Shown: positions 1 to 40,731 of the stretch, in pieces
Layout: every line of letters starts with the position of its first letter
How positions within the stretch are numbered: position 1 is the first letter of the stretch
IMG/VR virus record: IMGVR_UViG_3300050161_000195
Origin: a virus
Strand: one strand, 5' to 3'
Length of the DNA: 40,731 nt
Program-made: the position numbers and the translations under genes
Notes under the pieces: generated by a model
Seen by the model: only the letters and a program-made list of their open reading frames with translations
Told to the model about the DNA's origin: nothing
Databases searched by the model: none

Positions 1-127
1 GGGTCAACGCGATTCCTTTATTGAAGCAAACGGGTCTGAGGATGCAGGTGGTCTCAACTTCAACATCACTCGGCTCATGGCCCAGCGCGATGCCGCGCAA
101 GAGGCGATTAAGCAGGCGGACAATTCT
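1..127. repeat. Terminal overlap, exact copy of 40605..40731 (circular or terminally redundant genome)
   Basis: Base-by-base identity of the first and last 127 nt. The repeat lies inside a coding sequence and preserves the reading frame. Confidence 0.95.
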
Positions 128-1177
128 TTGAGTGCATTGCCGGTCTACAAGCGAGCCGGCGACATGCAGGAAGAGGCCAAAGCCCACTATGCTCGTGCTG
201 CAGCAGTACGGCATGCGAAAGAAACAATCCGCGCCGCTGGTTCTGTGGAGGAAACTTTCCGCAAGCAGATGGAGCTGGCGACAGAGGGCCTCGATGAAGA
301 TGCCGCCGCGCAGTATCGCTATGGTGCGGCCCTGCACGGCGGCACCGCGCTCCTTCATGAACGCATCACGGCAATCAAGAAACTTGAGGATATCGGCGCG
401 GGCAAGGCAAAGGGCTACATGCGCGGCGTGTCCGATCAGACCAAGGACGCAATGGCAGAGATCCGCGATGATCTGACCCGCCGCAATGCCGAACGCAACG
501 CGCCCTACATGAAGCAGTTCACCGATCCTTCGCCGATGGAGGCCTACCGGCAGCGGCTGCGCGCCAGCACATCCGATATGGGTCGTTCGCTCCAGCAAGT
601 GAAGGTGGAAGGCCTCGATGCTTTGGAGAACGGGCTGGTCGGAATCGTGTCCGGCACGCAAAGCGTTGCCGATGCCTTCAAGTCGATGGCCAACCAGGTT
701 ATCGCCGATCTGGCCCGGATCGCCATCGAAAAGCTGATTGTAAATACCATCGGCGGAGGGATATTCGGCTTTGCCGAAGGGGGCGTGGTCCAGAAAAAGG
801 CCACGGGTGGGTTCATTTCCGGGCCGGGCACCGGCACTAGCGATTCCATCCCGGCCTGGCTGTCCAACGGCGAATACGTGATGAAGGCGGCGGCAGTGCG
901 CCGGATCGGCGTCAACACGCTCGATGCCATCAATAACGGCATGCCCCGTTTTGCCAGCGGCGGCCTGGTCAATCCTGGCGTTCCGCGCCTGCGCGCATCC
1001 AGCGGCGCGGTGGGGCAGGATGGTTCGGGCGTATCCATGCCGATCACTATCAATGCCCCCGGCGCCACGGCTGAAACGGTGGCCGCCATCCGGCGCGAAA
1101 TCGCCAATGCCGCACCCACCATCGTGCAGGCCGCCGCCGCTCTCACCAACCGCCAGCTGAACCGCAGGACCATCTGA
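1..1177 (+). CDS. Tail tape measure protein, 3' portion (continues 39601..40731 across the junction; 726 aa combined)
   Basis: The frame of ORF 77..1177 is open back to nt 2. It is in frame with the ORF starting at 39601 once the 127-nt overlap is removed. Position is after the tail chaperones. The sequence is long, helical and Ala/Gln/Arg-rich. Confidence 0.85.
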   Translation, partial: GQRDSFIEANGSEDAGGLNFNITRLMAQRDAAQEAIKQADNSLSALPVYKRAGDMQEEAKAHYARAAAVRHAKETIRAAGSVEETFRKQMELATEGLDEDAAAQYRYGAALHGGTALLHERITAIKKLEDIGAGKAKGYMRGVSDQTKDAMAEIRDDLTRRNAERNAPYMKQFTDPSPMEAYRQRLRASTSDMGRSLQQVKVEGLDALENGLVGIVSGTQSVADAFKSMANQVIADLARIAIEKLIVNTIGGGIFGFAEGGVVQKKATGGFISGPGTGTSDSIPAWLSNGEYVMKAAAVRRIGVNTLDAINNGMPRFASGGLVNPGVPRLRASSGAVGQDGSGVSMPITINAPGATAETVAAIRREIANAAPTIVQAAAALTNRQLNRRTI

Positions 1178-1758
1178 TGGCCATCATCACCCCTCCGGCC
1201 ACCATGCCGATCAAGCGGATCCAGTGGAGCCTGCGCCAACCGCACCAGGTGAACCGCTCGGGCTGGACCGGGCGGCGCCAGGTACTCACCACGCCCGGCG
1301 GCGCCCTGTGGACCTGCAGCGCCGAATTCGTGCCCATTATCGGGCAAGATGCGGCCAAGAAATGGATCGGCTTTTTCATCAGCGTCGAAGGGCAATTGCA
1401 CCGCTTCGATATTCCTGCCGTGGAAAAGGATCAGCATGGCAGCGCCAATCCCACCGTGTCCAGCGGTGCGGCCGGCGCCACAAGCGCCGTGCTTTCCGCA
1501 AATATCGCGGCACTCGGTCTTGGCGATCGCGCCACCTTCCTGCTCGATAATGGCGATTACCAGCTGGTGACGCTGACCGGGCCCATGTCGGGCACTACCC
1601 TGTCCTTCAAACCGGCGCTGCGCCGCGCTGCGGCCGCTGCCACTCTGGAAACCGTGCGCCCCTTTGCCCGCGTGGCCTTGGCGGAGGATAGTTGGTCCTA
1701 CACGGTGGAATCCGGGCAAACCTATTCCTTCTCGCTCTCGGCCGAAGAAGCGTTCTGA
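1177..1758 (+). CDS. Minor tail protein (distal tail protein position)
   Basis: 193 aa. The ATG overlaps the TMP stop (TGATG). It is the first gene after the tape measure. I can name no diagnostic motif. Confidence 0.6.
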   Translation: MAIITPPATMPIKRIQWSLRQPHQVNRSGWTGRRQVLTTPGGALWTCSAEFVPIIGQDAAKKWIGFFISVEGQLHRFDIPAVEKDQHGSANPTVSSGAAGATSAVLSANIAALGLGDRATFLLDNGDYQLVTLTGPMSGTTLSFKPALRRAAAAATLETVRPFARVALAEDSWSYTVESGQTYSFSLSAEEAF

Positions 1759-2390
1759 TGACCTTGCCTGACAGCACCGCCAGCGCCCAGCTGGCGCGGG
1801 GGACCATTGCGCCGATCTGGCTCTGCTTTCTTGATTTCAGCGGCGATACCGTTCGGGTCACCACGGCGGGCGCATCGATCACGATTACCGGCTCGGGCGA
1901 TAGCGATCTGGATGGCCATACCTTCTCGGCTGTTGACCCCAGCCTGGTCACGGTGGGCGATGTCAAGAATGCCGAAGGCGGGTCGGATACCCTGTCTTTC
2001 ACCCTGTCCGGTATCGTTGGCCCGGATTCGGATCTTCTCGACACCATTGGCAATACCGCGCTGTGGCGCGGCCGCGCGGCTCGGCTCTGGGCCATCATCT
2101 GTGATGAAAACGGGGTGCAGCAGGGGGCGATCTGGCCCTTTTACACCGGCCGGATGAGCGCGATGCAGATCATGGGTGAACCCGCCTCGCAAACCGTGAA
2201 GCTCGATGTGGAAAGCTACCTCGCCAGCCTGAAGCAGGCGTCGGGCCGAACCTACCTAGACCAGGCTGCCTTCGATCCGCTCGACAATACTGCCGCGCTC
2301 AAGATCGGCGCCGCCAATGGCTCAACCAAGGGCGTTTCCGGCGCGCAAGCCGTGGCCGCGGTGGACAGCAATCAGGATCAGCCCTTCTGA
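1758..2390 (+). CDS. Minor tail protein (tail hub/tip position)
   Basis: Start taken at ATG 1758, overlapping the upstream stop (the track ORF begins at 1692). 210 aa. Synteny with the GTA g13 / lambda L slot. Confidence 0.6.
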   Translation: MTLPDSTASAQLARGTIAPIWLCFLDFSGDTVRVTTAGASITITGSGDSDLDGHTFSAVDPSLVTVGDVKNAEGGSDTLSFTLSGIVGPDSDLLDTIGNTALWRGRAARLWAIICDENGVQQGAIWPFYTGRMSAMQIMGEPASQTVKLDVESYLASLKQASGRTYLDQAAFDPLDNTAALKIGAANGSTKGVSGAQAVAAVDSNQDQPF

Positions 2391-2800
2391 TGAACCGAAC
2401 CTCAATCTGGGAACATGCCCTGGCAGACTATCTGGCAGGGCAGCGCGAAGCCATTTTCAAATGGGGCAGCAACGATTGCGCCCTGTTCACGGCCGGCGCC
2501 GTCGCCGCCATGACCGGCACTGACCCGCTTGGCTCCGTGCGCGGCAAATGGCGATCGCAGGCCGGCGCCGGGCGTGCCATCCGGCAGGCGGGCTTCGCCT
2601 CGATCGAGGATTGGGTTTCCAGTCTCTTTGACCCGGTTGAGCCGGTCTTCGTCCAACGCGGCGATATCGTCATGATCGATGGGGCACTCGGCATCTGCAT
2701 TGGCAAGGATGCCGTGTTCCTGGCCGAAGAGGCCCCGGGGCTTAACCGTCGCCCGATCGCCCACTGCGCCCGCGCCTGGCGCGTACCGTTCGGGGGATAG
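2390..2800 (+). CDS. Tail-associated cell-wall peptidase-like protein (NlpC/P60-type Cys motif)
   Basis: 136 aa. WGSNDCALF supplies a candidate catalytic Cys. It sits between the hub protein and the host specificity protein, like GTA g14 / lambda K. The ATG overlaps the upstream stop. Confidence 0.55.
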   Translation: MNRTSIWEHALADYLAGQREAIFKWGSNDCALFTAGAVAAMTGTDPLGSVRGKWRSQAGAGRAIRQAGFASIEDWVSSLFDPVEPVFVQRGDIVMIDGALGICIGKDAVFLAEEAPGLNRRPIAHCARAWRVPFGG

Positions 2801-2803
2801 GCT

Positions 2804-4957
2804 ATGGGCAAGGTAGTCCAGGTTGCGGCAGCGGTGGTTGGTGTCGCGGCCATTCTTATTCCCGGCGTCGGCGCGGCGATCTCCGCCGGCATTCTCGGCG
2901 CGCTGGGGGGCATCGGCGGATCTGTGCTGGGAATCAGCGCGCTGTCGATCTCGCTCGCTACTTTTTCGGCGCTTGAACTTTATGGCCTGGCCAGTGCGGC
3001 CAAACTGGTAACCGGCGCCTTGGGGCTAGGGCCAAAAGCGCCGCAGGTATCGCAGGCATCGATCGACAGGCTGAATTCCTCGCTCGATCCGCGCGCGTTT
3101 CGCAAGATCGTGTTCGGCTATACGGCCGCTGCCACCGACGTTCATTATCAGGAATTCACTGCCCCGGCACAGGATCACCTGACCTCGATCATCACCCTGG
3201 CCAGCCATGCGATCGAATCGATCGAGCAGGTCTTCTTCGAGGAAAAGCTGGCCTATAATTCCGGAGCGATCGGCAGCGACTTTTCAGGCTACCTGACCTT
3301 TATCCCGATCACTGAAGGGACGCCTGCCAACGCTTTCACGCCCAGCACTTCGACCAGCTGGACCGCCGCGCACAGCCGCATGGTCGGCCTCGCCTACCTG
3401 CAGGCGGACTACAAGATGTCGGGCGATGGCAGCCCGTTTGCTCAATCGATCCCTTCACGCATCACCGTGCGGGTACGTGGGGCCAAGCTCTATGATCCCC
3501 GGCGCGATAGCACCGTGGGCGGCAGTGGATCGATGCGCGCCACGGATCAAACCACCTGGGCCTGGGTCAGCGATGATGTCGGCCGAAATCCGGCGCTACA
3601 GCTGCTGTGGTATCTGTTGGGCTGGCGGATCCAGAACCCGGTGACAGGTACGTGGAAACTCGCCGTGGGCCTGGGCCTGCCAGTAGCGCGGATCGATCTG
3701 GCATCGTTCATGGCCGCAGCCAATCTCTGCGATGAATCCGTTGCCCTGGCAGCCGGCGGTACCGAGCCGCGCTACCGTTCCGATGGGGTCTTTTCCGAGG
3801 GGGATGATCCATCCCTGGTCTTTGAAAATCTGCTTTCCGCCATGAACGGCGTGCTGCGCGATGCCGGCGGCAAGCTGGTGCTCGATATCCTGCACAACGA
3901 TCTCGGTTCGCCCGTCGTGGATCTCACCGCGGATGATGTGATCGGCGCCTTCACCTGGCTGCAGACGCCACCGATTGATCAATCGTTCAACACCGTGCGC
4001 GGGCAATATGTCGATGCCTCCGATACCGGGCTCTACCAGATGGTGGACTATCCCGATGTCACGCTGACCAGCGCGGATGGGATCGATCGCGCCAAGACCT
4101 TCAATTTCGCGCTGGTGCAAAGTGCCAGTCAGGCCCAGCGCCTCGCCAAGACCTATCTGCAACGCGCACAGTATCCCGGCACTTTCACGGCTGATTTCCT
4201 TGCCTCGGCGTGGCGTTGTCAGGTCGGTTCGGTGGTGCGCCTGACCTTCCCGGCGCTGGGCTTTTCCACCAAGCTGTTCCGCGTGGTGCAGCACGGGATC
4301 AGCCCCAGTGGGATCTGCCCGATGGTCCTGCGCGAGGAGGATGCATCGATCTATGCCTGGGATCGATCAGAATCGGCGGCCGTCACCGCCCATGCGCCGG
4401 TGTTCTACAATCCGCTCAACGATCCTGTCCTGGTGGCGATTGGCGATGCGGCGGGCAGCGCGAATTGGAGCGGCATCGCTGGCACTTCCGGTCAACCGAC
4501 CGGCACCGATGTCGCGGGTACGGTCCAGTCCGGCGGCGGCGTTGCAGTCAATCGGGTCACGACGACCGCCATGGTCAACAATGCCGTCTCGGCCTTGGCG
4601 ACTTCGACCTGTTGGTCAACCGTTTCGGGTGCCGGCGTCGGCACCTGGCAAGACATCTGCTCGGTCACGGTCACCCCCGATAGCGCGTCATCGGTCTATG
4701 AGGTGATTGTCAGCTTCGATCTGCACAACGGCAATCCGGTAGGCGGCGGCCTGGATGTGACACGGTTCCAGGTCGATGGTGGCGGGATCGGCAACAAGTA
4801 CACGATCACGGCCAGCGCAGATCTCCACAGTTACACATTCGTGGGCACGGTCACCGGCTTCACGGGCACCCGAACCATGACCTTCCAGATGGATGGGGCA
4901 ACCTACATGGGCGTCCAGCCCGATGCCGTTCTGAGCGTACTCGAGGTGAAGAAATGA
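2804..4957 (+). CDS. Host specificity / central tail fibre protein (lambda J-like, GTA g15-like)
   Basis: 717 aa. The segment RITVRVRGAKLYDPR...NPALQLLWYLLGWRI...ARIDLASFMAAANLCDE is typical of J-type tail tip domains. It is the largest ORF after the TMP. Confidence 0.8.
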   Translation: MGKVVQVAAAVVGVAAILIPGVGAAISAGILGALGGIGGSVLGISALSISLATFSALELYGLASAAKLVTGALGLGPKAPQVSQASIDRLNSSLDPRAFRKIVFGYTAAATDVHYQEFTAPAQDHLTSIITLASHAIESIEQVFFEEKLAYNSGAIGSDFSGYLTFIPITEGTPANAFTPSTSTSWTAAHSRMVGLAYLQADYKMSGDGSPFAQSIPSRITVRVRGAKLYDPRRDSTVGGSGSMRATDQTTWAWVSDDVGRNPALQLLWYLLGWRIQNPVTGTWKLAVGLGLPVARIDLASFMAAANLCDESVALAAGGTEPRYRSDGVFSEGDDPSLVFENLLSAMNGVLRDAGGKLVLDILHNDLGSPVVDLTADDVIGAFTWLQTPPIDQSFNTVRGQYVDASDTGLYQMVDYPDVTLTSADGIDRAKTFNFALVQSASQAQRLAKTYLQRAQYPGTFTADFLASAWRCQVGSVVRLTFPALGFSTKLFRVVQHGISPSGICPMVLREEDASIYAWDRSESAAVTAHAPVFYNPLNDPVLVAIGDAAGSANWSGIAGTSGQPTGTDVAGTVQSGGGVAVNRVTTTAMVNNAVSALATSTCWSTVSGAGVGTWQDICSVTVTPDSASSVYEVIVSFDLHNGNPVGGGLDVTRFQVDGGGIGNKYTITASADLHSYTFVGTVTGFTGTRTMTFQMDGATYMGVQPDAVLSVLEVKK

Positions 4958-5463
4958 CCGAATATGCGGTGATCTATAATGCCGAAACGGGCGCTCCGAT
5001 CGGCAACTACTCCGGTCTCGAGGGCACTTCGGCGCGGCAGCAAATCCCTGTCGGCGCGGCATATATGCTGGTGCCGTTCGAGGCATGGACATTCCCGCCA
5101 AATCTTGAAGTGATCCGTGCCCACCTCTGCGCCCAGGTCGATGCCCAGGCCGAGGTCAAGCGTGGCCGCAACAGCACCCTCGGCAGTGGGCAGGCCCGGG
5201 CATATCAGCGCAAGGAGGCGGAGGCGCGTGCGTGGGCGGCGGACCATGGGGCCGCTACCCCATATCTTGCCGCAGAGGCGGCGGCGGCGGGGCGGACGGT
5301 TGAGCAGGTTGCGGCTGCCGTCCTGGCTCGGGTGGATGCTGTTGACCTCGCGGATGTGAAGATCGAGGCCCTGCGGGTTGGTGCCAAGCAGCGCATCGCC
5401 GCAGCGGAGAACCTCGCCGCGCTTCAGGCGGCGGCGGCTGTTGCTTGGGGCGCGGACCAATGA
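4954..5463 (+). CDS. Tail fibre assembly / DUF4376-like protein
   Basis: 169 aa directly after the J-like gene. The C-terminal pattern (AYQRKEAEARAW...PYLAAEAAAAGRTVEQVAAAV) resembles phage tail assembly chaperone-like domains. Assignment is from memory only. Confidence 0.45.
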   Translation: MTEYAVIYNAETGAPIGNYSGLEGTSARQQIPVGAAYMLVPFEAWTFPPNLEVIRAHLCAQVDAQAEVKRGRNSTLGSGQARAYQRKEAEARAWAADHGAATPYLAAEAAAAGRTVEQVAAAVLARVDAVDLADVKIEALRVGAKQRIAAAENLAALQAAAAVAWGADQ

Positions 5464-5735
5464 CGCGGCGGTTGGGCGAATCCATTTGGGCCTTGCTCAA
5501 GGCGCTCGACATCCTCGCCTGCACCCTCTGGCTCGCCCCGCTCTATGTCGTCGGGCTGGCGGATCGGCCGAGCGGCCGGCAGATGATCAGCAGCTATGTT
5601 GGCGAGGCGGCGGCCAACGGGATGCTCTGGGGCCGGATCGCCGCGACACTGATCGATATGGGCGCCGTGGCGCTGGGGGATGATCCCGACCACTGCCACC
5701 GCGCCTTCATCCGCTATCGTAATCTCGACCAGTAG
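5460..5735 (+). CDS. Small membrane protein
   Basis: 91 aa from ATG 5460 (overlaps the upstream stop). Hydrophobic segment ILACTLWLAPLYVVGL. Confidence 0.5.
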   Translation: MTRRLGESIWALLKALDILACTLWLAPLYVVGLADRPSGRQMISSYVGEAAANGMLWGRIAATLIDMGAVALGDDPDHCHRAFIRYRNLDQ

Positions 5736-5748
5736 GGGCTTATCACCC

Positions 5749-6084
5749 ATGCCGATTTCTGTAGGCGATGCCACCGGCATCGTCGCTGCTGGCGCGTCTG
5801 TTGCCAGCGTCCTGGGCAGCGCCATCGGCTTCCTGTGGGTGCGGGTGGAACGGTCAAACCGGGCTATCCACGCCGAATTGCGCAAGTGCGAGGAACGCGA
5901 GGTGCGGGGCCGCGAGCGGCGCTCCTGCCTCACCACCGTGATCGAGCTGTTCTGGCAAGAGGTGGCGCGCCTTTCGCCCCAATCCCCCGTGCTCAAGCGG
6001 GCGGAAAAGCTGCTCGATGACATGAAGACCGCCGATGCGATCGCCACCGCCGCCGCCGAAGCGGCGAAGGACGCGAAGCCCTGA
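5749..6084 (+). CDS. N-terminally membrane-anchored protein, holin/antiholin candidate
   Basis: 111 aa from ATG 5749. One TM (IVAAGASVASVLGSAIGFLWV) followed by a charged tail. Lies upstream of the endolysin. Confidence 0.4.
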   Translation: MPISVGDATGIVAAGASVASVLGSAIGFLWVRVERSNRAIHAELRKCEEREVRGRERRSCLTTVIELFWQEVARLSPQSPVLKRAEKLLDDMKTADAIATAAAEAAKDAKP

Positions 6085-6121
6085 CCCGGGCCCGCCCACA
6101 ATTCTGCGAAGGGAACCCAAA

Positions 6122-6295
6122 GTGAAAGACTGGATCAAGGCCCGCCGGGCCGAATTCACCACCAAGATTGGCCTGATCCTGGGCGCGCTCAATGGCGCTA
6201 TCCCGGCGTTCGTCTCGGTCAATCCGAAGCTGACCTATCTTGGTCTTGCCGTGGCTGCGCTGCTAGTCCTTTTCCCGGAGCAGCATGATGCCTGA
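6122..6295 (+). CDS. Two-TM small protein, pinholin candidate (GTG start)
   Basis: 57 aa. TM-like segments KIGLILGALNGAIPAFV and LTYLGLAVAALLVLF. Purine-rich GAAGGGAA lies upstream. The 3' end overlaps the endolysin start. Confidence 0.4.
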   Translation: MKDWIKARRAEFTTKIGLILGALNGAIPAFVSVNPKLTYLGLAVAALLVLFPEQHDA

Positions 6296-6809
6296 ACAGG
6301 CGGCGCGCAACGATCCCCGATTGCGCCTCAAGGGGGCGGCGCTTGCAGCCCTGACTGCCGCCGTGGTGGCCAGCGTGGCACCCATGACGCAGCACTTCGA
6401 AGGGTTCCGGGGCAGGGTTTACCGCGATCCGGTGGGCATCCTGACGCAGTGCTACGGCGAGACTGCCTATGTCCGTCCTGACCTGATCTATTCCAAGGAC
6501 GAATGCGCTGCCAAGCTGCGCGCGCGGATGGCGAAGGACTATGGCCCGCAGATCGTCGCCTGCATCCCCGACCTTGCCAATCCGCTGAACAGGCTCGCGT
6601 ATGCGGCCGCGCTTGATGCCAGCTATAATGCTGGCCCCGGTGGGGTTTGCCGATCATCCTTCGCCAAGGCGTTCAACGCTGGCCGATGGGATCAGGGCTG
6701 CAGGCTCATCGTCGGTTGGCGCGCCACGGCCAAGGGCGTTCCGCTGCCCGGCCTCACCGCTCGCCGCAGGGCTGAGCGCGACTATTGCCTGAGCGGTAAG
6801 CTGCCATGA
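6285..6809 (+). CDS. SAR-type endolysin, GH24 lysozyme (T4/P21 family)
   Basis: E-x8-D-x5-T catalytic triad in HFEGFRGRVYRDPVGILTQCYGET. Weakly hydrophobic Ala/Gly-rich N-terminal segment LKGAALAALTAAVVASVAP. Confidence 0.9.
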   Translation: MMPEQAARNDPRLRLKGAALAALTAAVVASVAPMTQHFEGFRGRVYRDPVGILTQCYGETAYVRPDLIYSKDECAAKLRARMAKDYGPQIVACIPDLANPLNRLAYAAALDASYNAGPGGVCRSSFAKAFNAGRWDQGCRLIVGWRATAKGVPLPGLTARRRAERDYCLSGKLP

Positions 6810-6891
6810 TCGGCCCCCGCATCCTGTGTTTCGGCACCGTCGTGGCGATCGTGGTTCTGGCTGTTGCCGCCCATCTTGGAGGGGCATTCTG

Positions 6892-7287
6892 ATGAACCTG
6901 CCGCCCATCCCATTCCCAGTCCGCGCTGCCCTCTGGCTTCGCGCCCATGCCGCGCCGCTGATCCTCGGCATCATAGCTCTGATCGGCGCCGCGCTGTTCA
7001 TCTCGGCCTTGATCGAAAACTGGACCGGCGCCCCGACCAAGCAGGCCGAGGCGCGCCTCGATGGCAATGTCGCACAGGCTGCGCAGCAGTCCGGGGCCGA
7101 GGCGGTCAACACCGTCCAGACCAATACCATCCGCGAGACTACCATCGAAAGGACCGTCGACCATGCGCAAGCCGCCGTTGCTGCCGCGCCTGATGCTGCC
7201 GCTGCTGATGCTGCCGGCCGTGACGGGCTGTGTGCGATCTCCACCAATCTCTGCCCCGCCGCCAGCATGCAGCGAGCTGATCCCTGA
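6892..7287 (+). CDS. i-spanin (Rz-like)
   Basis: 131 aa from ATG 6892. N-terminal TM LILGIIALIGAALFISALI followed by a helical periplasmic part. Lies directly after the endolysin. Confidence 0.7.
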   Translation: MNLPPIPFPVRAALWLRAHAAPLILGIIALIGAALFISALIENWTGAPTKQAEARLDGNVAQAAQQSGAEAVNTVQTNTIRETTIERTVDHAQAAVAAAPDAAAADAAGRDGLCAISTNLCPAASMQRADP

Positions 7288-7492
7288 CGACTGGGCCAAA
7301 GGCGTTGCCCATGCGCCCGCACCGGCCGAGGTGCCCGGCGCCGACCCGCTGTCCCTGCTGAAATCGTGGATCGGGTTTGGCCTGGCCGAAGCCGGTAAGG
7401 TGGAAATCGCCAACGGCCGCACCCGCGACACTCTGACCATCATCAGCCGCTGCGAAGCCCGAAATGCCGCGGCGGTGAAGAAATCCCGCTAG
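7163..7492 (+). CDS. o-spanin (Rz1-like lipoprotein), overlapping the i-spanin in another frame
   Basis: 109 aa from ATG 7163. Signal peptide plus lipobox LLMLPAVTG|C and a Pro-rich mature N-terminus. Overlaps 7163..7287 of the i-spanin gene. Confidence 0.75.
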   Translation: MRKPPLLPRLMLPLLMLPAVTGCVRSPPISAPPPACSELIPDDWAKGVAHAPAPAEVPGADPLSLLKSWIGFGLAEAGKVEIANGRTRDTLTIISRCEARNAAAVKKSR

Positions 7493-7493
7493 T

Positions 7494-7673
7494 TCAAGAT
7501 CCGGCCGGGGCCTGATCGCTCGGCCGGGAATCCAGCTTCCCGCAGTCGATGGCTGCACGCCTGGTAAGCCGGGTCGCCTGATCGATCAGCCATGCCCGCG
7601 CGTCTGCGTCGGACATCGGCGCTTCGACCTCGCACGCGGCACCGTCAACTTCGATCCGCAATCTCGATGGCAT
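7494..7673 (-). CDS. Small hypothetical protein (59 aa, below the ORF-track cut-off)
   Basis: My translation is MPSRLRIEVDGAACEVEAPMSDADARAWLIDQATRLTRRAAIDCGKLDSRPSDQAPAGS. GGGAGA lies 5 nt upstream of the ATG. GC3 is high. Confidence 0.45.
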   Translation of the reverse strand: MPSRLRIEVDGAACEVEAPMSDADARAWLIDQATRLTRRAAIDCGKLDSRPSDQAPAGS

Positions 7674-7815
7674 AGAATTCTCCCGCGATCAGCGGGGGGG
7701 AAGGGCGTTCGAGCGCCCTCCCCGACGGTCAATCCACCGTCATGACCTGACCGGCCTGCGACAGGCCACCTCCGCACCCGTGCAAGGGCGAAGGGCTGAT
7801 AGATGGACATGACCA

Positions 7816-8658
7816 ATGGAGTCGACTCCTCTTTTCCCTGAAATCGTGAACACCACCCATCCCGCCGCGCCCTACATTGGTGGCAAGCGCCGCCTTTCGC
7901 GAATGCTTTGCCGCGCGATCGACCGCTTGCCACACCATACATATGGCGAAGTGTTTATGGGCATGGGCGGCGTATTCCTGCGGCGGACACGCGTGCCGGC
8001 GGCCGAGTTCATCAATGACTGGTCTGAGGACGTGGCGACGTTCTACCGGATCCTGCAGCGCCACTATGTGGCCTTCCTCGATATGTTGCGCTTCCAGATC
8101 GCGACTCGCTCTGGATTCGAGCGGTTGCTGAAAGTCGATCCCAGTACCCAGACTGATCTGGAGCGCGCTGCCCGGTTCCTGTATCTGCAGCGCCTGGCCT
8201 ATGGTGGGAAGGTATCCGGCCGATCGTTTGGCGTGGATCCGCGCGGATCGAGCGGCTTTGATATGACGAAGCTGCAGCCGCTTCTCGAATCGATCCATGA
8301 ACGGCTTGCGCGGGTGACAATCGAGCGGCTGACCTGGTCGGACTTCCTGACCCGTTATGACACTGCGGCAACGCTGTTCTACCTCGATCCCCCATACTAC
8401 GGCAGTGAAGGGGACTATGGGAAAGACCTGTTTGGCCGCGAGCAGTTCACCCACATGGCGCAGCAGTTGGCCGGCATCGAGGGACGATTTCTGCTCAGCC
8501 TGAACGATCATCCGGCCGTGCGCGCAACCTTCGCTGCTTTCGCCATGGTCGCGGTCGACGTGACCTATACCGTCGGCGGCGGCGACAAGGCCCAACAGAC
8601 GCGCGAACTGGTGATCAGCAACCTCGATCAGGAAAAGCTGGAGAAAGCGCTGGCCTGA
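7816..8658 (+). CDS. DNA N6-adenine methyltransferase, D12 (Dam) class
   Basis: APYIGGKRRL near the N-terminus and DPPY in LFYLDPPYYGSEGDYG. Confidence 0.9.
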   Translation: MESTPLFPEIVNTTHPAAPYIGGKRRLSRMLCRAIDRLPHHTYGEVFMGMGGVFLRRTRVPAAEFINDWSEDVATFYRILQRHYVAFLDMLRFQIATRSGFERLLKVDPSTQTDLERAARFLYLQRLAYGGKVSGRSFGVDPRGSSGFDMTKLQPLLESIHERLARVTIERLTWSDFLTRYDTAATLFYLDPPYYGSEGDYGKDLFGREQFTHMAQQLAGIEGRFLLSLNDHPAVRATFAAFAMVAVDVTYTVGGGDKAQQTRELVISNLDQEKLEKALA

Positions 8659-8659
8659 G

Positions 8660-8851
8660 CATGTTGGTTAGACAACCGCCACAGGACGCCGCAGTTTTTC
8701 ATAGGTCGTTCCGGGAACGTTAGACAATGCAGGGCCTAGCAACTCTGCGGTTGTGCTATTCCCCCCACTCCTGCCAGCATCCCCGGAAAAGCTATGTTTT
8801 CCGGGGGCTTGCGTCGGGGTTAGCCAACTACTCTTTTGATCGGTTAGACAA
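8660..8851. other. Candidate attP region
   Basis: Lower-GC intergenic DNA next to int. GTTAGACAA occurs three times in direct orientation (8667-8675, 8719-8727, 8843-8851). Inverted repeat CGTTCC-G-GGAACG at 8707-8719. Confidence 0.4.
8781..8806. terminator. Perfect 10-bp stem / 6-nt loop hairpin between convergent dam-type and int genes
   Basis: CCCCGGAAAA-gctatg-TTTTCCGGGG. No clean U-tract follows on either strand, so terminator function is tentative. Confidence 0.4.
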
Positions 8852-9931
8852 ATCGAAGTCGATAACGGGCGAAAGCGCCTGTTCGGCCATGCGTCTTTGC
8901 TCCACCGCCGCAGTGTAAACGCCGACCTGTTTGCTGGTGGTCCACCCGCCCAGGCCCATGAGTTCTCGGTCGCTGGCACCCAGCTCCGCAGCGCGGCGCG
9001 TGGTGGCCTTGCGCAGGCCATGGGCGCTGCAGTGAGGCAGGCCGGCTTCGTCGCACCACTGGCGCATCTTGTTGCCCAGACCGGCGCGGGAGAAGGGCTT
9101 GCCGAACTCGGTTACTAGGTATGTCTCTGTCCCGGTGACCTTCGTCGCCTCGATCGCTTCCAGCAGCTGCGGCGCGATCGGCAGCCACATGGTTTTATCG
9201 GTCTTGCGCGCGTGAAATTCAAAGCGGCCGTCAACGATATGGCGGCGGCCGAAGGTGCTGGCATCCCCGCGCCGCTGTGCGGTCCAGAGAAAGATTTCCA
9301 GCGCGAGGCGCGCCATGGTGCCCAGTGCGTGGTGGGCGCGGTATTGCGCGATTTCAGCCTCGGTCCAGGTGTGGAAGCCGCCGCGTGGCACCGAGATCGG
9401 CGCGGCCTGGTCGACCGGGTTGGGCTGCATCAGGCCGAGTAGCTTGATCGCATAGTCGAAGAACGGCTTCAGTTCGCCGCGCAGGTTGTTGGCCGCGCTG
9501 GGCCCACCCCGCTTTCGCCCCTTGGCATCGGCCCAGGGGCGCGCCGCTTTCATCAGCACTGCCTCGATATGGTCGAAGCGAAAGTCGGCTATTCGGTCCT
9601 GGCCGACATCGTTCTCGCTGACGAACTTATCGAGGATGAGCCGCGAGGTCTGCTCGGTCTGGCTGTTCTTCCGGCCGAGGAAGGCGGGCGATGCAAGGTA
9701 GCGGGCGAGAGCCCAGGCGACCGTGCCGGGCGTATGCCGCTGGGCGGGGTCTGCGGGCGCGTTGGCGGCGAAAGCCTCCAGCTCGGCCTTGCCCTCAGGG
9801 CTGTTCGGGTGGTGTTGAAAATAGGCGCTGTGGCCCTTGTGGCGCCAGCGATACCGGCGCTTGCCATGGCGATCGACGAACGATGAGACGTGCGGCGGCA
9901 GCCGTTCCTTACGGGTCTTAGCGTTGGCCAT
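8828..9931 (-). CDS. int: Tyrosine recombinase / phage integrase
   Basis: 367 aa from ATG 9931 (MANAKTRKERLPP...). C-terminal catalytic signature AHGLRK...GGWTTSKQVGVYT (H-x-x-R, Tyr) and upstream TAQRRGD Arg. Confidence 0.92.
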   Translation of the reverse strand: MANAKTRKERLPPHVSSFVDRHGKRRYRWRHKGHSAYFQHHPNSPEGKAELEAFAANAPADPAQRHTPGTVAWALARYLASPAFLGRKNSQTEQTSRLILDKFVSENDVGQDRIADFRFDHIEAVLMKAARPWADAKGRKRGGPSAANNLRGELKPFFDYAIKLLGLMQPNPVDQAAPISVPRGGFHTWTEAEIAQYRAHHALGTMARLALEIFLWTAQRRGDASTFGRRHIVDGRFEFHARKTDKTMWLPIAPQLLEAIEATKVTGTETYLVTEFGKPFSRAGLGNKMRQWCDEAGLPHCSAHGLRKATTRRAAELGASDRELMGLGGWTTSKQVGVYTAAVEQRRMAEQALSPVIDFDLSNRSKE

Positions 9932-10106
9932 GCGGAAGCAGCCGATCGAGCTTGTTGGGGCGGGGCGCCGAATCGGCGCCCGCCGCATATATCACGATCT
10001 CACCCGTCGTCGTGATGGTCACCGTGCCCACGGCGATGCCCGCCGCCTGGCACCCTTTGACCGCGCGGGTGACATCGGCCTGATTGAAGGCGGCCCGGCG
10101 CGTCAT
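9918..10106 (-). CDS. Small protein overlapping the int start; candidate excisionase/RDF
   Basis: 62 aa (MTRRAAFNQADVTRAVKGCQAAGIAVGTVTITTTGEIVIY...). The 3' end overlaps the int ATG by 14 nt. The role is inferred from position only. Confidence 0.4.
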   Translation of the reverse strand: MTRRAAFNQADVTRAVKGCQAAGIAVGTVTITTTGEIVIYAAGADSAPRPNKLDRLLPHGQR

Positions 10107-10354
10107 TCCCAGCCCATCCTCTTGACCGGGCCGTTGCCGCGCCGTTCGTTGCACTTGCGGTGGGCGAGCTTGAGATTGTCGAGGGTTGAGCGGCCGCCGA
10201 GCGAGCGGGGCACGATATGATCGAGCGTGGCGAAATCCGGGTTCGCCCGGTTCTTGAACACCATCGGGGCGTGGCACAGGTGGCAATCATCGCCATCCCG
10301 TTCCCGCAGGAGTTTGCGCTTGCTGCACCGCCGACGGACCGCACGGTCGCCCAT
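10103..10354 (-). CDS. HNH endonuclease
   Basis: CHLCH...DHIVPRSLGGRSTLDNLKLAHRKCNERRGN. Confidence 0.85.
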   Translation of the reverse strand: MGDRAVRRRCSKRKLLRERDGDDCHLCHAPMVFKNRANPDFATLDHIVPRSLGGRSTLDNLKLAHRKCNERRGNGPVKRMGWE

Positions 10355-10956
10355 CAGACCGCCGCCTCATACTTGCCGGCCTCATTCCCCCAGGCGGTCC
10401 ACCCCGCGCGCGGGGTGCGGCTGAAGAGTTCGAGGCGGGTGACATCGCCAAACAGCTGCTCGAGCCCTTCGGCGGCCTGTTCCGGCTTGCGGCTGTGTTC
10501 GCGGGGCGGGGCGATGATGAGCTGGCGCACCGAGTGGCTGCAGACGGGCAGGCCCTTGCCCCGCTTGAACAGCCAGCAGGGTTCCACCTGTTTCCGGGTG
10601 TAATAGCCCATCGAGATCCGGGGCTCGGGAATGTCACCCGTGCGCGGATCGATCACCATGGCATCGACCAGGCGCTGCTTGGCCCAATAGAACAGGTCGG
10701 TCACGAAGCTGAAGCCCCAGGCATCGGCCAGCATGAACATCTGATCGAGATGGCTGCCGATACCCCACAGGGCGAGCACGGCATCATCGGCCGCGATCCG
10801 GCGCACCGGAAGGCTGCGCAGTTCATCCAGCGGCATGGTGCGATAGTGATCCGGCCCGCGCCGCTGGGTGGGCGTGCGGGTGGCGCCGTTGAACATCACC
10901 GTCTGCCACGGCGGATCGGCGTAGATCAGCTGGAAGGGACCGCGGGGCAGGGTCAC
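10354..10956 (-). CDS. MT-A70 family DNA N6-adenine methyltransferase
   Basis: IYADPPWQ (DPPW motif) near the N-terminus. 200 aa. Confidence 0.85.
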   Translation of the reverse strand: MTLPRGPFQLIYADPPWQTVMFNGATRTPTQRRGPDHYRTMPLDELRSLPVRRIAADDAVLALWGIGSHLDQMFMLADAWGFSFVTDLFYWAKQRLVDAMVIDPRTGDIPEPRISMGYYTRKQVEPCWLFKRGKGLPVCSHSVRQLIIAPPREHSRKPEQAAEGLEQLFGDVTRLELFSRTPRAGWTAWGNEAGKYEAAV

Positions 10957-11195
10957 TCGGCAATCCCGGCATAGTTGGGCAGGAGCGGTTGGCCCGGAAC
11001 CTTGTCGCCATGACCAAGCGTCCGCAGGGCTTCGGCATAGCGTTCGGCGGCCGCGCGCTGGGCGCGGGCAGTGGTCATGGCCAAGGCAGCCTGCCGCTCA
11101 TGTTCCTGTGCCTCCGCCGTTGCCTTACGGTAGCGATCGAACAGCACGCGCTCGGCCGTGCCCGGGTCAAACGGGTTGACGCGCACCCTGCTCAT
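10953..11195 (-). CDS. Hypothetical protein
   Basis: 80 aa. Start and stop overlap both neighbours. High GC3. Confidence 0.5.
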   Translation of the reverse strand: MSRVRVNPFDPGTAERVLFDRYRKATAEAQEHERQAALAMTTARAQRAAAERYAEALRTLGHGDKVPGQPLLPNYAGIAE

Positions 11196-12628
11196 TCGGT
11201 CGGCGCCCCTTCTTCAGTGTGGGCATCTTCGGCCTCGATCGCGGCCTCGGCCGCGGCTGCGCGGCGCGCCGCTTCGGCGGCGGCTTCTTCGTCGACCAAG
11301 CGTAGGGCTTCTTCGCGGCGGGCTTCCAGCTCGGCCACGGTGGTGCGGATCTGCACGGCGATCAGCACATGGTCATCGCTGGCATCGTCAGTTTCGACGG
11401 CGCACACCCATTCGTCCTGCGGCAAGATAAAATCGAGTGCCTGCCCGCTTTCGATCAGCTGGCGGGCGATCAATTGTCCCGCGCGAAACCCAGCTATCCT
11501 CTGGCGGCGGCGTTCTGCCCAATCCACTTCCTGAGGTGCTGGGAGCGCGTCACCCCCGGCCGGCGCCTCCTTCACCGGGCCGAAGTGGCCGAGGTATTCG
11601 AGCCCTTCGCCAGCGCCATCGATGCGATAGACGGCTACGCAGGGCTTGCGCTGGGCCTTTTTCGTGGCTTCCAGCTGGGGCCTCCAGCCCGTTACCTTCT
11701 CGAACCCATCGGGCGCCTTGGGCCAGTTCGGTGAGTGATCGTACCCGCCGAAGGACAGCAGGCCATCCTTGAACCCGTCCTTCTTGGCCTGCCCGCCCGC
11801 AAGCGTGGCGCCGTATTCCTTGGCCAGCTTTTCGAGCAGGGTCACGTCGATGATCCGTTCCTGGCCGGCATCGCCCATGAACATTTCGGCCTCGACCCGG
11901 CCGCCAGCGGCACGGTAATCATCGAGGCCGACGAAGCGGACCAGCTTGGAATCCAGCGGCAAGGTGCGGCCGCGCATGGCATCGCGGACGGTGGGCGCGT
12001 GGTGGGGCTGCCACTTGGCCTTTTCCTGGGCGGCGAAGACCTTGAGCTGGTGTTCGTGATCGCTGGTGATCGCATAGGCCTTGGCGCTTTCCACGCCGAT
12101 CTTGCCGGTGCGCAGGGCATCCAGCACTTCGGGGGCGAGGGCGGCGAGGCGCAGGCGACCTTCGACATGGGTGCGGGTGACGCCGAAGCGTTTGGCGCAG
12201 GTGGCGATCGGATCGCCCTCGCCCTTCTTCTCGGCCTGGTCGACGATCGCGGCGAAGGCTTCGAATTCGTCGGCCGGGTTCATGGCCACGCGGTGGAGGT
12301 TTTCCGAAAGGCTGGTCTGCCTTGCGGACTCGCGCGGTTCCACCATGACGGGCACGGGCCAATCGTGCTCCAGCCTGCCATCCTCGGCGAGCAGCTGCAG
12401 CGCCTGGAGGCGGCGGCCGCCGGCGACGACCTCGAACTTGTCGCCATAGTTGCTGCCTTCGGGCAGATCGACCGTGGAGAAATGGGCCGGGATGACGACC
12501 AGGTTCTGCTTCAGCCCGCTGGCGGCGATGTCTTCGGCCAGGGTGGCGATATCGGCATCGCGTTCGGTCTGGCGAACATTGAGCGTGGACAGGGCGAGGC
12601 AGTGAAGCGGCAGGGTCTGCATGGACAT
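11192..12628 (-). CDS. ParB-like nuclease/partition domain protein
   Basis: 478 aa from ATG 12628 (GAGGAT RBS; the track ORF extends to 12820). N-terminal LNVRQTERD...IAASGLKQNLVV...FEVVAGGRRLQAL ParB/Srx-type motif. Acidic Ala-rich C-terminus. Confidence 0.75.
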   Translation of the reverse strand: MSMQTLPLHCLALSTLNVRQTERDADIATLAEDIAASGLKQNLVVIPAHFSTVDLPEGSNYGDKFEVVAGGRRLQALQLLAEDGRLEHDWPVPVMVEPRESARQTSLSENLHRVAMNPADEFEAFAAIVDQAEKKGEGDPIATCAKRFGVTRTHVEGRLRLAALAPEVLDALRTGKIGVESAKAYAITSDHEHQLKVFAAQEKAKWQPHHAPTVRDAMRGRTLPLDSKLVRFVGLDDYRAAGGRVEAEMFMGDAGQERIIDVTLLEKLAKEYGATLAGGQAKKDGFKDGLLSFGGYDHSPNWPKAPDGFEKVTGWRPQLEATKKAQRKPCVAVYRIDGAGEGLEYLGHFGPVKEAPAGGDALPAPQEVDWAERRRQRIAGFRAGQLIARQLIESGQALDFILPQDEWVCAVETDDASDDHVLIAVQIRTTVAELEARREEALRLVDEEAAAEAARRAAAAEAAIEAEDAHTEEGAPTE

Positions 12629-12671
12629 GGTGGCGATCCTCAAATCGTGAAGGGGGCGGGGCGCAGCGCGA

Positions 12672-13696
12672 TCAGGCCTTGAGCTTGCAGTGGGAATCGC
12701 GGCAGGCGTTGACCTCGGCATGGGTGCACATGCGGTCGCACTGGTCGCAGAAGGCCTTGCCGCTGCGGGCGAGCGCGGCGATCGCCGCGGGGGAAGCCGC
12801 CCGGGCCGGGGCGCTGGCAAGGGGGGGCGTGGTTACGACCGGCGCTGCCCGGGATGAAGGCGGGAGAGCAGCGCCGGTCGCGCCAACCTTGCCGCGCGCC
12901 TGGTCAATGATGACGCGGGCGAGGGCGGCAGGGCCGGAAAGGACGGGGTAGCGTTCGCGGAAGATCTTGCCCCGCAGGATCCAGCCATCGGGATCGGCCT
13001 TGGCCAGGCTGGCGATGATGGCGGCGGCGCTGTCCTGCTCTTCCAGCAGGTTGACGAACAGGAAGCCCAGCGCATTGAGCAGGGTGGCGGCCTGTCGGAC
13101 CGGCTGATCCGGGTAGGCGGCGCGCAGGGTGGTGAGGCCGAAGCGGACAGCGTCGGCGCTCTTTTCGCGCAGCTGGCGGACCAGCATGGGCGCGCACTGC
13201 AGTTCACCCGGGCCGTAGGAGGCGACATTGGAATGGCGGCGGATGGTCCACCCCGTTTCCGCGATCATGTCCTGCACCAGCTTGGCATCGGCTTCGCCAG
13301 CGGCGAGCATGCCGAAGAAGATATCGGCCTGGCTGAGCCGCTGGCGCTGTTCGTTGAGGGCGACGAAGGTCTTGGCCTCTTCGCTGATGGCGATGCCGCC
13401 CAGGATCACGCAGGGCAGGTGCGGGATATCGCCCCGCGCGGCGGCGCCGGCGTGGCGGCCTGTCCATCGAGGATGAACAGGCCGCCATCGGCCCGGCGGC
13501 TGACCACCAAGGGCTGGCACAGGGTCCAGTCCCAGCCCTTGACCATGGCGGCGATGATCTTGCGCGAGGCCGGGCTATCGGTGGCGCGTTGATAGGCGCG
13601 ATCGACCGAAAGGCGATCGACGGAGCACCATTCCAGCGAGGGCGGATTGCCCTGTTGCGGTGGAAGTTGCGTTTCCTTTGCGGGGGTCTTGGCCAT
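12672..13696 (-). pseudogene. ParB N-terminal-like (DGQHR-type, DUF6551-like) gene split by a frameshift near 13452-13465
   Basis: Frame A (13696..13406) ends ...GGLFILDGQ then out-of-family sequence and a stop. Frame B (13520..12672) continues with GRHAGAAARGDIPHLPCVILGGIAISEEAKTFVALNEQRQRLSQADIF. Together they read as one ParB-like domain. Cys-rich C-terminus CDQCDRMCTHAEVNACRDSHC. Confidence 0.6.
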
Positions 13697-13770
13697 GGTT
13701 CAGTCCTTGGCGGCGCGGCGAGGTTCGATCGCGGCGAGGGTGGCAAAACAGGCGATGAGGAGCAGCGCGG

Positions 13771-14244
13771 TCACGCCGCCAGCCGATCGAATTCGGCATG
13801 GACGGGGGCGAGGGCCAGCAGGGTATCGGCGTGGCACCATTCGCTGGTGAGCGGGCACCAACAGGCAAGATCATGCCCGGCCAGCTGGTGCAGCCTGGTC
13901 ATCACCCGTTCGTGCAGGCGGTGGAGGCCATCGATCTCGGCCGGGTGAAAGCCCATCCGCTCAAGGGTGAGATCGCCGACCCTGCCGGCCAGCCATTCCT
14001 TATGAAGGATGACCGAGCGGGCGTGGTTCACGCCCCGGCCCTGGAAGGGATTGCCCCAGATCGTGGGGCGGCCGACATAGATTGTGCCTTCGGGCAGGAC
14101 ACTGCCCTTGCGGCGGGGCCGCTGGATGCGCTGGGCGCGCGGAACAGGGCCAAGGGTTGAACGCGGGGGCAAAGCCCCCGGCGTTCCGAGATGGCCCAAA
14201 GTGTACTCACACACTGGCCATCTCCACTGCGGCAAGTTCAACAT
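13771..14244 (-). CDS. DUF4326 domain protein
   Basis: GRPTIWGNPF and LACWCPLTSEWCHADTLLALA motifs. The true start is probably internal (GTG overlapping the upstream stop at about 14211), because 14207..14244 overlaps the preceding gene. Confidence 0.8.
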   Translation of the reverse strand: MLNLPQWRWPVCEYTLGHLGTPGALPPRSTLGPVPRAQRIQRPRRKGSVLPEGTIYVGRPTIWGNPFQGRGVNHARSVILHKEWLAGRVGDLTLERMGFHPAEIDGLHRLHERVMTRLHQLAGHDLACWCPLTSEWCHADTLLALAPVHAEFDRLAA

Positions 14245-15298
14245 CGATCAGCTGGAACAGCGTTTCGGCGAAGGCTTTCCAAGCCGCCGCCGCTTCCGCC
14301 GCCCAAGCCGCCGCTTCCGCCGCCCAAGCCGCCGCTTCCGCCGCCGCTTCCGCCGCCCAAGCCGCCGCTTCCGCCGCCCAAGCCGCCGCTTCCGCCGCCG
14401 CTTCCGCCGCCGCTTCCGCCGCCCAAGCCGCCGCTTCCGCCGCCCTAGCCGCCGCTTCCGCCGCCGCTTCCGCCGCCGCTTCCGCCGCCCAAGCCGCCGC
14501 TTCCGCCGCCCTAGCCGCCGCCCTAGCCGCCGCTTCCGCCGCCCTAGCCGCCGCTTCCGCCGCCGCTTCCGCCGCCCAAGCCGCCGCTTCCGCCGCCCTA
14601 GCCGCCGCCCTAGCCGCCGCTTCCGCCGCCCTAGCCGCCGCCTTTGCCTCCTCCAGGCCCGTCCCGGTCTGGAGCGCGGTGCACACCTGATCGCAGGCCG
14701 CCACCACGCCGGGCCAGTATTCCGGCGGATTGTCCTGGTGAACCGCGCTGGCGGCGCTGATGGCCTGCCTAACGCCCGCGATCAGCAGGCCGGTCTGGAT
14801 GCGATCCCAGGCGGCATCGTCCAGGGCGTGCCAGCGGGCGGCGCGGTCGATCAGTTCGCCGCTGAACCACAGCACCTGGTCCTTGGCGATACCGTCATCG
14901 ATCGCGGGGACCAGCGATGCCATCCATGGGGGCATGAGGTCCGCCGGGCAATCGCCCGACCCGTTGATATCCGGCCCGAAGGCGGCGAGGGCGCAGACCA
15001 GTTCGCGGCCCTGTTCATCCTGGGTGCGCCAGGTGTTCTGGGTGATCGTGCCGGCGGCATGATACCCGCGGGCGAGAGCGATGCGATCGGCGATGGTGAG
15101 GGTAGGCGCAGTGGTCGTGTCAGCCATGATCGGCTCCTGTTGGGGGCTGGTTGAGAAGGGGAGGTATTTGCGCCACCAGGGCAGCCGCTTGCGGGCGCGC
15201 CATTCGGCCATCGGCAGCGGCTTTTCCGCCGGGGGCGGCATGGCCGAGCCGGTGTTGAGCGACCGGGCGTGCTGCGCGACGGTGTAGGCGCGGGCCAT
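14207..15298 (-). CDS. Hypothetical protein with C-terminal (E/R/W)-polyalanine repeat region
   Basis: 363 aa if started at ATG 15298, which overlaps the upstream TGA; GC3 stays high from there. An alternative ATG at 15127 has a perfect AGGAG RBS. The track ORF runs to 15640. Confidence 0.65.
   Translation of the reverse strand: MARAYTVAQHARSLNTGSAMPPPAEKPLPMAEWRARKRLPWWRKYLPFSTSPQQEPIMADTTTAPTLTIADRIALARGYHAAGTITQNTWRTQDEQGRELVCALAAFGPDINGSGDCPADLMPPWMASLVPAIDDGIAKDQVLWFSGELIDRAARWHALDDAAWDRIQTGLLIAGVRQAISAASAVHQDNPPEYWPGVVAACDQVCTALQTGTGLEEAKAAARAAEAAARAAARAAEAAAWAAEAAAEAAARAAEAAARAAARAAEAAAWAAEAAAEAAAEAAARAAEAAAWAAEAAAEAAAEAAAWAAEAAAWAAEAAAEAAAWAAEAAAWAAEAAAAWKAFAETLFQLIDVELAAVEMASV
14281..14650. 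repeat. Nested in-frame tandem repeat (12-nt and 9-nt modules; 87-nt higher-order duplication at 14463-14549 / 14550-14636)
   Basis: The array is built only from GCCGCTTCCGCC, GCCCAAGCC, GCCCTAGCC and GCC. Confidence 0.95.
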
Positions 15299-15432
15299 CA
15301 CTCGCAGTGGACCTTGGCGCATTCGTATTTGAACACGGCGTGGTCGATCTGGGTGAGGATGGGCCAGCCCACGATCTGCACGGCGGCGATGATCAGGACG
15401 GCGAGCACGATATCGCGCGGGGAGAGCGCCAT
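15298..15432 (-). CDS. Small membrane protein (44 aa)
   Basis: MALSPRDIVLAVLIIAAVQIVGWPILTQ... AAGGAGG RBS. The ATG overlaps the upstream TAA (TAATG) and its stop overlaps the next ATG. Confidence 0.5.
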   Translation of the reverse strand: MALSPRDIVLAVLIIAAVQIVGWPILTQIDHAVFKYECAKVHCE

Positions 15433-15911
15433 TACGCGGCCTCCTTTTCGGTGCAGGGCACGGTGATCGCCGGGGGCGGGACATCGTGGCGGCCATTGGG
15501 ATCGAAGCGCAGGTGGCGGGCGAGATCGGCGAGGGCGACGGCGGCCGCGCATTGCTCCGGCGTTTCGAGCGGGCCGTGCAGGGCATCGTCGCGCGCCTTG
15601 GCCAGCACCGGGGCCCAGAGGCGGCGGGGGCAGATTTCATCGGCCAGCAGCCCGCGCGCCTCGGCCTCAGTCACGTCCTTGCGGGCATCATTGGGCCAGA
15701 TCTGGACCACGCGGCGGCCGCAGAGGCCATCTTCCAGCTCGGGCAGATCGGCGCCGACCAGGCAGGCGATGGCCAGCCACGGGCGCAGGTGATCGGTGGC
15801 GCGGCGGGCATCCATGAGCCCGCTGCGGACCAGTTCGCGCGCCTTGGCCTGCCGCTGGCGGAATGCCTGGGCGGCGGCGCGGGAGATATCGGGTTCGATG
15901 GTAGGGGACAT
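15432..15911 (-). CDS. Hypothetical protein, first gene of the leftward operon
   Basis: 159 aa. GGAGG RBS. Located just downstream of the putative leftward promoter. Confidence 0.6.
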   Translation of the reverse strand: MSPTIEPDISRAAAQAFRQRQAKARELVRSGLMDARRATDHLRPWLAIACLVGADLPELEDGLCGRRVVQIWPNDARKDVTEAEARGLLADEICPRRLWAPVLAKARDDALHGPLETPEQCAAAVALADLARHLRFDPNGRHDVPPPAITVPCTEKEAA

Positions 15912-15942
15912 GGGTGCCTCCGTCTGTGACGGGGCAGCTTAT

Positions 15943-15992
15943 GGTGTGACAATGCACACCATGTCAATCTAAAAAGTGTGGTATATCACACT
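15943..15992 (-). promoter_or_regulatory. Leftward early promoter with operators O1 (15943-15960) and O2 (15975-15992)
   Basis: GGTGTG-ACAATG-CACACC and AGTGTG-GTATAT-CACACT palindromes, centres 32 bp apart. A minus-strand TTGACA (-35, plus coordinates 15962-15967) lies 1 nt upstream of O1. Confidence 0.6.
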
Positions 15993-16713
15993 ATCCGAAG
16001 AAGCGCTTCCATAGGGAAGGTTTGGGCTGGCGGATCGGTGCGACGAGAGTCGGTCTGATCCGGGCGGCCCCTTCAAGCCTTTCGATCAACTCGGCATCGG
16101 TGAGGATCGGCGCGTTGTATTTGGCCAGAAGTTCGCGGCTGGATCGGCAGAATTCGGCATGCAGTGTGGCGAGGGCCTCTACGGGCATTGCCCGGGTGAC
16201 TTTGCAGGACGGGCAATCAATGGCGCTGTCCGAGGTGATGCCGCCCAGCGGGAGGTTGTATATGGCCCCGCATTCGCAGGTGATCGGGATTATCATCGCC
16301 GAAATTATCATGGCCAGATGATCGGGAGCGGCGGCTTTGGTTGGCGCCGAAGTTGCGGGGGCCGTGAGGGTGGTTCTTTGCGATGGACCAGACCGGCCGT
16401 ATGTCCGGTGGGGGAGATCATCATCCGTAAGGGTCACGTCGAGTACGACGCCAAGGGCGCCGCCGGGGGCGCGGGCGATGTCCTTAATGGTGGCGGTGAC
16501 GCCCCGGCCTTGATCGAATATGGCATCGCGAAGCCAAGATGATCTTGCAATATAGCCGATGGTTTTGCCGCAGGCATTTTCTACGCGCAGCGCTTGGCTG
16601 TCGTAAGGGTTGCCTTCTTCGAAGCATATCCAAGCCCGTTCACCTGGTGATGTGCGACTTATTTCGGTCTGGTAGTTCGTTTCTCCGACTATCCCGACCG
16701 AATATAATTTCAT
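15991..16713 (-). CDS. HIRAN domain protein with C-terminal zinc-ribbon-like CxC...CxxC
   Basis: 240 aa from ATG 16713, which overlaps the repressor stop (ATGA). VGETNYQ...EEGNPYDSQALRV...GKTIGYIARS is the HIRAN signature. ITCECG...CPSCK follows. GC is lower than the surroundings. Confidence 0.8.
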   Translation of the reverse strand: MKLYSVGIVGETNYQTEISRTSPGERAWICFEEGNPYDSQALRVENACGKTIGYIARSSWLRDAIFDQGRGVTATIKDIARAPGGALGVVLDVTLTDDDLPHRTYGRSGPSQRTTLTAPATSAPTKAAAPDHLAMIISAMIIPITCECGAIYNLPLGGITSDSAIDCPSCKVTRAMPVEALATLHAEFCRSSRELLAKYNAPILTDAELIERLEGAARIRPTLVAPIRQPKPSLWKRFFG

Positions 16714-17318
16714 GATGTGCGTCTCGGCTTTTGTCGCACCCATCGGACTGGGGCGGCCCAGGCTACTTCCTGGTCTTCCATATCGGGCGCATTGAGTGAA
16801 CGAAGGGTGTAGCGGCCCGGCATGGTGCCGCGCGCAAATATCTTGAGGAACGTTCCGCCTTCGAGTGTGCGAACGGCGCAATATTCGCCGATTGCATCAG
16901 GGCTGATGCCATCGACCGTGCGATCGACGTAGACGATATCGCCATCCTCGTACTTCGGAAGCATGGAATTCCCGACGACCTGGAGCGCCATAATCTTGCC
17001 GTGCGCACCGGGCGGACGCGGGGCAAAATCATCGCTTTCATGATCGTCGCCGTTGAACAGCACTTCGCCACCCGCGCCGATGCGCCCCGATAGTTTCAAC
17101 TGTGGTTCGCTGATCAGATCATCAATGGTGATATCGAACACCTCGGCCAGGCGTACCAAGGTGCCCACGCGCACGTCGGATCGTTTGGCTTCAAAGATGT
17201 CGCGAATCGCCGTCTCGCCCAGCCCGGCCTTTTTGGCTAGCGGCTTACGCTTGATGTTGTGTTCATCCATCAGGCTTTGCAGCCGCGCCTTGAAGGCCTC
17301 GATGTCGAACTCTGTCAT
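16710..17318 (-). CDS. cI: CI/LexA-type repressor (XRE HTH + S24 peptidase)
   Basis: 202 aa from ATG 17318 (MTEFD...). HTH is KKAGLGETAIRDIFEAKR. S24 Ser is in VVGNSMLP and Lys in TFLKIF. Candidate Ala-Gly cleavage site in RIGAGGE. Confidence 0.9.
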   Translation of the reverse strand: MTEFDIEAFKARLQSLMDEHNIKRKPLAKKAGLGETAIRDIFEAKRSDVRVGTLVRLAEVFDITIDDLISEPQLKLSGRIGAGGEVLFNGDDHESDDFAPRPPGAHGKIMALQVVGNSMLPKYEDGDIVYVDRTVDGISPDAIGEYCAVRTLEGGTFLKIFARGTMPGRYTLRSLNAPDMEDQEVAWAAPVRWVRQKPRRTS

Positions 17319-17395
17319 GTGTGACATTTCACACATTTTTTGCCCTCGCCGACAGTCAGGACGTTTCACACCTTGACGGTGTGCAATATCACACC
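17318..17395. promoter_or_regulatory. Divergent immunity region with operators O3 (17318-17335) and O4 (17378-17395) and the rightward promoter
   Basis: TGTGTG-ACATTT-CACACA and GGTGTG-CAATAT-CACACC. A plus-strand TTGACG (-35, 17373-17378) abuts O4. A degenerate half-site TCACACC lies at 17365-17371. O3 covers the repressor start codons. Confidence 0.65.
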
Positions 17396-17409
17396 TTATG
17401 AGGGCGGGC

Positions 17410-17610
17410 ATGGCACTGCTCGATGACATTGAAGCTTTCCTGGAAGCGAACGCAGATGTGAGCCCGACCGCGCTTGGCGATCGCGCCTTGGGTGACCGCC
17501 ACTTTGTGCGCCAATTGCGCGGCGGTCGCCGGGTATGGCCGGAAACAGAGGCCAAGGTTCGGCAATTCATGGCCGAGCATTGCTCCACCGCAGACCAGGC
17601 GGAGGCCTGA
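17410..17610 (+). CDS. Small early regulator (Cro/CII position)
   Basis: 66 aa from ATG 17410 (GAGGG RBS; alternative ATG at 17398). It is divergent from the repressor. Function is assigned from position only. Confidence 0.55.
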   Translation: MALLDDIEAFLEANADVSPTALGDRALGDRHFVRQLRGGRRVWPETEAKVRQFMAEHCSTADQAEA

Positions 17611-17743
17611 GCGATGGGGGGGCAGGTATATCTGAATGGCGATAGCCGGATCGGGGCGGCGGCGCTGGCTGGCGCGGTTCGATCCTTTGAATTTGCACAG
17701 CCCCACGGGTTCAAGGCGCACTCCCGGCGCCTCCGTCTGGGGC

Positions 17744-17790
17744 GCGGGGCTGGCCTTTTTTGCCCCAAGGCCAGCCCCGCCTCTGTTTTG
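17744..17790 (+). terminator. Intrinsic terminator-like hairpin after the first rightward gene
   Basis: 12-bp GC stem (17744-17755 / 17769-17780), 13-nt loop, then CTCTGTTTTG. Confidence 0.55.
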
Positions 17791-17836
17791 CTGCGTGATC
17801 ATGCCCTGGCCAATAGCGCGCGGAAGGAGCGGGATC

Positions 17837-18268
17837 ATGGCTGATGTGCCGCTGCCCGGCCGGGATTCCATTGAAGCGCAGCGCGAGATGTTCCGCATGG
17901 CGGCGCGCGATTGCGGGTTGACGATCGCGGCGATCGCGCAGCGCAGCCCGCTCAAGGAATCGACCCTGAAGGGATGGCGCGATGGATCGGCCATGCCGGC
18001 CTGGGCGCTGGGTGCGCTGGGCGAGGCCGGGGTGCCGGATCATCTGCTTTCGATGGTCCTTGCTCCGTTTGGCCGCCATGTGGCGACCGACAGGATCAGC
18101 GATGGCGATCTGGAAGAGCTGGGGCGCGAGAGCGCCCATTATCTGGCGGATCATGCCGATGCGCGGGCCGATGGGACGATCACGCCAAGCGAGCGCAGCC
18201 GCCTGAGCGAAGGCGCGGCGCGGCTGGCGGGGATCGCCATGCGCGTGGCGCGCGGGGGGCGGGCCTGA
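17837..18268 (+). CDS. Hypothetical early protein with HTH-like segment
   Basis: 143 aa from ATG 17837 (GGAAGGAG RBS). LTIAAIAQRSPLKESTLKGW. Confidence 0.6.
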   Translation: MADVPLPGRDSIEAQREMFRMAARDCGLTIAAIAQRSPLKESTLKGWRDGSAMPAWALGALGEAGVPDHLLSMVLAPFGRHVATDRISDGDLEELGRESAHYLADHADARADGTITPSERSRLSEGAARLAGIAMRVARGGRA

Positions 18269-18765
18269 TGCTTGGTGTGGGCGCCACGCTTTATGCCGAC
18301 CTGGACCAGTTGCTGGCTTGGTGGGCCGTGGCCCGGCCGGGCGGCATGGCAGTGCGATGGGCATCGGGCGCGGTGCTGGATGATCTGCATCCGGCGGCGG
18401 CCCAGGTGAACGAATGGCGCAGCGCCGGCATGGCCGAGGTGTGGTCGCAGGACAGCGCATCGGGCCGCGTATGGCTGGTGCGAAAGGCGGGTGAGCCAAG
18501 CGCGGCGGAAATTCGCGATGTGACAGGCGCGGGGCGGTTGTTGGCCTTTCTGCGTGGCGCGGCCGATGGAGGCCGGTGCCCATCCTATGGCGAAATGGCC
18601 GAGGCGCTGCAGCTGCGGAACCGGCAGGCGGCACGGCATCTGTTCAACCAGCTGGTGCGCAAGGGCGCGGTGCGGGTGAGCGGCGAGGCGGCGGAGCGCA
18701 GGATCGAGATCATGGCCGGCGTGGCGCCGGCGCACCGGCAACCGCAGGTGGCCGACACGGGGTGA
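18268..18765 (+). CDS. Hypothetical early protein
   Basis: 165 aa from ATG 18268, overlapping the upstream stop (TGATG). Winged-helix-like C-terminal part (YGEMAEALQLRNRQAARHLFNQLVRKGAV). Confidence 0.55.
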   Translation: MLGVGATLYADLDQLLAWWAVARPGGMAVRWASGAVLDDLHPAAAQVNEWRSAGMAEVWSQDSASGRVWLVRKAGEPSAAEIRDVTGAGRLLAFLRGAADGGRCPSYGEMAEALQLRNRQAARHLFNQLVRKGAVRVSGEAAERRIEIMAGVAPAHRQPQVADTG

Positions 18766-18824
18766 GCGGGCATGGCCGGTTTCCGGCGTGATCCTGCCCA
18801 TTCCCCAGATCGAAAGACACGTTC

Positions 18825-19142
18825 ATGGACAATCAGCATTATATCTACCCCGGTGCAGCGGGTGCGATGGATGGCGCGCGAGTTGCCCGGATTGGCTTTG
18901 GCCCGCGGCGCGAGTTGCCCACCGGGAATTTCAACTCGGTCACCGCCTTGCGCACCTGGGTGCTGGGCGCGCGGGCTGGCCAGATCGAGTCCTATGCCAG
19001 CGAGCTGGGGCGGGTGCGGGAATATGTGACCGCGCTGACTGACAAGGGCTTTGTCACCCCGCACCTGATGAGCAATCCGACCGGCCCTGCGATCTACGTG
19101 GTGCAGCGGACGCGGACGCAGATCCTGGCGGGGCAGCTGTGA
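18825..19142 (+). CDS. Hypothetical protein
   Basis: 105-aa ORF in the early operon. Confidence 0.5.
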   Translation: MDNQHYIYPGAAGAMDGARVARIGFGPRRELPTGNFNSVTALRTWVLGARAGQIESYASELGRVREYVTALTDKGFVTPHLMSNPTGPAIYVVQRTRTQILAGQL

Positions 19143-19492
19143 GCGCGGCTGCCTTCTTCTCCGAGCAGGAGGGCGCGCCGCGGGCGGTGTGGGCGTTTGA
19201 CCGGGCGGCCAGCCCGGGGTGGAACGTGATCGCCACGGTGTTCGGGCTGCGGGAAAAGCCGGCGGCGCGGATGATGCTGCTTTCCACCGAGCCGCCGCCG
19301 CCGCCGGGATCGGGCCCGCTCTGGGTGATGCCGGAGACGGCGCGGCGGATGCGGAACGACCTGCTGCGCGCGCTGCGCGCCGACGATGGCGGCGCGGTGC
19401 TGATCAATGTGGCCGGGATTACCTTCGAGGTGGCCGAGGCCGACGCGATCGAGCGGGTGCTGGAAGCGGCGCTGGAGCTGATCGATGGCTGA
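19139..19492 (+). CDS. Hypothetical protein
   Basis: 117 aa. The GTG start overlaps the upstream stop. Confidence 0.5.
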   Translation: MSAAAFFSEQEGAPRAVWAFDRAASPGWNVIATVFGLREKPAARMMLLSTEPPPPPGSGPLWVMPETARRMRNDLLRALRADDGGAVLINVAGITFEVAEADAIERVLEAALELIDG

Positions 19493-19712
19493 GCCGATCT
19501 CAGCCGAACTGGGCGACGTGATCGCCTACCTCGAACGGCGGCGCGCCAATGCGGCGACGATCGCCAAGCGGGCGCCTGATCTGGAGCCGTGGGCCGTGGA
19601 TCGGCGGCAGCAGCTGGAAGTGGTGATCGATGAGCTGAGGGCCGGGCTGCACCATGGGTGCGCCGAGGTGGCTGGGGCTCTCAACGAAGGAGCCGACAAT
19701 GGACAGCACTGA
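19485..19712 (+). CDS. Hypothetical protein
   Basis: 75 aa. Overlaps its neighbours at both ends. Confidence 0.5.
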   Translation: MAEPISAELGDVIAYLERRRANAATIAKRAPDLEPWAVDRRQQLEVVIDELRAGLHHGCAEVAGALNEGADNGQH

Positions 19713-20169
19713 CACCGAGTTCCAGGAGCGTTGGCCGGGTTACAACGATCAATCTTGGCCCGAGCGTTTCGCGGAACTTGATCGCCGCTTTCGGGCGGAA
19801 AAGGATTTGAAGTTGGCCCATATCGCGGCCCGCAACACCCGCCCTACCGTGGAAAGCGAGCCGGTGGCAAGGCGCGAGTTCATCGAGCGCATACGCGACG
19901 AAACCCGGCACTTTGCAGGTCCAGAAGTTCAAAAAGGGTTCGTGGACGCTTGCAATGCCATCTTGGCACTGATGGTCCATGAGCGCCCCGCACCGCCTGC
20001 TGATGCTGGGCTGGTGGAGCTGCTGACCAAGGCGGTTGGCGACATTGCTGCCGCGCTGACTATGGCGGGCAAAGATGCGCTGATCCAGCGATGGACCGGG
20101 CCCTACGTCGAAGCACTCAATGCTCATGACGAAGCCGCCGCCCTCATCGAAGCCCGAGGGGAAGGGTAA
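19699..20169 (+). CDS. Hypothetical protein
   Basis: 156 aa from ATG 19699 (the track ORF starts at 19654). GC is somewhat lower locally. Confidence 0.5.
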   Translation: MDSTDTEFQERWPGYNDQSWPERFAELDRRFRAEKDLKLAHIAARNTRPTVESEPVARREFIERIRDETRHFAGPEVQKGFVDACNAILALMVHERPAPPADAGLVELLTKAVGDIAAALTMAGKDALIQRWTGPYVEALNAHDEAAALIEARGEG

Positions 20170-20372
20170 TGAGCGCCCAGTCCGACATCGGGCCGAGCGG
20201 GCCTCCGGCATGGCGGGTGGTGTCGCTGGCGCGTGAGCTGGCGGCGCTGGCTTCGCTGGCGGGGGATTGCGCGCGGCAGGGGCCGAAGCAGGATCTGCAG
20301 CGGGCGGTGGCCACGCTGGACCGGATGCGGGCGATTTTGGGCAATGATCCGGCCGATGGACTGGGTGCCTGA
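20169..20372 (+). CDS. Hypothetical protein
   Basis: 67 aa. The ATG overlaps the upstream stop. Confidence 0.45.
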   Translation: MSAQSDIGPSGPPAWRVVSLARELAALASLAGDCARQGPKQDLQRAVATLDRMRAILGNDPADGLGA

Positions 20373-20375
20373 CCC

Positions 20376-21518
20376 ATGGCCCTGCCGGCATCCTTCCTGG
20401 ACGAGATCCGTGCGCGCGTGTCGCTTTCGGGGCTGCTTTCGCGCAGTGTGAAGCTGACCAAGGCGGGGCGCGAGTTCAAGGCGTGTTGCCCGTTCCATAA
20501 CGAGAAATCGCCCAGCTTCACCGTCAACGACGACAAGGGGTTCTACCACTGTTTCGGCTGCGGGGCGCATGGCGACGTGTTCCGCTGGCTGACCGACAAC
20601 GATGGCCTGCCTTTCATGGACGCGGTGAAGGAGCTGGCGGGCATGGCCGGGCTCGACATGCCGGCACCCAGTCCGCAGGCGGCCGAACGGGCGCGGGTGG
20701 TGGAGACGGTGCGCGAGGCATTGGACCAGGCGCAGGCGATCTATGCCGCGCAGCTGGACCAGGCCGGGGCGGTGATGGAGTATCTGGCCGGGCGCGGGAT
20801 CGGGCCGGCGGAGATTGCGGCGTTTGGTATCGGCTATGCGCGGGGTGGTGATGGATCGCTGCGCGGGCGGGGCATAGGTGCGCGGCTTGGTCTGGCCGCC
20901 GGACTTGTGGCGCGGCGCGACGACGGTTCGTTTCGCGAGATGTTCCATGACCGGATCACGGTGCCGATCCATGACGGGCGGGGGCGGATCATCGGCTTTG
21001 GCGCGCGGGTGTGGCCCGGGCGGCGCGGCGATACGCCTAAGTTCGTGAACAGCCCGGATGGCCCGGCCTTCGACAAGGGGCGCACCCTGTTCAACCTGCA
21101 CAGGGCGGCGCCGGCGTCTCGGCCGCAGGCAGCAAATCGCCTGCTGGTGGTGGAGGGCTATTTCGATGTCGTGGCGCTGGCCCGGGTCGACATTGCCGAG
21201 GTGGTGGCGCCGATGGGCACGGCCCTGACCGAGGCGCAGCTGGAGCGGTGCTGGCGGCTACATCATCGTCCGGTGCTGCTGTTCGATGGCGACAGCGCCG
21301 GTCGCAAGGCGGCGGTGCGCGCGGTGAAGCTGGCCCTGCCCGCCATCGGACCGGGGCGAGAGCTTGGAATTGCGCTGCTTCCGGACGGGAAGGATCCCGA
21401 CGATCTGGTGCGGGAAGAGGGGCCAGATGGAGGAAGGGCCGGGATTGAGCAGGTGATTTCGGCGGCGGCGGGGTGGAGCGACTTTCTGTTTGAAGCGGCG
21501 ATGCGGGGCGAAGTGTGA
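20376..21518 (+). CDS. DnaG-type DNA primase (CHC2 zinc finger + TOPRIM)
   Basis: CCPFHNEKSPSFTVNDDKGFYHCFGCGAHGD zinc finger. TOPRIM motifs VVEGYFDVVAL and LFDGDSAGRKAA. Confidence 0.92.
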   Translation: MALPASFLDEIRARVSLSGLLSRSVKLTKAGREFKACCPFHNEKSPSFTVNDDKGFYHCFGCGAHGDVFRWLTDNDGLPFMDAVKELAGMAGLDMPAPSPQAAERARVVETVREALDQAQAIYAAQLDQAGAVMEYLAGRGIGPAEIAAFGIGYARGGDGSLRGRGIGARLGLAAGLVARRDDGSFREMFHDRITVPIHDGRGRIIGFGARVWPGRRGDTPKFVNSPDGPAFDKGRTLFNLHRAAPASRPQAANRLLVVEGYFDVVALARVDIAEVVAPMGTALTEAQLERCWRLHHRPVLLFDGDSAGRKAAVRAVKLALPAIGPGRELGIALLPDGKDPDDLVREEGPDGGRAGIEQVISAAAGWSDFLFEAAMRGEV

Positions 21519-23695
21519 TGAGCGAGCGGAGCCCCGAACAGATCGCCGCGGTATGGGCCGATCTAGAGGCCATGGCCGGGCGCATCGGCGACAGCGAGAC
21601 GCGGGCCCAGGCGCTGGCCGGGTGGCGCGCGCGCTATGACGAGGAATTTCCCCGGTGGTTGGCGGCCGACGATATCGTGCGCCTTCCCGACTGGAAGCAT
21701 GTCGGCGAGATTTCGGGGCAGGAGCGGCGGCAGGCGGCGGCGGTTTCGAGTGCCTGGGTGGATTCTCAGCAGCCCGACCCGATGGACCCGGTGCAGGCGC
21801 GGCGGTTTGCCTGGGAGATGGGGCGGCGGGCCAATGTCGGCTTCATCGATCATCTCGAGGCCGAGCAGCTGTGCGTGGACAGGCTGGGGAGCGCGGCGAC
21901 AGCCAAGGGGACCATGGCGGCATTCCGCCGGGGGTTCGAGGGGCTGGACGGCGAAGCGCTGCTGGCCGCGATCGTGGTCGACCTGCGCTGCGCGCGGCTC
22001 GATCGCAACGAGGCGGGCCTGGCGCAGCGGTTCCACCAGCGGCACGGGCATAACCTGCGCTATACCACGGCCAAGGGCTGGATGATGTGGGATGGCAAGC
22101 GCTGGAAGGTGCTGGCCGACGAAAGCAATGCCCTGCCGGCAGAGATCCTGCGCGCAGCCTATGACACGGTGGCGGCGATCCAGCGCGAGGCGGCGGCCAT
22201 GGAGGCCACGGGAATCGCGCCCGGTTCCATTCCGGATGGGGCCGATCCTGAGCTGCTCAAGGTGGAGACGGCGGCGGGCAAGGTGTTCCTGGCCGCGCTG
22301 GAAGACCATCCGGACGGGATTGATGGGCTGGCCCTGACGGCTTCGACCTGCCGGCTTTCCAGCCTGGCGCTGAGCCGGTTTGGCCATTCGAATGGTGAAT
22401 TGAAGCGATATCGCGCCCTGGTCGAGATCGCCAAGCAGTGGCTGACGATCGATATCGACGCTTTCGACACCGATCCGCTGACGATCAATTGCCAGAACGG
22501 CACGCTGCGCCTGATCAGGCATGTGGAGCGCGGGATTTCCGGCGACCGCGAGGTGCGAGTGGAAATCGCGGTCAAGCCGCACGATCGGGCCGATCTGCTG
22601 ACCAAGGTGGCGGCGGTGCCCTATGATCCCGATGCGATCTGCCCCAATTATGACTTCACCGTGGACTGGGCCCAGCCCGACCCGGCGATGCGGCGCTATA
22701 TCCACCAGTGGGGCGGCTATAACCTGACCGGGGACATGGGCGCCCAGATCTTCCACATGTGGTGGGGGCCGAGCGCGCAGAACGGCAAATCGACGCTGCT
22801 GGATGCCTGGGCCGATGCAGCCGGCGACTATTCGGCCGCGGGCAAGATCGAGACCTTCATGGAGGCCAGCGCGCGCAGCGGGGATGCGGCAACGCCGGCG
22901 CTGGCGGTGTTGCCGGGGGTGCGCATGCTGCGGGTGGGTGAGCCGCCTGCCAATGCCAAGTTCGACGAATCGCTGATCAACACGATCACCGGGCAGGACA
23001 CCCTGCTGATCCGCGCGCTGCATCGCGGGTTCTATCCGGTGAAGCTGGATTTCAAGCTCACCGTCGCCTGCAACGAGCGGCCGACAATCCCCAATGCGAC
23101 CGAGGGCATCAAGCGCCGCGTGAAGGTGGTGATGTTCGAAAAGTCGATGAAGGACGCGGTAAAGCCCGACGGCACGCCGCTGCGCGATCCGAATTTCAAG
23201 GAAAAGCTGGTGCCGGAGTTGCCGGGCATCTTCGCCCGGCTGATCGAGGGCGCGTGCGACTGGTTGCGCCACGGGTTCATCGAGCCTGGATCGGTGACCG
23301 AGTGGACCGATGAATACAAGGATGAGAACGATCCGCTGGGCCGGTTCATGGCCTATTGCACTGAACCGGCACCGGGCGATCGGATCCAGTCCAGCAAGCT
23401 CTATCAGCTGTTCGTCGCCTGGTCGAAGGCGACGGGGGGGCCGGAGTGGTCTCAGCCCCATTTCAGCAAGAAGATGAAGGGCAAGGGCTACTCCAGCAAG
23501 GCCAGCAACGGGATGCAGTGGCTGGGCATCAAGGCGGTGCGCGAGGTCAGCGAGTTCGTGGATGGCGATGGCGTGGTGCGCGACCTTTCGGGCGGCGGCT
23601 CTGCGGCCCCGCCGTCACCTGCACCGCCGCCCGACCTGGGCGAGGGCGGCATTGCCGACTGGCCGGACGATGACCTTGATCCGTTCAAGCCATGA
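21515..23695 (+). CDS. P4/D5-type primase-helicase family NTPase (SF3 replicative helicase)
   Basis: 726 aa. AQRFHQRHGHNLRYTTAKGWMMWDGKRWKV (D5_N-like). Walker A in GPSAQNGKST. Overlaps the primase stop. Confidence 0.85.
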   Translation: MMSERSPEQIAAVWADLEAMAGRIGDSETRAQALAGWRARYDEEFPRWLAADDIVRLPDWKHVGEISGQERRQAAAVSSAWVDSQQPDPMDPVQARRFAWEMGRRANVGFIDHLEAEQLCVDRLGSAATAKGTMAAFRRGFEGLDGEALLAAIVVDLRCARLDRNEAGLAQRFHQRHGHNLRYTTAKGWMMWDGKRWKVLADESNALPAEILRAAYDTVAAIQREAAAMEATGIAPGSIPDGADPELLKVETAAGKVFLAALEDHPDGIDGLALTASTCRLSSLALSRFGHSNGELKRYRALVEIAKQWLTIDIDAFDTDPLTINCQNGTLRLIRHVERGISGDREVRVEIAVKPHDRADLLTKVAAVPYDPDAICPNYDFTVDWAQPDPAMRRYIHQWGGYNLTGDMGAQIFHMWWGPSAQNGKSTLLDAWADAAGDYSAAGKIETFMEASARSGDAATPALAVLPGVRMLRVGEPPANAKFDESLINTITGQDTLLIRALHRGFYPVKLDFKLTVACNERPTIPNATEGIKRRVKVVMFEKSMKDAVKPDGTPLRDPNFKEKLVPELPGIFARLIEGACDWLRHGFIEPGSVTEWTDEYKDENDPLGRFMAYCTEPAPGDRIQSSKLYQLFVAWSKATGGPEWSQPHFSKKMKGKGYSSKASNGMQWLGIKAVREVSEFVDGDGVVRDLSGGGSAAPPSPAPPPDLGEGGIADWPDDDLDPFKP

Positions 23696-23698
23696 ACA

Positions 23699-23880
23699 CC
23701 TTCCACTGCGGAAGGGCGGCGGAAGGTCTTTCGGAAGGGAGAGGCGCGGATTTCTGCGGGTTTGGAAGGGATGGAAGGGCTTCGCGCCTAAAACGCGTGT
23801 GGGCTGTTGCATTGGTGCTGATCGATCAGGGCTTCGATTTTCTGATGCGGGTTGGTGCGTAATCCCTTCCATCCCTTCCA
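23699..23880. repeat. GGAAGG iteron-like cluster with a 17-bp inverted repeat
   Basis: CGGAAGG at 23709, 23720 and 23732 (11-12 bp phasing). TGGAAGGGATGGAAGGG at 23763-23779 and its exact reverse complement at 23864-23880. An AT-rich stretch at 23881-23988 follows. Confidence 0.8.
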
Positions 23881-23988
23881 CATTCACTCTCAAACCTCTG
23901 AACTTACTTGGTTTCTTCTATCTCTCAGACATTCCAGATAGGTTCCAAAAGGGTTCCAATTAGCTTCCAGATGAGAAAGGGCTGACAT

Positions 23989-24477
23989 ATGGCGAGAAAA
24001 GACCCCCGGATCGAGGCGGCTGAAGATGAGCTGATCGACTGCATGCGGATCCTGCGGCGGATGCCGGACCGGGAGCGCAGCTGGCTGCTGCATTCCACCT
24101 TACGCTGGCCGGCGATGGTGCGCGACCAGGGCGACTATCCCGAGCAGGAGGAGCCGCTGCGCGCGCCATCGCGGCGGGAGATTGCCCGGATGGAAGCGAT
24201 GTTCATCGTGCCTGGGTGCCATGTCGAGCGGGCGGTGGCGGTGCGGGATCGGGCGCTGGTGGCTGTTGTGGCCGGGATGAAGGGCAGGGGTGAGGGCGCG
24301 GGCTTTGGCTGGGACGACGTGTGGCGCGCCCTGGGCGGGAAGTTGCCGACGGGCGCGGTGGCCGATGGGCAGGCGGTGGTGCGCAAGGTCACCTCGGACG
24401 CGATGCGTAAGCGGTATGAGGCGGCGCTCGACCGGTTGGCGTCGGCGGTGATGCCGAGGGACTCGGTGGGCGCGTGA
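23989..24477 (+). CDS. Hypothetical protein, first gene of the late region
   Basis: 162 aa. Preceded by AT-rich non-coding DNA. No motif recognised. Confidence 0.6.
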   Translation: MARKDPRIEAAEDELIDCMRILRRMPDRERSWLLHSTLRWPAMVRDQGDYPEQEEPLRAPSRREIARMEAMFIVPGCHVERAVAVRDRALVAVVAGMKGRGEGAGFGWDDVWRALGGKLPTGAVADGQAVVRKVTSDAMRKRYEAALDRLASAVMPRDSVGA

Positions 24478-24596
24478 TGCGCGCGAGGCATGGATTTGGT
24501 GTGCGCGTCAATGTGGGAGTTAAGGTGTGCGCAAAATAATGGCTCTCCGTTTCCACACCCTTTCGGTGCTAGGCGGGGCCATGATCGGGGTTTCGT

Positions 24597-24926
24597 GTGC
24601 ATCGGAGTGATCGGGTGACCAAGCTTCGTTCGGCACCGGCCCTGTTGAGCACGGCGCCTTCGCTTCTCCGGTCGGCGCCCAAGCTGGCCGATCCCTTCTA
24701 TACCTCTCCGGAATGGCGCGCGCTCAAGTCGGCGCGGCGGCGTGATCCTGACTACCGCGAGGCGAAGGCGCGGGCCAAGGCCGGCGAGTGGCTGATCCTC
24801 GATCATGTCATCGAGCGGCGGGATGGTGGCGCGGCTCTCGACCCGGCGAACACGCAGTGGCTCACCCAGAGCGAGCACAACGCCAAGACCGCGCGGGTGA
24901 AGCGCGGGCGGGTCGGCATCGGATGA
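24597..24926 (+). CDS. HNH endonuclease (terminase-associated type)
   Basis: LDHVIERRDGGAALDPANTQWLTQSEHNAKT. Located directly upstream of the terminase genes, as in HK97-like cos phages. Confidence 0.85.
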   Translation: MHRSDRVTKLRSAPALLSTAPSLLRSAPKLADPFYTSPEWRALKSARRRDPDYREAKARAKAGEWLILDHVIERRDGGAALDPANTQWLTQSEHNAKTARVKRGRVGIG

Positions 24927-24936
24927 GGCTCTAGGC

Positions 24937-25012
24937 GCGGGCGTTCAGGTTCGACGTTGCGATGGTGAACGATGAAGGCGGGCGTTCAGGTTTTACCCCC
25001 TGAAGGTGAACG
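24937..25012. repeat. Two tandem copies of a bipartite element GCGGGCGTTCAGGTT-N12-GGTGAACG (41-bp period)
   Basis: Copies at 24937-24971 and 24978-25012, between HNH and terS. Candidate terminase recognition / cos-proximal sites. Confidence 0.8.
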
Positions 25013-25577
25013 GGGGGTGGGCAAAAGTCTGAAAATCGGGTCGGTCCCCATCACCGGATGGCCCTCATTTGGAGATTTTATTTCCGTGGCCGATGAATTT
25101 TCCGCCGTTCCCATGGTCGAAGGGCTGTTCGGCCCGCAGCCTGCGGCACGCGTGGCGAAGCAAGGCCGCCCTGAACACGTGTGGACGCGCCGTAACTCAT
25201 TGAGAATATGCAGTCTTTTCGCCTGCGGTCACACGGTTGCCGACGTGGCCGCCGTAATCGGCATTTCTCAGCCCACGCTCCGCAAGGTTTATTTTCAGGA
25301 GCTTGCCGATCGCAAGATCATGGCGCTCAAGGTCCGCTCCGAACAGATGGTCCGCCTGACCGAGGCTGCCATCGCCGGCAGCGTCCCGGCCGAGAAGGCC
25401 CTGGCCGGCATGATCCAGTCCGAGCAGGTCAAGCTCCTGGGTGAACGCGTCGTCGCCCGCGCTGCCCCTGCCGATCCCAAGCCCACGCCGCTCGGCAAGA
25501 AGGAGGCGGCGAAGCAAGCCGCCGATGGCCTCACCGGGCTCTACGGCACCCGCGAACCGCCGCCGCTCACCCACTAG
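24972..25577 (+). CDS. Terminase small subunit candidate (HTH protein)
   Basis: Position is immediately upstream of terL. HTH is VADVAAVIGISQPTLRKVYF. The real start is probably GTG 25086 (GGAGA 10 nt upstream) or ATG 25113, because 24972-25012 is occupied by the repeat element. Confidence 0.55.
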   Translation: MKAGVQVLPPEGERGVGKSLKIGSVPITGWPSFGDFISVADEFSAVPMVEGLFGPQPAARVAKQGRPEHVWTRRNSLRICSLFACGHTVADVAAVIGISQPTLRKVYFQELADRKIMALKVRSEQMVRLTEAAIAGSVPAEKALAGMIQSEQVKLLGERVVARAAPADPKPTPLGKKEAAKQAADGLTGLYGTREPPPLTH

Positions 25578-25580
25578 CCC

Positions 25581-27371
25581 ATGCCACAGAACTGGACGAC
25601 CGCCTGCCCTGATTGGGCAGAGCGGATCGTCGCGCGTCAAAGCCTGGTCCCGTCGCCGCCGCTCCACGCGGGCAAGGCGGCCGAGGCGCTAGGCGTGTTC
25701 AAGTCCCTGCAGATGACCGATCTGCCGATGAAGAAGGATGGCACCTGGCCCACCATGGGCGAGGTCTGCGAGCCCTTCGTGTTCGATCTGGTCGGCGCCC
25801 TGTTCGGCGCGCAGGATCCCGTCACCGGAAAAAGCCTGGTCAAGGAAGCGATGCTCCTGATCAGCAAGAAGAACGGCAAATCCACCATCGCCGCGGGCAT
25901 CATGCTCACGGCCCTGATCCTCAACTGGCGTCACGGCGCCGAACTCCTGATCCTCGCGCCCACCAAGGAAGTGGCAAACAACAGCTATAATCCGGCCGCC
26001 GCCATGGTCCGGGCCGATCCCGAGCTGCGCACGATCCTGAAAGTGATCGATCACCAGCGCACCATCAAACACCTCGGCAACAGCGCCGAGCTCAAGGTGG
26101 TCTCGGCCGATAGCGGAACGGTCGGCGGCAAGAAGGCCGGCTTCGTCCTGGTCGATGAGCTCTGGCTCTTCGGCAAGAACCACAATGCCGGGCCCATGCT
26201 GGAAGAGGCGACCGGCGGCCAGGCCGCCCGCCCTGAAGGCTGGACGCTCTACCTGTCGACCCATTCCGACGATCCGCCCAAGGGCGTGTTTAAGGATAAG
26301 CTGGCCTACATGCGCTCGGTCCGCGATGGCGAAATCGTTGACCCCACCACGCTGCCCATGCTGTTCGAATGGCCAGACGAGATGATCGAGAGCGAGGCCT
26401 ATCTCGAGCCCGCGAATTTCTATGTAACCAATCCCAATATCGGCAAGTCGCCGACAGTTGAATTCATCGCCCGCAAGCTCGATCAGGCCCGTGCTGGCCA
26501 GGGCACCGATGGCGATACCTCGATCCAGATCGTGCTGGCCAAGTATCTGAACGTGGAAATCGGCCTCAGGATGCACCGCGATCGCTGGCGGGCCGCTGAT
26601 CACTGGCTGGCCTCGGCCGATCCGGCAATCTCCGATCTCGATGCCATGCTCGATCGCTGCGAAGTGGCAGTCGCCGGCATCGATGGCGGCGGTGAAGACG
26701 ATTTGCTCGGCCTCTGCGTTGCCGGGCGCGAACGGATGACCGATCGCTGGCTGTTCTGGCACCATGCCTGGGCCTGGCCCGACGTGCTCAAGCGTCGCAA
26801 GGATATCGCCAGCACGCTGCGCGATTTCGAAAAGGATGGCGATCTCACCATCTGCGATGAAGAAAGCCGGCTCGATCAGGATGCCCTGGCCGCCGCGATG
26901 GCCGGCGGCGAATCGTTCGATGCCCCCTTGCCGCAAGACATGGCCGATCTGGTCGGAATCATCGCGCGGATCAAGGATCGCGGGCTCCTGCCCGATGAAT
27001 ATGCGGTGGCGGTGGATAAGGTCGGCAGCCCGATGCTGGTCGATGCCCTCGCCTCGATCGGGGTCACCGATCCGCAGGTTTATGGGCAGCCGCAGGGCTA
27101 CGTGTTGAACGGGGCCATCGCTGGCCTGCCGCGAATGCTGAAAGACGGCCGCGCGCTCCATGGCGGGCGGCCGCTCATGGCCTGGTGCGTATCGAACGCC
27201 AAGGTGACCTATTCTGGGAGTGCGCTGGTGATGACAAAGCAGGCGGCCGGCTCGATGAAGATCGATCCCGCCATCGCCATGCTCAATGCCTTCATGGCGC
27301 TCGCCCGCAGGCCCGAGGCCGGTGGGCCGAAGGAATCGGTCTATGCCACGCGCGGCCTGGTGGTGATCTGA
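25581..27371 (+). CDS. terL: Terminase large subunit (Terminase_1 type)
   Basis: 596 aa. Walker A-like ISKKNGKST. Typical N-terminus and size. Followed by the portal gene. Confidence 0.92.
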   Translation: MPQNWTTACPDWAERIVARQSLVPSPPLHAGKAAEALGVFKSLQMTDLPMKKDGTWPTMGEVCEPFVFDLVGALFGAQDPVTGKSLVKEAMLLISKKNGKSTIAAGIMLTALILNWRHGAELLILAPTKEVANNSYNPAAAMVRADPELRTILKVIDHQRTIKHLGNSAELKVVSADSGTVGGKKAGFVLVDELWLFGKNHNAGPMLEEATGGQAARPEGWTLYLSTHSDDPPKGVFKDKLAYMRSVRDGEIVDPTTLPMLFEWPDEMIESEAYLEPANFYVTNPNIGKSPTVEFIARKLDQARAGQGTDGDTSIQIVLAKYLNVEIGLRMHRDRWRAADHWLASADPAISDLDAMLDRCEVAVAGIDGGGEDDLLGLCVAGRERMTDRWLFWHHAWAWPDVLKRRKDIASTLRDFEKDGDLTICDEESRLDQDALAAAMAGGESFDAPLPQDMADLVGIIARIKDRGLLPDEYAVAVDKVGSPMLVDALASIGVTDPQVYGQPQGYVLNGAIAGLPRMLKDGRALHGGRPLMAWCVSNAKVTYSGSALVMTKQAAGSMKIDPAIAMLNAFMALARRPEAGGPKESVYATRGLVVI

Positions 27372-28666
27372 TGCAGCCGCAGGATTATCAGCGCGCTTTC
27401 GGCCCCGGCCGGGGCGCGGGGCAGGGCCGCGCCCCGCTCGCCCAGGTCGGTGGCGGCATCACCGCCACGATCACCACCCCGCAGGAGCTGGAAGCCCTGG
27501 TTCGCGGGATGAATACCTCGGCCGGGCAGCTGGTCACCGATCAAACCGCGCTGCGGGTCGCCGCCGTCATGGCCTGCGTGCGCATCATCGCCGGCGCCGT
27601 GGCGAACATGCCGGTCACGGTCAAACGCCGCGTCGACGATCGCACCCGGGAAACGCTCGACACCCATCCGGTCTGGCGGCTGATGAACCGCCGTCCGAAC
27701 CGCTGGCAAAAGCCGTCCGTGTTCAAGCGGATGATGCAGGCTCATGTCCTGCTGCGCGGCAATGCCTATGCCGCCAAGGTCAAGGGGACAAAGGGCGAGG
27801 TGATCAGCCTCATCCCGCTGCACCCCGATCGCGTCTCGAAGCGCCAGCTCTCCGACTATTCCTGCGAATATACCTGGACCCCGCTGAACGGCGGTTCGGT
27901 TGTCCTGCAGGAAGCCGATGTCATGCATCTCATGGCCCTGTCGCTCGATGGGCTGACCGGCCTTTCGCCGCTGTCCTACATGCGCGAAACCATTGGCGAG
28001 GCGCGGGCCATGCAGGTCCACGGCACCACTACCTTCGCCAATGGCGCCAATGTCTCCGGCGCCTTCAAGCTGCCCGCCGGGAAGACGCTGACAGCGGAAC
28101 AGACTGAAAGCCTGCGCGCGCAGCTCGATGAATATCGCTCCGGCGGCAGCCGCGATGGCAAGGTCATCGTCCTGGAAGACGGGCTCGAATATCAGCAGAT
28201 GGCCATGAGCGCCGAAGATGCGCAGTGGCTTGAGGCGCGCAAGTTCACCCGCGGCGATATCGCCATGTTCTTCGGCGTTCCCCCGCACATGATCGGCGAT
28301 ACCGACAAGACCACGTCCTGGGGCACCGGGCTTGACACCCAGGGGCAGGGCTTCGTCACCTATACCCTCGAAGACCACCTCACGATGTGGGAGGAAGCGC
28401 TCGGCGCCGATTGCATCGAGTGGGACAAGAACCCCGATATCTATGCCCGTTTCAACCGCAATTCACTGGTACGCGGCGATCTGAAAACCCGCTGGGATGC
28501 CTATGTGCGCGGCATGCAGTGGGGCGTCTACAGCCCCAACAAGGTGCTGGAGATGGAAGACGAAAACCCCCGCGAAGGTGGGGATATCTATTATGATCCG
28601 CCCAATGCTGCCGGTGGCGGCGATGCCGGCGGCCAGACCGGAGACGGCACCAATGTCCCTGCGTAA
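27371..28666 (+). CDS. Portal protein, HK97 family
   Basis: 431 aa from ATG 27371, overlapping the terL TGA (the track ORF starts at 27185 inside terL). Sequence and order are typical of HK97-type portals. Confidence 0.9.
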   Translation: MQPQDYQRAFGPGRGAGQGRAPLAQVGGGITATITTPQELEALVRGMNTSAGQLVTDQTALRVAAVMACVRIIAGAVANMPVTVKRRVDDRTRETLDTHPVWRLMNRRPNRWQKPSVFKRMMQAHVLLRGNAYAAKVKGTKGEVISLIPLHPDRVSKRQLSDYSCEYTWTPLNGGSVVLQEADVMHLMALSLDGLTGLSPLSYMRETIGEARAMQVHGTTTFANGANVSGAFKLPAGKTLTAEQTESLRAQLDEYRSGGSRDGKVIVLEDGLEYQQMAMSAEDAQWLEARKFTRGDIAMFFGVPPHMIGDTDKTTSWGTGLDTQGQGFVTYTLEDHLTMWEEALGADCIEWDKNPDIYARFNRNSLVRGDLKTRWDAYVRGMQWGVYSPNKVLEMEDENPREGGDIYYDPPNAAGGGDAGGQTGDGTNVPA

Positions 28667-29519
28667 CCTTCCCCAGGCCAACCTTCAGGGTCGGCCGCAG
28701 AATTTCTCGTGGGATTCCCCGTCGGATGCCCTCGCACGCTGGGCCGATCTTCCCCAGGCTGCCACCAGCGAAGATGCCAATGCCATCACGATCTTCGATC
28801 AGATCGGCACCGATTGGTGGACGGGCGAAGGCGTCACCGCCAAGCGGATCGGCGCCGCCCTGCGCGCGATCGGGGCGGGCAAGGATGTGGTGGTCAACAT
28901 CAATTCGCCCGGCGGAGACATGTTCGAAGGGATCGCGATCTACAATCTGCTCGCCGCCCATGAAGGCAAGGTCACCGTCAATGTTCTCGGCCTGGCCGCC
29001 TCTGCGGCTTCGATCATCGCCATGGCCGGCGATACGATCAACATGGGCGCCGGCTCTTTCCTGATGATCCACAATTGCTGGGCGGTGGTGATCGGCAACC
29101 AGAACGACCTGCGTGAAGCCGCCGAGCTCTTCACCAGCTTTGATCAGGAAGTCGCCAATATCTATCATGCCCGCACCGGCCTGAAGCCTGCCGATATCGT
29201 CGATCTGATGGCGGCTGAAACCTGGATGGGTTCGGCCGATGCGATCAAGCGTGGCTTTGCCGATGGCACCATTCCCGATCCGGATCCTTCCGCACAGGCC
29301 AGTGCTGGCAGATCTACCGGTGCGGACAAGACCCTTCTGGCCCGCCGCCAGACAGAAGGCGCGCTCGCCCGCGCCGGATTTTCCCGCAGCGATCGGCAAC
29401 AGATGATTGCTGCCCTTGGTGGTGCCCAGCGCGATGCCGGCATCACCCATCCCGCCGCGCGCGATGCAGGCGAACTGCTCGCCAGCCTGTCCAGGCTGGC
29501 TTCCACCATCGCTTCCTAA
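28653..29519 (+). CDS. Prohead (head maturation) protease, ClpP/S14 type
   Basis: 288 aa from ATG 28653. NINSPGGDMFEGIAIYN, GLAASAASIIAMAG (Ser), FLMIHNCW (His). Confidence 0.9.
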   Translation: MSLRNLPQANLQGRPQNFSWDSPSDALARWADLPQAATSEDANAITIFDQIGTDWWTGEGVTAKRIGAALRAIGAGKDVVVNINSPGGDMFEGIAIYNLLAAHEGKVTVNVLGLAASAASIIAMAGDTINMGAGSFLMIHNCWAVVIGNQNDLREAAELFTSFDQEVANIYHARTGLKPADIVDLMAAETWMGSADAIKRGFADGTIPDPDPSAQASAGRSTGADKTLLARRQTEGALARAGFSRSDRQQMIAALGGAQRDAGITHPAARDAGELLASLSRLASTIAS

Positions 29520-29534
29520 GCAAGAGGTACAGCT

Positions 29535-30800
29535 ATGAACATGCACCAGCCCCGCGTCCGCGGGATCGTCTCCGCGCGTGCGGAAGCCAACCCGGTCGAT
29601 ATCAAGGCCGCGGTCGACAGGATCCACACCACCTTCGAAGAATTCAAGGCGGCCAATGAAGCCCGCCTCAAGGAGATCGAAAGGGGCCGCGAAGACGTGG
29701 TCACCACCGAAAAGCTCGGCCGCGTCAACGATGAAGTGACCCAGCTGACCGGCGCCATCAACGAGATGAAGGAATCGGTCGCTGCGCTCAAGCTCGGCGG
29801 CGGCGGCAAGCAGGGCCAGTCGGCCGAAGCGCGCCAGCATGCCGATGCGTTCAATTCGTGGTTCCGCAAGGGCCGCGAACCCGATGCCGGCCTGCGCGGG
29901 CTCGAGGTCAAGGCGGGGCTCACCACCCAGTCCGATCCCGATGGCGGCTTCCTCGTGCCCGAACAGATGGATGGCACCATCACCCGCGTTCTCGCCAACG
30001 TCTCGGCCGTGCGCTCCCTCGCCCGTGTCGTTTCGATCACCGCCAATGATTATGATGTGCTGGTCAGCAAGGGCGGCGCCGTTTCGGGCTGGGTCGGCGA
30101 GGAAGATGCCCGCGCCGTCACCGGTACGCCGCAGCTGTCGAAGATCTCGGTCAATTCCGGCGAGATCTATGCGCAGCCGGCCGCCACCCAGCGCGCCCTG
30201 GATGATGCCGCCTTCGATGTGGAATCCTGGCTCGCCGAAGAAGTGTCGATCACCTTCGCCGAACAGGAAGGCGCCGCTTTCGTCTCCGGCGATGGCGTGA
30301 AGAAGCCGCGCGGCTTCCTCACCGAAACCCCGGTCGCCAACGGCTCCTATGCCTGGGGCAAGATCGGCTTCGTCGCCACCGGCTCCTCCGGCGCTTTCGC
30401 CACGGCCGGCGCTGATAACCTGATCGCGCTCTACTATGCGCTCAAGGCTGGATACCGCAACGGCGCGGCCTTCCTCACCAGCGATGCCACCCTCGGCACC
30501 ATTCGCGGGTTCAAGGATACCACCAACAACTACATCTGGGCCCCGCCGACCAGCGACATGCCCGCCACCATCCTCGGCAAGCCGGTCGCCACCGATGATA
30601 ATATGCCGGCAGTCGGCGCCAATTCGTTCTCGGTCGCCTTCGGTAACTGGCAGCGTGGTTATCTGATCGCCGATCGCCTGGGCGTCCGCGTCCTGCGCGA
30701 TCCCTACACCTCGAAGCCCAACGTGCTGTTCTACACGACCAAGCGCGTCGGCGGCGGGGTGGTGAACTACGAAGCGATCAAGACGCTCAAGTTCGCCTGA
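29535..30800 (+). CDS. Major capsid protein, HK97 family
   Basis: 421 aa. N-terminal coiled delta-like region, DGGFLVPEQ, and overall HK97-type sequence after the protease. Confidence 0.92.
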   Translation: MNMHQPRVRGIVSARAEANPVDIKAAVDRIHTTFEEFKAANEARLKEIERGREDVVTTEKLGRVNDEVTQLTGAINEMKESVAALKLGGGGKQGQSAEARQHADAFNSWFRKGREPDAGLRGLEVKAGLTTQSDPDGGFLVPEQMDGTITRVLANVSAVRSLARVVSITANDYDVLVSKGGAVSGWVGEEDARAVTGTPQLSKISVNSGEIYAQPAATQRALDDAAFDVESWLAEEVSITFAEQEGAAFVSGDGVKKPRGFLTETPVANGSYAWGKIGFVATGSSGAFATAGADNLIALYYALKAGYRNGAAFLTSDATLGTIRGFKDTTNNYIWAPPTSDMPATILGKPVATDDNMPAVGANSFSVAFGNWQRGYLIADRLGVRVLRDPYTSKPNVLFYTTKRVGGGVVNYEAIKTLKFA

Positions 30801-30888
30801 TCCCTTCCCGGGTGGGGTGGCGGTTTAGGTTGGGGTTTCCCGGCCGCCGTCACCCCGTTTCGCAAGCTCAGTTCAAAGGACCAGTTCC

Positions 30889-31323
30889 ATGGAAGACATC
30901 CACTCCTGCGTGTTCATCGATACGCTGATCGCCAATGCCACCTATGCGGCCGACACTACCCCGGCCGCTGTCGATCTCCAGGGCTTCGATGCGGCCGAAA
31001 TCGTGCTCGCGCTCGGTGCCGGCGGCATTACCTTCAACGGCAGCAACAAGATCGAATTCGTCCTCACCCATTCGGACGATGGCACGACCTACACCAACGT
31101 CGCCGATGCCGATATGATGGGCGTTTCCGGCATTCAGAACGGCATCATCAAGGCGCTCGTTGCCGCCCAGAATGCGGCGATTGTCCGCTTTGGGTATAAA
31201 GGTTGCAAGCGCTACCTGAAGCTGCTGGCTGATTTCTCCGGCACCCACGGCACCGGCACCCCGATCGGCGCCTATGTCATCAAGGGCGAACCGGCGCTCG
31301 CGCCCACTGCCGCCCAGGCCTGA
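30889..31323 (+). CDS. Hypothetical virion-module protein (possible head decoration/accessory)
   Basis: 144 aa directly after the capsid gene. Flanked by the 13-bp direct repeat GCCTGATCCCTTC (30795-30807 / 31317-31329). Confidence 0.6.
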   Translation: MEDIHSCVFIDTLIANATYAADTTPAAVDLQGFDAAEIVLALGAGGITFNGSNKIEFVLTHSDDGTTYTNVADADMMGVSGIQNGIIKALVAAQNAAIVRFGYKGCKRYLKLLADFSGTHGTGTPIGAYVIKGEPALAPTAAQA

Positions 31324-31356
31324 TCCCTTCGGAAAGCACCGGGCTTTCCCCACCTT

Positions 31357-31389
31357 GCCGGCGCCGGGCCCTGAACTCCCGGCGCCGGC
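31357..31389 (+). terminator. Perfect 12-bp stem / 9-nt loop hairpin (attenuator/terminator candidate)
   Basis: GCCGGCGCCGGG-ccctgaact-CCCGGCGCCGGC followed by CCTTTCC. Preceded by a second hairpin, GGAAAGC-accgg-GCTTTCC, at 31331-31349. Confidence 0.45.
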
Positions 31390-31417
31390 CCTTTCCATTC
31401 AGCCAGAGGCCACCGCC

Positions 31418-31972
31418 ATGCAGAAATCCGTCGCCATCCGCGATGCGCAGAACGATGCGATCGAAAGCACGATCGGCGTCAGCGCGATCCTCAAGATCCG
31501 CACCGGCGCCGCCCCCGCCAACTGTGCCGCGGCCGATAGCGGCACGGTCCTGGCCACGCTCAACCTGCCGTCGGACTGGATGGCGGCATCGTCCAGCGGG
31601 GTGAAATCCCTGCTCGGCACCTGGCAGGACAGCTCTGCCGATGCCAGCGGCGAAGCCTGCCACTTCCGCTTCTACAATTCCGCCGGCACCACCTGCCATC
31701 TGCAGGGCGTCGTCTCGGCCCCCTGGCAGGCCAGCAAGCCCTATGCCGTGGGCGCCAGCGTCCACAATGGCGGCAGCGTCTATCGCTGCACCGCCGCGGG
31801 CACCTCGGCCAGCTCGGGCGGCCCCAGCGGCACTGGCGGTTCGATCACCGATGGCACCGTCACCTGGGCCTATGTCCAGGGCAGCACCGAAATCACGGTC
31901 GATAATGGCACCTTCGTCACCGGCCAGCAGTTCACGGTCAATACCTTCGCCATCACGGCCTCTGGCGCCTGA
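31418..31972 (+). CDS. Hypothetical structural protein with a fibre-type carbohydrate-binding-like motif
   Basis: 184 aa from ATG 31418. NGGSVYRCTAAGTSASSGGPSGTGGSITDGTVTWAY resembles the YxC..GTSG....DG.V.W motif seen in phage fibre proteins (from memory). Confidence 0.55.
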   Translation: MQKSVAIRDAQNDAIESTIGVSAILKIRTGAAPANCAAADSGTVLATLNLPSDWMAASSSGVKSLLGTWQDSSADASGEACHFRFYNSAGTTCHLQGVVSAPWQASKPYAVGASVHNGGSVYRCTAAGTSASSGGPSGTGGSITDGTVTWAYVQGSTEITVDNGTFVTGQQFTVNTFAITASGA

Positions 31973-31981
31973 GGCTGATCC

Positions 31982-32365
31982 ATGGCCTTCGCCAACCGCA
32001 TCAAGGTCACCACGGCCACCACGGGCACCGGGGCGCTGACCCTGTCGGCCACGGGCGTTCGCGATGCGACCAATGGCGATTGCCTGGCCCCGGCAGAAGT
32101 CCTGTCGGAACTGGGCAATCGCTCGGTCAGCTACACGATCCAGAGCGGCGCATCCTTTGCGCAGGGCACGGGCATGGTATCCGCCGATGGCCTGACGCTT
32201 GCCCGCGATCCGAACGAAGTCTCGTGGAACGGCACCACCTACGGCGTTGGCCTGCTGACCCTTTCGGGCACGTCCACCGTCATGGTGACCCCCAAGGCTT
32301 CGGACTTTTCCGCATCATCCATCGGCCTGTCCAGCGCGATCGTGCGCGGCGCCGTATCCCTGTGA
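31982..32365 (+). CDS. Hypothetical structural protein
   Basis: 127 aa. The N-terminus MAFANRIKVTTATTGTGALTLSATG is of a type common in phage fibre-like proteins. Confidence 0.5.
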   Translation: MAFANRIKVTTATTGTGALTLSATGVRDATNGDCLAPAEVLSELGNRSVSYTIQSGASFAQGTGMVSADGLTLARDPNEVSWNGTTYGVGLLTLSGTSTVMVTPKASDFSASSIGLSSAIVRGAVSL

Positions 32366-32373
32366 GGTAACCC

Positions 32374-32829
32374 ATGGCCGCGAATACCAGTCCGATCTAT
32401 GGCCGCACTCCCGATGTGCAGGTGGGCGGCGCTGTGCTTGGTCCCACCGCCGTCACCGCGCAGGATGGCACCGGGGCCACCCCGATCATCTTCATGGCCG
32501 ACGCTACCGAGGGTGGCTGGGTGGATCGCGTCATCCTGAAATCTGTCGGCTCGCCTGCCGCCACCGTGGCGCGCATCTTCTTCTGCACGTCCAACGTCGC
32601 GGCGGGCTCGTTCACCCCGGGCACCACCAACACGGCCGCGAATACGGCGATGATCGCGGAAGCCTCGCTGGCCGCCGTCGCCACATCCAACCTCGTGGCG
32701 CAGAACGACGTGGTGATCCCGCTGCGGATGCAATTGCCGCCGGGGACCAAGCTGATGATCGGCTTCGGCACCTCCACCGGCGCGGCGGGCACTGGCTACG
32801 CGGTCTGCACCGTGGGGAGCAAATACTGA
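32374..32829 (+). CDS. Hypothetical structural protein
   Basis: 151 aa. High GC3. The stop overlaps the next ATG. Confidence 0.5.
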   Translation: MAANTSPIYGRTPDVQVGGAVLGPTAVTAQDGTGATPIIFMADATEGGWVDRVILKSVGSPAATVARIFFCTSNVAAGSFTPGTTNTAANTAMIAEASLAAVATSNLVAQNDVVIPLRMQLPPGTKLMIGFGTSTGAAGTGYAVCTVGSKY

Positions 32830-33764
32830 TGATCCTGCCCCCGCTACCCGCCGATGGCGTGACGGACTGGATGTTCATCGGCCCCCAGCAAGACACAACG
32901 ACGACGCGCGGGTGGAAAGCGTGGCAGAAGCCTGCTGGCCGCTCGTGGGTCTATATCTTTGCCCAAGCGCCGGGGGCTGGCGGTGGCGGCGGCTTTACCG
33001 GCGCTGCGGGTACGGCGCGCGGCGGCGGGGCTGGTGGCGGGTCTGGCATAGCTATGAAGCTCCTTTTTCCCGCCTTTCTGATCCCGGATGTTCTTTATTT
33101 CAGGCCGGGCACTGGTGGCGCAGCAGGCGCTGCGTCTGCGGCGGGGACTGCTGGCACAGGGCATTTTGCCAGCATCGCGCCGGATTCTACGGCCCAAAAT
33201 TTTATCGTTACAACCACAGCTGCTGGTGGCGGGGGGGCGGGAACTGCATCTGCCGGGGGCACTGCTGGAACGGCCGGGGTGCTCATTACGGGTGCTATGT
33301 CAGGTTTGGCTTTTACCCAAACTACGGGGACGGCCGGCTCTGCGGGTGCAGCGGGGGGCGCGCAGACTGGCGCGGTCGGCGGCGCTATCACACCCCCAAC
33401 GACTTCGACCTCGCCCGCCACAGGCGGCGCAGGCGGCGGCGGCGTGGGCACGGCCAACACCGACTTCGCGGGCGGCGGCATCACGGGCGCGGGGCCATGG
33501 CCAACCATTGCGGGCGGCGCTGCTGCTGCAGGCGCAGGTTTGCCCGGCTTCGGCCTGAACTGGCACATCGATCAATATGCGATGCGGCGCCTGCCGTTCC
33601 TGACCTCGGGCGGCACGGGCGGCGGCACGGCGGGCGCATCCGGCACGGGCGGCAAGGGCGGCGATGCTGGCTGGGGCAGTGGCGGCGCTGGCGGTGGCGG
33701 CGGTGTCACCGGCGGCGCTGGTGGTCGCGGCGGCGATGGCTTCTTCCTGATCGGAGCATTTTGA
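32829..33764 (+). CDS. Glycine-rich domain protein
   Basis: 311 aa. Repeated GxGGxGG / GTAG tracts (GAGGGGGFTGAAGTARGGGAGGGSG ... GGAGGGGGVTGGAGGRGGDGFFLIGAF). Confidence 0.65.
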   Translation: MILPPLPADGVTDWMFIGPQQDTTTTRGWKAWQKPAGRSWVYIFAQAPGAGGGGGFTGAAGTARGGGAGGGSGIAMKLLFPAFLIPDVLYFRPGTGGAAGAASAAGTAGTGHFASIAPDSTAQNFIVTTTAAGGGGAGTASAGGTAGTAGVLITGAMSGLAFTQTTGTAGSAGAAGGAQTGAVGGAITPPTTSTSPATGGAGGGGVGTANTDFAGGGITGAGPWPTIAGGAAAAGAGLPGFGLNWHIDQYAMRRLPFLTSGGTGGGTAGASGTGGKGGDAGWGSGGAGGGGGVTGGAGGRGGDGFFLIGAF

Positions 33765-34072
33765 TGGCGCGGCTGTTCAACATGCAGGGCCAGTGCTGCG
33801 GCAATATCGAAGGCGCCGCGCCCGATGGATACTGGTCCCGCGCCGATGATGCGCCCGACCAGATGACCGCGCTGGACTTTCTCGACAAGATCGGGCCGCG
33901 GCGCTTCGCCTCGGTCTGGACCGCATCGCTGGCCCATCCCGAAATCGCCTTCCCCATGGTGCGGGGGCTGGCCGCGCAGATGATCTATCTGTCGGAAAGC
34001 TTCCCGTCGCTGATCGCGCTGGAACAGGCGGGCGTTCTGTCTGCCGGAACCGCTCTGGAAATCTGGGCCTGA
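33764..34072 (+). CDS. Hypothetical protein
   Basis: 102 aa from ATG 33764, overlapping the upstream TGA. It is only the 3' end of track ORF 32912..34072; the rest of that ORF is an alternative frame of the Gly-rich gene. Confidence 0.5.
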   Translation: MARLFNMQGQCCGNIEGAAPDGYWSRADDAPDQMTALDFLDKIGPRRFASVWTASLAHPEIAFPMVRGLAAQMIYLSESFPSLIALEQAGVLSAGTALEIWA

Positions 34073-34073
34073 T

Positions 34074-34889
34074 ATGCTGGGCTTCGCGCCTCTCGGATAT
34101 GTGCCGCTGGGCGCGGTGCCGGTTACGTTCTCGCGGGCCACCAATGGAGCAGTTGTTGACGCTGCCGAGGGTCTGGCTTCTGCCGCTGCCCTGGCGCTTC
34201 AGGGCGCAGCGACGGTAGCAGATGGTGCCGAGCTGGGAACAGCAACGGCCACGCTCATCCTGCAGGCTTCGGCAGCCATCGCGGACGCTTCCGAATCCAT
34301 CGCCGCCGCATCTGCTCTCGCCGCGCAGGCCGCGGCCGCTATCGCCGATGCGGCGGAAGCCGTTGCTGCCCCTGCCGCCCTGGTCCTGCAGGGCGGGGCA
34401 GCCATGGTCGAAGCGGCTGAAACCGTCTCGGCCCAGGCTGTTGCAGGCGGCGCCCAGGGCGGTGCGGTCGATGGTCCCGAAGTTCTGGCCGCCGCCGCCG
34501 CCCTGGCGCTTCGCGCCACGGCTGCGATCGCCGATCCCGCTGAAACCGCATCCGGGCAGTCTGCCTCACCCCGTGCGGCAGTGGCAGCCATCGCGGATGG
34601 GGCGGAGGGCATCGGCGCTTCCGGTTCCGTTCCGCTCCGCGCCGCAGCAACCATCGCGGATGGGGCAGAGGCTGTGGCGGCGCCGGCCATGGTGCTCATC
34701 CTCGGCGGCCTGTCGGTGTCCGATCCGGCCGAGGCGATCGATGCCGCTTCCATCATCCGTGTCCCGCCACGCGCCGCCACCGTGGCGCGCCCGGGCCTGC
34801 AATCGGCATCGCTGCGGGTACGCCAGCTTTCCGGCGGCGCTCGCCCCGCCAATGTCCAGTCCGCCCGCCGCCGCCCGGCGGCGAGCTAA
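34074..34889 (+). CDS. Ala-rich protein with about ten 21-aa tandem repeats
   Basis: 271 aa. N-terminus MLGFAPLGYVPLGAVP, then repeats of consensus AE.(I/V).A....L.LQ..AAIADG. Basic C-terminus. Confidence 0.6.
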   Translation: MLGFAPLGYVPLGAVPVTFSRATNGAVVDAAEGLASAAALALQGAATVADGAELGTATATLILQASAAIADASESIAAASALAAQAAAAIADAAEAVAAPAALVLQGGAAMVEAAETVSAQAVAGGAQGGAVDGPEVLAAAAALALRATAAIADPAETASGQSASPRAAVAAIADGAEGIGASGSVPLRAAATIADGAEAVAAPAMVLILGGLSVSDPAEAIDAASIIRVPPRAATVARPGLQSASLRVRQLSGGARPANVQSARRRPAAS

Positions 34890-34901
34890 GGAGAAATCGA
34901 A

Positions 34902-35450
34902 GTGGGCCTGCAGCTGATCAATCCGGCCACCGCGCCGCTGGTGGCGCTGGCCGATGCCCGCACCATCTGCAAGGTCGATGGCTCGGCTGAAGATGCGCGC
35001 CTGCAGATGCTCCTGTCGGCCGCGATCATCCAGGTCGAAGATTTCCTGGGCAAGGCGCTTGGCGCCCAGCAGTGGAAACTGGTGCTCGATGCCTTCTCCG
35101 ATGCCATCGAACTGCCACGCGGCCCGGTGATCTCGCTGGATCAGGTCTCCTATGTCGGCCTTGATGGCCTTGCCCGGGATTGCGATTCCGATTTCTTCAC
35201 CCTCGATCTGGTCAGCGATCCGCAGTGGATCGTCCGCAACACCGATGCCACCTGGCCGGATCTGCTCGATGCGGTGAACGCCGTGGCGATCACTTTCACC
35301 ACCGGCTTCACCGGCACCCGGCGTGAAGCCGCCGCGGTCAGGCTGGCCGTGCTCGGCCTGGTCCGCCAGTGGTTCGATGATGGCATCGTCGGCGCCATGC
35401 CGGCGGCCGTGGTTGAACTTCTGCGGCCCTATCGCCGGATCATCATCTGA
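34902..35450 (+). CDS. Head-tail connector protein (gp6-like)
   Basis: 182 aa, GTG start. LADARTICKVDGSAEDARLQMLLSAAIIQVEDFLGKAL is typical of gp6-like connectors. Confidence 0.8.
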   Translation: MGLQLINPATAPLVALADARTICKVDGSAEDARLQMLLSAAIIQVEDFLGKALGAQQWKLVLDAFSDAIELPRGPVISLDQVSYVGLDGLARDCDSDFFTLDLVSDPQWIVRNTDATWPDLLDAVNAVAITFTTGFTGTRREAAAVRLAVLGLVRQWFDDGIVGAMPAAVVELLRPYRRIII

Positions 35451-35800
35451 TGGTCGGGACCAAAGACCTGATCGAACGGGTCACCATCCAGGCCGAAACC
35501 CGCACCTCCAACGGGCAGGGCGGCTATGTCACGGCATGGGCTGATCTGGCGGGCAACCCCACCGTCTGGGCCGCCGTGCGCGGCCTGTCCGGCGGCGAGG
35601 CGCTGACCGCCGGCGTGCAACGCTCGGTCCAGCAATGGCGCGTGATCATCCGCCGCCGCGCCGATATCACCACCCGGCACCGCCTGCGCTGGGACAACGC
35701 CGGAACCTATATCGTGATGGACATCAAGGCGGCCATGCCGCTGCCGGATCAGCCGCGGGACTTCACCCTGCTGGTCTGCGAATCCGGGCTGGTGGACTGA
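35450..35800 (+). CDS. Head closure / head-tail adaptor protein
   Basis: 116 aa. The pattern IERVTIQAETRTSNGQGGYVTAWADLA...VWAAVRGLSGGEA is typical of SPP1 gp16 / HK97 gp9-type proteins. Confidence 0.8.
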   Translation: MVGTKDLIERVTIQAETRTSNGQGGYVTAWADLAGNPTVWAAVRGLSGGEALTAGVQRSVQQWRVIIRRRADITTRHRLRWDNAGTYIVMDIKAAMPLPDQPRDFTLLVCESGLVD

Positions 35801-36387
35801 TGCCTCGCTCGGCCGGCACCAAACTGCGCATCCGCCGCCAGGCACAGGGCGCGCGGGTGCGTTCCGTCCTGCGCGGCAGCAAGGCATTCCGTCGCCTCCT
35901 CAAGCAACTGCCCGAGGAGATGCGGGTGGAAATGGCCCACGTGCTGGAAGACGTCGGGCCGAAGCTCGCCCGGCAGATGCAGGCCCGCACCCCGCGCAAG
36001 ACTGGCGCCCTGCAGGCCGGGATCAAGTGGAAGGTACTGCGCGCGACCTTGCGGCTGCAGGTCGGGCTGCTCGGCTCCAAAAGGGGCCGGGCCAAGCTCT
36101 TTTACGGCTATATCCTCAACTTCGGTCGCAAGGCGCAGGTCGCGTTCGGGATGCGGCGGGCGCAGCGGATGACGGTCCGCGAAGCCTTGGCCAAAGGAAA
36201 GTCGCGTAAATCGGTGAAGGCTGCCGGCGCGTCGCTCGGCTATCCGATCAATGTGAAGGCAATTGCGGCCCAGCACTTCGTGACCGGTGCCTATCCGGAC
36301 CTGAGGCGGATGACCACGGCGCGCCTCAAGGATTCCTGGGCGCGCTCGCTGGCGCGCATCGCGGCAAGGGGTGGCGATGATGAGTGA
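35800..36387 (+). CDS. HK97 gp10-family neck/tail completion protein
   Basis: 195 aa from ATG 35800, overlapping the upstream stop. ARTPRKTGALQAGIKWKV motif. Confidence 0.7.
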   Translation: MPRSAGTKLRIRRQAQGARVRSVLRGSKAFRRLLKQLPEEMRVEMAHVLEDVGPKLARQMQARTPRKTGALQAGIKWKVLRATLRLQVGLLGSKRGRAKLFYGYILNFGRKAQVAFGMRRAQRMTVREALAKGKSRKSVKAAGASLGYPINVKAIAAQHFVTGAYPDLRRMTTARLKDSWARSLARIAARGGDDE

Positions 36388-36772
36388 TGCGCAGAACGCC
36401 ACCGAACAGGCGGTCTATACTGCCCTTGCCGCTGCCGGCCTTGCCTTTGCAGTGTACCAGCATGTGCCCGAACAAACCCCGCCCCCGGTCAACATCATCG
36501 GCGATCTCAGCGGCGAACCGCTCGACATCAAGCAGGGCGATGGCGACGAACGGATCGACCTGACCATCACCACGGTGGTCCAGGGGGAGCAGCGCAAGCC
36601 GGTGCTCGAAGAACAGCAGCGGATCACAGACGCCTTGCACGAAACCACGCTCACCAGCGTGGCGGGCTGGACGATCAATCCGATCAAGACCTCCGCCTCG
36701 GCCGTGCTCATGCCCGATGGCGAAACCTATCTGGGCACCACCACCTTTTCGATCTTTGCCCTGAAAAACTGA
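36371..36772 (+). CDS. Tail terminator-like protein (DUF3168-like)
   Basis: About 130 aa (in-frame ATGs at 36371, 36377, 36380). Lies before the major tail protein. AVYTALAAAGLAFAVYQHVPEQTPPPVNIIGD. Confidence 0.55.
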   Translation: MAMMSDAQNATEQAVYTALAAAGLAFAVYQHVPEQTPPPVNIIGDLSGEPLDIKQGDGDERIDLTITTVVQGEQRKPVLEEQQRITDALHETTLTSVAGWTINPIKTSASAVLMPDGETYLGTTTFSIFALKN

Positions 36773-36803
36773 CGCAAGACTGACCTTTTGAAGGAGACAC
36801 GAC

Positions 36804-37238
36804 ATGGCCAAGAAGCTGGCAAAGGATTACCTGCTCTGGGTCGAAAGCGCGACCCCGGGTACCTACAATCTGGTCAAGGGCCAACAGACCCTGTCGCTGC
36901 AGGAATCGTCCAGCTCGGTCGATACGACCACGAAGGACGATTATCCCTGGTCGACCAGCGCGCCCGGCTCGCGCAGCGTCACCATCGATTTCTCCTGCGT
37001 GCCCGATCTGCCCGATTCCACCGGCTATACCCGGCTCGAAACCATCGCCGCCGCCACTACCCCGCAGGTCAACATCCAGATCCGCAAGGGCGGCGCCTCT
37101 GCCACCGGTACCGATGCCGTCTTCGCCGGGCTGATGAACGTGGTGTCGAAGAACACCACGGCCGACAACAACAACCCGATCGCGTCGAAGTGGCAGCTCT
37201 CCAACGCCGCCGCGCCGACCACGAACGCCTTGGCCTGA
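36804..37238 (+). CDS. Major tail protein (TP901-1 / GTA g9 type)
   Basis: 144 aa. GAAGGAGA RBS. Size, position and sequence type (MAKKLAKDYLLWVESATPGTYNLVKGQQTLSL). Confidence 0.8.
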   Translation: MAKKLAKDYLLWVESATPGTYNLVKGQQTLSLQESSSSVDTTTKDDYPWSTSAPGSRSVTIDFSCVPDLPDSTGYTRLETIAAATTPQVNIQIRKGGASATGTDAVFAGLMNVVSKNTTADNNNPIASKWQLSNAAAPTTNALA

Positions 37239-37289
37239 CCGGTTGCGGCGCCGGCCGCAGGCCGGTGAAGCAGAGATGAAAGGAAGCAC

Positions 37290-37568
37290 ATGAAGATCGG
37301 GACCAGAACCTTCGCCGTGGCCGATCGGCCCGGCGATCTCGACGCGCAACTGGTGGCATCCACCGGCTGCAACGCGGCCGAGATCGCCGGGATGCTGGCC
37401 GAAGGCGCAATCGCCGGGCTGGTGGCCAATGCGCTGCTGCCCTTCCTCGCCGAACAGGATCGGCCCGCCGTGCCCGAACTGGCCGCGCTGATCGCCGGGG
37501 AAGACCTCGCCGGCGTAACCCGGCAGGTCGCCGCGCTTTATGCCGCCCCGGCCGGAGGTGAAGCATGA
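37290..37568 (+). CDS. Hypothetical protein (tail assembly region)
   Basis: 92-aa ORF between the major tail and chaperone genes. Confidence 0.5.
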   Translation: MKIGTRTFAVADRPGDLDAQLVASTGCNAAEIAGMLAEGAIAGLVANALLPFLAEQDRPAVPELAALIAGEDLAGVTRQVAALYAAPAGGEA

Positions 37569-37990
37569 GCGAGGTGACCCGCCCGGCCAACGCCGAACGC
37601 GGCGAAATCGTCCTGAAGCTGGAAGGGGAAGACTATGTCCTCCGCCCCAGCCACGAAGCGATCATGGCCTTCGAGGAGCTGACCGGGCGCGGCCTTTACG
37701 AGCTGGCCACCGATGCCATCAACCGCAAGCTCCGCCTGACCGAAACCGCCCAGATCGCCACCGAATGCATCCGTGCCTGGGGCCGGGCCACCGGCACGGC
37801 CTCGATGCAGCAGGTCAATGCCCGGCGCGTGGGCGAACTGATGCTTGAAGGCGAAGGTGGGTTCAAGGCGGCGGTGGAAGCCGTTGGCGCCATGCTCGCG
37901 CTCGCCTGCACCGGCGGGTACACCGCCCAGGGGGAGCAGAAGGCGGCGGCGACGATGACGGAGACGAAGGCGACGCCCGCCGCCGCCTAG
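37565..37990 (+). CDS. Tail assembly chaperone (GTA g10-like, gpG equivalent)
   Basis: 141 aa. GEIVLKLEGEDYVLRPSHEAIMAFEELTGRGL resembles gene-transfer-agent family chaperones. Confidence 0.7.
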   Translation: MSEVTRPANAERGEIVLKLEGEDYVLRPSHEAIMAFEELTGRGLYELATDAINRKLRLTETAQIATECIRAWGRATGTASMQQVNARRVGELMLEGEGGFKAAVEAVGAMLALACTGGYTAQGEQKAAATMTETKATPAAA

Positions 37991-38109
37991 CCGGCCTCGC
38001 CGCCGCTGCCCTGGGCTGGCGCGCCGATCATTTCTGGCATGCCACCCCGCATGAATTCTGGACCGCGATCGAAGGGTGGAAGCGGTTCAATCAACCCGGC
38101 GAGGATTGA
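37565..38109 (+). CDS. Probable -1 frameshift extension product of the tail chaperone (gpGT equivalent)
   Basis: The -1 frame is open at 37849-38109 with no ATG/GTG/TTG. It encodes ...LAGLAAAALGWRADHFWHATPHEFWTAIEGWKRFNQPGED, which resembles the DUF2376/rcc01693 family as I recall it. The G-run CAGGGGGAG at 37928-37936 is a possible slip site. Confidence 0.5.
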
Positions 38110-38151
38110 CCAATCTGCGCTATCGTGTGGCGGCGAATCGAGGGGGGCAAC

Positions 38152-38391
38152 ATGAAGCGGTTGGTTGTGGTGCTCGCAGTGCTGCTGGTTGGTTGTTCGG
38201 CAAAGGCGCGCTGGAGCGAACATGTTTATGAAAACGTGAGCGAAGCTGGCACGTCGGTCGATATGTGCCGCGTTGCCAGAGAAACCCGCCAGCTTTGGGC
38301 CGAAGTCGGCGATAGCCACAAAGAGACTGAATGGGCTGCGACTGCAGCGATGGACTGTCTCAGGGCTTCGATGCAGCATCCCGGTCAGTAA
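38152..38391 (+). CDS. Small lipoprotein (moron)
   Basis: 79 aa. GAGGGGGG RBS. Signal peptide plus lipobox MKRLVVVLAVLLVG|C. Lower local GC. Confidence 0.7.
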   Translation: MKRLVVVLAVLLVGCSAKARWSEHVYENVSEAGTSVDMCRVARETRQLWAEVGDSHKETEWAATAAMDCLRASMQHPGQ

Positions 38392-38572
38392 GACTTCGCT
38401 GAACCAGCCTGCGGATAGCCTCAGGCCGCGAGAGCGGCTCGGGTTGTTCGGCGATCCATGCGTCGAGGTCAGCCAAAGCGTCCGAATGGAGCCTTACCTG
38501 AATTGGAACGCCTTGCCCGGTTGGCTGCGGCCCACGCCGTTTCCTTGGTTGCAAAGTTTCTTGACCTGACAT
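38360..38572 (-). CDS. Ribbon-helix-helix (CopG/Arc-type) DNA-binding protein, antisense to the late operon
   Basis: 70 aa from ATG 38572 (the track ORF extends to 38857). VPIQVRLHSDALADLDAWIAEQ...SRPEAIRRLVQRSL fits a strand-helix-helix pattern. Confidence 0.65.
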   Translation of the reverse strand: MSGQETLQPRKRRGPQPTGQGVPIQVRLHSDALADLDAWIAEQPEPLSRPEAIRRLVQRSLTDRDAASKP

Positions 38573-38603
38573 AGAAATCTCGGTACCAAAGAAGCAGGCC
38601 GAA

Positions 38604-38621
38604 CGGAAGCTGTAACTTCCG
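38604..38621. promoter_or_regulatory. Palindrome CGGAAG-CTGTAA-CTTCCG in the divergent intergenic region (candidate RHH operator)
   Basis: Perfect 6-bp arms, located between the RHH gene start (38572) and the plus-strand gene at 38641/38653. Confidence 0.4.
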
Positions 38622-38652
38622 CCCGGCCCTGACCTGAACCATGGAGAACGCC

Positions 38653-39099
38653 ATGACCCAAGCTGTCCCCGGCAATAGTGCCGATGCGCCCATCCCGGCA
38701 ACGGGAATTTCTGTCGATCTTTCCCGCCGCGCCATGCTCGGCGGCGCCGCTCTCGCCGGGGTGCTGCTCGCCACGCCGGCTCTGGCCTTGCCCAGCGCAG
38801 ACCCCGACGCCCGGTTCTGGCCTCTTCATGCCCGGTGGCAACATTTGGAAGAGGCATGGGACGGGGATGATGGGCTTGCCGGCGGTGATGATGATGCCGT
38901 ATGGGATGCCGCCGCAGCCGAAGTCAGCGCGGCGTTCGATGCCATGATGCTGGCGCCGATCTCCACCGTGGCCGCCGTCCTTGCCAAGTTCAAGGCCTGC
39001 GCCGGGCAGGAAATCCTGCTCGATGATCGCAGCCTTACCACTCTCGATGCGATCGAACGTGATCTTGCCCGCCTTGCCGCTGCGGAGGGCCGGGCATGA
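38653..39099 (+). CDS. Tat-signal exported protein of unknown function
   Basis: Twin-arginine signal SRRAMLGGAALAGVLLATPALALP. GGAG lies 6 nt upstream of ATG 38653 (alternative ATG at 38641). Confidence 0.65.
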   Translation: MTQAVPGNSADAPIPATGISVDLSRRAMLGGAALAGVLLATPALALPSADPDARFWPLHARWQHLEEAWDGDDGLAGGDDDAVWDAAAAEVSAAFDAMMLAPISTVAAVLAKFKACAGQEILLDDRSLTTLDAIERDLARLAAAEGRA

Positions 39100-39509
39100 A
39101 CGCGCTGGCCACGGGGTGGGAACGCTTGCCGGAGGGAGAGCTCACCGCGCCGGCCGATTTCGAATGGGTCTATGCCTTCGGCAACGAGGGCGGCTTCCGC
39201 ATCGGCGCATCATCGTGCCCGGCCCGCGCCATGGCGGATCTGTACGGGCCAGTCGGCCGGCAGGATCGCTCCGCATGGTATATCCGGGGTTGGTACGAAG
39301 GGCACCGGGCGAAACAGGGCATTGCCGCCCATTTCGAACGGCGGCTGCAGGTCGGCGAATGGTTCATCGTGCCGATCAGCGAACTGTTGCAGGTAGACGT
39401 GCGCCGGCTCTGCGCCCGGCACCAGATCATGGGCGAAGGTACGCCCGAATATGCTGCCGAACTGGCCTTCCGGGCGGATCAGGCCCGTCACGCTACCGCC
39501 CTGACCTGA
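39096..39509 (+). CDS. T5orf172 / GIY-YIG-like domain protein
   Basis: 137 aa. WVYAFGNEGGFRIGASSCPARAMADL ... HFERRLQVGEWFIVPISEL matches the G..KIG.S..P..R...L ... EWF pattern. The ATG overlaps the upstream stop (ATGA). Confidence 0.6.
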   Translation: MNALATGWERLPEGELTAPADFEWVYAFGNEGGFRIGASSCPARAMADLYGPVGRQDRSAWYIRGWYEGHRAKQGIAAHFERRLQVGEWFIVPISELLQVDVRRLCARHQIMGEGTPEYAAELAFRADQARHATALT

Positions 39510-39600
39510 CCTGCCGCCTGACCTGACCTGATCGAACGAACCGAACCTCAATCCAGCCCCCGGTGCCTCGCGCCGGGGGCCAGAACCCGTTGGAGCAACC

Positions 39601-40731
39601 ATGGTCGATACCGATGTCAAAACCCTGATGCTCCAGGTCGATGCCTCGATCGAACTGCTGCGCAAGGAACTCGACGGCGGCGCCGGCGTGATGGACCGGT
39701 TTAGCGCCCGGGCCGGCACGATGGCCGATCAGGTGGAACGCGCGATCTCCACCATGGGCAAGAACTTCCCCAACCTCAGCCAGCGCGCCGCCGATGCCGC
39801 CAGCCAGATGGAAAAGGCCTTCAATGACAGCTTCGGCGCGATCCAGCGCATGGCTGATAAGGCGATCACCATGCCCGCGGTGAACGGCGGCGGGCTGGAC
39901 GTGGGCGCCACCGAAATGCGTGCGGCGGCCGATGCCGCCCGCACGCGGGCCGCCGCGCTGGAACAGATCGAGGTGGCTGCCCAGCGCGCGGCGGCGGGCG
40001 AAGGCGTGATGACTGCGGAAACCCGCGCCTATCTTCAGGCCGCACAGGCCGCCCGGATTGAGGCTGAAGCCCACGCCCGCGATCTAATGCGTGAAGCAGG
40101 CGCGCTCGAACGGATCGAAATCGAACTGGGCAAGGCCGGCGCCGCGCAGCAGCTTATGGCTACCCGCGGCGCAGCGCTTCATCAGCAAACCGGCCTGCAG
40201 CGTGCCGGGATGCAGCAGTTGGCGTTCCAGATTTCTGACGTATCGACCCAGTTTTCCATGGGCACGCCGCCCATGCAGATCTTCGCGCAGCAGTCCTCGC
40301 AGGTCATCCAGGCAGTGGGGATGATGACCACGGAGAGCAAGGGGCTGCTCGGCATCCTTGGGAACCCGTGGACGCAAATCGTTGTCGCCGCGACAGTCGT
40401 ACTTGAACCGTTCATCGCCAAGCTATTCGACTCGCAGGATGCTCTGACCGGCATAGGAGACAAGGCTGAACAAGCGATGGAGCGCGTGCGGCGATCGTTG
40501 GCTCAGGTCTCCGCCATTACCGACGCCGCCGATGAAGCTACGAGGAAGAAGGTAGAGGCGATGGCTGAGGTAGCGCGCCTCAACCGCCAGATCACCCAAG
40601 CTCAGGGTCAACGCGATTCCTTTATTGAAGCAAACGGGTCTGAGGATGCAGGTGGTCTCAACTTCAACATCACTCGGCTCATGGCCCAGCGCGATGCCGC
40701 GCAAGAGGCGATTAAGCAGGCGGACAATTCT
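39601..40731 (+). CDS. Tail tape measure protein, 5' portion (continues at nt 128 of the window via the circular junction)
   Basis: ATG 39601 with a GGAG RBS. Open to the window end. GMQQLAFQISDVSTQFSMGTPPMQIFAQQSSQVIQAVG is a typical TMP core segment. The ORF is absent from the track only because it has no stop inside the window. Confidence 0.85.
   Translation, partial: MVDTDVKTLMLQVDASIELLRKELDGGAGVMDRFSARAGTMADQVERAISTMGKNFPNLSQRAADAASQMEKAFNDSFGAIQRMADKAITMPAVNGGGLDVGATEMRAAADAARTRAAALEQIEVAAQRAAAGEGVMTAETRAYLQAAQAARIEAEAHARDLMREAGALERIEIELGKAGAAQQLMATRGAALHQQTGLQRAGMQQLAFQISDVSTQFSMGTPPMQIFAQQSSQVIQAVGMMTTESKGLLGILGNPWTQIVVAATVVLEPFIAKLFDSQDALTGIGDKAEQAMERVRRSLAQVSAITDAADEATRKKVEAMAEVARLNRQITQAQGQRDSFIEANGSEDAGGLNFNITRLMAQRDAAQEAIKQADNS
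40605..40731. repeat. Terminal overlap, exact copy of 1..127
   Basis: See the first feature. Confidence 0.95.

Follow-up and report, generated by a model that had tools for sequence, protein, structure and literature searches.

On balance, we interpret an alanine-rich segment in a phage early protein as a slippage-driven, frame-preserving coding VNTR that encodes an alanine-zipper helical arm. The segment lies in a stretch of 40,731 nt, one strand, of IMG/VR record IMGVR_UViG_3300050161_000195 (hereafter the window). Near-identical phages carry it with different copy numbers, its reading frame continues into a conserved C-terminal helix, and the same site is occupied by Ala-rich arrays across a large unnamed protein family.

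Gene organization and repeat DNA

The array gene and its parts are as follows:

14207–15298, minus strand: longest plausible coding sequence, 363 aa; start ATG and the stop of a 43-aa ORF overlap (TGATG), and the JGI gene caller used this start
14207–15127, minus strand: family-core coding sequence, 306 aa; ATG 15127 (MADTTT) with AGGAG ahead as a visible Shine-Dalgarno sequence
14651–15127, minus strand: conserved α-helical N-domain (alignments A1 and A2; AlphaFold2 pLDDT 84–97)
14279–14650, minus strand: Ala-rich VNTR array, 124 aa, residues 160–283 of the 306-aa form
14450–14476, minus strand: predicted hairpin turn, residues 218–226 (AlphaFold2 pLDDT < 50, low confidence; no Gly or Pro)
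14210–14278, minus strand: conserved C-terminal helix KAFAETLFQLIDVELAAVEMASV, family motif LFxLIDxEL (alignment A1)
14463–14549, unstranded: 87-nt (29-aa) higher-order repeat, copy 1 (exact identity)
14550–14636, unstranded: 87-nt (29-aa) higher-order repeat, copy 2 (exact identity)

The equivalent of the Met at ATG 15127 is the first residue in nearly all homologues, and the 57-aa extension up to ATG 15298 is lineage-specific, basic and Pro-rich. The start codon is ambiguous, because this extension (171 nt, 15128–15298) still looks coding, with a GC3 of 0.91 in the frame of the gene. A preliminary description of this DNA, made from its letters, had placed a non-repetitive domain of about 230 aa ahead of the array; a domain does precede the array, but its conserved part comprises only ~155 aa, counted from MADTTT. 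It carries the motif GRELVCALAAFGPDIN...DCPADLMPxW...DDG, and C60, M65, P66, W68, D78, G79, W99 and W107 are invariant in the alignment. In the C-terminal helix, F291 is invariant and L290, I294 and E297 are at least 90% conserved (alignment A1). Since this conserved 23-aa helix follows it, the array is inserted within the protein rather than forming its tail. Several members of the family (P0045, P0046 and P0048) have no array and keep the C-terminal helix, and the array is thus dispensable for the core fold.

On the plus strand, 14286–14636 decomposes with zero remainder into the modules GCCGCTTCCGCC, GCCCAAGCC and GCCCTAGCC plus GCC, as expected from the modular microsatellite first described; the modules are 9 or 12 nt and the filler 3 nt, all multiples of 3. 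The 87-nt duplication described along with it is likewise exact, 14463–14549 being identical to 14550–14636, and across 14284–14642 Tandem Repeats Finder resolves repeats nested at periods of 9/21/33/54/66. As peptide, the units read AAEA (GCGGCGGAAGCG), AAW (GCGGCTTGG) and AAR (GCGGCTAGG), with one base separating the W (TGG) from the R (AGG) codon. Alanine is encoded in the array by GCG 73, GCT 15 and GCC 2 times; the N-domain encoded ahead of it uses GCC 17 and GCG 7 times. Arginine in the array is AGG every time, a codon that stands at 5% genome-wide. Repeated 15-mers cover 77–91% of the array in 12 of 14 loci (69% in L004, 0% in the degenerate L014) and are absent from the N-domains of all 14.

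Predicted structure of the arm

The in-frame translation of about 120 residues put forward earlier corresponds to 124 aa on the minus strand with the composition A89 E19 W8 R7 K1 (A 72%, E 15%, R+K 6.5%, W 6.5%). The step from one non-Ala residue to the next is 4 in 20 cases and 3 in 12; for E and for W/R alike, 7 is the most frequent spacing, and a spacing of 11 is rare. Because E, W and R recur every ~3.65 residues, they form a single stripe, all of them falling inside about 180–340° of the helical wheel, and leave a broad pure-Ala face. The array is predicted to be an alanine-rich amphipathic α-helix, and AlphaFold2 agrees with the original helix assignment. Across the family, a periodicity peak at 3.4–3.8 is found in 39 of 77 arrays, with z > 3 in 29 and z-scores up to 18; about half of the arrays have no clean 3.6-residue periodicity.

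In the AlphaFold2 model of the protein (mean pLDDT 87.9, pTM 0.76), helices 158–219 and 226–305 form an antiparallel hairpin. The confidence drops to pLDDT 47 at the array turn, and since the array contains no Gly or Pro and the turn confidence collapses, the hairpin may be an artefact of monomer prediction; the run was a monomer model, of a kind that does not separate a hairpin from a swapped dimer. In a repeat-less homologue, the C-terminal helix is packed at pLDDT 94–95 (AlphaFold2) and the flanking helices are linked by a short loop. Such a short connection between the two helices, seen in repeat-less homologues, (i) speaks against a linear spacer between two domains, one of the roles first considered, and (ii) means that the array ends must meet, in either a hairpin or an antiparallel swapped dimer. 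Because the C-terminal helix must return to the N-domain, the two halves of the array would pair antiparallel via their Ala faces. Based on these models, the arm may be an intramolecular hairpin (about 9 nm here, AlphaFold2) or, equally, a domain-swapped antiparallel dimer rod. A search for a fixed antiparallel register, with R of helix 1 against W of helix 2, gave no obvious pattern. Residue alignment within arrays is unreliable.

An unnamed protein family

The window protein is a member of an unnamed family, which comprises no fewer than 759 clusters (representatives at 50% identity, E ≤ 1e-3) from Sphingomonadales and other prophages and from viral contigs, with homologue scores of E 1e-67 to 1e-40. 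The window protein fits the family definition, GRExxC(A/L)LAA...CPAxLMPxW...DDG plus a C-terminal LFxxIDxE(L/I) helix. Of 190 sampled members, 108 have an uninterrupted 20 aa or more of Ala-rich sequence, and the other 82 have no stretch that long. The arrays, 0–160 aa in length, sit at one site between the N-domain and the C-terminal helix, and their unit types vary by lineage (W/R/E, Y/D/R, S/W, H/R). Although the preliminary description knew of no phage early protein with such an architecture, it is not unique to this phage; it is routine in this large family.

The protein was also said to be unplaceable, and this stands: scans of the window protein against Pfam, NCBIfam, PHROGs and PADLOC gave no match, and 114 family members searched against Pfam gave no consistent family. 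Profile scans, including PADLOC, matched no known defence or anti-defence protein. The best hit of the PDB sequence-profile searches was a ribosomal protein (E = 0.026), and the best Foldseek hits had E 1.7 in the PDB and 0.11 in BFVD, with the full model compared with the PDB and the compact repeat-less model with both. In tblastn, the N-domain and a distant member found no match among GenBank phages, so that the family occurs in no cultured phage there, and the N-domain found none among PLSDB plasmids. A blastn search of the region against GenBank phages matched the DUF4326 gene alone, in mycobacteriophages. With the array peptide by itself as query, no hit survived low-complexity correction. 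The literature search yielded no description of the family.

Copy-number alleles and assembly reliability

Length variability had been predicted from the repeat structure, and a comparison of related phages bears this out: near-identical phages differ solely in copy number, the comparisons being between metagenome assemblies, mostly short-read, which often fail at arrays. The flanks of L001 and L002 are 99.95% and 100% identical, and the two differ by one in-frame 78-nt indel. P0261, P0011 and P0260, of 215, 222 and 229 aa, carry 2, 3 and 4 copies of AAADAAY, a ladder in 7-aa steps; these arrays fit within one typical short read, and arrays of 42–84 nt form clean 21-nt ladders. Further length alleles of 291/295/321/343 aa were found, the array allele differences seen are 12, 21 or 78 nt, and other protein clusters at ≥ 90% identity likewise show repeat-number polymorphism. 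Of the contingency-like behavior proposed at the outset, the repeat-number polymorphism holds (L001/L002 and the AAADAAY ladder); on/off phase variation is unsupported, since module lengths are all divisible by 3 and length alone changes.

About 10 of 26 related loci (roughly 40%) stop within their own array. The JGI contig Ga0501155_037740 is 100% identical to window positions 17835–14633 and chimeric exactly from the array start, beyond which it joins to window 20102–20132. The exact copy number in the window is provisional and calls for reads. The existence of the array is safe, because arrays occur in dozens of independent assemblies, with clean ladders and conserved in-frame flanks. Such arrays break short-read assemblies and so give rise to viral contigs that are cut short or chimeric, and to genes that are called wrongly.

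Genomic neighborhood

The features next to the array gene are:

13771–14244, minus strand: DUF4326 gene (Pfam PF14216, E = 4.5e-16, score 59.7 bits, gathering cutoff 25)
15298–15429, minus strand: 43-aa hydrophobic, transmembrane-like ORF, GC3 0.93; its stop overlaps ATG 15298 (TGATG)
15432–15911, minus strand: 159-aa ORF, first gene of the local block; no family match, 36%-identical homologue at the same place in L003
15975–15992, minus strand: terminator-like hairpin and T-run between the HIRAN ORF and the 159-aa ORF (consensus match; the number of such hairpins found is within shuffle expectation)

The hydrophobic small ORF upstream and the DUF4326 gene downstream had both been recognized before, as had the leftward block: the array gene lies in a minus-strand block with integrase, MT-A70 and ParB-like genes, the last of these downstream of it, and is itself downstream of the S24/HTH repressor ORF. 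The DUF4326 ORF (ATG 14244 or GTG 14214) starts inside the 3′ end of the array gene (stop 14207–14209). Genes of the family usually have a DUF4326 gene as neighbor. The two genes adjoin in the window and in L003, L004, L005, L008, L010, L014, L029 and L030, and one DUF4326-adjacent locus has a 44%-identical member of the array-gene family; DUF4326 is absent from this position in L001/L002, L013, L016, L017, L026 and L027. The array gene is probably operonic with DUF4326, which has been proposed to be a rhodanese-phosphatase-like enzyme acting on ADP-ribose-derived phosphates (PMC9503650). Small hydrophobic ORFs occur at the corresponding position in L003. Coupling of the array gene to the 43-aa ORF, as read from the sequence, is ambiguous and hinges on ATG 15298 being the start. 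In distant loci, Pfam identified generic phage early genes only among the neighbors (GapR, PAPS-reductase-like, DUF2786/DUF7168). In the relative L030, the array gene is on the Cro side of the switch.

Origin of the array and alternative explanations

For the coding VNTR, we propose that slippage or unequal recombination among the perfect 9-/12-nt GCG-rich units, which resemble CGG repeats and would form hairpins when single-stranded, continually lengthens and shortens the array by whole units. New units would come from point mutations in the punctuation codons (TGG to AGG; in relatives TAT/GAT and AGT/AGG/ACG) and would then be amplified. Selection would preserve the reading frame, the periodicity of the helix and the C-terminal helix, but neither the length nor the identity of the punctuation residues. 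The biochemical role would reside in the N-domain, and, as the weakest step, the array protein and DUF4326 may share an early-phase host-conflict or nucleotide-signal function.

The most serious alternative, which we nevertheless consider rather unlikely, is that the array is a neutral passenger, a functionless slippage product in a permissive surface loop, where frame and foldability alone are selected and length and composition drift. It would account for the existence of repeat-less and short-array members, for lengths of 0–160 aa with no preferred value, for array codon usage that mirrors amplification history and not translational optimization, for the arrays lacking clean helical periodicity, and for the out-of-frame tails in some assemblies (L008, L024, P0266). 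It is harder to reconcile with an Ala-rich helix that over half of the members carry at one site, in lineages 25–50% identical and with independent unit types, or with the height of the strongest periodicity z-scores. Moreover, distant members (L014, with no repeated 15-mers; alignment A5) keep a degenerate, non-microsatellite Ala-rich helical segment there, which suggests that the Ala-rich element is ancestral and retained.

An adaptive hypervariable surface, resized and re-punctuated in an arms race, for example to evade a sensor or to retune target binding, appears improbable; it equals the variable anti-defence factor of the preliminary description. The copy-number alleles of otherwise identical phages are compatible with it, as are the early-region position and the coupling to DUF4326, itself proposed to be counter-defence, and the case of L003, whose N-domain is 75% identical to that of the window and whose units are wholly different (Y/D/R vs W/E/R). 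Against these stand the lack of homology to known defence or anti-defence proteins, the lack of a cultured phage with the family and a stripe chemistry too mixed for one conserved target, and mutation pressure alone explains the variation equally well. As to the mimic or decoy role entertained earlier, 24 arrays of the family have a net negative charge, 40 are neutral and 13 have a net positive charge; charge is thus not conserved, which makes a general role as DNA mimic or decoy unlikely. A bolder extension, which we regard as a long shot, is a telescopic arm, in which slippage would resize and re-punctuate the Ala-zipper rod and so set its reach, or the spacing of the two N-domains in a swapped dimer; the protein, as a phage early factor of a new kind, would act with the phosphatase-like DUF4326 enzyme against NAD+/ADP-ribose host immunity, and variation in the arm would be selected for escape from recognition or for matching variable host targets.

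It is very improbable that the segment is primarily a nucleic-acid element, be it ParB-like-binding iterons, a G-rich/R-loop transcription modulator or a recombination hotspot, with coding incidental. The G-rich coding strand does have strong single-strand structure (folding energy of the array −132 kcal/mol, z = −7.2), the array is open in all six frames, GCG bias is seen in 11 of 14 arrays, and ParB-like genes follow. The DNA of the units, however, differs wholly between relatives while the position in the protein and the Ala-rich helicity are conserved, the arrays always return to the frame of the conserved C-terminal helix, no inverted repeats were found, and an Rfam scan of 13000–18500 matched no RNA family. 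A parS/iteron role was rejected on the lack of inverted repeats and of unit DNA conservation between relatives.

That the assembler made the array, or its length in the window, is hardly credible: the loci that break off in their arrays, the jump in Ga0501155_037740 and an exact 87-nt duplicate that short reads hardly resolve are outweighed by arrays in dozens of independent assemblies, one of them on the single 4.0-Mb Sphingopyxis granuli record CP093335, by the clean ladders of short arrays and by conserved flanks in frame on both sides; it is the exact copy number here that stays uncertain.

Comparison with known helical and repeat systems

In Alacoils, the helix axes are about 7.5–8.5 Å apart. 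The array resembles them in its Ala face with heptad-dominated spacing (7 commonest) and its antiparallel helices in the AlphaFold2 model, and its non-Ala residues are confined to one stripe of period 3.65, which leaves Ala to recur on the other face, as the small residue does at heptad-type spacing on an Alacoil interface. Alacoil/Rop-type antiparallel alanine-packed coiled coils are short, fixed, non-repetitive elements of globular folds (Gernert et al. 1995). The array, in contrast, is 124 aa long, encoded by a perfect microsatellite and of strain-variable length, and its packing geometry is predicted. GreA/DksA fingers and the seryl-tRNA synthetase arm are antiparallel coiled-coil arms of fixed length with functional tip residues; the AlphaFold2 model likewise shows a helical hairpin off a small globular domain, but the array is 0–160 aa long across the family and has no conserved tip and no sequence or fold match to these proteins.

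Contingency loci are simple-sequence repeats in bacterial surface and virulence genes that switch expression on or off through a change of frame or promoter spacing. The array shares with these and other coding VNTRs the slippage-prone perfect in-gene units and the copy-number alleles among near-identical genomes; it differs in that its units are all multiples of 3 and its host gene is a phage early gene, not a surface antigen.

The antifreeze protein 'Maxi' is a long helical hairpin that dimerizes. Type I fish antifreeze proteins are long amphipathic helices with > 60% Ala that arose from expansion of Ala-codon-rich repeats, convergently and with lineage-specific repeat units (PMC3855684, PMC11687183). 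The array is comparable as a long Ala-rich amphipathic helix with lineage-specific units from Ala-codon-rich repeats. Unlike the secreted, ice-binding type I proteins with their 11-residue Thr periodicity, it has no Thr, E/W/R spacings of 7/4/11 and no homology to them, and from its sequence it appears to be an internal insertion of a cytoplasmic phage protein with no signal peptide. Membership in this class was rejected, as Thr is lacking, the 11-spacing is rare and the array stands behind a ~155-aa conserved domain.

(EAAAK)n peptides serve as rigid helical linkers, and the AAEAAAR of the array resembles such helix-stabilizing EAAAK/EAAAR sequences, with i to i+4 E–R pairs possible. E/R/K single α-helix domains are charge-dominated, monomeric and unpaired (PMC5347031), whereas the array consists of Ala to 72%, has one face of Ala alone, contains Trp and, by its topology, has to fold back or pair. 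Membership among the single α-helix domains, which would call for a segment dominated by E, K and R with dense i to i+4 salt bridges and few hydrophobic or small residues, was rejected on composition.

Implications

The analysis brings to light a large unannotated prophage early-protein family with a conserved partner, DUF4326, a proposed ADP-ribose-signal processor. It also provides an unusually clean natural case of a microsatellite that sets the length of a protein helix, where the alleles of otherwise identical phages form ladders with rungs one heptad apart. Should the length of the arm matter functionally, the array would represent a tunable structural element in phage–host conflict; if it does not, the family would show how far an Ala-zipper helix can stretch neutrally.

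Organization and reading frame of the array

The modules GCCGCTTCCGCC, GCCCAAGCC and GCCCTAGCC, together with GCC, account for all of 14286–14636 on the plus strand with nothing left over, including an exact duplicate (14463–14549 = 14550–14636), and Tandem Repeats Finder resolves nested periods of 9, 21, 33, 54 and 66 over the array. In minus-strand orientation these modules become GCGGCGGAAGCG (AAEA), GCGGCTTGG (AAW) and GCGGCTAGG (AAR), which gives:

14279–14650, minus strand: Ala-rich array of 124 residues (A89, E19, W8, R7, K1)

Gaps between the non-Ala residues are either 4 (×20) or 3 (×12). No stop interrupts any of the six reading frames within the array, so the coding frame must be fixed from its flanks; the conserved upstream domain and the conserved downstream helix, both in frame, set it on the minus strand. 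The complete module parse, the exact duplicate and the frame fixed by conserved flanks bear out the in-frame nested microsatellite of the preliminary description.

The ORF ends at a stop at 14207 and has two candidate starts:

15127, minus strand: ATG (MADTTT), preceded by AGGAG and matching the start of nearly all homologues
15298, minus strand: ATG overlapping the stop of the 43-aa hydrophobic ORF (TGATG), chosen by a JGI gene call

Over the 171 nt between both ATGs, GC3 is 0.91 in the array-gene frame; no counterpart of the resulting 57-aa N-terminal extension was found in relatives. The choice of start is ambiguous, and the 306-aa form represents the family core.

The array as a breakpoint in assemblies

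The contig end is reached in 13 of 26 related loci, and about 10 of these stop 50–120 nt inside the array (among them L006, L007, L009, L011, L012, L015, L022, L023 and L025), many of the broken contigs being ~35–90 kb long and derived from IMG/VR and GTDB. Ala arrays are systematic breakpoints in short-read assemblies of these prophages. A further locus, L031 (JGI contig Ga0501155_037740), is 100% identical to window 17835–14633 (3203 nt) and is chimeric, jumping from the first array unit (14633) to window 20102–20132, 5.5 kb off in the same phage. One homologous array sits within a single 4.0-Mb Sphingopyxis granuli record. An assembly artefact is excluded as the source of the array, whose existence is secure; its copy number in the window, the 87-nt duplicate included, is provisional and may be affected by assembly.

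Length variation and the signature of probable slippage

One phage was recovered from two ENA metagenomes (L001 and L002) with flanks of 99.95% identity across 6.4 kb upstream and 100% across 1 kb downstream; the sole other difference is one 78-nt in-frame indel within the array. Further alleles of this type encode 291 aa (a third sample with the same gene layout) and 343 aa. In the homologues P0261, P0011 and P0260, which have identical flanks, 2, 3 and 4 copies of AAADAAY give 215, 222 and 229 aa; these arrays of 42–84 nt fall below the usual length of a short read, so the ladder is unlikely to stem from assembly collapse. Other protein clusters at ≥90% identity contain length sets of 240/244, 225/239, 244/217 and 188/198/210 aa. 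The proposed length-variable segment is real, as judged by the 78-nt indel and the ladder; a contingency-like role in the on/off sense fails, phase variation being excluded by the unit lengths. In the closest IMG/VR relative (L003), the N-domain is 75% identical and the C-helix nearly identical, and the array units (AAAY, AAAD and AAR) are wholly unlike those of the window.

Repeated 15-mers cover 77–91% of the array in 12 of 14 loci examined, 69% in L004 and 0% in the degenerate array of L014, and none occur in the N-domains. Ala codons in the window array are GCG 73, GCT 15 and GCC 2, compared with GCC 17 and GCG 7 in the N-domain of the same gene, and GCG predominates in 11 of the 14 arrays. 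Array Arg is AGG throughout, a codon that makes up 5% of Arg in the window's long ORFs. Punctuation codons are separated by one mutational step (TGG/AGG in the window; TAT/GAT and AGT/AGG/ACG in relatives), which suggests that a point mutation in a punctuation codon would be followed by unit amplification.

A large unnamed protein family

When 1.84 billion cluster representatives were searched with a profile, 759 clusters matched at E ≤ 1e-3, and 475 reached E ≤ 1e-10; with the non-repetitive part as query, 50 homologues were collected, most from Sphingomonadales genomes and metagenomes. Members share a ~155-aa N-domain (motif GRELVCALAAFGPDIN...DCPADLMPxW...DDG, with Cys near-invariant at two positions), a variable middle and a C-terminal helix, LFxLIDxEL. 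The preliminary description could place the non-repetitive domain in no family. The window protein is without a match in Pfam, PHROGs, NCBIfam and PADLOC; profile searches of PDB, like Foldseek searches of PDB and BFVD, gave nothing significant; and family members have no consistent Pfam family. No relatives were detectable in GenBank phages or PLSDB plasmids, and all members are named "hypothetical protein" or are evidently mis-annotated. The architecture, for which the preliminary description knew of no described phage early protein, is routine in this family: the middle site holds an Ala-rich segment of 20 aa or more in 108 of 190 sampled members. Its punctuation residues vary by lineage (W/R/E, Y/D/R/K, S/W, H/R, V/E, K/Y), and P0045, P0046 and P0048 are homologues without any array.

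Two family paralogues (L015 and L016), both with SAA(W/R/E)-type arrays, lie in tandem ~4 kb apart on the 137 kb viral contig IMGVR_UViG_3300050505_000421. In L008, L024 and P0266 the array enters an out-of-frame tail without the conserved C-terminal helix; these are frameshifted pseudogenes, or else the assembly is in error within the array.

Predicted fold

In the window array the spacing of the non-Ala residues has a period of 3.65 residues; at 100° per residue, they all fall within ~180–340°, leaving a broad pure-Ala face. A periodicity peak at 3.4–3.8 residues is present in 39 of 77 family arrays, with z > 3 against shuffles in 29 (up to 18). The AlphaFold2 model of the 306-aa form (alignment of 36 sequences; mean pLDDT 87.9, pTM 0.76) predicts a helical N-domain followed by helices 158–219 and 226–305, with a low-confidence turn at 218–226. 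In the model of repeat-less P0045, a 9-residue loop precedes a C-terminal helix packed on the domain (pLDDT 94–95), which implies that the array is an insertion whose ends must meet. Either a ~9 nm intramolecular hairpin or a ~18 nm antiparallel domain-swapped dimer rod would fit this; Gly and Pro are absent from the array, and a monomer prediction cannot tell the two geometries apart. The Ala faces may pack in an Alacoil-like manner.

Gene neighbourhood

The local minus-strand order runs from an S24/HTH repressor ORF through a HIRAN ORF, a terminator-like hairpin and a 159-aa ORF, then the 43-aa hydrophobic ORF and the array gene, to DUF4326, ParB/DUF6551-like genes, MT-A70 and integrase; the plus strand carries primase and a D5-like helicase.

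15991–16881, minus strand: HIRAN-domain ORF, directly after and overlapping the S24/HTH repressor ORF
13771–14244, minus strand: DUF4326 ORF, overlapping the end of the array gene
13059–13651, minus strand: DUF6551/ParB-like gene, split by a 1-nt frameshift near 13457–13460

Because the L030 family gene is found with replication genes on the Cro side of the switch, the label "early" is reasonable for the array gene; the repressor-controlled leftward operon of the preliminary description is a putative one. DUF4326 also adjoins the family gene in L003, L004, L005, L008, L010, L014 (44% identical), L029 and L030, and is absent beside it in L001/L002, L013, L016, L017, L026 and L027. This synteny and the ORF overlap suggest a link between the two genes. 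The overlap is 38 nt in both phages (window 14207–14244, L003 4875–4912), and the DUF4326 ATG arises from the conserved C-helix "IDVEL" codons (ATC GAT GTT) of the upstream gene; an alternative coupled start, GTG 14214, overlaps the array-gene stop codon. DUF4326 has been proposed to belong to a rhodanese-phosphatase clade in virus–host conflict, with terminal phosphates of ADP-ribose derivatives as substrates (Iyer, Burroughs, Anantharaman, Aravind; PMC9503650).

The HIRAN ORF, which has weak PADLOC PDC-M03B matches (E = 7e-5) and ends at the terminator-like hairpin (15975–15992), may be a repressor-linked, lysogen-expressed module. By tblastn against the intact L030 homologue, the DUF6551/ParB-like gene changes frame from −3 to −2, and read-through would restore the ParB-like "...DG..RHAGAAARGDIPHLPCVILG" motif; the frameshift either reflects an indel of the assembly or marks a pseudogene. 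A large ParB-like protein (11192–12820, minus) has a short C-terminal Ala/Glu/Arg-rich stretch, EEAAAEAARRAAAAEAAIEAED (~11200–11290), which coincides with small tandem repeats (TRF 11230–11273) and seems to be a minor second segment of Ala-rich low complexity in the same operon. Elsewhere, a (CCTGA)n pentanucleotide run (39497–39531, plus) at the end of ORF 39096–39509 puts TGA stops in each of the three frames; a GC-rich hairpin (39561–39580) comes next, ahead of ATG 39602.

Interpretation

The reading with the best support takes the array for a coding VNTR that is driven by slippage and preserves the frame. Its product would be an antiparallel helical arm of the Ala-zipper type, inserted in a conserved domain that characterizes an unnamed family of prophage early proteins; selection probably keeps the frame, the helical periodicity and the C-terminal helix, and not length. 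That the array is purely a neutral passenger is plausible, though less likely than this reading, and that it forms an adaptive hypervariable surface is less probable still. The mimic role raised earlier is unlikely as a general DNA-mimic function, since array net charge is mixed in sign (negative in 24 members, neutral in 40, positive in 13). The G-rich strand folds strongly as single-stranded DNA (−132 kcal/mol, z = −7.2), as is expected of CGG-like repeats. A nucleic-acid-level element is unlikely.

Coding VNTRs and Ala-rich coiled coils are known phenomena; the array is a novel form of them, in a previously undescribed protein family. The array finding is real and broader than first supposed, and this generality makes it less unique and more significant as a family-level feature.

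What the first reader, a model, noticed from the sequence alone, without database searches (positions are those of the whole stretch)
15991..17318. HIRAN-domain / zinc-ribbon gene translationally coupled to the CI-type repressor: candidate lysogen-expressed defence or exclusion module
The repressor stop and the next ATG overlap as ATGA at 16710-16713, so the 240-aa protein is made from the repressor transcript. This is the position occupied by rexAB in lambda. Its N-terminus carries a clear HIRAN signature (VGETNYQ, EEGNPYDSQALRV, GKTIGYIARS). HIRAN is a domain known to bind 3' DNA ends. It is followed by a Pro/Thr/Ala linker and a CxC...CxxC module. GC drops to roughly 50% around 16540-16713, against about 65% elsewhere, which suggests a recently acquired moron. 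A stand-alone HIRAN protein expressed with a prophage repressor is not a described immunity system as far as I know.
Basis: partly seen in the sequence, partly recalled or inferred. Interest (0 to 1): 0.7.

Follow-up and report, generated by a model that had tools for sequence, protein, structure and literature searches.

The report
Membrane-tethered HIRAN protein coupled to phage repressor
A temperate phage makes, from the same message as its CI-type repressor, a protein that joins a DNA-3'-end-binding HIRAN domain to a zinc ribbon and a MinD-like membrane-binding tail; relatives keep such membrane-anchored HIRAN genes next to their repressors, so this is probably a protective function of the lysogen, though what it does is untested.

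Summary
The repressor gene (17318-16710, minus strand; HTH plus Peptidase_S24) ends in an ATGA that overlaps the start of a 240-aa ORF (16713-15991). Pfam, a profile search of the PDB, and AlphaFold plus Foldseek all identify the N-terminus of this ORF as a HIRAN domain.

New findings:
1. Two pairs of GTGTG-N6-CACAC operators and mirror-image promoters bracket the two-gene block. This is the layout of rexAB in lambda.
2. Ten distinct related loci keep this bracket. All five co-directional ones keep the NTGA overlap. The other five carry a short HIRAN gene convergent with the repressor.
3. HIRAN genes also follow at least two other repressor types.
4. The protein ends in a basic amphipathic tail (SLWKRFFG) like the MinD membrane-targeting sequence. 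Of 165 family representatives, 42 have such a tail and 40 have a transmembrane helix instead.
5. In more distant relatives, the slot after the repressor holds other small envelope or conflict genes, or nothing. The HIRAN gene is therefore accessory.

Best reading: a lysogen-expressed protein on the cytoplasmic face of the membrane that binds DNA 3' ends, most likely to exclude or sense incoming DNA. The function is inferred, not shown.

The only precedent found is pneumococcal thaL, which has been named but not studied. I rate this a new variant of a known kind, interest about 0.6.

The parts
16710..17318 (-). CI/LexA-type repressor gene (202 aa): N-terminal HTH, C-terminal Peptidase_S24 self-cleaving domain
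   Evidence: Pfam Peptidase_S24 9.7e-11, HTH_26 1.2e-8, HTH_3 2.4e-7. PHROG 4 transcriptional repressor 2.4e-23. The Ala-Gly site, the Ser of GDSM/GNSM and the Lys are invariant in 10 homologues.
16710..16713 (-). ATGA overlap of the repressor stop and the HIRAN start (translational coupling)
   Evidence: Sequence. The same 4-nt NTGA overlap is found in L001 (GTGA), L004 (GTGA), L015 (ATGA) and L018 (TTGA).
15991..16713 (-). HIRAN / zinc-ribbon / amphipathic-tail gene (240 aa plus stop)
16399..16713 (-). HIRAN domain, aa 1-105
   Evidence: Pfam PF08797 25.8 bits. pLDDT above 90. Foldseek top hits are HLTF HIRAN 4xzg/6kcs/4s0n and lp_0118 3k2y. N35-P36-Y37-D38 aligns with HLTF N91-P92-Y93-D94.
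16321..16398 (-). Pro/Thr/Ala-rich flexible linker, aa 106-131
   Evidence: Residues 112-127 have pLDDT below 50. Length and sequence vary among homologues.
16039..16320 (-). C-terminal domain, aa 132-225: CxC...CxxC zinc ribbon (C146, C148, C167, C170) followed by two helices
   Evidence: The cysteines are invariant in 7 homologues. The domain model has pLDDT 86.6 and pTM 0.72. No significant PDB fold match; the best is the ZifS zinc finger at E 0.46.
15994..16023 (-). C-terminal basic amphipathic tail KPSLWKRFFG: putative MinD-like membrane-targeting sequence
   Evidence: Predicted terminal helix 234-239. A tail motif of two hydrophobic residues, any two residues, then two hydrophobic residues occurs in 42 of 63 non-TM family members with a C-terminal extension. 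Shuffles give a mean of 0.7 and unrelated ORFs 2%. The E. coli MinD C-terminus is KKGFLKRLFGG.
15976..15991 (.). Operator-like palindrome O_L2, GTGTGGTATATCACAC, abutting the HIRAN stop codon
   Evidence: four exact matches in the window, 0.6 expected. Conserved position in 10 loci. It is also the stem of a weak hairpin followed by T5 (-8.1 kcal/mol, z -1.6).
15944..15959 (.). Operator-like palindrome O_L1, lying in the spacer of the leftward early promoter
15938..15967 (-). PL-like leftward early promoter TTGACA-18 nt-CATAAG, with O_L1 between the hexamers
   Evidence: Read from the sequence. The same TTGAC[AG]-operator-TA... layout is found in L001, L004, L015, L018 and, on the other strand, in the convergent loci. 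Inferred, not measured.
17319..17334 (.). Operator-like palindrome directly upstream of the repressor ATG
17379..17394 (.). Operator-like palindrome in the spacer of the rightward early promoter
17373..17402 (+). PR-like rightward early promoter TTGACG-18 nt-TATGAG, with the operator between the hexamers
   Evidence: Read from the sequence. It mirrors the PL-like promoter. Inferred.
17410..17610 (+). First rightward ORF (cro position), about 66 aa, no family match
   Evidence: No PHROG or Pfam hit.

Best explanation
Anatomy (shown by sequence and comparison). The window is a complete temperate phage genome. Its immunity region has the lambda layout: leftward promoter and operator pair, then [accessory gene, repressor], then operator pair and rightward promoter. 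The repressor is a LexA/CI-type self-cleaving protein.

The accessory gene starts in a conserved 4-nt overlap with the repressor stop. It is therefore made whenever the repressor is made, including in lysogens.

Its product has four parts:
1. A HIRAN domain with the 3'-end pocket residues conserved.
2. A flexible linker.
3. A zinc-ribbon plus helical domain with no known fold relative.
4. A short basic amphipathic C-terminal helix of the MinD membrane-targeting type.

Across the family the anchor varies (amphipathic tail, tail-anchor TM helix, or N-terminal TM helix) while the HIRAN domain stays on the cytoplasmic side.

Mechanism (inferred). The protein sits on the inner face of the cytoplasmic membrane. 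There it binds free DNA 3' ends, that is, DNA entering the cell from a superinfecting phage or by another import route. This blocks circularisation, priming or further entry of that DNA, which amounts to superinfection exclusion at the point of DNA entry.

A single MinD-type tail binds membrane weakly. Binding is therefore probably strengthened when several copies gather, perhaps through the zinc-ribbon domain or on DNA.
For: - Gene, overlap and domains.
- HLTF HIRAN binds the 3'-OH end of ssDNA, and the N90A/N91A mutant disrupts this (PMC11237066). Y72 and Y93 border the binding cavity (PMC4666394). Window N35-P36-Y37-D38 aligns with HLTF N91-D94, and N35, P36 and D38 are invariant or nearly so in the family.
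- Operators and promoters bracket the two-gene block in the window and in all 10 distinct related loci.
- The NTGA overlap is conserved in 5 of 5 co-directional loci.
- HIRAN lies directly downstream of other repressor types: L013 and L088 (a different S24 family), and L019, L023, L024 and L089 (HTH only).
- Membrane anchoring among 165 family proteins: 42 MinD-like tails, 34 C-terminal TM helices, 6 N-terminal TM helices. The tail motif occurs in 2% of control ORFs, and shuffles reach at most 5 of 63.
- Topology: 21 of 33 C-terminal TM forms are tail-anchored, and N-terminal TM forms have basic residues after the helix, so the HIRAN domain is cytoplasmic.
- MinD tail sequence verified. The MinD MTS is a weak, transplantable amphipathic helix (PMC8155659).
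- Accessory nature: relatives with homologous repressors carry other small cargo in this slot (signal-peptide, lipoprotein or TM proteins, a Rap1a immunity protein, a PemK toxin) or nothing.
Against: - No experiment or expression data exist. No homology to any validated exclusion or defence protein was found: PADLOC gives only a weak HIRAN-only hit.
- The HIRAN Pfam score is only just above threshold. DNA-end binding is extrapolated from a eukaryotic homologue with about 20% identity.
- 62 of 165 family members have no recognisable anchor; in these the HIRAN domain is at the extreme C-terminus.
- The window tail is short (8-9 residues, hydrophobic moment 0.54-0.61) and has low pLDDT, so it could instead be a protein-binding peptide.
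- In half of the related loci the HIRAN gene is convergent with the repressor and has its own promoter next to the operators. Expression in lysogens is not certain for those.
- The near-exclusive placement beside the repressor would also fit a role in the lysis-lysogeny decision.
- The hairpin after the gene is weak and not conserved, so how repressor transcripts stop before the PL operon is unclear.
Confidence: 0.42

Rival explanations
1. Modulator of the lysogeny switch or of induction. The membrane-bound HIRAN protein senses or sequesters ssDNA 3' ends arising from DNA damage or from DNA imported by competence or gene-transfer-agent uptake. It thereby tunes RecA-dependent cleavage of the adjacent S24 repressor or the timing of induction, for example to escape deletion of the prophage by recombination.
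For: HIRAN genes sit beside the repressor in almost every context examined, across several repressor families. The partner repressor is RecA/ssDNA-responsive, with its AG site and Ser/Lys dyad intact. In pneumococcal prophages, other membrane proteins of the lysogeny module (SzaL, SpaL) change prophage activation in response to competence signals. One such module carries thaL, a transmembrane HIRAN protein (PMC12637031).
Against: Relatives with homologous repressors and operators have no HIRAN gene, and one (L046) has no gene at all in the slot. The switch therefore works without it. Nothing shows an interaction with RecA or the repressor. ThaL itself was not tested in that paper.
Confidence: 0.2
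2. Rex-like abortive infection in one polypeptide. The HIRAN and zinc-ribbon domains detect DNA ends or replication/recombination intermediates of an infecting phage. Clustering on that DNA drives the amphipathic tails or TM helices to disturb the membrane, which stops growth of the infected cell.
For: The gene has the same position and co-expression as lambda rexAB. It combines a nucleic-acid sensor with a membrane-active element. Neighbouring slots in relatives hold a toxin (PemK).
Against: There is no homology to RexA/RexB or to any known membrane effector. A 9-residue tail or a single tail-anchor helix is a weak candidate for a pore. The gene is constitutively co-expressed with the repressor and has no evident antitoxin or control.
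Confidence: 0.15
3. A phage DNA-metabolism factor used by the phage itself. It would tether or protect the 3' ends of the phage genome at the membrane during injection, replication or packaging, comparable to membrane-anchored phage DNA-organising proteins.
For: HIRAN is thought to derive from the replication apparatus of tailed phages (PMC3417536). HIRAN proteins occur in virulent phages. The repressor transcript is also made early in infection.
Against: The gene lies inside the immunity region and is coupled to the repressor, not in the replication operon. It is missing from close relatives with the same replication genes. The virulent-phage HIRAN proteins are not close relatives: tblastn with the window protein found nothing in 50,697 phage records.
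Confidence: 0.1
4. A HIRAN antitoxin or partner of a HipA-like kinase, i.e. the candidate defence system PDC-M03.
For: Weak PADLOC hits to PDC-M03B (best 5.4e-5). HIRAN proteins paired with HipA-like kinases are predicted antitoxins or defence genes (PMC11706625, PMC13245101).
Against: The hit covers only 44 residues of the HIRAN core, out of a 245-position profile. No HipA-like kinase is adjacent in the window or in any related locus.
Confidence: 0.02

Closest known systems
[quoted passage not shown]
   Same: A HIRAN-domain protein with a membrane anchor, encoded in the lysogeny module of a temperate phage that uses a C1-type repressor. Its function is unknown.
   Different: ThaL is described as transmembrane, whereas the window protein has no conserved TM helix. 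Instead it has a MinD-like amphipathic tail plus an extra zinc-ribbon/helical domain, and it is translationally coupled to the repressor. ThaL was only named in that paper, not studied.
Lambda rexA-rexB (immunity-region exclusion genes co-transcribed with cI)
   Same: Position between cI and OL/PL, same orientation as cI, expressed with the repressor, and a link to the membrane. The slot is variable among related phages.
   Different: No sequence or fold similarity. One protein rather than a sensor plus an ion-channel pair. An exclusion phenotype is not shown.
HLTF/Rad5 HIRAN domain (PF08797), with bacterial lp_0118 (PDB 3k2y)
   Same: Same fold (Foldseek probability 1.0) and a conserved NPYD pocket that in HLTF holds the 3'-OH end of ssDNA.
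   Different: About 20% identity. Here the domain is not fused to a SNF2 motor or RING domain but to a zinc ribbon and a membrane tail. Prokaryotic HIRAN domains are uncharacterised (PMC11090510).
MinD/FtsA-type C-terminal membrane-targeting sequence
   Same: Located at the extreme C-terminus. Short basic amphipathic helix with two hydrophobic residues, any two residues, then two hydrophobic residues: compare P0016 ...DFLKRLFR and window ...SLWKRFFG with E. coli MinD ...GFLKRLFGG.
   Different: It is attached to a DNA-binding protein, not an ATPase. Membrane binding is untested. The window tail is at the short, weak end of the range.
PDC-M03 (HipA-like kinase plus HIRAN protein, PADLOC candidate system)
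   Same: Contains a stand-alone bacterial HIRAN protein located in mobile elements.
   Different: No kinase partner here. The match is limited to the HIRAN core. The architecture and context differ.

Membership tests
HIRAN domain (Pfam PF08797) | Match to the family HMM above the curated gathering score | tested here: met
   25.8 bits against a cut-off of 24.7, aa 12-58, profile positions 11-57 of 96. This is marginal and partial. The family profile against PDB sequences gives lp_0118 at 8e-6 and HLTF HIRAN at 1.5e-4.
HIRAN domain (Pfam PF08797) | HIRAN fold (small beta-barrel flanked by helices) | tested here: met
   In the AF2 model, aa 1-105 have pLDDT above 90. The Foldseek top 17 PDB hits are all HLTF HIRAN or lp_0118, E from 7e-5 to 4e-3, probability 1.0, target TM 0.47-0.62.
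HIRAN domain (Pfam PF08797) | Conserved 3'-end pocket residues (HLTF N90/N91, Y93, D94; Y72) | tested here: met
   Window N35-P36-Y37-D38 aligns with HLTF N91-P92-Y93-D94. N35 and P36 are invariant and D38 nearly invariant in 22 sequences. Y14 lies in the VGETNYQ loop, and its equivalence to HLTF Y72 is by eye only. Residue roles are from PMC4666394 and PMC11237066; the role of D94 is from my own knowledge.
HIRAN domain (Pfam PF08797) | Binding of free 3'-OH DNA ends | not testable with these tools
   Needs EMSA or fluorescence anisotropy with DNA that is 3'-OH, 3'-phosphate or 5'-ended.
CI/LexA-type S24 repressor (upstream gene) | HTH DNA-binding domain plus Peptidase_S24 domain with an Ala-Gly site and a Ser/Lys dyad | tested here: met
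   Pfam hits are above their cut-offs. The A-G in GAGG, the Ser in G(D/N)SM and the Lys in (L/V)K are invariant in 10 homologues.
CI/LexA-type S24 repressor (upstream gene) | Cognate operators overlapping divergent early promoters | tested here: met
   Four exact GTGTG-N6-CACAC palindromes occur only in the two control regions (4 found, 0.6 expected). The same layout is found in 10 loci. Repressor binding itself was not tested.
Lambda RexAB-type immunity-region exclusion module | Gene(s) between cI and OL/PL, same strand as cI, expressed with cI | tested here: met
   Position and the 4-nt overlap are shown by the sequence. Transcription in lysogens was not measured.
Lambda RexAB-type immunity-region exclusion module | Homology to RexA/RexB or a two-component sensor plus ion-channel organisation | tested here: not met
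   There is no Rex hit in PADLOC, Pfam, NCBIfam or PHROGs. It is a single gene.
Lambda RexAB-type immunity-region exclusion module | Excludes superinfecting phages | not testable with these tools
   Needs plating assays.
ThaL-like membrane-anchored HIRAN proteins of lysogeny modules | HIRAN domain protein encoded in the lysogeny module beside a C1-type regulator | tested here: met
   The definition is taken from PMC12637031.
ThaL-like membrane-anchored HIRAN proteins of lysogeny modules | Transmembrane segment | tested here: not met
   The only hydrophobic stretch (LAMIISAMIIPITCECGAI, Kyte-Doolittle 2.0) includes the CxC of the zinc ribbon. It is modelled as a helix plus strand and is not hydrophobic in homologues P0003-P0007. 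The window protein has an amphipathic tail instead. 40 of 165 relatives do have TM helices.
ThaL-like membrane-anchored HIRAN proteins of lysogeny modules | Sequence homology to pneumococcal ThaL | not tested
tblastn of the window protein and of the family consensus against GenBank phages found no streptococcal hit.
MinD-type C-terminal membrane-targeting sequence | Extreme C-terminal short basic amphipathic helix | tested here: met
   The window tail SLWKRFFG is modelled as a helix at 234-239, with hydrophobic moment 0.61 against 0.48 for the MinD tail. The motif occurs in 42 of 63 eligible relatives, against 2% of control ORFs. MinD sequence verified.
MinD-type C-terminal membrane-targeting sequence | Confers membrane localisation | not testable with these tools
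   Needs GFP-fusion imaging or liposome co-sedimentation.
PDC-M03 (HipA + HIRAN) | Adjacent HipA-like kinase (PDC-M03A) | tested here: not met
   No kinase is found among the neighbours in the window or in related loci. The PDC-M03B hit is limited to 44 residues.

The most novel reading that the evidence does not exclude
Membrane-anchored HIRAN proteins are a widespread, unrecognised class of lysogeny-module proteins: at least 800 clusters at 50% identity, about half with a recognisable anchor. They would patrol the inner face of the membrane for free DNA 3' ends. This would be a one-protein system that intercepts DNA as it enters the cell, whether a superinfecting phage genome or ssDNA imported 3'-end-first by competence or gene-transfer-agent uptake. 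It would protect the lysogen from rival phages, or protect the prophage from being deleted by recombination. This would also give prokaryotic HIRAN domains their first function.
Probability: 0.3. Interest if true: 0.78.

Novelty: new variant of a known kind. Interest (0 to 1): 0.6.

Why it matters
Prokaryotic HIRAN domains have no known function (PMC11090510). This locus gives a concrete, testable setting for one. The gene is small and co-translated with a phage repressor. It is kept inside the immunity region through gene inversion and across several repressor families. Its domain logic suggests capture of DNA ends at the membrane.

If it excludes incoming DNA, it would be a new mechanistic type of superinfection exclusion: a cytoplasmic-face binder of DNA ends rather than an envelope block or an abortive-infection channel. 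It would also explain why HIRAN genes recur in the lysogeny modules of unrelated bacteria, including pneumococcal thaL.

If it instead tunes induction, it would link sensing of DNA ends at the membrane to the lysis-lysogeny switch.

Either result also bears on the idea that the eukaryotic HLTF/Rad5 HIRAN domain came from phages.

Tried and rejected
- tblastn of the protein, and of the family consensus, against 50,697 GenBank phage records found no close relative. A query with the lp_0118 HIRAN core found only HIRAN genes of virulent Xanthomonas and Pseudomonas phages. These say nothing about lysogeny.
- NCBIfam gave no hit. PADLOC gave only weak HIRAN-core hits to PDC-M03B, rejected because the HipA partner is absent.
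- Foldseek of the separately modelled C-terminal domain gave no significant match (best E 0.46), so that domain stays unassigned.
- The hydrophobic stretch at aa 133-151 was considered as a TM helix and rejected. It contains the CxC motif, is modelled as part of the zinc-ribbon domain, and is not conserved as hydrophobic.
- The C-terminal tail was considered as a beta-clamp-binding or PIP-like peptide, partly because some relatives encode their own beta clamp. This was rejected as less likely. There is no conserved Gln or QLxLF pattern, and paralogues replace the tail with true TM helices.
- The hairpin plus T-run after the stop codon was considered as a terminator. It is weak (-8.1 kcal/mol, z -1.6) and the T-run is not conserved in relatives. 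It is better read as an operator.
- The internal sigma-70-like match at 16316-16289 is what chance predicts (1 found, 0.8 expected).
- The GC dip was rejected as evidence for recent acquisition of this gene alone, because the repressor has the same GC.
- Literature searches for HIRAN together with superinfection exclusion returned nothing relevant.
Full report
**1. The observation**

On the minus strand, a 202-aa ORF (17318-16710) is followed by a 240-aa ORF (16713-15991). The TGA of the first and the ATG of the second overlap as ATGA at 16710-16713.

The first protein is a CI/LexA-type repressor. Pfam gives Peptidase_S24 at 9.7e-11, HTH_26 at 1.2e-8 and HTH_3 at 2.4e-7. PHROG 4 'transcriptional repressor' scores 2.4e-23. 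In an alignment of ten homologues, the Ala-Gly cleavage site, the catalytic Ser and the Lys are invariant.

The second protein matches Pfam HIRAN just above threshold: 25.8 against 24.7 bits, aa 12-58. It also matches PHROG 27141, of unknown function, at 3.5e-12. A profile of 22 family members hits the PDB sequences of lp_0118 (8e-6) and the HLTF HIRAN domain (1.5e-4), with the NPYD motif aligned.

An AlphaFold2 model has mean pLDDT 87 and shows:
- a confident domain at aa 1-105;
- a disordered linker at aa 112-127;
- a second confident domain at aa 132-225;
- a short terminal helix at aa 234-239.

The 17 best Foldseek matches in the PDB are all HLTF HIRAN or lp_0118 (E from 7e-5, probability 1.0). 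The four cysteines of the CxC...CxxC motif are invariant in the seven full-length homologues.

The GC of 16540-16713 is 48.9% against 65.4% for the window. However, the repressor (58.5%) and the HIRAN gene (58.8%) have the same GC. The low GC therefore marks the immunity region as a whole.

**2. The setting**

The window is a complete temperate phage genome assembled as a circle: its first and last 127 bases are identical. It encodes:
- tail, lysis and methylase genes, and an integrase at 8828-9988;
- a leftward early operon with an MT-A70-like methylase, a ParB-like protein and a DUF4326 protein;
- the immunity region;
- a rightward early operon with primase and helicase-primase;
- terminase, portal and capsid genes.

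Four exact GTGTG-N6-CACAC palindromes occur in the window (0.6 expected by chance), and only in two places. Two lie just after the HIRAN stop (15944-59 and 15976-91). Two lie just upstream of the repressor start (17319-34 and 17379-94).

In each pair, one palindrome sits in the 18-nt spacer of an outward-facing promoter-like site. These are TTGACA-18-CATAAG leftward at 15967-15938 and TTGACG-18-TATGAG rightward at 17373-17402, both read.

This is the lambda plan: PL/OL, then the accessory gene and cI, then OR/PR and cro. The HIRAN gene occupies the rexAB position.

**3. Relatives**

The family is small at close range. A word-indexed search of 5.8 billion proteins gave 22 hits. An exhaustive profile search of 1.84 billion representatives gave 813 clusters at E below 1e-3. 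Only about eight of these have the full HIRAN, zinc-ribbon and tail architecture.

Named genomes with relatives are sphingomonads: Sphingomonas laterariae, Sphingobium bisphenolivorans and a Sphingomonadaceae MAG.

In ten distinct loci, a repressor 46-79% identical to this one lies next to a HIRAN gene:
- In five (window, L001, L004, L015, L018), the long form follows the repressor on the same strand. The 4-nt overlap is kept as ATGA, GTGA, GTGA, ATGA and TTGA.
- In the other five (L005, L009, L010, L012, L016), a short form (HIRAN, linker and tail, 133-146 aa) is convergent with the repressor.

In all ten, the same two operator pairs bracket the two-gene block. The leftward promoter layout is also conserved. 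In the convergent loci, a TTG-type -35 element for the HIRAN gene lies 4-6 nt beyond the outer operator and is not covered by it. That would allow expression in a lysogen, but this is inference.

HIRAN genes of this family also follow other repressors:
- a different S24 family (L013, L088; 23% identity to this repressor);
- HTH-only proteins (L019, L023, L024, L089).

Exceptions are a mobilisable island (L006) and a locus with a staphylococcal-nuclease-like neighbour (L022).

**4. The slot is accessory**

I searched viral contigs with the repressor alignment and obtained 56 loci. HIRAN is present only beside the closest repressors. It is absent from L036, whose repressor is 58% identical and which has the same operators. 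It is also absent from all relatives at 44-50% identity.

In those loci, the position just after the repressor holds one of the following:
- small proteins with signal peptides, lipoboxes or TM helices;
- a Rap1a type VI immunity protein (L060, 3e-17);
- a PemK/MazF toxin (L062, 1e-13);
- nothing (L046).

This is how a moron slot for lysogen-expressed conflict genes behaves. It also shows that the switch does not need the HIRAN protein.

**5. The membrane clue**

All full-length and short forms end in a basic amphipathic peptide. Examples are window ...PSLWKRFFG, P0016 ...DFLKRLFR, P0010 ...RKIFKSIFK and P0018 ...GWFSRLFGRE. The C-terminus of E. coli MinD reads ...KKGFLKRLFGG. That sequence is a known transplantable amphipathic membrane-targeting helix, and one copy binds weakly (PMC8155659).

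The 165 family proteins divide as follows:
- 42 have a basic tail with two hydrophobic residues, any two residues, then two hydrophobic residues. Control ORFs show this in 2% of cases, and shuffled tails give a mean of 0.7 and a maximum of 5 out of 63.
- 34 have a C-terminal TM helix.
- 6 have an N-terminal TM helix.
- 62 end with the HIRAN domain and have no recognisable anchor.

Most C-terminal TM forms are tail-anchored (9 or fewer residues after the helix in 21 of 33). N-terminal TM forms have basic residues after the helix. The HIRAN domain is therefore on the cytoplasmic side in both. Three different solutions to the same problem argue that this HIRAN clade often works at the inner face of the membrane.

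**6. Mechanism**

Shown by sequence and comparison: the domain architecture, the coupling to the repressor, the position inside the immunity region, the recurrence, and the accessory nature.

Established for the homologous domain: HLTF HIRAN binds the 3'-OH end of single-stranded DNA, and the N90A/N91A mutant disrupts this (PMC11237066). Y72 and Y93 line the binding cavity (PMC4666394). The equivalents of N91, P92 and D94 are invariant or nearly so here.

Inferred: the protein is held at the membrane, perhaps only when several copies gather. It binds free DNA 3' ends appearing there, meaning entering foreign DNA, and so blocks its establishment. I put this at about 0.4.

Rivals:
- a modulator of induction or lysogeny (0.2), which the constant proximity to repressors and the pneumococcal SzaL/SpaL precedent make plausible, although loci lacking the gene count against it;
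- a Rex-like abortive-infection sensor and effector (0.15);
- a factor for the phage's own DNA (0.1);
- a HipA-partner HIRAN protein (0.02, because the kinase is absent).

**7. Comparison with what is known**

[quoted passage not shown] It lies in the lysogeny module of pneumococcal prophage phiRMV8, which uses a C1-type regulator. It is named once and was not studied (PMC12637031).

A 2024 paper calls prokaryotic HIRAN domains uncharacterised (PMC11090510). HIRAN has been proposed to derive from the phage replication apparatus (PMC3417536).

The window protein differs from ThaL as described. It has an amphipathic tail instead of a TM helix, an extra zinc-ribbon/helical domain with no fold relative, and translational coupling to the repressor. 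It resembles lambda rexAB in position and expression only.

**8. Verdict**

I rate it a new variant of a known kind, namely a lysogeny-module accessory gene of the membrane-anchored HIRAN type. Interest is 0.6, because it gives an uncharacterised but widespread domain class a specific and easily tested hypothesis.

Noticed in passing
window 1-127 and 40605-40731: The two ends of the window are an exact 127-bp direct repeat. The window is therefore a circular assembly of a complete phage genome of about 40.6 kb, not necessarily an integrated prophage. Tail genes at the left end continue from the structural genes at the right end.
   Followed up: partly
window 14207-15640 (-), repeats 14284-14642: A 477-aa ORF in the leftward early operon contains a 54/66-nt tandem array (GC about 0.82). 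The array encodes Ala/Glu/Trp-rich repeats (EAAAWAAEAAA...). There is no Pfam or PHROG match.
   Followed up: partly
window 17316-17334 and 17396-17412: The repressor ATG (17318) directly abuts an operator. The first rightward ORF probably starts at ATG 17410, about 8 nt after the PR-like -10 element. Both messages may be leaderless, as lambda cI is from PRM.
   Followed up: no
L001-L003, 2017-3267: Related phages with the same repressor-HIRAN module carry their own DNA polymerase III beta-clamp gene in the early operon that also encodes the DnaG-type primase.
   Followed up: no
L060 3537-3893; L062 1670-2095; L061 3627-4016; L044 3561-4220: In relatives lacking HIRAN, the gene directly after the homologous repressor is a Rap1a type VI secretion immunity protein (L060), a PemK/MazF toxin (L062), a lipoprotein (L061) or a secreted protein (L044). 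In L044, L060 and L061 it overlaps the repressor stop.
   Followed up: partly
L019 4632-5396; L020 2914-3735: Some family members have two HIRAN domains in tandem. One ends in a MinD-like tail (L019) and the other in a TM helix (L020). Many '100-aa N-terminal domain plus HIRAN' proteins may be degenerate tandems.
   Followed up: no
L006-L008, 5001-5741: One family member (N-terminal domain, HIRAN, amphipathic tail) lies in an integrative mobilisable element with an integrase, AlpA, TraD and a MobA/MobL relaxase rather than in a phage. The family is therefore not restricted to phage immunity regions.
   Followed up: no
L022 4645-5321: A HIRAN-only gene lies immediately downstream of a staphylococcal-nuclease-like gene (SNase, 5.9e-7). 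This is a possible pairing of a nuclease with an end-binding protein.
   Followed up: no
window 7816-8658 and 10354-10956: The phage carries two DNA methyltransferase genes: a D12-class Dam-like one beside the integrase and an MT-A70-like one in the leftward early operon.
   Followed up: no

Follow-up and report, generated by a model that had tools for sequence, protein, structure and literature searches.

A gene block between the capsid and head-tail adaptor genes of a temperate phage probably combines a capsid cement gene with a mobile adhesin cassette

Polyglycine-rich 'brush' domains have been described in the adhesion devices of mycobacteriophages. In mycobacteriophage Bxb1 (PDB 9D93), the 'tail wing brush' gp33 is carried on a tail-tip wing formed by gp30 (base) and gp31 (arm). 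[quoted passage not shown] In the GP4 system, a collar of Gp77 surrounds the head-to-tail adaptor, and the fibre-I dimers are borne by an independent 'rope' protein (PMC11445570, PMC12609058). In RcDormio, of the Rhodobacter capsulatus RcC cluster, gp22, gp23 and gp24 follow a GTA-type distal tail protein, the canonical tail-fibre position. All three are annotated as hypothetical and are absent from the discussion in the descriptive paper.

The window analysed here is a 40,731-nucleotide stretch of viral DNA (IMG/VR record IMGVR_UViG_3300050161_000195). The phage, a temperate one whose genome encodes an integrase and a CI-like repressor, probably has an alphaproteobacterial host. Seven ORFs lie between the capsid and adaptor genes:

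29535..30800, + strand: major capsid protein (PF05065 Phage_capsid, E 3e-79; phrog_10), left boundary of the slot
30814..30856, + strand: GC-rich hairpin directly 3' of the capsid gene
30889-31323, + strand: ORF1, 144 aa
31331-31349 and 31357-31389, + strand: two hairpins 3' of ORF1, the second a 12-bp GC stem
31418-31972, + strand: ORF2, 184 aa
31982-32365, + strand: ORF3, 127 aa
32374-32829, + strand: ORF4, 151 aa
32829-33764, + strand: ORF5, 311 aa
33764-34072, + strand: ORF6, 102 aa
34074-34889, + strand: ORF7, 271 aa
34902..35450, + strand: gp6-like head-tail adaptor, 182 aa (PF05135, E 1.4e-5; phrog_442, E 6e-23), right boundary of the slot

The seven ORFs are real genes. All were found within 30889-34889 where a first-pass annotation of this DNA had placed them, between the capsid and connector genes that it had named, and independent JGI gene calls on the source contig give seven identical lengths. 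The overlapping stop and start codons that it reported are TGATG at both places, 32827-32831 (ORF4/ORF5) and 33762-33766 (ORF5/ORF6). GC3 is 0.79-0.86 in ORF1-4 and ORF6, compared with 0.83 in the capsid gene; in ORF5 and ORF7 it is skewed by Gly and Ala codons. Each of ORF1-6 has full-length homologues outside the window, and ORF7 recurs elsewhere only as N- and C-terminal segments and as a repeat organisation. An alternative, longer reading of ORF2 (232 aa) starts at 31274. The block had been treated as one unit, but synteny in relatives separates ORF1 from ORF2-7. From the gene structure, family relationships, folds and synteny described below, we consider the block to be composite, with a probability of about 80%: a capsid cement gene (ORF1) followed by an adhesin cassette (ORF2-7).

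Sequence comparison suggests that ORF1 is most likely a capsid cement or decoration protein of the Bbp16/8CJZ type. Like Bbp16 of Bordetella phage BPP-1 (PDB 3J4U; PF21190), 8CJZ and gp7 of Streptomyces phage Chymera, it is ~140 aa long and encoded directly 3' of the capsid gene, a position also held by its homologues in ctOK67, ctUhy936 and Chymera. The Chymera homologue is 32% identical to ORF1 and is annotated 'capsid cementing protein'. The top two PDB matches of the ORF1 family profile are 8cjz_B ('Capsid Decoration Protein', E 0.0016) and 3j4u_H ('cementing protein', E 0.25), and PF21190 Bbp16 gives weak matches in 27 of 117 family members. ORF1 also matches phrog_5707 (E 2e-19). The kept post-capsid position, the PDB profile and Bbp16 matches, and the flanking hairpins together argue for a cement protein. 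The weak statistics of the PDB matches argue against it, as does ORF1's having no Pfam match of its own, a point on which it differs from the known cement proteins, and all its cement-family matches lie under the curated thresholds. The relation is therefore weak but consistent. ORF1 is inherited along with the capsid gene, whatever comes next.

The hairpins fold as previously claimed, and the span 31331-31389 contains two of them. The intergenic region 30801-30888, which holds the hairpin at 30814-30856, folds at -39.4 kcal/mol (z -2.5 against shuffled sequences). This hairpin gives no canonical terminator call and has no long T tract; it probably acts as a partial terminator or stabilises the mRNA. 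The stretch 31324-31417, with both hairpins 3' of ORF1, folds at -41 kcal/mol (z -2.9). ORF1 is bracketed by one hairpin on its 5' side and two on its 3' side, and it may be expressed with the capsid protein as a high-output unit.

Head fibres or decoration had been suggested for the whole block, and of this suggestion decoration holds for ORF1 only. It is improbable that ORF2-7 encode fibres or decoration on the capsid shell, for example anchored on the ORF1 cement in the manner of phi29 head fibres or RcGTA head spikes. The block does lie directly 3' of the capsid and cement genes, ORF2 weakly matches phrog_20658 ('head decoration', E 0.016), and in relatives ORF2-like or other cargo directly follows the capsid gene. 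On the other hand, homologues of ORF3-5 occur mostly in tail-fibre contexts and with unrelated capsids, including those of podophages, and ORF1 is found without the cassette and the cassette without ORF1. Also, the two hairpins set ORF2-7 apart from the capsid gene and ORF1, a sign of copy numbers below those needed for capsid-wide decoration.

ORF2 appears to join a conserved N-domain to a CBM5/12-like carbohydrate-binding module. The N-domain matches phrog_3758, 'virion structural protein' (E 2e-21). The carbohydrate-binding-like motif noted earlier coincides with a C-terminal CBM_5_12 match that is sub-threshold (E 4e-4, 20.7 bits; cut-off 26.2). PF02839 occurs in several close homologues, and one family member is named 'carbohydrate-binding protein'. 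More than 7,490 proteins, ~184 aa in length, belong to the family. Among the compared genomes (L numbers), ORF2 homologues occupy the same slot in L080, lie within a GP4-like podophage tail cluster in L078, and adjoin ORF4-5 in L036 and L104. ORF3 has no match in Pfam or PHROG and is predicted to be a stand-alone fibre-anchor (N-terminal) domain. Homologues 62-65% identical to it lie 5' of ORF4, directly or one small gene apart, in L072, L076 and L077. Iterated local HMM searching draws into the family the first ~100 residues of a 294-aa fibre from L072, where the fibre gene follows that of the Gp77 collar. The N-termini of GP4 gp75 and gp76 are not related to ORF3.

The AlphaFold2 model of ORF4 (pLDDT 88.8, pTM 0.84) has eight strands and points to an uncharacterised TNF/C1q-like jelly-roll. 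Foldseek matches in the PDB are at the level of the fold only (TM 0.36-0.48) and include IBDV VP2, CD40L/C1q/adiponectin, ExsFA and a Bdellovibrio fibre C-domain, and those in BFVD are uncharacterised phage proteins only. No Pfam family or name was found among at least 760 homologues. An ORF5-like gene follows the ORF4 homologue in nearly all loci examined, making ORF4 a regular partner of ORF5.

ORF5 (29% Gly) is modelled with high confidence (pLDDT 91.3, pTM 0.89) as a protein with TNF-like and polyglycine-rich ('brush') domains and is a candidate receptor-binding adhesin. Its best structural match is chain Qa of the Bxb1 tail tip (9d93; E 6e-11, prob 1.0, 23% identity), followed by the Pam3 fibre (7ypx_A; E 3e-4, prob 1.0) and the glycine-rich domain of ALK. 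The sequence profile also finds 'Tail wing brush, gp33' (E 1.3e-5), and many homologues contain PF21722 Gly_rich_2. ORF5 and Bxb1 gp33 have in common an N-terminal GGGGG...GGGGGGG motif, a GGDGxVxI C-terminus, a length of ~270-310 aa and a position at the end of an appendage-gene group; the mycobacteriophage brush domains are among the nearest known kinds. However, ORF3 and ORF4 show no similarity to the wing proteins gp30 and gp31, Bxb1 infects a mycobacterium, and the window genes occupy the capsid-to-adaptor interval. [quoted passage not shown] Unlike Pam3 gp24, ORF5 has no N-terminal helical docking domain. In the ORF5 family the Gly motifs are interleaved with variable, indel-rich segments, and two or three tandem paralogues occur in L012/L013, L014 and L072.

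ORF6 matches the position of the Pam3 chaperone gp25. Searches of Pfam, PHROGs, NCBIfam and PADLOC assigned it to no family, tail-fibre assembly families included. Homologues 47-63% identical lie directly 3' of ORF5 in L070, L075, L012 and L013. ORF6 is a small partner in some relatives and a putative assembly factor. ORF7, correctly singled out earlier as a 21-aa Ala-repeat protein, begins with an MLGFAPLG motif, continues with about ten Ala-rich repeats of 21 residues and ends in a basic tail; the motif of the clear 21-residue period starts at residues 49, 70, 91, 153, 174 and 195. MLGF-start proteins are found 3' of ORF5 in L014, L015, L072, L076 and L077. Five of the six MLGF proteins, ORF7 included, have a 20-21-residue periodicity, the exception being that of L014. 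ORF7 is proposed to be a 'rope-like' scaffold or fibre shaft encoded beside the adaptor gene.

ORF2-7 probably form an accessory, mobile host-adhesion cassette and are exchangeable cargo; ORF1, in contrast, moves with the capsid gene. In 32 of 46 prophage loci the ORF4-ORF5 pair comes after a fibre resembling RcDormio gp22; the gp22-gp23-gp24 order of RcDormio is the arrangement of most prophages. Gp23 is a full-length ORF4 homologue (38% identity, E 3e-24) and gp24 an ORF5 homologue with identical N- and C-terminal motifs, but the RcC phages have no counterparts of ORF2, ORF3, ORF6 or ORF7. Elsewhere, the pair follows an Mtd_N receptor-binding protein and a collagen-like fibre, or lies between Gp80 and Gp77 in a podophage. 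In close relatives of the window, ORF4-5-6 lie 3' of tail or lysis genes, adjoining a Dam methylase. The adhesin reading draws on ORF5's homology to Bxb1 gp33 and the Pam3 fibre, with its conserved Gly and variable segments, on the ORF2 module and the likeness of ORF3 to a longer fibre's N-terminus, and on the tail-fibre loci of ORF4-ORF5 and the tandem ORF5 paralogues. It is further supported by the variable cargo of the slot and by the search for another accessory fibre gene in this genome, which found none. The earlier description of the contents as fibre- or adhesin-like rather than neck-like is supported by the features of ORF2, ORF3 and ORF5 and by the usual loci of the ORF4-ORF5 core.

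Non-structural moron cargo placed between the head and neck genes, with roles such as lysogenic conversion, exclusion or defence, is a very improbable reading of ORF2-7. The slot is variable, the phage is temperate and several ORFs lack an annotated family, but a PADLOC search gave no matches, and no moron-type promoter or terminator signature was found around ORF2-7. The genes all run in one direction within the late structural operon and are translationally coupled. ORF5 has a homologue among virion components of solved structure, and the ORF2 N-domain family is annotated as virion structural.

The position of the cassette between capsid and neck genes is unusual but recurrent. It lies directly 5' of the adaptor gene in three genomes (the window, L080 and L076) with two unrelated head modules. 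The window adaptor is 42% identical to that of L080, which also directly follows a repeat protein. Relatives vary in what the capsid-to-neck slot carries, and the earlier premise that the connector normally comes straight after the capsid gene is too strong for this lineage.

Our preferred, though tentative, reading is that the appendages are mounted at the head-tail junction (neck). The same cassette occupies the same slot in L076, a siphophage with an unrelated head module, whose connector has a weak match to the GP4-type Gp77 fibre-tail-adaptor fused to E217_gp27. ORF7-type genes are always followed immediately by one for a collar or adaptor protein: a Gp77 collar in L072 and the P0005 contig, a Gp77-connector fusion in L076, and the gp6-like connector in the window and L080. 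Their products share a 20-21-residue period with GP4 gp79 (20 residues; no PDB entry by sequence), and an ORF3-4-5 cassette lies between or beside Gp80 and Gp77 homologues in L072, L076 and the P0005 contig. The collar-and-rope architecture of GP4 (PMC11445570, PMC12609058) also speaks for this reading. The gp6-like adaptor is a candidate docking ring. Neck mounting is weakened, however, by the window's having no Gp77-like collar domain or Gp80 homologue, in which it differs from GP4; GP4 in turn has no ORF4 or ORF5 homologue. Also, a podophage collar that surrounds the adaptor belongs to the tail; the Gp77 link alone therefore implies no neck location for a siphophage.

Conventional tail-tip side appendages are nearly as likely, though we rate them below the neck. 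They would be a wing/brush or a side fibre like those of Bxb1 or Pam3, carried by the distal tail or hub but encoded at a relocated site. The closest solved ORF5 relatives are tail-tip and baseplate components (PMC9608196), and ORF4-ORF5 pairs are mostly encoded at tail-module ends, as in the prophages and the RcC phages; both points count against the neck. The position of ORF4-5-6 after tail or lysis genes in close relatives also favours the tip. In addition, the window's tail module ends in a 717-aa Phage-tail_3 protein with no side-fibre gene, which makes a free docking role at the tip plausible. Against the tip stand the recurrent pre-adaptor position, the fusion of the L076 connector to a fibre-adaptor domain and the consistent adjacency of ORF7-type proteins to collar or adaptor genes.

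We infer that the ORF2-7 products are virion appendages. The conserved Gly motifs of ORF5 would form a scaffold, and its variable loops would touch the surface of the host. The trimer-type jelly-roll ORF4 would be the probable base or adaptor of ORF5, ORF3 may give a short fibre-anchor domain, and ORF2 may add a CBM5/12-type sugar-binding subunit. ORF6 would probably assist assembly. With neck mounting, ORF7, as a repeat scaffold or 'rope', may sit on or around the ring formed by the adaptor, whose gene comes next, and present ORF2 units, ORF3-ORF4-ORF5 units or both. Reversible binding of these units to host surface polysaccharide may make adsorption faster or broader.

The earlier interpretation is partly supported overall, and of its options side fibres in an unusual location comes closest to the evidence. 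An undescribed virion-associated system had also been considered, but the cassette is not entirely undescribed, since its central component, ORF5, is of an already described kind of receptor-binding module. What is unusual is the location of such a cassette between the capsid and adaptor genes, and this location recurs in the unrelated siphophage L076.

The window holds a complete metagenomic phage genome. Because an exact 127-bp direct repeat is present at its two ends (1-127 and 40605-40731), the record represents a circularly closed genome with a unique length of 40,604 bp. The sequence, with a GC content of ~65%, has also been found as a 40.6-kb JGI contig. Among isolated phages, megablast found none with similar nucleotide sequence and blastn found short patches only. 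The phage is a temperate HK97-type siphophage, and its temperate nature follows from the presence of an integrase, a CI-like S24 repressor, and a Dam-type methylase. Other functions encoded in the window include a lysozyme, a DnaG primase, and a D5-type helicase. The head and neck genes are arranged in the order TerL, portal, ClpP-type protease, capsid, the block of seven ORFs, adaptor, head-completion, gp10-like, and major tail protein. The 726-aa tape-measure gene is split by the window ends (39601 through the end to 1177), and the distal tail genes encode a DUF6950 protein and a 717-aa Phage-tail_3 protein.

Genes of the window that frame the block or bear on lifestyle
7816-8658, plus strand: Dam-type methylase
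8828-9988, minus strand: integrase
16710-17768, minus strand: CI-like S24 repressor
29535-30800: major capsid protein gene
34902-35450: gp6-like adaptor

Two other regions of the window show variation or lack a family assignment. A second variable slot (37987-39600) separates the tail assembly chaperone genes from the tape-measure gene and contains a minus-strand ORF (37987-38379) and plus-strand ORFs of 79, 152, and 137 aa, with a weak T5orf172 match in the 137-aa ORF. The cargo of the corresponding slot in the comparison locus L080 is an opposite-strand tRNA_anti-like protein, a 152-aa protein, and a Phage_pRha protein. Directly after the Phage-tail_3 protein, a 169-aa protein with no family match is encoded (4954-5463). 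A protein of equal length is found at the matching position of the comparison contig P0005, and Microcystis phage Mae-JY02, in which an ORF2 homologue is also present, has a 40%-identical stretch.

The description of the seven ORFs in the first-pass annotation has been confirmed in full, including their lengths, both TGATG overlaps, and the hairpins, and the seven products are also obtained with an independent gene caller. The GC3 is 0.79-0.86 in ORF1-4 and ORF6, and full-length homologues exist for ORF1-6; for ORF7, recurrence is limited to the N- and C-terminal segments and the repeat organisation. The 184-aa start of ORF2 agrees with homologues of 183-187 aa, and the hairpins sit in the 144 nt upstream of it. 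Based on the GC3, the homologues, two high-confidence structure models, and the evidence for the ORF2 start, the ORFs are judged to be coding. The block most likely consists of two parts, a capsid cement protein (ORF1) and an accessory adhesin cassette (ORF2-7). The block does not behave as a single cassette, as ORF2-7 are portable and ORF1 goes with the capsid gene. No further accessory fibre gene was found in the window outside the block.

Homologues of ORF1 with 54%, 40%, and 32% identity are located directly 3' of the capsid gene in two uncultured phages and in Streptomyces phage Chymera, where the homologue is annotated as a "capsid cementing protein". ORF1 is adjacent to and co-inherited with the capsid gene in the window, ctOK67, ctUhy936, and Chymera, irrespective of the downstream genes. 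In ctOK67 the homologue is followed almost directly by the connector, in ctUhy936 by four other genes including a 708-aa GDSL-type esterase, and in Chymera by a single small gene. The ORF1 family comprises 982 representatives at 50% clustering, and a profile built from 117 of them has as its two best PDB matches 8cjz_B, "Capsid Decoration Protein" (E 0.0016), and the BPP-1 "cementing protein" 3j4u_H (E 0.25). PF21190 (Bbp16) is weakly matched by 27 of these 117 members (best E 0.001), and ORF1 itself does not match PF21190. These lines of evidence are individually weak but concordant, and by sequence and gene order ORF1 is probably a cement or decoration protein. Strong GC hairpins are present 3' of both the capsid gene and ORF1. 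They fit a high-output capsid and cement unit with less read-through into ORF2-7, the read-through step being presumed.

Structural work on polyglycine-rich brush adhesins covers mycobacteriophages, one cyanophage, and Salmonella phage S16 (gp38). The AlphaFold2 model of ORF5 (pLDDT 91.3, pTM 0.89) predicts a TNF-like beta-sandwich with stacked glycine-rich strands extending from it. In a Foldseek search of the PDB, the model matches the Bxb1 tail tip chain 9d93_Qa (E 6e-11, probability 1.0, 23% identity), the cyanophage Pam3 fibre gp24 (7ypx_A, E 3e-4, probability 1.0), and also the ALK glycine-rich domain. A profile of 121 ORF5 homologues matches the same Bxb1 chain at E 1.3e-5, named "Tail wing brush, gp33" by the depositors, and the alignment shows that Bxb1 gp33 and ORF5 have in common a GGGGG...GGGGGGG motif and a GGDGxVxI C-terminus. 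At E <= 0.1, Pfam gives no match to ORF5 itself; many of its homologues contain PF21722 (Gly_rich_2), with 38 bits in P0132 against a cut-off of 24.3. Within the family, the Gly motifs have column entropies of 0.7-1.7, against 2.5-3.6 for four indel-containing segments (residues 111-130, 151-170, 187-199, and 241-260). The only tandem DNA repeats in the block are short Gly-codon arrays in ORF5. In Pam3, conserved Gly motifs are combined with a variable distal tip, and the chaperone gp25, a separate protein, is missing from virions (PMC9608196). The two fibre proteins, Pam3 gp24 and ORF5, are alike in having conserved Gly motifs that alternate with variable segments, which are indel-rich in ORF5. 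ORF5 is predicted to be a polyglycine-rich brush or fibre-tip protein and is a candidate adhesin.

Two observations concern variation at ORF5. Two or three tandem ORF5 paralogues are found behind one ORF4 homologue in three comparison loci (L072 10451-13245, L014 8358-11096, and L012 2241-4098). Their N-terminal ~125 residues are conserved and the remainder is divergent, which suggests host-range expansion through adhesin duplication. Also, five shorter contigs from five different samples (L004-L008) match the window at 100% identity from the terminase gene as far as ORF4, and all of them stop 57-77 codons into ORF5, within the GGGGG...GGG motif (window 32829-33060). This break could reflect alternative ORF5 alleles or paralogues in the population, or loss of coverage of GC-rich DNA in assembly.

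ORF4 is the regular partner of ORF5, with one to three ORF5 homologues directly after the ORF4 homologue in nearly every locus examined. Its AlphaFold2 model (pLDDT 88.8) is an eight-stranded jelly-roll, and fold searches return a generic jelly-roll likeness (TM 0.36-0.48) to birnavirus VP2, the TNF/C1q family, ExsFA/BxpB, and a Bdellovibrio fibre head. The sequence profile matches nothing in the PDB, and only unnamed phage proteins were found in the viral structure library BFVD. The family has at least 760 members, none with a Pfam domain or a name. Bxb1 gp31 and gp32 were considered as counterparts of ORF3 and ORF4 and rejected for lack of similarity. The regular pairing with the brush protein points to a partner role for this unannotated family, and ORF4 may act as a base, an adaptor, or a folding partner.

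The C-terminal part of ORF2 resembles PF02839 (CBM5/12) at 20.7 bits (E 4e-4), below the cut-off of 26.2. PF02839 is carried by several ORF2 homologues of 52-63% identity, one of which is named "carbohydrate-binding protein". The remaining products were compared with the podophage GP4, which has collar fibres. The ORF2 N-terminal domain is not a version of GP4 Gp80 (fibre I), as aligning the two families gives an hhalign probability below 1% and there is no PF23140 match; ORF2-like and Gp80-like genes nonetheless fill the same position 5' of ORF3/ORF4 in different loci. ORF3 was likewise rejected as the N-terminal domain of the GP4 fibres gp75/gp76 (hhalign probability 0.6%). The size and position of ORF6 suggested a Gp77 collar, but it has no Pfam match even at E 5 and is missed by a local Gp77 HMM. 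Known chaperone families of the Tfa or Pam3 gp25 type gave no match to ORF6 in Pfam, PHROGs, NCBIfam, or the PDB, and its position after ORF5 is the only hint that suggests a fibre chaperone.

The cassette is portable and is normally found at fibre loci. This was examined in 46 prophage loci of bacterial genomes, the majority Hyphomicrobiales/Aestuariivirga and Rhodobacterales, together with phages and contigs. Greedy chaining of neighbouring genes over-called some ORFs in this GC-rich DNA, so it was used only as a guide and cases were checked against precomputed gene calls.

Genomic settings of cassette homologues
Rhodobacter RcC-cluster phages (RcDormio): gp23/gp24 correspond to ORF4/ORF5 and follow the fibre-like gp22, itself after a GTA-type distal tail protein
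46 prophage loci: a gp22-like fibre directly 5' of the ORF4-ORF5 pair in 32; in its place a Gp80-like gene in two and an ORF2-like gene in one
L012: the upstream gene encodes an Mtd_N/DUF5907 receptor-binding protein
L057: the upstream gene encodes a collagen-repeat fibre
L034: a Phage-tail_3/Rcc01698_C protein upstream, one gene away
L072 (SU10/GP4-like podophage contig): Gp80 (fibre I) - 157 aa - ORF3 homologue - ORF4 homologue - three ORF5 paralogues - 505-aa ORF7-like protein - Gp77 (fibre-tail adaptor) - 294-aa fibre with an ORF3-like N-terminus
P0005 contig (close relative; ORF4 86% identical): 131-126-151-304-505-Gp77, downstream of lysis genes
L070 and L075 (prophages): ORF4-5-6 at the end of the tail module, beside a Dam methylase
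L077 (P22-like podophage): ORF3-4-5 and a protein starting with MLGF

The methylase in the two prophages is a homologue of that of the window; there, ORF4-5-6 adjoin the methylase and not the head-neck slot.

For this module, a place between the capsid and adaptor genes is atypical, yet it is recurrent. L080, a relative of the window phage (55% identity in TerL, 39% in the capsid protein, and 42% in the adaptor), has in this slot an 81-aa protein, an ORF2 homologue (65%), proteins of 189 and 134 aa, and a 372-aa protein with 20-residue repeats and a C-terminal tail resembling that of ORF7, directly followed by the adaptor. The cargo after the ORF1 homologue is different in ctUhy936 (L010, MW202897.1), in which the 708-aa GDSL-like lipase/acylhydrolase (10843-12969) ends the slot, directly 5' of the head-tail connector. 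Enzymes of this type are typical of receptor-modifying tail spikes. The most informative case is L076, a siphophage with a head module unrelated to that of the window (Mu-F, PF09950 capsid, PF22758 cement). Its capsid-to-neck slot reads Gp80, 67 aa, ORF3 homologue (62%), 62 aa, ORF4 homologue (81%), ORF5 homologue, and a 671-aa MLGF repeat protein. The next gene (13417-14175) encodes a 252-aa protein in which a weak N-terminal match to PF23148 (Gp77) is joined to the head-tail connector family PF13262 (E217_gp27). Therefore, a siphophage neck adaptor appears to carry its own fibre-docking domain. In Bxb1 (L082), two virion tail components, gp4 ("tail collar fibers") and gp6 ("tail collar spacer"), are encoded at 930-4355, upstream of the lysis and terminase genes; lying away from the tail module, they are a precedent for appendage genes at non-canonical positions.

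ORF7 has an MLGFAPLG N-terminal motif, about ten Ala-rich repeats of 21 residues, too diverged in DNA for tandem-repeat detection, and a basic C-terminal tail. Proteins starting with MLGF follow ORF5 in five loci (L014, L015, L072, L076, and L077) and have a period of 20-21 residues in all but L014; in L078 and L080, ORF2 homologues are accompanied by non-MLGF proteins with 20-residue repeats. Repeat proteins of the ORF7 type are always encoded immediately 5' of a Gp77 gene or an adaptor gene. In GP4, a 15-mer of Gp77 surrounds the dodecameric head-to-tail adaptor, and an independent "rope" protein interlocks with Gp77 and bears five fibre-I dimers; in the myophage Bas63, the collar protein itself is extended at its N-terminus to form the rope (PMC11445570, PMC12609058). 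The gp79 gene of GP4 lies between the genes of fibre I (gp80) and the collar (gp77), and its product has a 20-residue period, similar to the 20-21-residue period of ORF7, which likewise lies next to the collar/adaptor gene position. Identifying gp79 with the deposited "rope" chain failed, as its sequence is absent from the PDB. Unlike GP4, the window has no homologue of the Gp77 collar or of Gp80: PF23148 matches neither ORF1-7 nor the adaptor nor other window proteins, and hits of the local Gp77 HMM are confined to proteins of L072, L074, and L076. Based on the adaptor-adjacent position, the ~20-residue period, and the rope precedents in GP4 and Bas63, ORF7 could be a rope-like scaffold that would dock at the adaptor and present the adhesin subunits. 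This role is drawn by analogy and is the weakest link of the argument; such a repeat protein might just as well form a fibre shaft.

The first-pass annotation regarded the block as fibre- or adhesin-like and possibly an undescribed system. The brush homology of ORF5 bears out the adhesin part, but the central module is of a known kind. The ORF2-7 cassette centres on a known kind of receptor-binding module, the polyglycine brush, which is accompanied by an uncharacterised jelly-roll, a protein with a CBM-like module, a putative short anchor (ORF3), and a presumed repeat scaffold. The adaptor-adjacent repeat proteins and the slot of L076 are consistent with attachment at the neck, the reading we favour at slightly under even odds (about 0.45). 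Attachment at the tail tip, where the Bxb1 chain is located and in line with the tail-end position of ORF4-5-6 in two prophages, is a less likely alternative; in the window the genes lie between those of the capsid and the adaptor. Attachment at the capsid would agree with the capsid gene nearby and is improbable given that only ORF1 goes with that gene. That the ORF2-7 products are not virion-associated is very unlikely considering the ORF5 brush homology, and a defence or moron function is countered by the absence of any PADLOC family match at E <= 0.01 for ORF1-7.

If the cassette is mounted at the neck, a GP4-like rope-and-fibre apparatus on a long-tailed phage can be imagined, although in this full form it is doubtful. 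ORF7 would sit on the ring of the gp6-type adaptor, in an arrangement that lacks a separate Ig-like collar, and would display several copies of the CBM-bearing ORF2 and of the ORF3-ORF4-ORF5 polyglycine brush. ORF4-ORF5 would then be an undescribed, widespread two-gene adhesin module plugged into the neck, the tail tip, or the podophage collar. Neck mounting, if true, would link podophage collar fibres, the collar/whisker complexes of myophages, and siphophage neck appendages.

The capsid-to-adaptor slot is an adhesin cargo site in at least two unrelated head modules, and genes found there should not be presumed to encode head or neck proteins. The brush device circulates as a compact ORF4-ORF5 module in alphaproteobacterial phages, prophages, and podophages, which offers a handle on host-range prediction or engineering.

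Follow-up and report, generated by a model that had tools for sequence, protein, structure and literature searches.

The window analysed here is the 40,731-nucleotide DNA of IMG/VR virus record IMGVR_UViG_3300050161_000195, which derives from a temperate siphophage. Its host is probably an alphaproteobacterium, because relatives sit in Sphingomonas, Sphingobium and Acetobacteraceae genomes. Between the end of the tail assembly chaperone reading frame (38109) and the start of the tape measure gene (TMP, 39601) lie 1491 nucleotides (38110-39600) that contain four open reading frames, at the coordinates given in a first-pass annotation of the same DNA. Three of these are read rightward and are called slots 1 to 3 below; the fourth, an antisense gene for a repressor-type ribbon-helix-helix (RHH) protein, lies between slots 1 and 2.

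The left backbone flank is chaperone gene G (37565-37990, + strand), which matches Pfam Phage_TAC_11 (31.3 bits against a cutoff of 27.8; 2.2e-07) and whose product is 45-57% identical to the chaperones of 26 other lineages. An extension in the -1 frame (T; 37849-38109, + strand) is open from 37849 to a stop codon at 38107-38109 and encodes a C-terminus that ends in LGWRADHFWHATPHEFWTAIEGWKRFNQPGED; the T peptide LGWRADHFWHATPHEFW is kept in relatives. As judged from the sequence, G GGG GAG at 37930-37936 is a possible slip site for the T frame. On the right, TMP (+ strand) starts with the ATG at 39601, runs to 40731 and, past the circular junction of the assembly (a 127-nt terminal overlap), continues from window position 128 to 1177, giving 726 amino acids in total. 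It matches Pfam TMP_2 above cutoff, and public gene calls agree with this extent. When 36800-40731 was compared at the DNA level with 50,697 phage records, a single weak match was found, in the chaperone region.

The T-to-TMP gap is just 3-58 nt in 21 of 27 chaperone lineages. The segment at 38110-39600 is an insertion, an accessory cassette of the moron type that separates two genes adjoining in related phages. The first-pass annotation had proposed that extra genes part a normally adjacent chaperone and TMP, and had suggested comparison with relatives lacking the island; the short junctions of these 21 lineages bear it out. The lower GC content that it described around 38110-38640 was also confirmed by measurement (58.9% against a genome mean of 65.5%, in the lowest 3.4% among 500-nt windows). 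Third-position GC is 0.55-0.78 in the island reading frames compared with 0.76-0.87 in the neighbouring structural genes, and the GC content of the right half of the island is just slightly below that of its surroundings. Such a base composition, unlike that of the neighbours, is a further mark of a moron.

The island is 100% identical in at least seven independently assembled contigs. Five of the six CCTGACCTG sites in the genome fall within it, and CCTGA pentamer repeats at 39493-39530 (direct-repeat families D1, D2 and D7), located at the 3' end of slot 3, echo GCCCTGACCTG at 38626-38636. Searches of PADLOC and NCBIfam yielded no match for any protein of the window, and PDB sequence searches with all four island proteins returned nothing meaningful.

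Genes and signals of the cassette

Slot 1 (38152-38391, + strand) encodes a 79-amino acid lipoprotein with the N-terminus MKRLVVVLAVLLVGC, preceded by a strong ribosome-binding site (GAGGGGGG, 6 nt upstream of the start). Its L-V-G-C lipobox, in which MKRLVVVLAVLLVG directly precedes the cysteine, agrees with the pattern [LVI][ASTVI][GAS]C. Lipidation is predicted, and the mature form would have 65 amino acids, a pI of 5.5 and two further cysteines. No family match was found in Pfam, PHROG or NCBIfam, or by tblastn against the 50,697 phage records. In lineage L024 this junction carries, on the opposite strand, a gene for a weak relative (E=3e-5) with equal cysteine spacing. For the likeness to the exclusion lipoproteins Llp and Cor, to which the first-pass annotation had pointed, no homology was found; the sole Cor match among PHROGs covers residues 1-18, which are the signal peptide (E=0.026).

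The RHH gene (38572-38360, - strand; 70 amino acids) converges on slot 1, and the two genes overlap by exactly 32 nt. Its product matches phrog_4738, 'transcriptional repressor' (4.5e-05), and scores 13.5 bits against Pfam RHH_1, below the cutoff of 20.5. By tblastn it is 51% identical over 41 amino acids to annotated mycobacteriophage RHH proteins, and homologs with 39-70% identity occupy the same position in L015, L032, L066, L069, L070 and L120. The gene is absent from public gene calls on identical contigs. A spurious reading frame was considered, and the homologs in at least six cassettes speak against it. No homology between this family and P22 Mnt or Arc was detectable (hhalign probability below 1% for each).

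The intergenic region between the RHH gene and slot 2 is conserved, with a column identity of 76%. A promoter-like element, TTGCAA-N17-TAGAAA (38549-38577, + strand), was recognized by eye in an alignment (A7); it aims into slot 2, overlaps the RHH start codon and has counterparts in L069 (TTGCAT-17-TAGAAA) and L070 (TTGCAG-17-TATATT). We treat it as a candidate promoter only, because a consensus promoter scan of the island reported none, this element included, and because the element lies in coding sequence. Directly 5' of the RHH start, on the RHH-sense strand, is a terminator-like hairpin of 15 pairs that leads into a U-rich run (38596-38629, - strand). Thirteen of its pairs, three of them compensatory, are kept in four cassettes. 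Several of its G-U pairs become A-C if read on the other strand, and the consensus energy is -23.7 kcal/mol for the - strand compared with -15.8 for the + strand. A role for this element as a + strand terminator of the lipoprotein gene was rejected on account of the A-C mismatches and the lack of a T run on that strand.

Slot 2 (38653-39099, + strand) encodes a small acidic protein of 148 amino acids, or 152 from an alternative start at 38641, with GGAG ahead of 38653. A twin-arginine motif (SRRAMLGG), a 23-residue uncharged stretch and an AxA site (ALA before LP) together form a Tat signal, from which export is predicted. A word-index homolog search found one homolog, P0003, with 39% identity and the twin-arginine motif kept; a two-sequence profile search found nothing beyond P0003. 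Nothing came from scans of viral, genome and metagenome collections, from tblastn against phage and plasmid sequences, or from HMM searches of Pfam and NCBIfam. Four helices are predicted with low confidence for the mature part (pLDDT 55.7), and Foldseek found no fold match for the model. Iterative local HMM searches linked the protein weakly, possibly via the signal peptide, to the slot 2 proteins of L072 and L032, and hhalign against that of L066 was negative.

Slot 3 (39096-39509, + strand) overlaps the slot 2 stop as ATGA and encodes a minimal T5orf172 protein of the GIY-YIG superfamily (137 amino acids). Its direct match to Pfam T5orf172 is below threshold (14.7 bits against a cutoff of 20, E=0.044), and a word-index homolog search gave no match. 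Among 1.84 billion representative proteins only two homologs were found, P0004 and P0005 (E=5e-6 and 3e-4). Both pass the Pfam MUG113 and T5orf172 cutoffs and both are encoded at the same position, one of them inside a complete RHH cassette. The assignment of slot 3 to T5orf172 is thus by transitive homology only. Of the core motifs, VYA...RIG...R44...GEWF are present, and the 'LE..LH' helix has another residue in place of its Glu. The structure model (pLDDT 65.9) has a beta-beta-alpha-beta-alpha core whose element order fits the GIY-YIG fold, and Foldseek found no significant match for it. With this qualification for slot 3, the four gene identities first proposed (lipobox protein, probable RHH regulator, twin-arginine-signal protein and T5orf172 protein) hold. 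About 35 residues lie beyond the T5orf172 core, and the homologs, at 206-216 amino acids, are 70-80 longer. No DNA-binding domain of the kind expected in a homing endonuclease is recognizable in the 137 amino acids.

A GC-rich hairpin (GCCCCCGG-N9-CCGGGGGC, 39556-39580, + strand), read from the sequence, directly precedes the TMP ribosome-binding site. A near-identical hairpin stands behind the T5orf172 gene of L119, and comparable ones lie ahead of TMP in L018, L032, L037 and L022. Candidates for a promoter and terminator of its own, a trait of morons, are the promoter-like element, recognized by eye alone, and the two hairpins.

Recurrence of the design at other loci

Cargo of 277-2720 nt is present at the chaperone-TMP junction in six of the 27 lineages and usually encodes envelope proteins: L018 has a lipoprotein there, L014 a small membrane protein, L024 a small protein that is exported, and L032 a secreted one. 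Several loci repeat, at this same junction, the order of genes in the window. L032 has the secreted protein gene, an RHH gene (35-nt overlap), a twin-arginine reading frame, a Rha+KilAC antirepressor gene and TMP. L066 has an RHH gene, a 99-amino acid reading frame, a NUMOD4-HNH gene and TMP, and L015 has an RHH gene, a homolog of the twin-arginine reading frame of the window, Rha and a TMP-like gene. In L120 the chaperone gene is followed by an RHH gene overlapping its end, a conserved leader, an 82-amino acid reading frame and T5orf172, and in L119 T5orf172 is followed by the shared hairpin and TMP.

This layout was seen in about 50 viral contigs. RHH relatives were found at 48 further viral loci, a count that is approximate, as are those that follow, because the survey used a crude ORF caller. 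The genes to the right of the RHH gene include those of the antirepressor types Phage_pRha (6), Bro-N (5), P22_AR_N (4), ANT (3) and KilA-N (1) and of the nuclease type HNH (1); T5orf172 was not seen in the other approximately 50 surveyed cassettes. At no fewer than eight loci an exported, lipoprotein or membrane reading frame ends within ~40 nt of the RHH 3' end. The first long reading frame downstream is TMP in at least six confirmed loci, and some cassettes adjoin terminase or portal genes instead. Reading frames to the right of the RHH gene are enriched for twin-arginine N-termini (5-8 of 48 loci compared with 10 of 520 background reading frames), yet the slot 2 proteins of many cassettes have no such signal. 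Slot 2 proteins of different cassettes are mostly not demonstrably homologous, and the envelope cargo proteins of related cassettes fall in PHROGs of unknown function or in none.

The constant element among these cassettes is the RHH gene and not the nuclease. The cassette in the window is one example of a widespread design that comprises an antisense RHH gene, a converging gene for an exported protein, and a divergent pair formed by a small reading frame and a DNA-binding or nuclease gene.

Comparison with characterized systems

HK97 gene 15, the first-named moron, likewise lies between the chaperone and TMP genes (Juhala et al. 2000; Cumby et al. 2012; PMC3594210), and its product, an exclusion protein of the inner membrane, has an effect that hinges on the tail region of the infecting phage (PMC3594210). 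Both cases involve extra DNA exactly at this junction of a temperate siphophage, an envelope-targeted product and a GC content that departs from that of the neighbours. However, HK97 has one small gene here, whereas the window has four, among them an antisense regulator and two genes that form a divergent operon. No sequence similarity between the two was found, and exclusion by the island is putative.

An architectural match is found in P22, where the immI and sieA regions sit inside the late operon and yet are largely not expressed from it (PMC8022706). The P22 order (NC_002371) is sieA-orf59a-mnt followed, across a divergent boundary, by arc-sar-ant, between genes 16 and 9. Shared with the window are a variable and, for the cassette, putatively self-regulated region within the late operon, an RHH repressor gene antisense to late genes, a divergent region (in the window with a candidate promoter) from which a small gene and, behind it, an effector gene are read, an envelope gene adjoining that for the RHH protein and, ahead of the next tail gene, a terminator-like hairpin. 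True P22-Ant-type (P22_AR_N) genes are present in four related cassettes. In contrast to P22, where the envelope gene follows the RHH gene, that of the window converges on it; a twin-arginine-signal protein takes the place of Arc as product of the small gene; a T5orf172-like effector takes that of Ant, and no antirepressor gene lies downstream; and the carrier is a siphophage, with the cassette at the chaperone-TMP site. The gene order and strands place an RHH gene divergent from its partner operon inside a late operon, as in immI, and similar regulation may follow from this. The parallel is architectural only, because the RHH family has no detectable homology to Mnt or Arc.

T5orf172 proteins form a subfamily of GIY-YIG proteins; among them are phage homing endonucleases, which cluster close to essential structural genes and nearly always carry a separate DNA-binding domain (PMC10448857). 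Slot 3 shares with them, and with their domesticated relatives (ICP1 phages, PLE CapR and Odn; PMC10448857), the T5orf172/GIY-YIG-type core and a position adjoining an essential structural gene. It differs in its 137-amino acid length, its lack of a zinc finger and its sub-threshold Pfam score, and it lies downstream of a regulator whereas the homing endonucleases are free-standing. Llp of T5 and Cor of phi80, N15 and HK022 resemble slot 1 as small lipoprotein precursors (~78 amino acids) encoded beside tail genes, with cysteines in the mature part, but sequence similarity is confined to the signal peptide. Given the layout in dozens of viral contigs, the HK97 gene 15 junction and the P22 parallel, the first-pass judgement that this combination is not a described module is not supported or goes too far.

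Possible functions of the cassette

We propose that this accessory cassette of recurrent RHH design probably works like sieA-mnt-arc-ant (immI) of P22, as a self-regulated unit within the late operon. Regulation apart from the late operon, which had been suggested on the strength of the RHH gene, fits the comparative data, because the RHH family adjoins antirepressor-type genes in many phages and because the RHH-slot 2 intergenic region is conserved. From this arrangement we infer how the cassette might be expressed and act. In a lysogen, the RHH protein would be made and would shut off the divergent slot 2/slot 3 promoter via the conserved intergenic region. The conserved hairpin on the RHH-sense strand may form an RNA-level leader or terminator, and the lipoprotein may serve as a lysogenic-conversion or exclusion factor. 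Once repression lapses, the slot 2/slot 3 pair would be expressed. The T5orf172 protein could then act on DNA, either as a nuclease against the DNA of related phages or as a regulator in the place of the antirepressor. The phage also encodes a CI-like repressor of the self-cleaving type, in a gene inside 16710-17768, and hence has no need of a second immunity circuit.

A more speculative extension, to which we give only a small chance, is that the recurrent pair of a Tat-signal protein and a DNA-binding effector translated along with it (an antirepressor, HNH or T5orf172) is an undescribed envelope-coupled switch, gated by the RHH protein. The effector would be held or inhibited by the slot 2 protein up to the moment at which Tat exports the latter, or at which there is a failure of Tat or of the proton motive force. 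In this way envelope status or superinfection would be coupled to derepression of the prophage or to an attack directed at incoming DNA. The leftward hairpin could then provide sar-like antisense control of slot 2 translation.

Several alternatives were weighed against the P22-like reading. The island might instead serve envelope-level superinfection exclusion, with the lipoprotein and perhaps the Tat protein blocking a receptor or DNA entry as do Llp, Cor and HK97 gp15, and with the RHH and T5orf172 genes incidental. The canonical lipobox and the twin-arginine signal speak for such a function, as do the mostly envelope-targeted cargo of relatives (L018, L014, L024 and L032) and the precedent of gp15 at the same junction (PMC3594210). 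However, no homology to Llp or Cor was found, the tblastn search of phage records and the PDB sequence search were both empty, and export is not a constant feature of the cassettes, because many slot 2 proteins lack a signal. We therefore regard exclusion as the main function as possible but rather unlikely. As regards the lipoprotein, exclusion and the P22-like reading overlap. A decayed remnant, whose reading frames are functionless relics of past recombination, would account for a T5orf172 gene that falls short of its homologs in length and has a repeat tract at its end, and for the low third-position GC of the RHH and lipoprotein genes; phage L has a degraded mnt-like remnant at the immI position of P22 (PMC8022706). 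Yet all four reading frames are intact, three have good ribosome-binding sites, slots 2 and 3 overlap as ATGA, the region is identical in all of the independently assembled contigs, and both the architecture and the intergenic hairpin are kept across diverged phages, which makes decay highly improbable.

Two further explanations put the T5orf172 protein at the centre. RHH proteins are commonly antitoxins, and the island could be a toxin-antitoxin or abortive infection system in which the RHH protein is antitoxin and autoregulator and the T5orf172 nuclease, perhaps with slot 2, is the toxin. The T5orf172 homologs match a candidate defence model, PDC-S57, weakly (E about 5e-4). We see only a slight chance of this, as the RHH gene is divergent from its supposed partners and not co-transcribed with them, PADLOC recognized none of the proteins, and antirepressors fill slot 3 in other cassettes. 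A homing-endonuclease island, in which a free-standing T5orf172 enzyme cuts cassette-free chaperone-TMP junctions and drags its neighbours along as cargo, would resemble the first-pass view of the GIY-YIG-like gene as the mobile driver of the insertion. It agrees with the habit of phage homing endonucleases of this subfamily to cluster near essential structural genes (PMC10448857), with the position of both slot 3 homologs directly before or beside TMP or chaperone genes, with the HNH-NUMOD4 nuclease in slot 3 of L066, with the presence/absence polymorphism at the junction and with the short direct repeats that flank slots 2 and 3. Nevertheless, slot 3 lacks the DNA-binding domain typical of these enzymes (PMC10448857), having so few residues past its core, and its helix motif has lost one conserved Glu to a replacement. 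Most cassettes carry a non-nuclease antirepressor in slot 3 while the RHH gene stays constant, and the flanking repeat is marginally above chance (about 0.1 by rough estimate). The evidence for a mobile driver is accordingly weak, and we consider homing unlikely.

These findings indicate that the archetypal moron site is a cargo hotspot also in a separate phage group with relatives in alphaproteobacterial genomes, and that the cargo at this junction is often not a single gene but a unit built like P22 immI and, by that likeness, putatively self-regulated. If the RHH gate works as proposed, secondary immunity and anti-immunity regions in late operons would be far commoner and more varied than P22 suggests. 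Among the proteins that the unit brings together are envelope proteins, candidates for exclusion. The unit also offers uncharacterized families for study, namely the RHH family, the small twin-arginine proteins, a cassette-specific T5orf172 clade and a secreted 'AADQFDLxC...GFPxxKF' family.

The chaperone-tape measure junction and its insert

The window begins and ends with an exact 127-nt repeat (1-127 and 40605-40731), which indicates a circular assembly, and it represents the complete, circularly permuted ~40.6-kb genome of a temperate siphophage whose head is of HK97 type. The same sequence is found in several JGI and Logan assemblies; breakpoints differ among independent assemblies of this phage, and one public assembly (L118) breaks within the island studied here (38110-39600). 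The public L118 gene calls place a 478-aa ParB-like protein, an MT-A70 methyltransferase, a small HNH protein and DUF4326 in the early region (~10000-15700, minus strand), and a D12-class methyltransferase beside the integrase gene. The primary immunity region, within a low-GC tract (15851-17700), encodes a CI/LexA-like repressor (16710-17768, minus strand) with an HTH domain and an S24 peptidase domain carrying 'GNSM', from which a small gene (17398-17610) diverges.

In the tail module, the major tail protein gene (36804-37238, Phage_tail_2) precedes a conserved 92-aa gene (37290-37568), whose product has no match in Pfam, PHROG or NCBIfam; its conserved counterparts at this position in L012, L018 and L019 encode 95, 98 and 92 aa, respectively. 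The chaperone G gene follows (37565-37990, Phage_TAC_11). Because the -1 frame past the G stop stays open up to 38107-38109, encoding a T peptide (LGWRADHFWHATPHEFWTAIEGW...) conserved in every relative, the chaperone unit ends at 38109, and the island start proposed in the first-pass annotation, 38110, is exact. The sole slippery-looking run in the G/T overlap, CAG GGG GAG (37927-37936, with G GGG GAG at 37930), lies within the chaperone's conserved GGYTA(Q/E)GE motif and could serve as the -1 frameshift site; L012 has the same GGGGG run. The tape measure gene (TMP_2) starts at 39601 and encodes 726 aa across the assembly junction.

All four island ORFs of that annotation were found as described. 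A gene for a predicted 79-aa lipoprotein (38152-38391, plus strand) has an L-V-G-C lipobox and a strong ribosome-binding site, and is overlapped by 32 nt by the gene for a putative 70-aa ribbon-helix-helix (RHH) protein (38572-38360, minus strand). The RHH protein scores below the Pfam RHH_1 threshold, and matches a PHROG of transcriptional repressors (4.5e-05) and annotated mycobacteriophage RHH proteins. On the plus strand, a twin-arginine-signal protein gene (38653-39099; SRRAMLGG, an uncharged stretch, then ALA|LP) meets a 137-aa T5orf172-like ORF (39096-39509) through an ATGA overlap. The mature part of the twin-arginine protein is acidic, with four helices predicted at low confidence; fold searches with AlphaFold models of these last two proteins were uninformative. 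The lower GC claimed for the island is likewise borne out: its left half has 58.9% GC compared with a genome mean of 65.5%, placing it in the lowest 3.4% of 500-nt windows, and third-position GC is lower in island ORFs than in structural genes.

Relatives were gathered from viral, genome and metagenome collections by means of the chaperone protein, the T peptide and TMP start were located in each, and 27 lineages were defined at 95% nucleotide identity. The distance from the end of the T match to the TMP start is only 3-58 nt in 21 of the 27, and the other six carry inserts of 277-2720 nt. The island therefore separates genes that are adjacent in relatives, and the chaperone-TMP junction is an insertion hotspot. 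The inserts comprise a small membrane protein gene on the reverse strand (L013/L014), a 174-aa lipoprotein gene in a Sphingobium MAG (L018), multi-gene islands (the window, L032 and L066), and a low-GC (0.51) gene for an 82-aa exported protein (L024 5033-5281, minus strand). This last protein has a non-canonical lipobox, and aligns over its full length with the window lipoprotein at weak similarity (E=3e-5), with the same 30-residue Cys-Cys spacing. HK97 gene 15, the element to which the name moron was first given, occupies the same junction and encodes an inner-membrane exclusion protein (PMC3594210). The earlier reading of the island as a moron is supported.

Recurrence of the cassette layout

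The island belongs to a recurrent cassette type, whose layout is seen again at this junction or beside a TMP gene elsewhere. In L032, the insert consists of a secreted 137-aa protein gene (plus), an RHH gene (minus) overlapping it by 35 nt, a 112-aa ORF with a twin-arginine signal (plus) and a Rha+KilAC antirepressor gene (plus), followed by TMP. In L066, an RHH gene (minus) precedes a 99-aa ORF (plus), a NUMOD4-HNH nuclease gene (plus) overlapping it by 4 nt, and TMP. A single homolog of the window's twin-arginine protein was found, in L015-L017, where a divergent RHH gene lies upstream, a Rha-family gene overlaps by 4 nt and a TMP-like gene is next, within a tail module otherwise unrelated to that of the window.

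A profile of the four RHH proteins from the window, L032, L066 and L015-L017 (39-62% mutual identity) retrieved 48 further viral loci, which were surveyed by crude ORF maps and Pfam scans. To the left, the 3' end of the RHH gene often lies no more than ~40 nt from the end of an ORF for an exported, lipoprotein or membrane product. One secreted family of ~137 aa, with a signal peptide, 'AADQFDLxC' and a C-terminal 'GFPxxKF' but no PHROG match, is repeatedly convergent with the RHH gene (L032 5089-5502; L079 786-1205, L080 5152-5655 and L110 5131-5541, these three on the minus strand). To the right lies a small ORF, in which a twin-arginine-type N-terminus is ~10 times commoner than background, and the next slot holds Phage_pRha (6), Bro-N (5), P22_AR_N (4), ANT/KilAC (3), KilA-N (1) or HNH (1). 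TMP is the first long downstream ORF in at least six confirmed loci, and TMP families predominate among these downstream ORFs; some cassettes adjoin terminase or portal genes.

When 1.84 billion representative proteins were searched exhaustively with HMMER, only two relatives of the 137-aa T5orf172-like protein emerged. Both exceed the Pfam MUG113 and T5orf172 cutoffs, and the window protein itself scores below the T5orf172 threshold, so its GIY-YIG clan membership is assigned through transitive homology and the retained motifs VYA, RIG, Arg44 and GEWF. The order in L120 is tail tube, a chaperone-like 143-aa gene, RHH (48% identical to that of the window, overlapping the end of the chaperone gene on the opposite strand), a leader hairpin as in the window, an 82-aa ORF and T5orf172. 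Between T5orf172 and the TMP gene that follows it, L119 carries a hairpin and ribosome-binding site almost identical to those at window 39556-39596. Because both detectable homologs share the cassette context, this T5orf172 clade appears cassette-specific. With 70-80 aa fewer than its homologs, the window copy terminates in a tract of CCTGA repeats. Extra DNA-binding domains are normal in T5orf172 homing endonucleases, and domestication of related domains has given rise to repressors (PMC10448857). The reduced length of the window protein speaks against a homing endonuclease that acts autonomously, and the suggestion that this gene drove mobility of the island is weak; the protein may still be a nuclease.

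Candidate regulatory elements

Identity between the window, L069 and L070 (RHH proteins of the latter two 70% and 62% identical) is 76% in the region from the RHH start to the twin-arginine gene, which contains a hairpin (38596-38629) conserved in four cassettes. Read on the RHH-sense strand, this hairpin has 13 pairs, three with compensatory changes, followed by a U-rich run; several G-U pairs would become A-C on the opposite strand, and the consensus energy is -23.7 kcal/mol compared with -15.8 for the other strand. These features favour a putative RNA element read leftward, perhaps the leader of the RHH message or, more speculatively and by analogy with P22 sar, the terminator of an antisense RNA crossing the start of the twin-arginine gene. 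A conserved promoter-like element, TTGCA(N)-N17-TA(G/T)A(A/T)(A/T), was read by eye overlapping the RHH start codon and aimed into the twin-arginine gene; a consensus scan did not report it.

CCTGA pentamers at 38626-38636 and 39493-39530 bracket the twin-arginine and T5orf172-like genes, and five of the six CCTGACCTG sites in the genome fall in these regions. GCCCT(A/G)ACC also occurs in L069, L070 and L066, between the RHH gene and the small ORF to its right. The repeats may be sites bound by the RHH protein or a scar left by recombination.

In the window and several relatives, two of them cargo-free, a GC-rich hairpin stands just before the ribosome-binding site of TMP. Terminator-like hairpins lie directly before the TMP start codon in L037 (~1770-1830, a clear stem with a T run), L022 (~5050-5095), L018 and L032; their presence even where there is no cargo suggests that attenuation between chaperone and TMP may be programmed.

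Comparison with P22 and probable function

In the P22 record, gene 16 is followed by sieA, orf59a and mnt on the opposite strand; overlapping divergent promoters separate these from arc, sar and ant, after which come a terminator and gene 9. The sieA-mnt-arc-ant region lies within the late operon, is largely unexpressed from it and is highly variable among relatives (PMC8022706). The island resembles it in architecture but not in sequence: the RHH profile did not match P22 Mnt or Arc, the small gene is not Arc, and the effector is not Ant. Beside the closest RHH relative (70% identity), L069 carries an AT-rich cluster (5231-7150) in which three genes for membrane or secreted proteins share the RHH strand, an arrangement more like P22 mnt-orf59a-sieA; this cassette adjoins terminase genes, not TMP.

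The first-pass annotation had considered the combination undescribed, which is only partly right. Precedents have been described for both the site and the design. Among metagenomic phages the cassette family is common; the papers searched gave no description of its twin-arginine small proteins or its T5orf172 clade, and none of them linked twin-arginine signals to morons or to exclusion. We infer that the cassette is most likely an RHH-gated accessory unit combining an envelope arm, for exclusion or conversion, with a DNA-directed arm.
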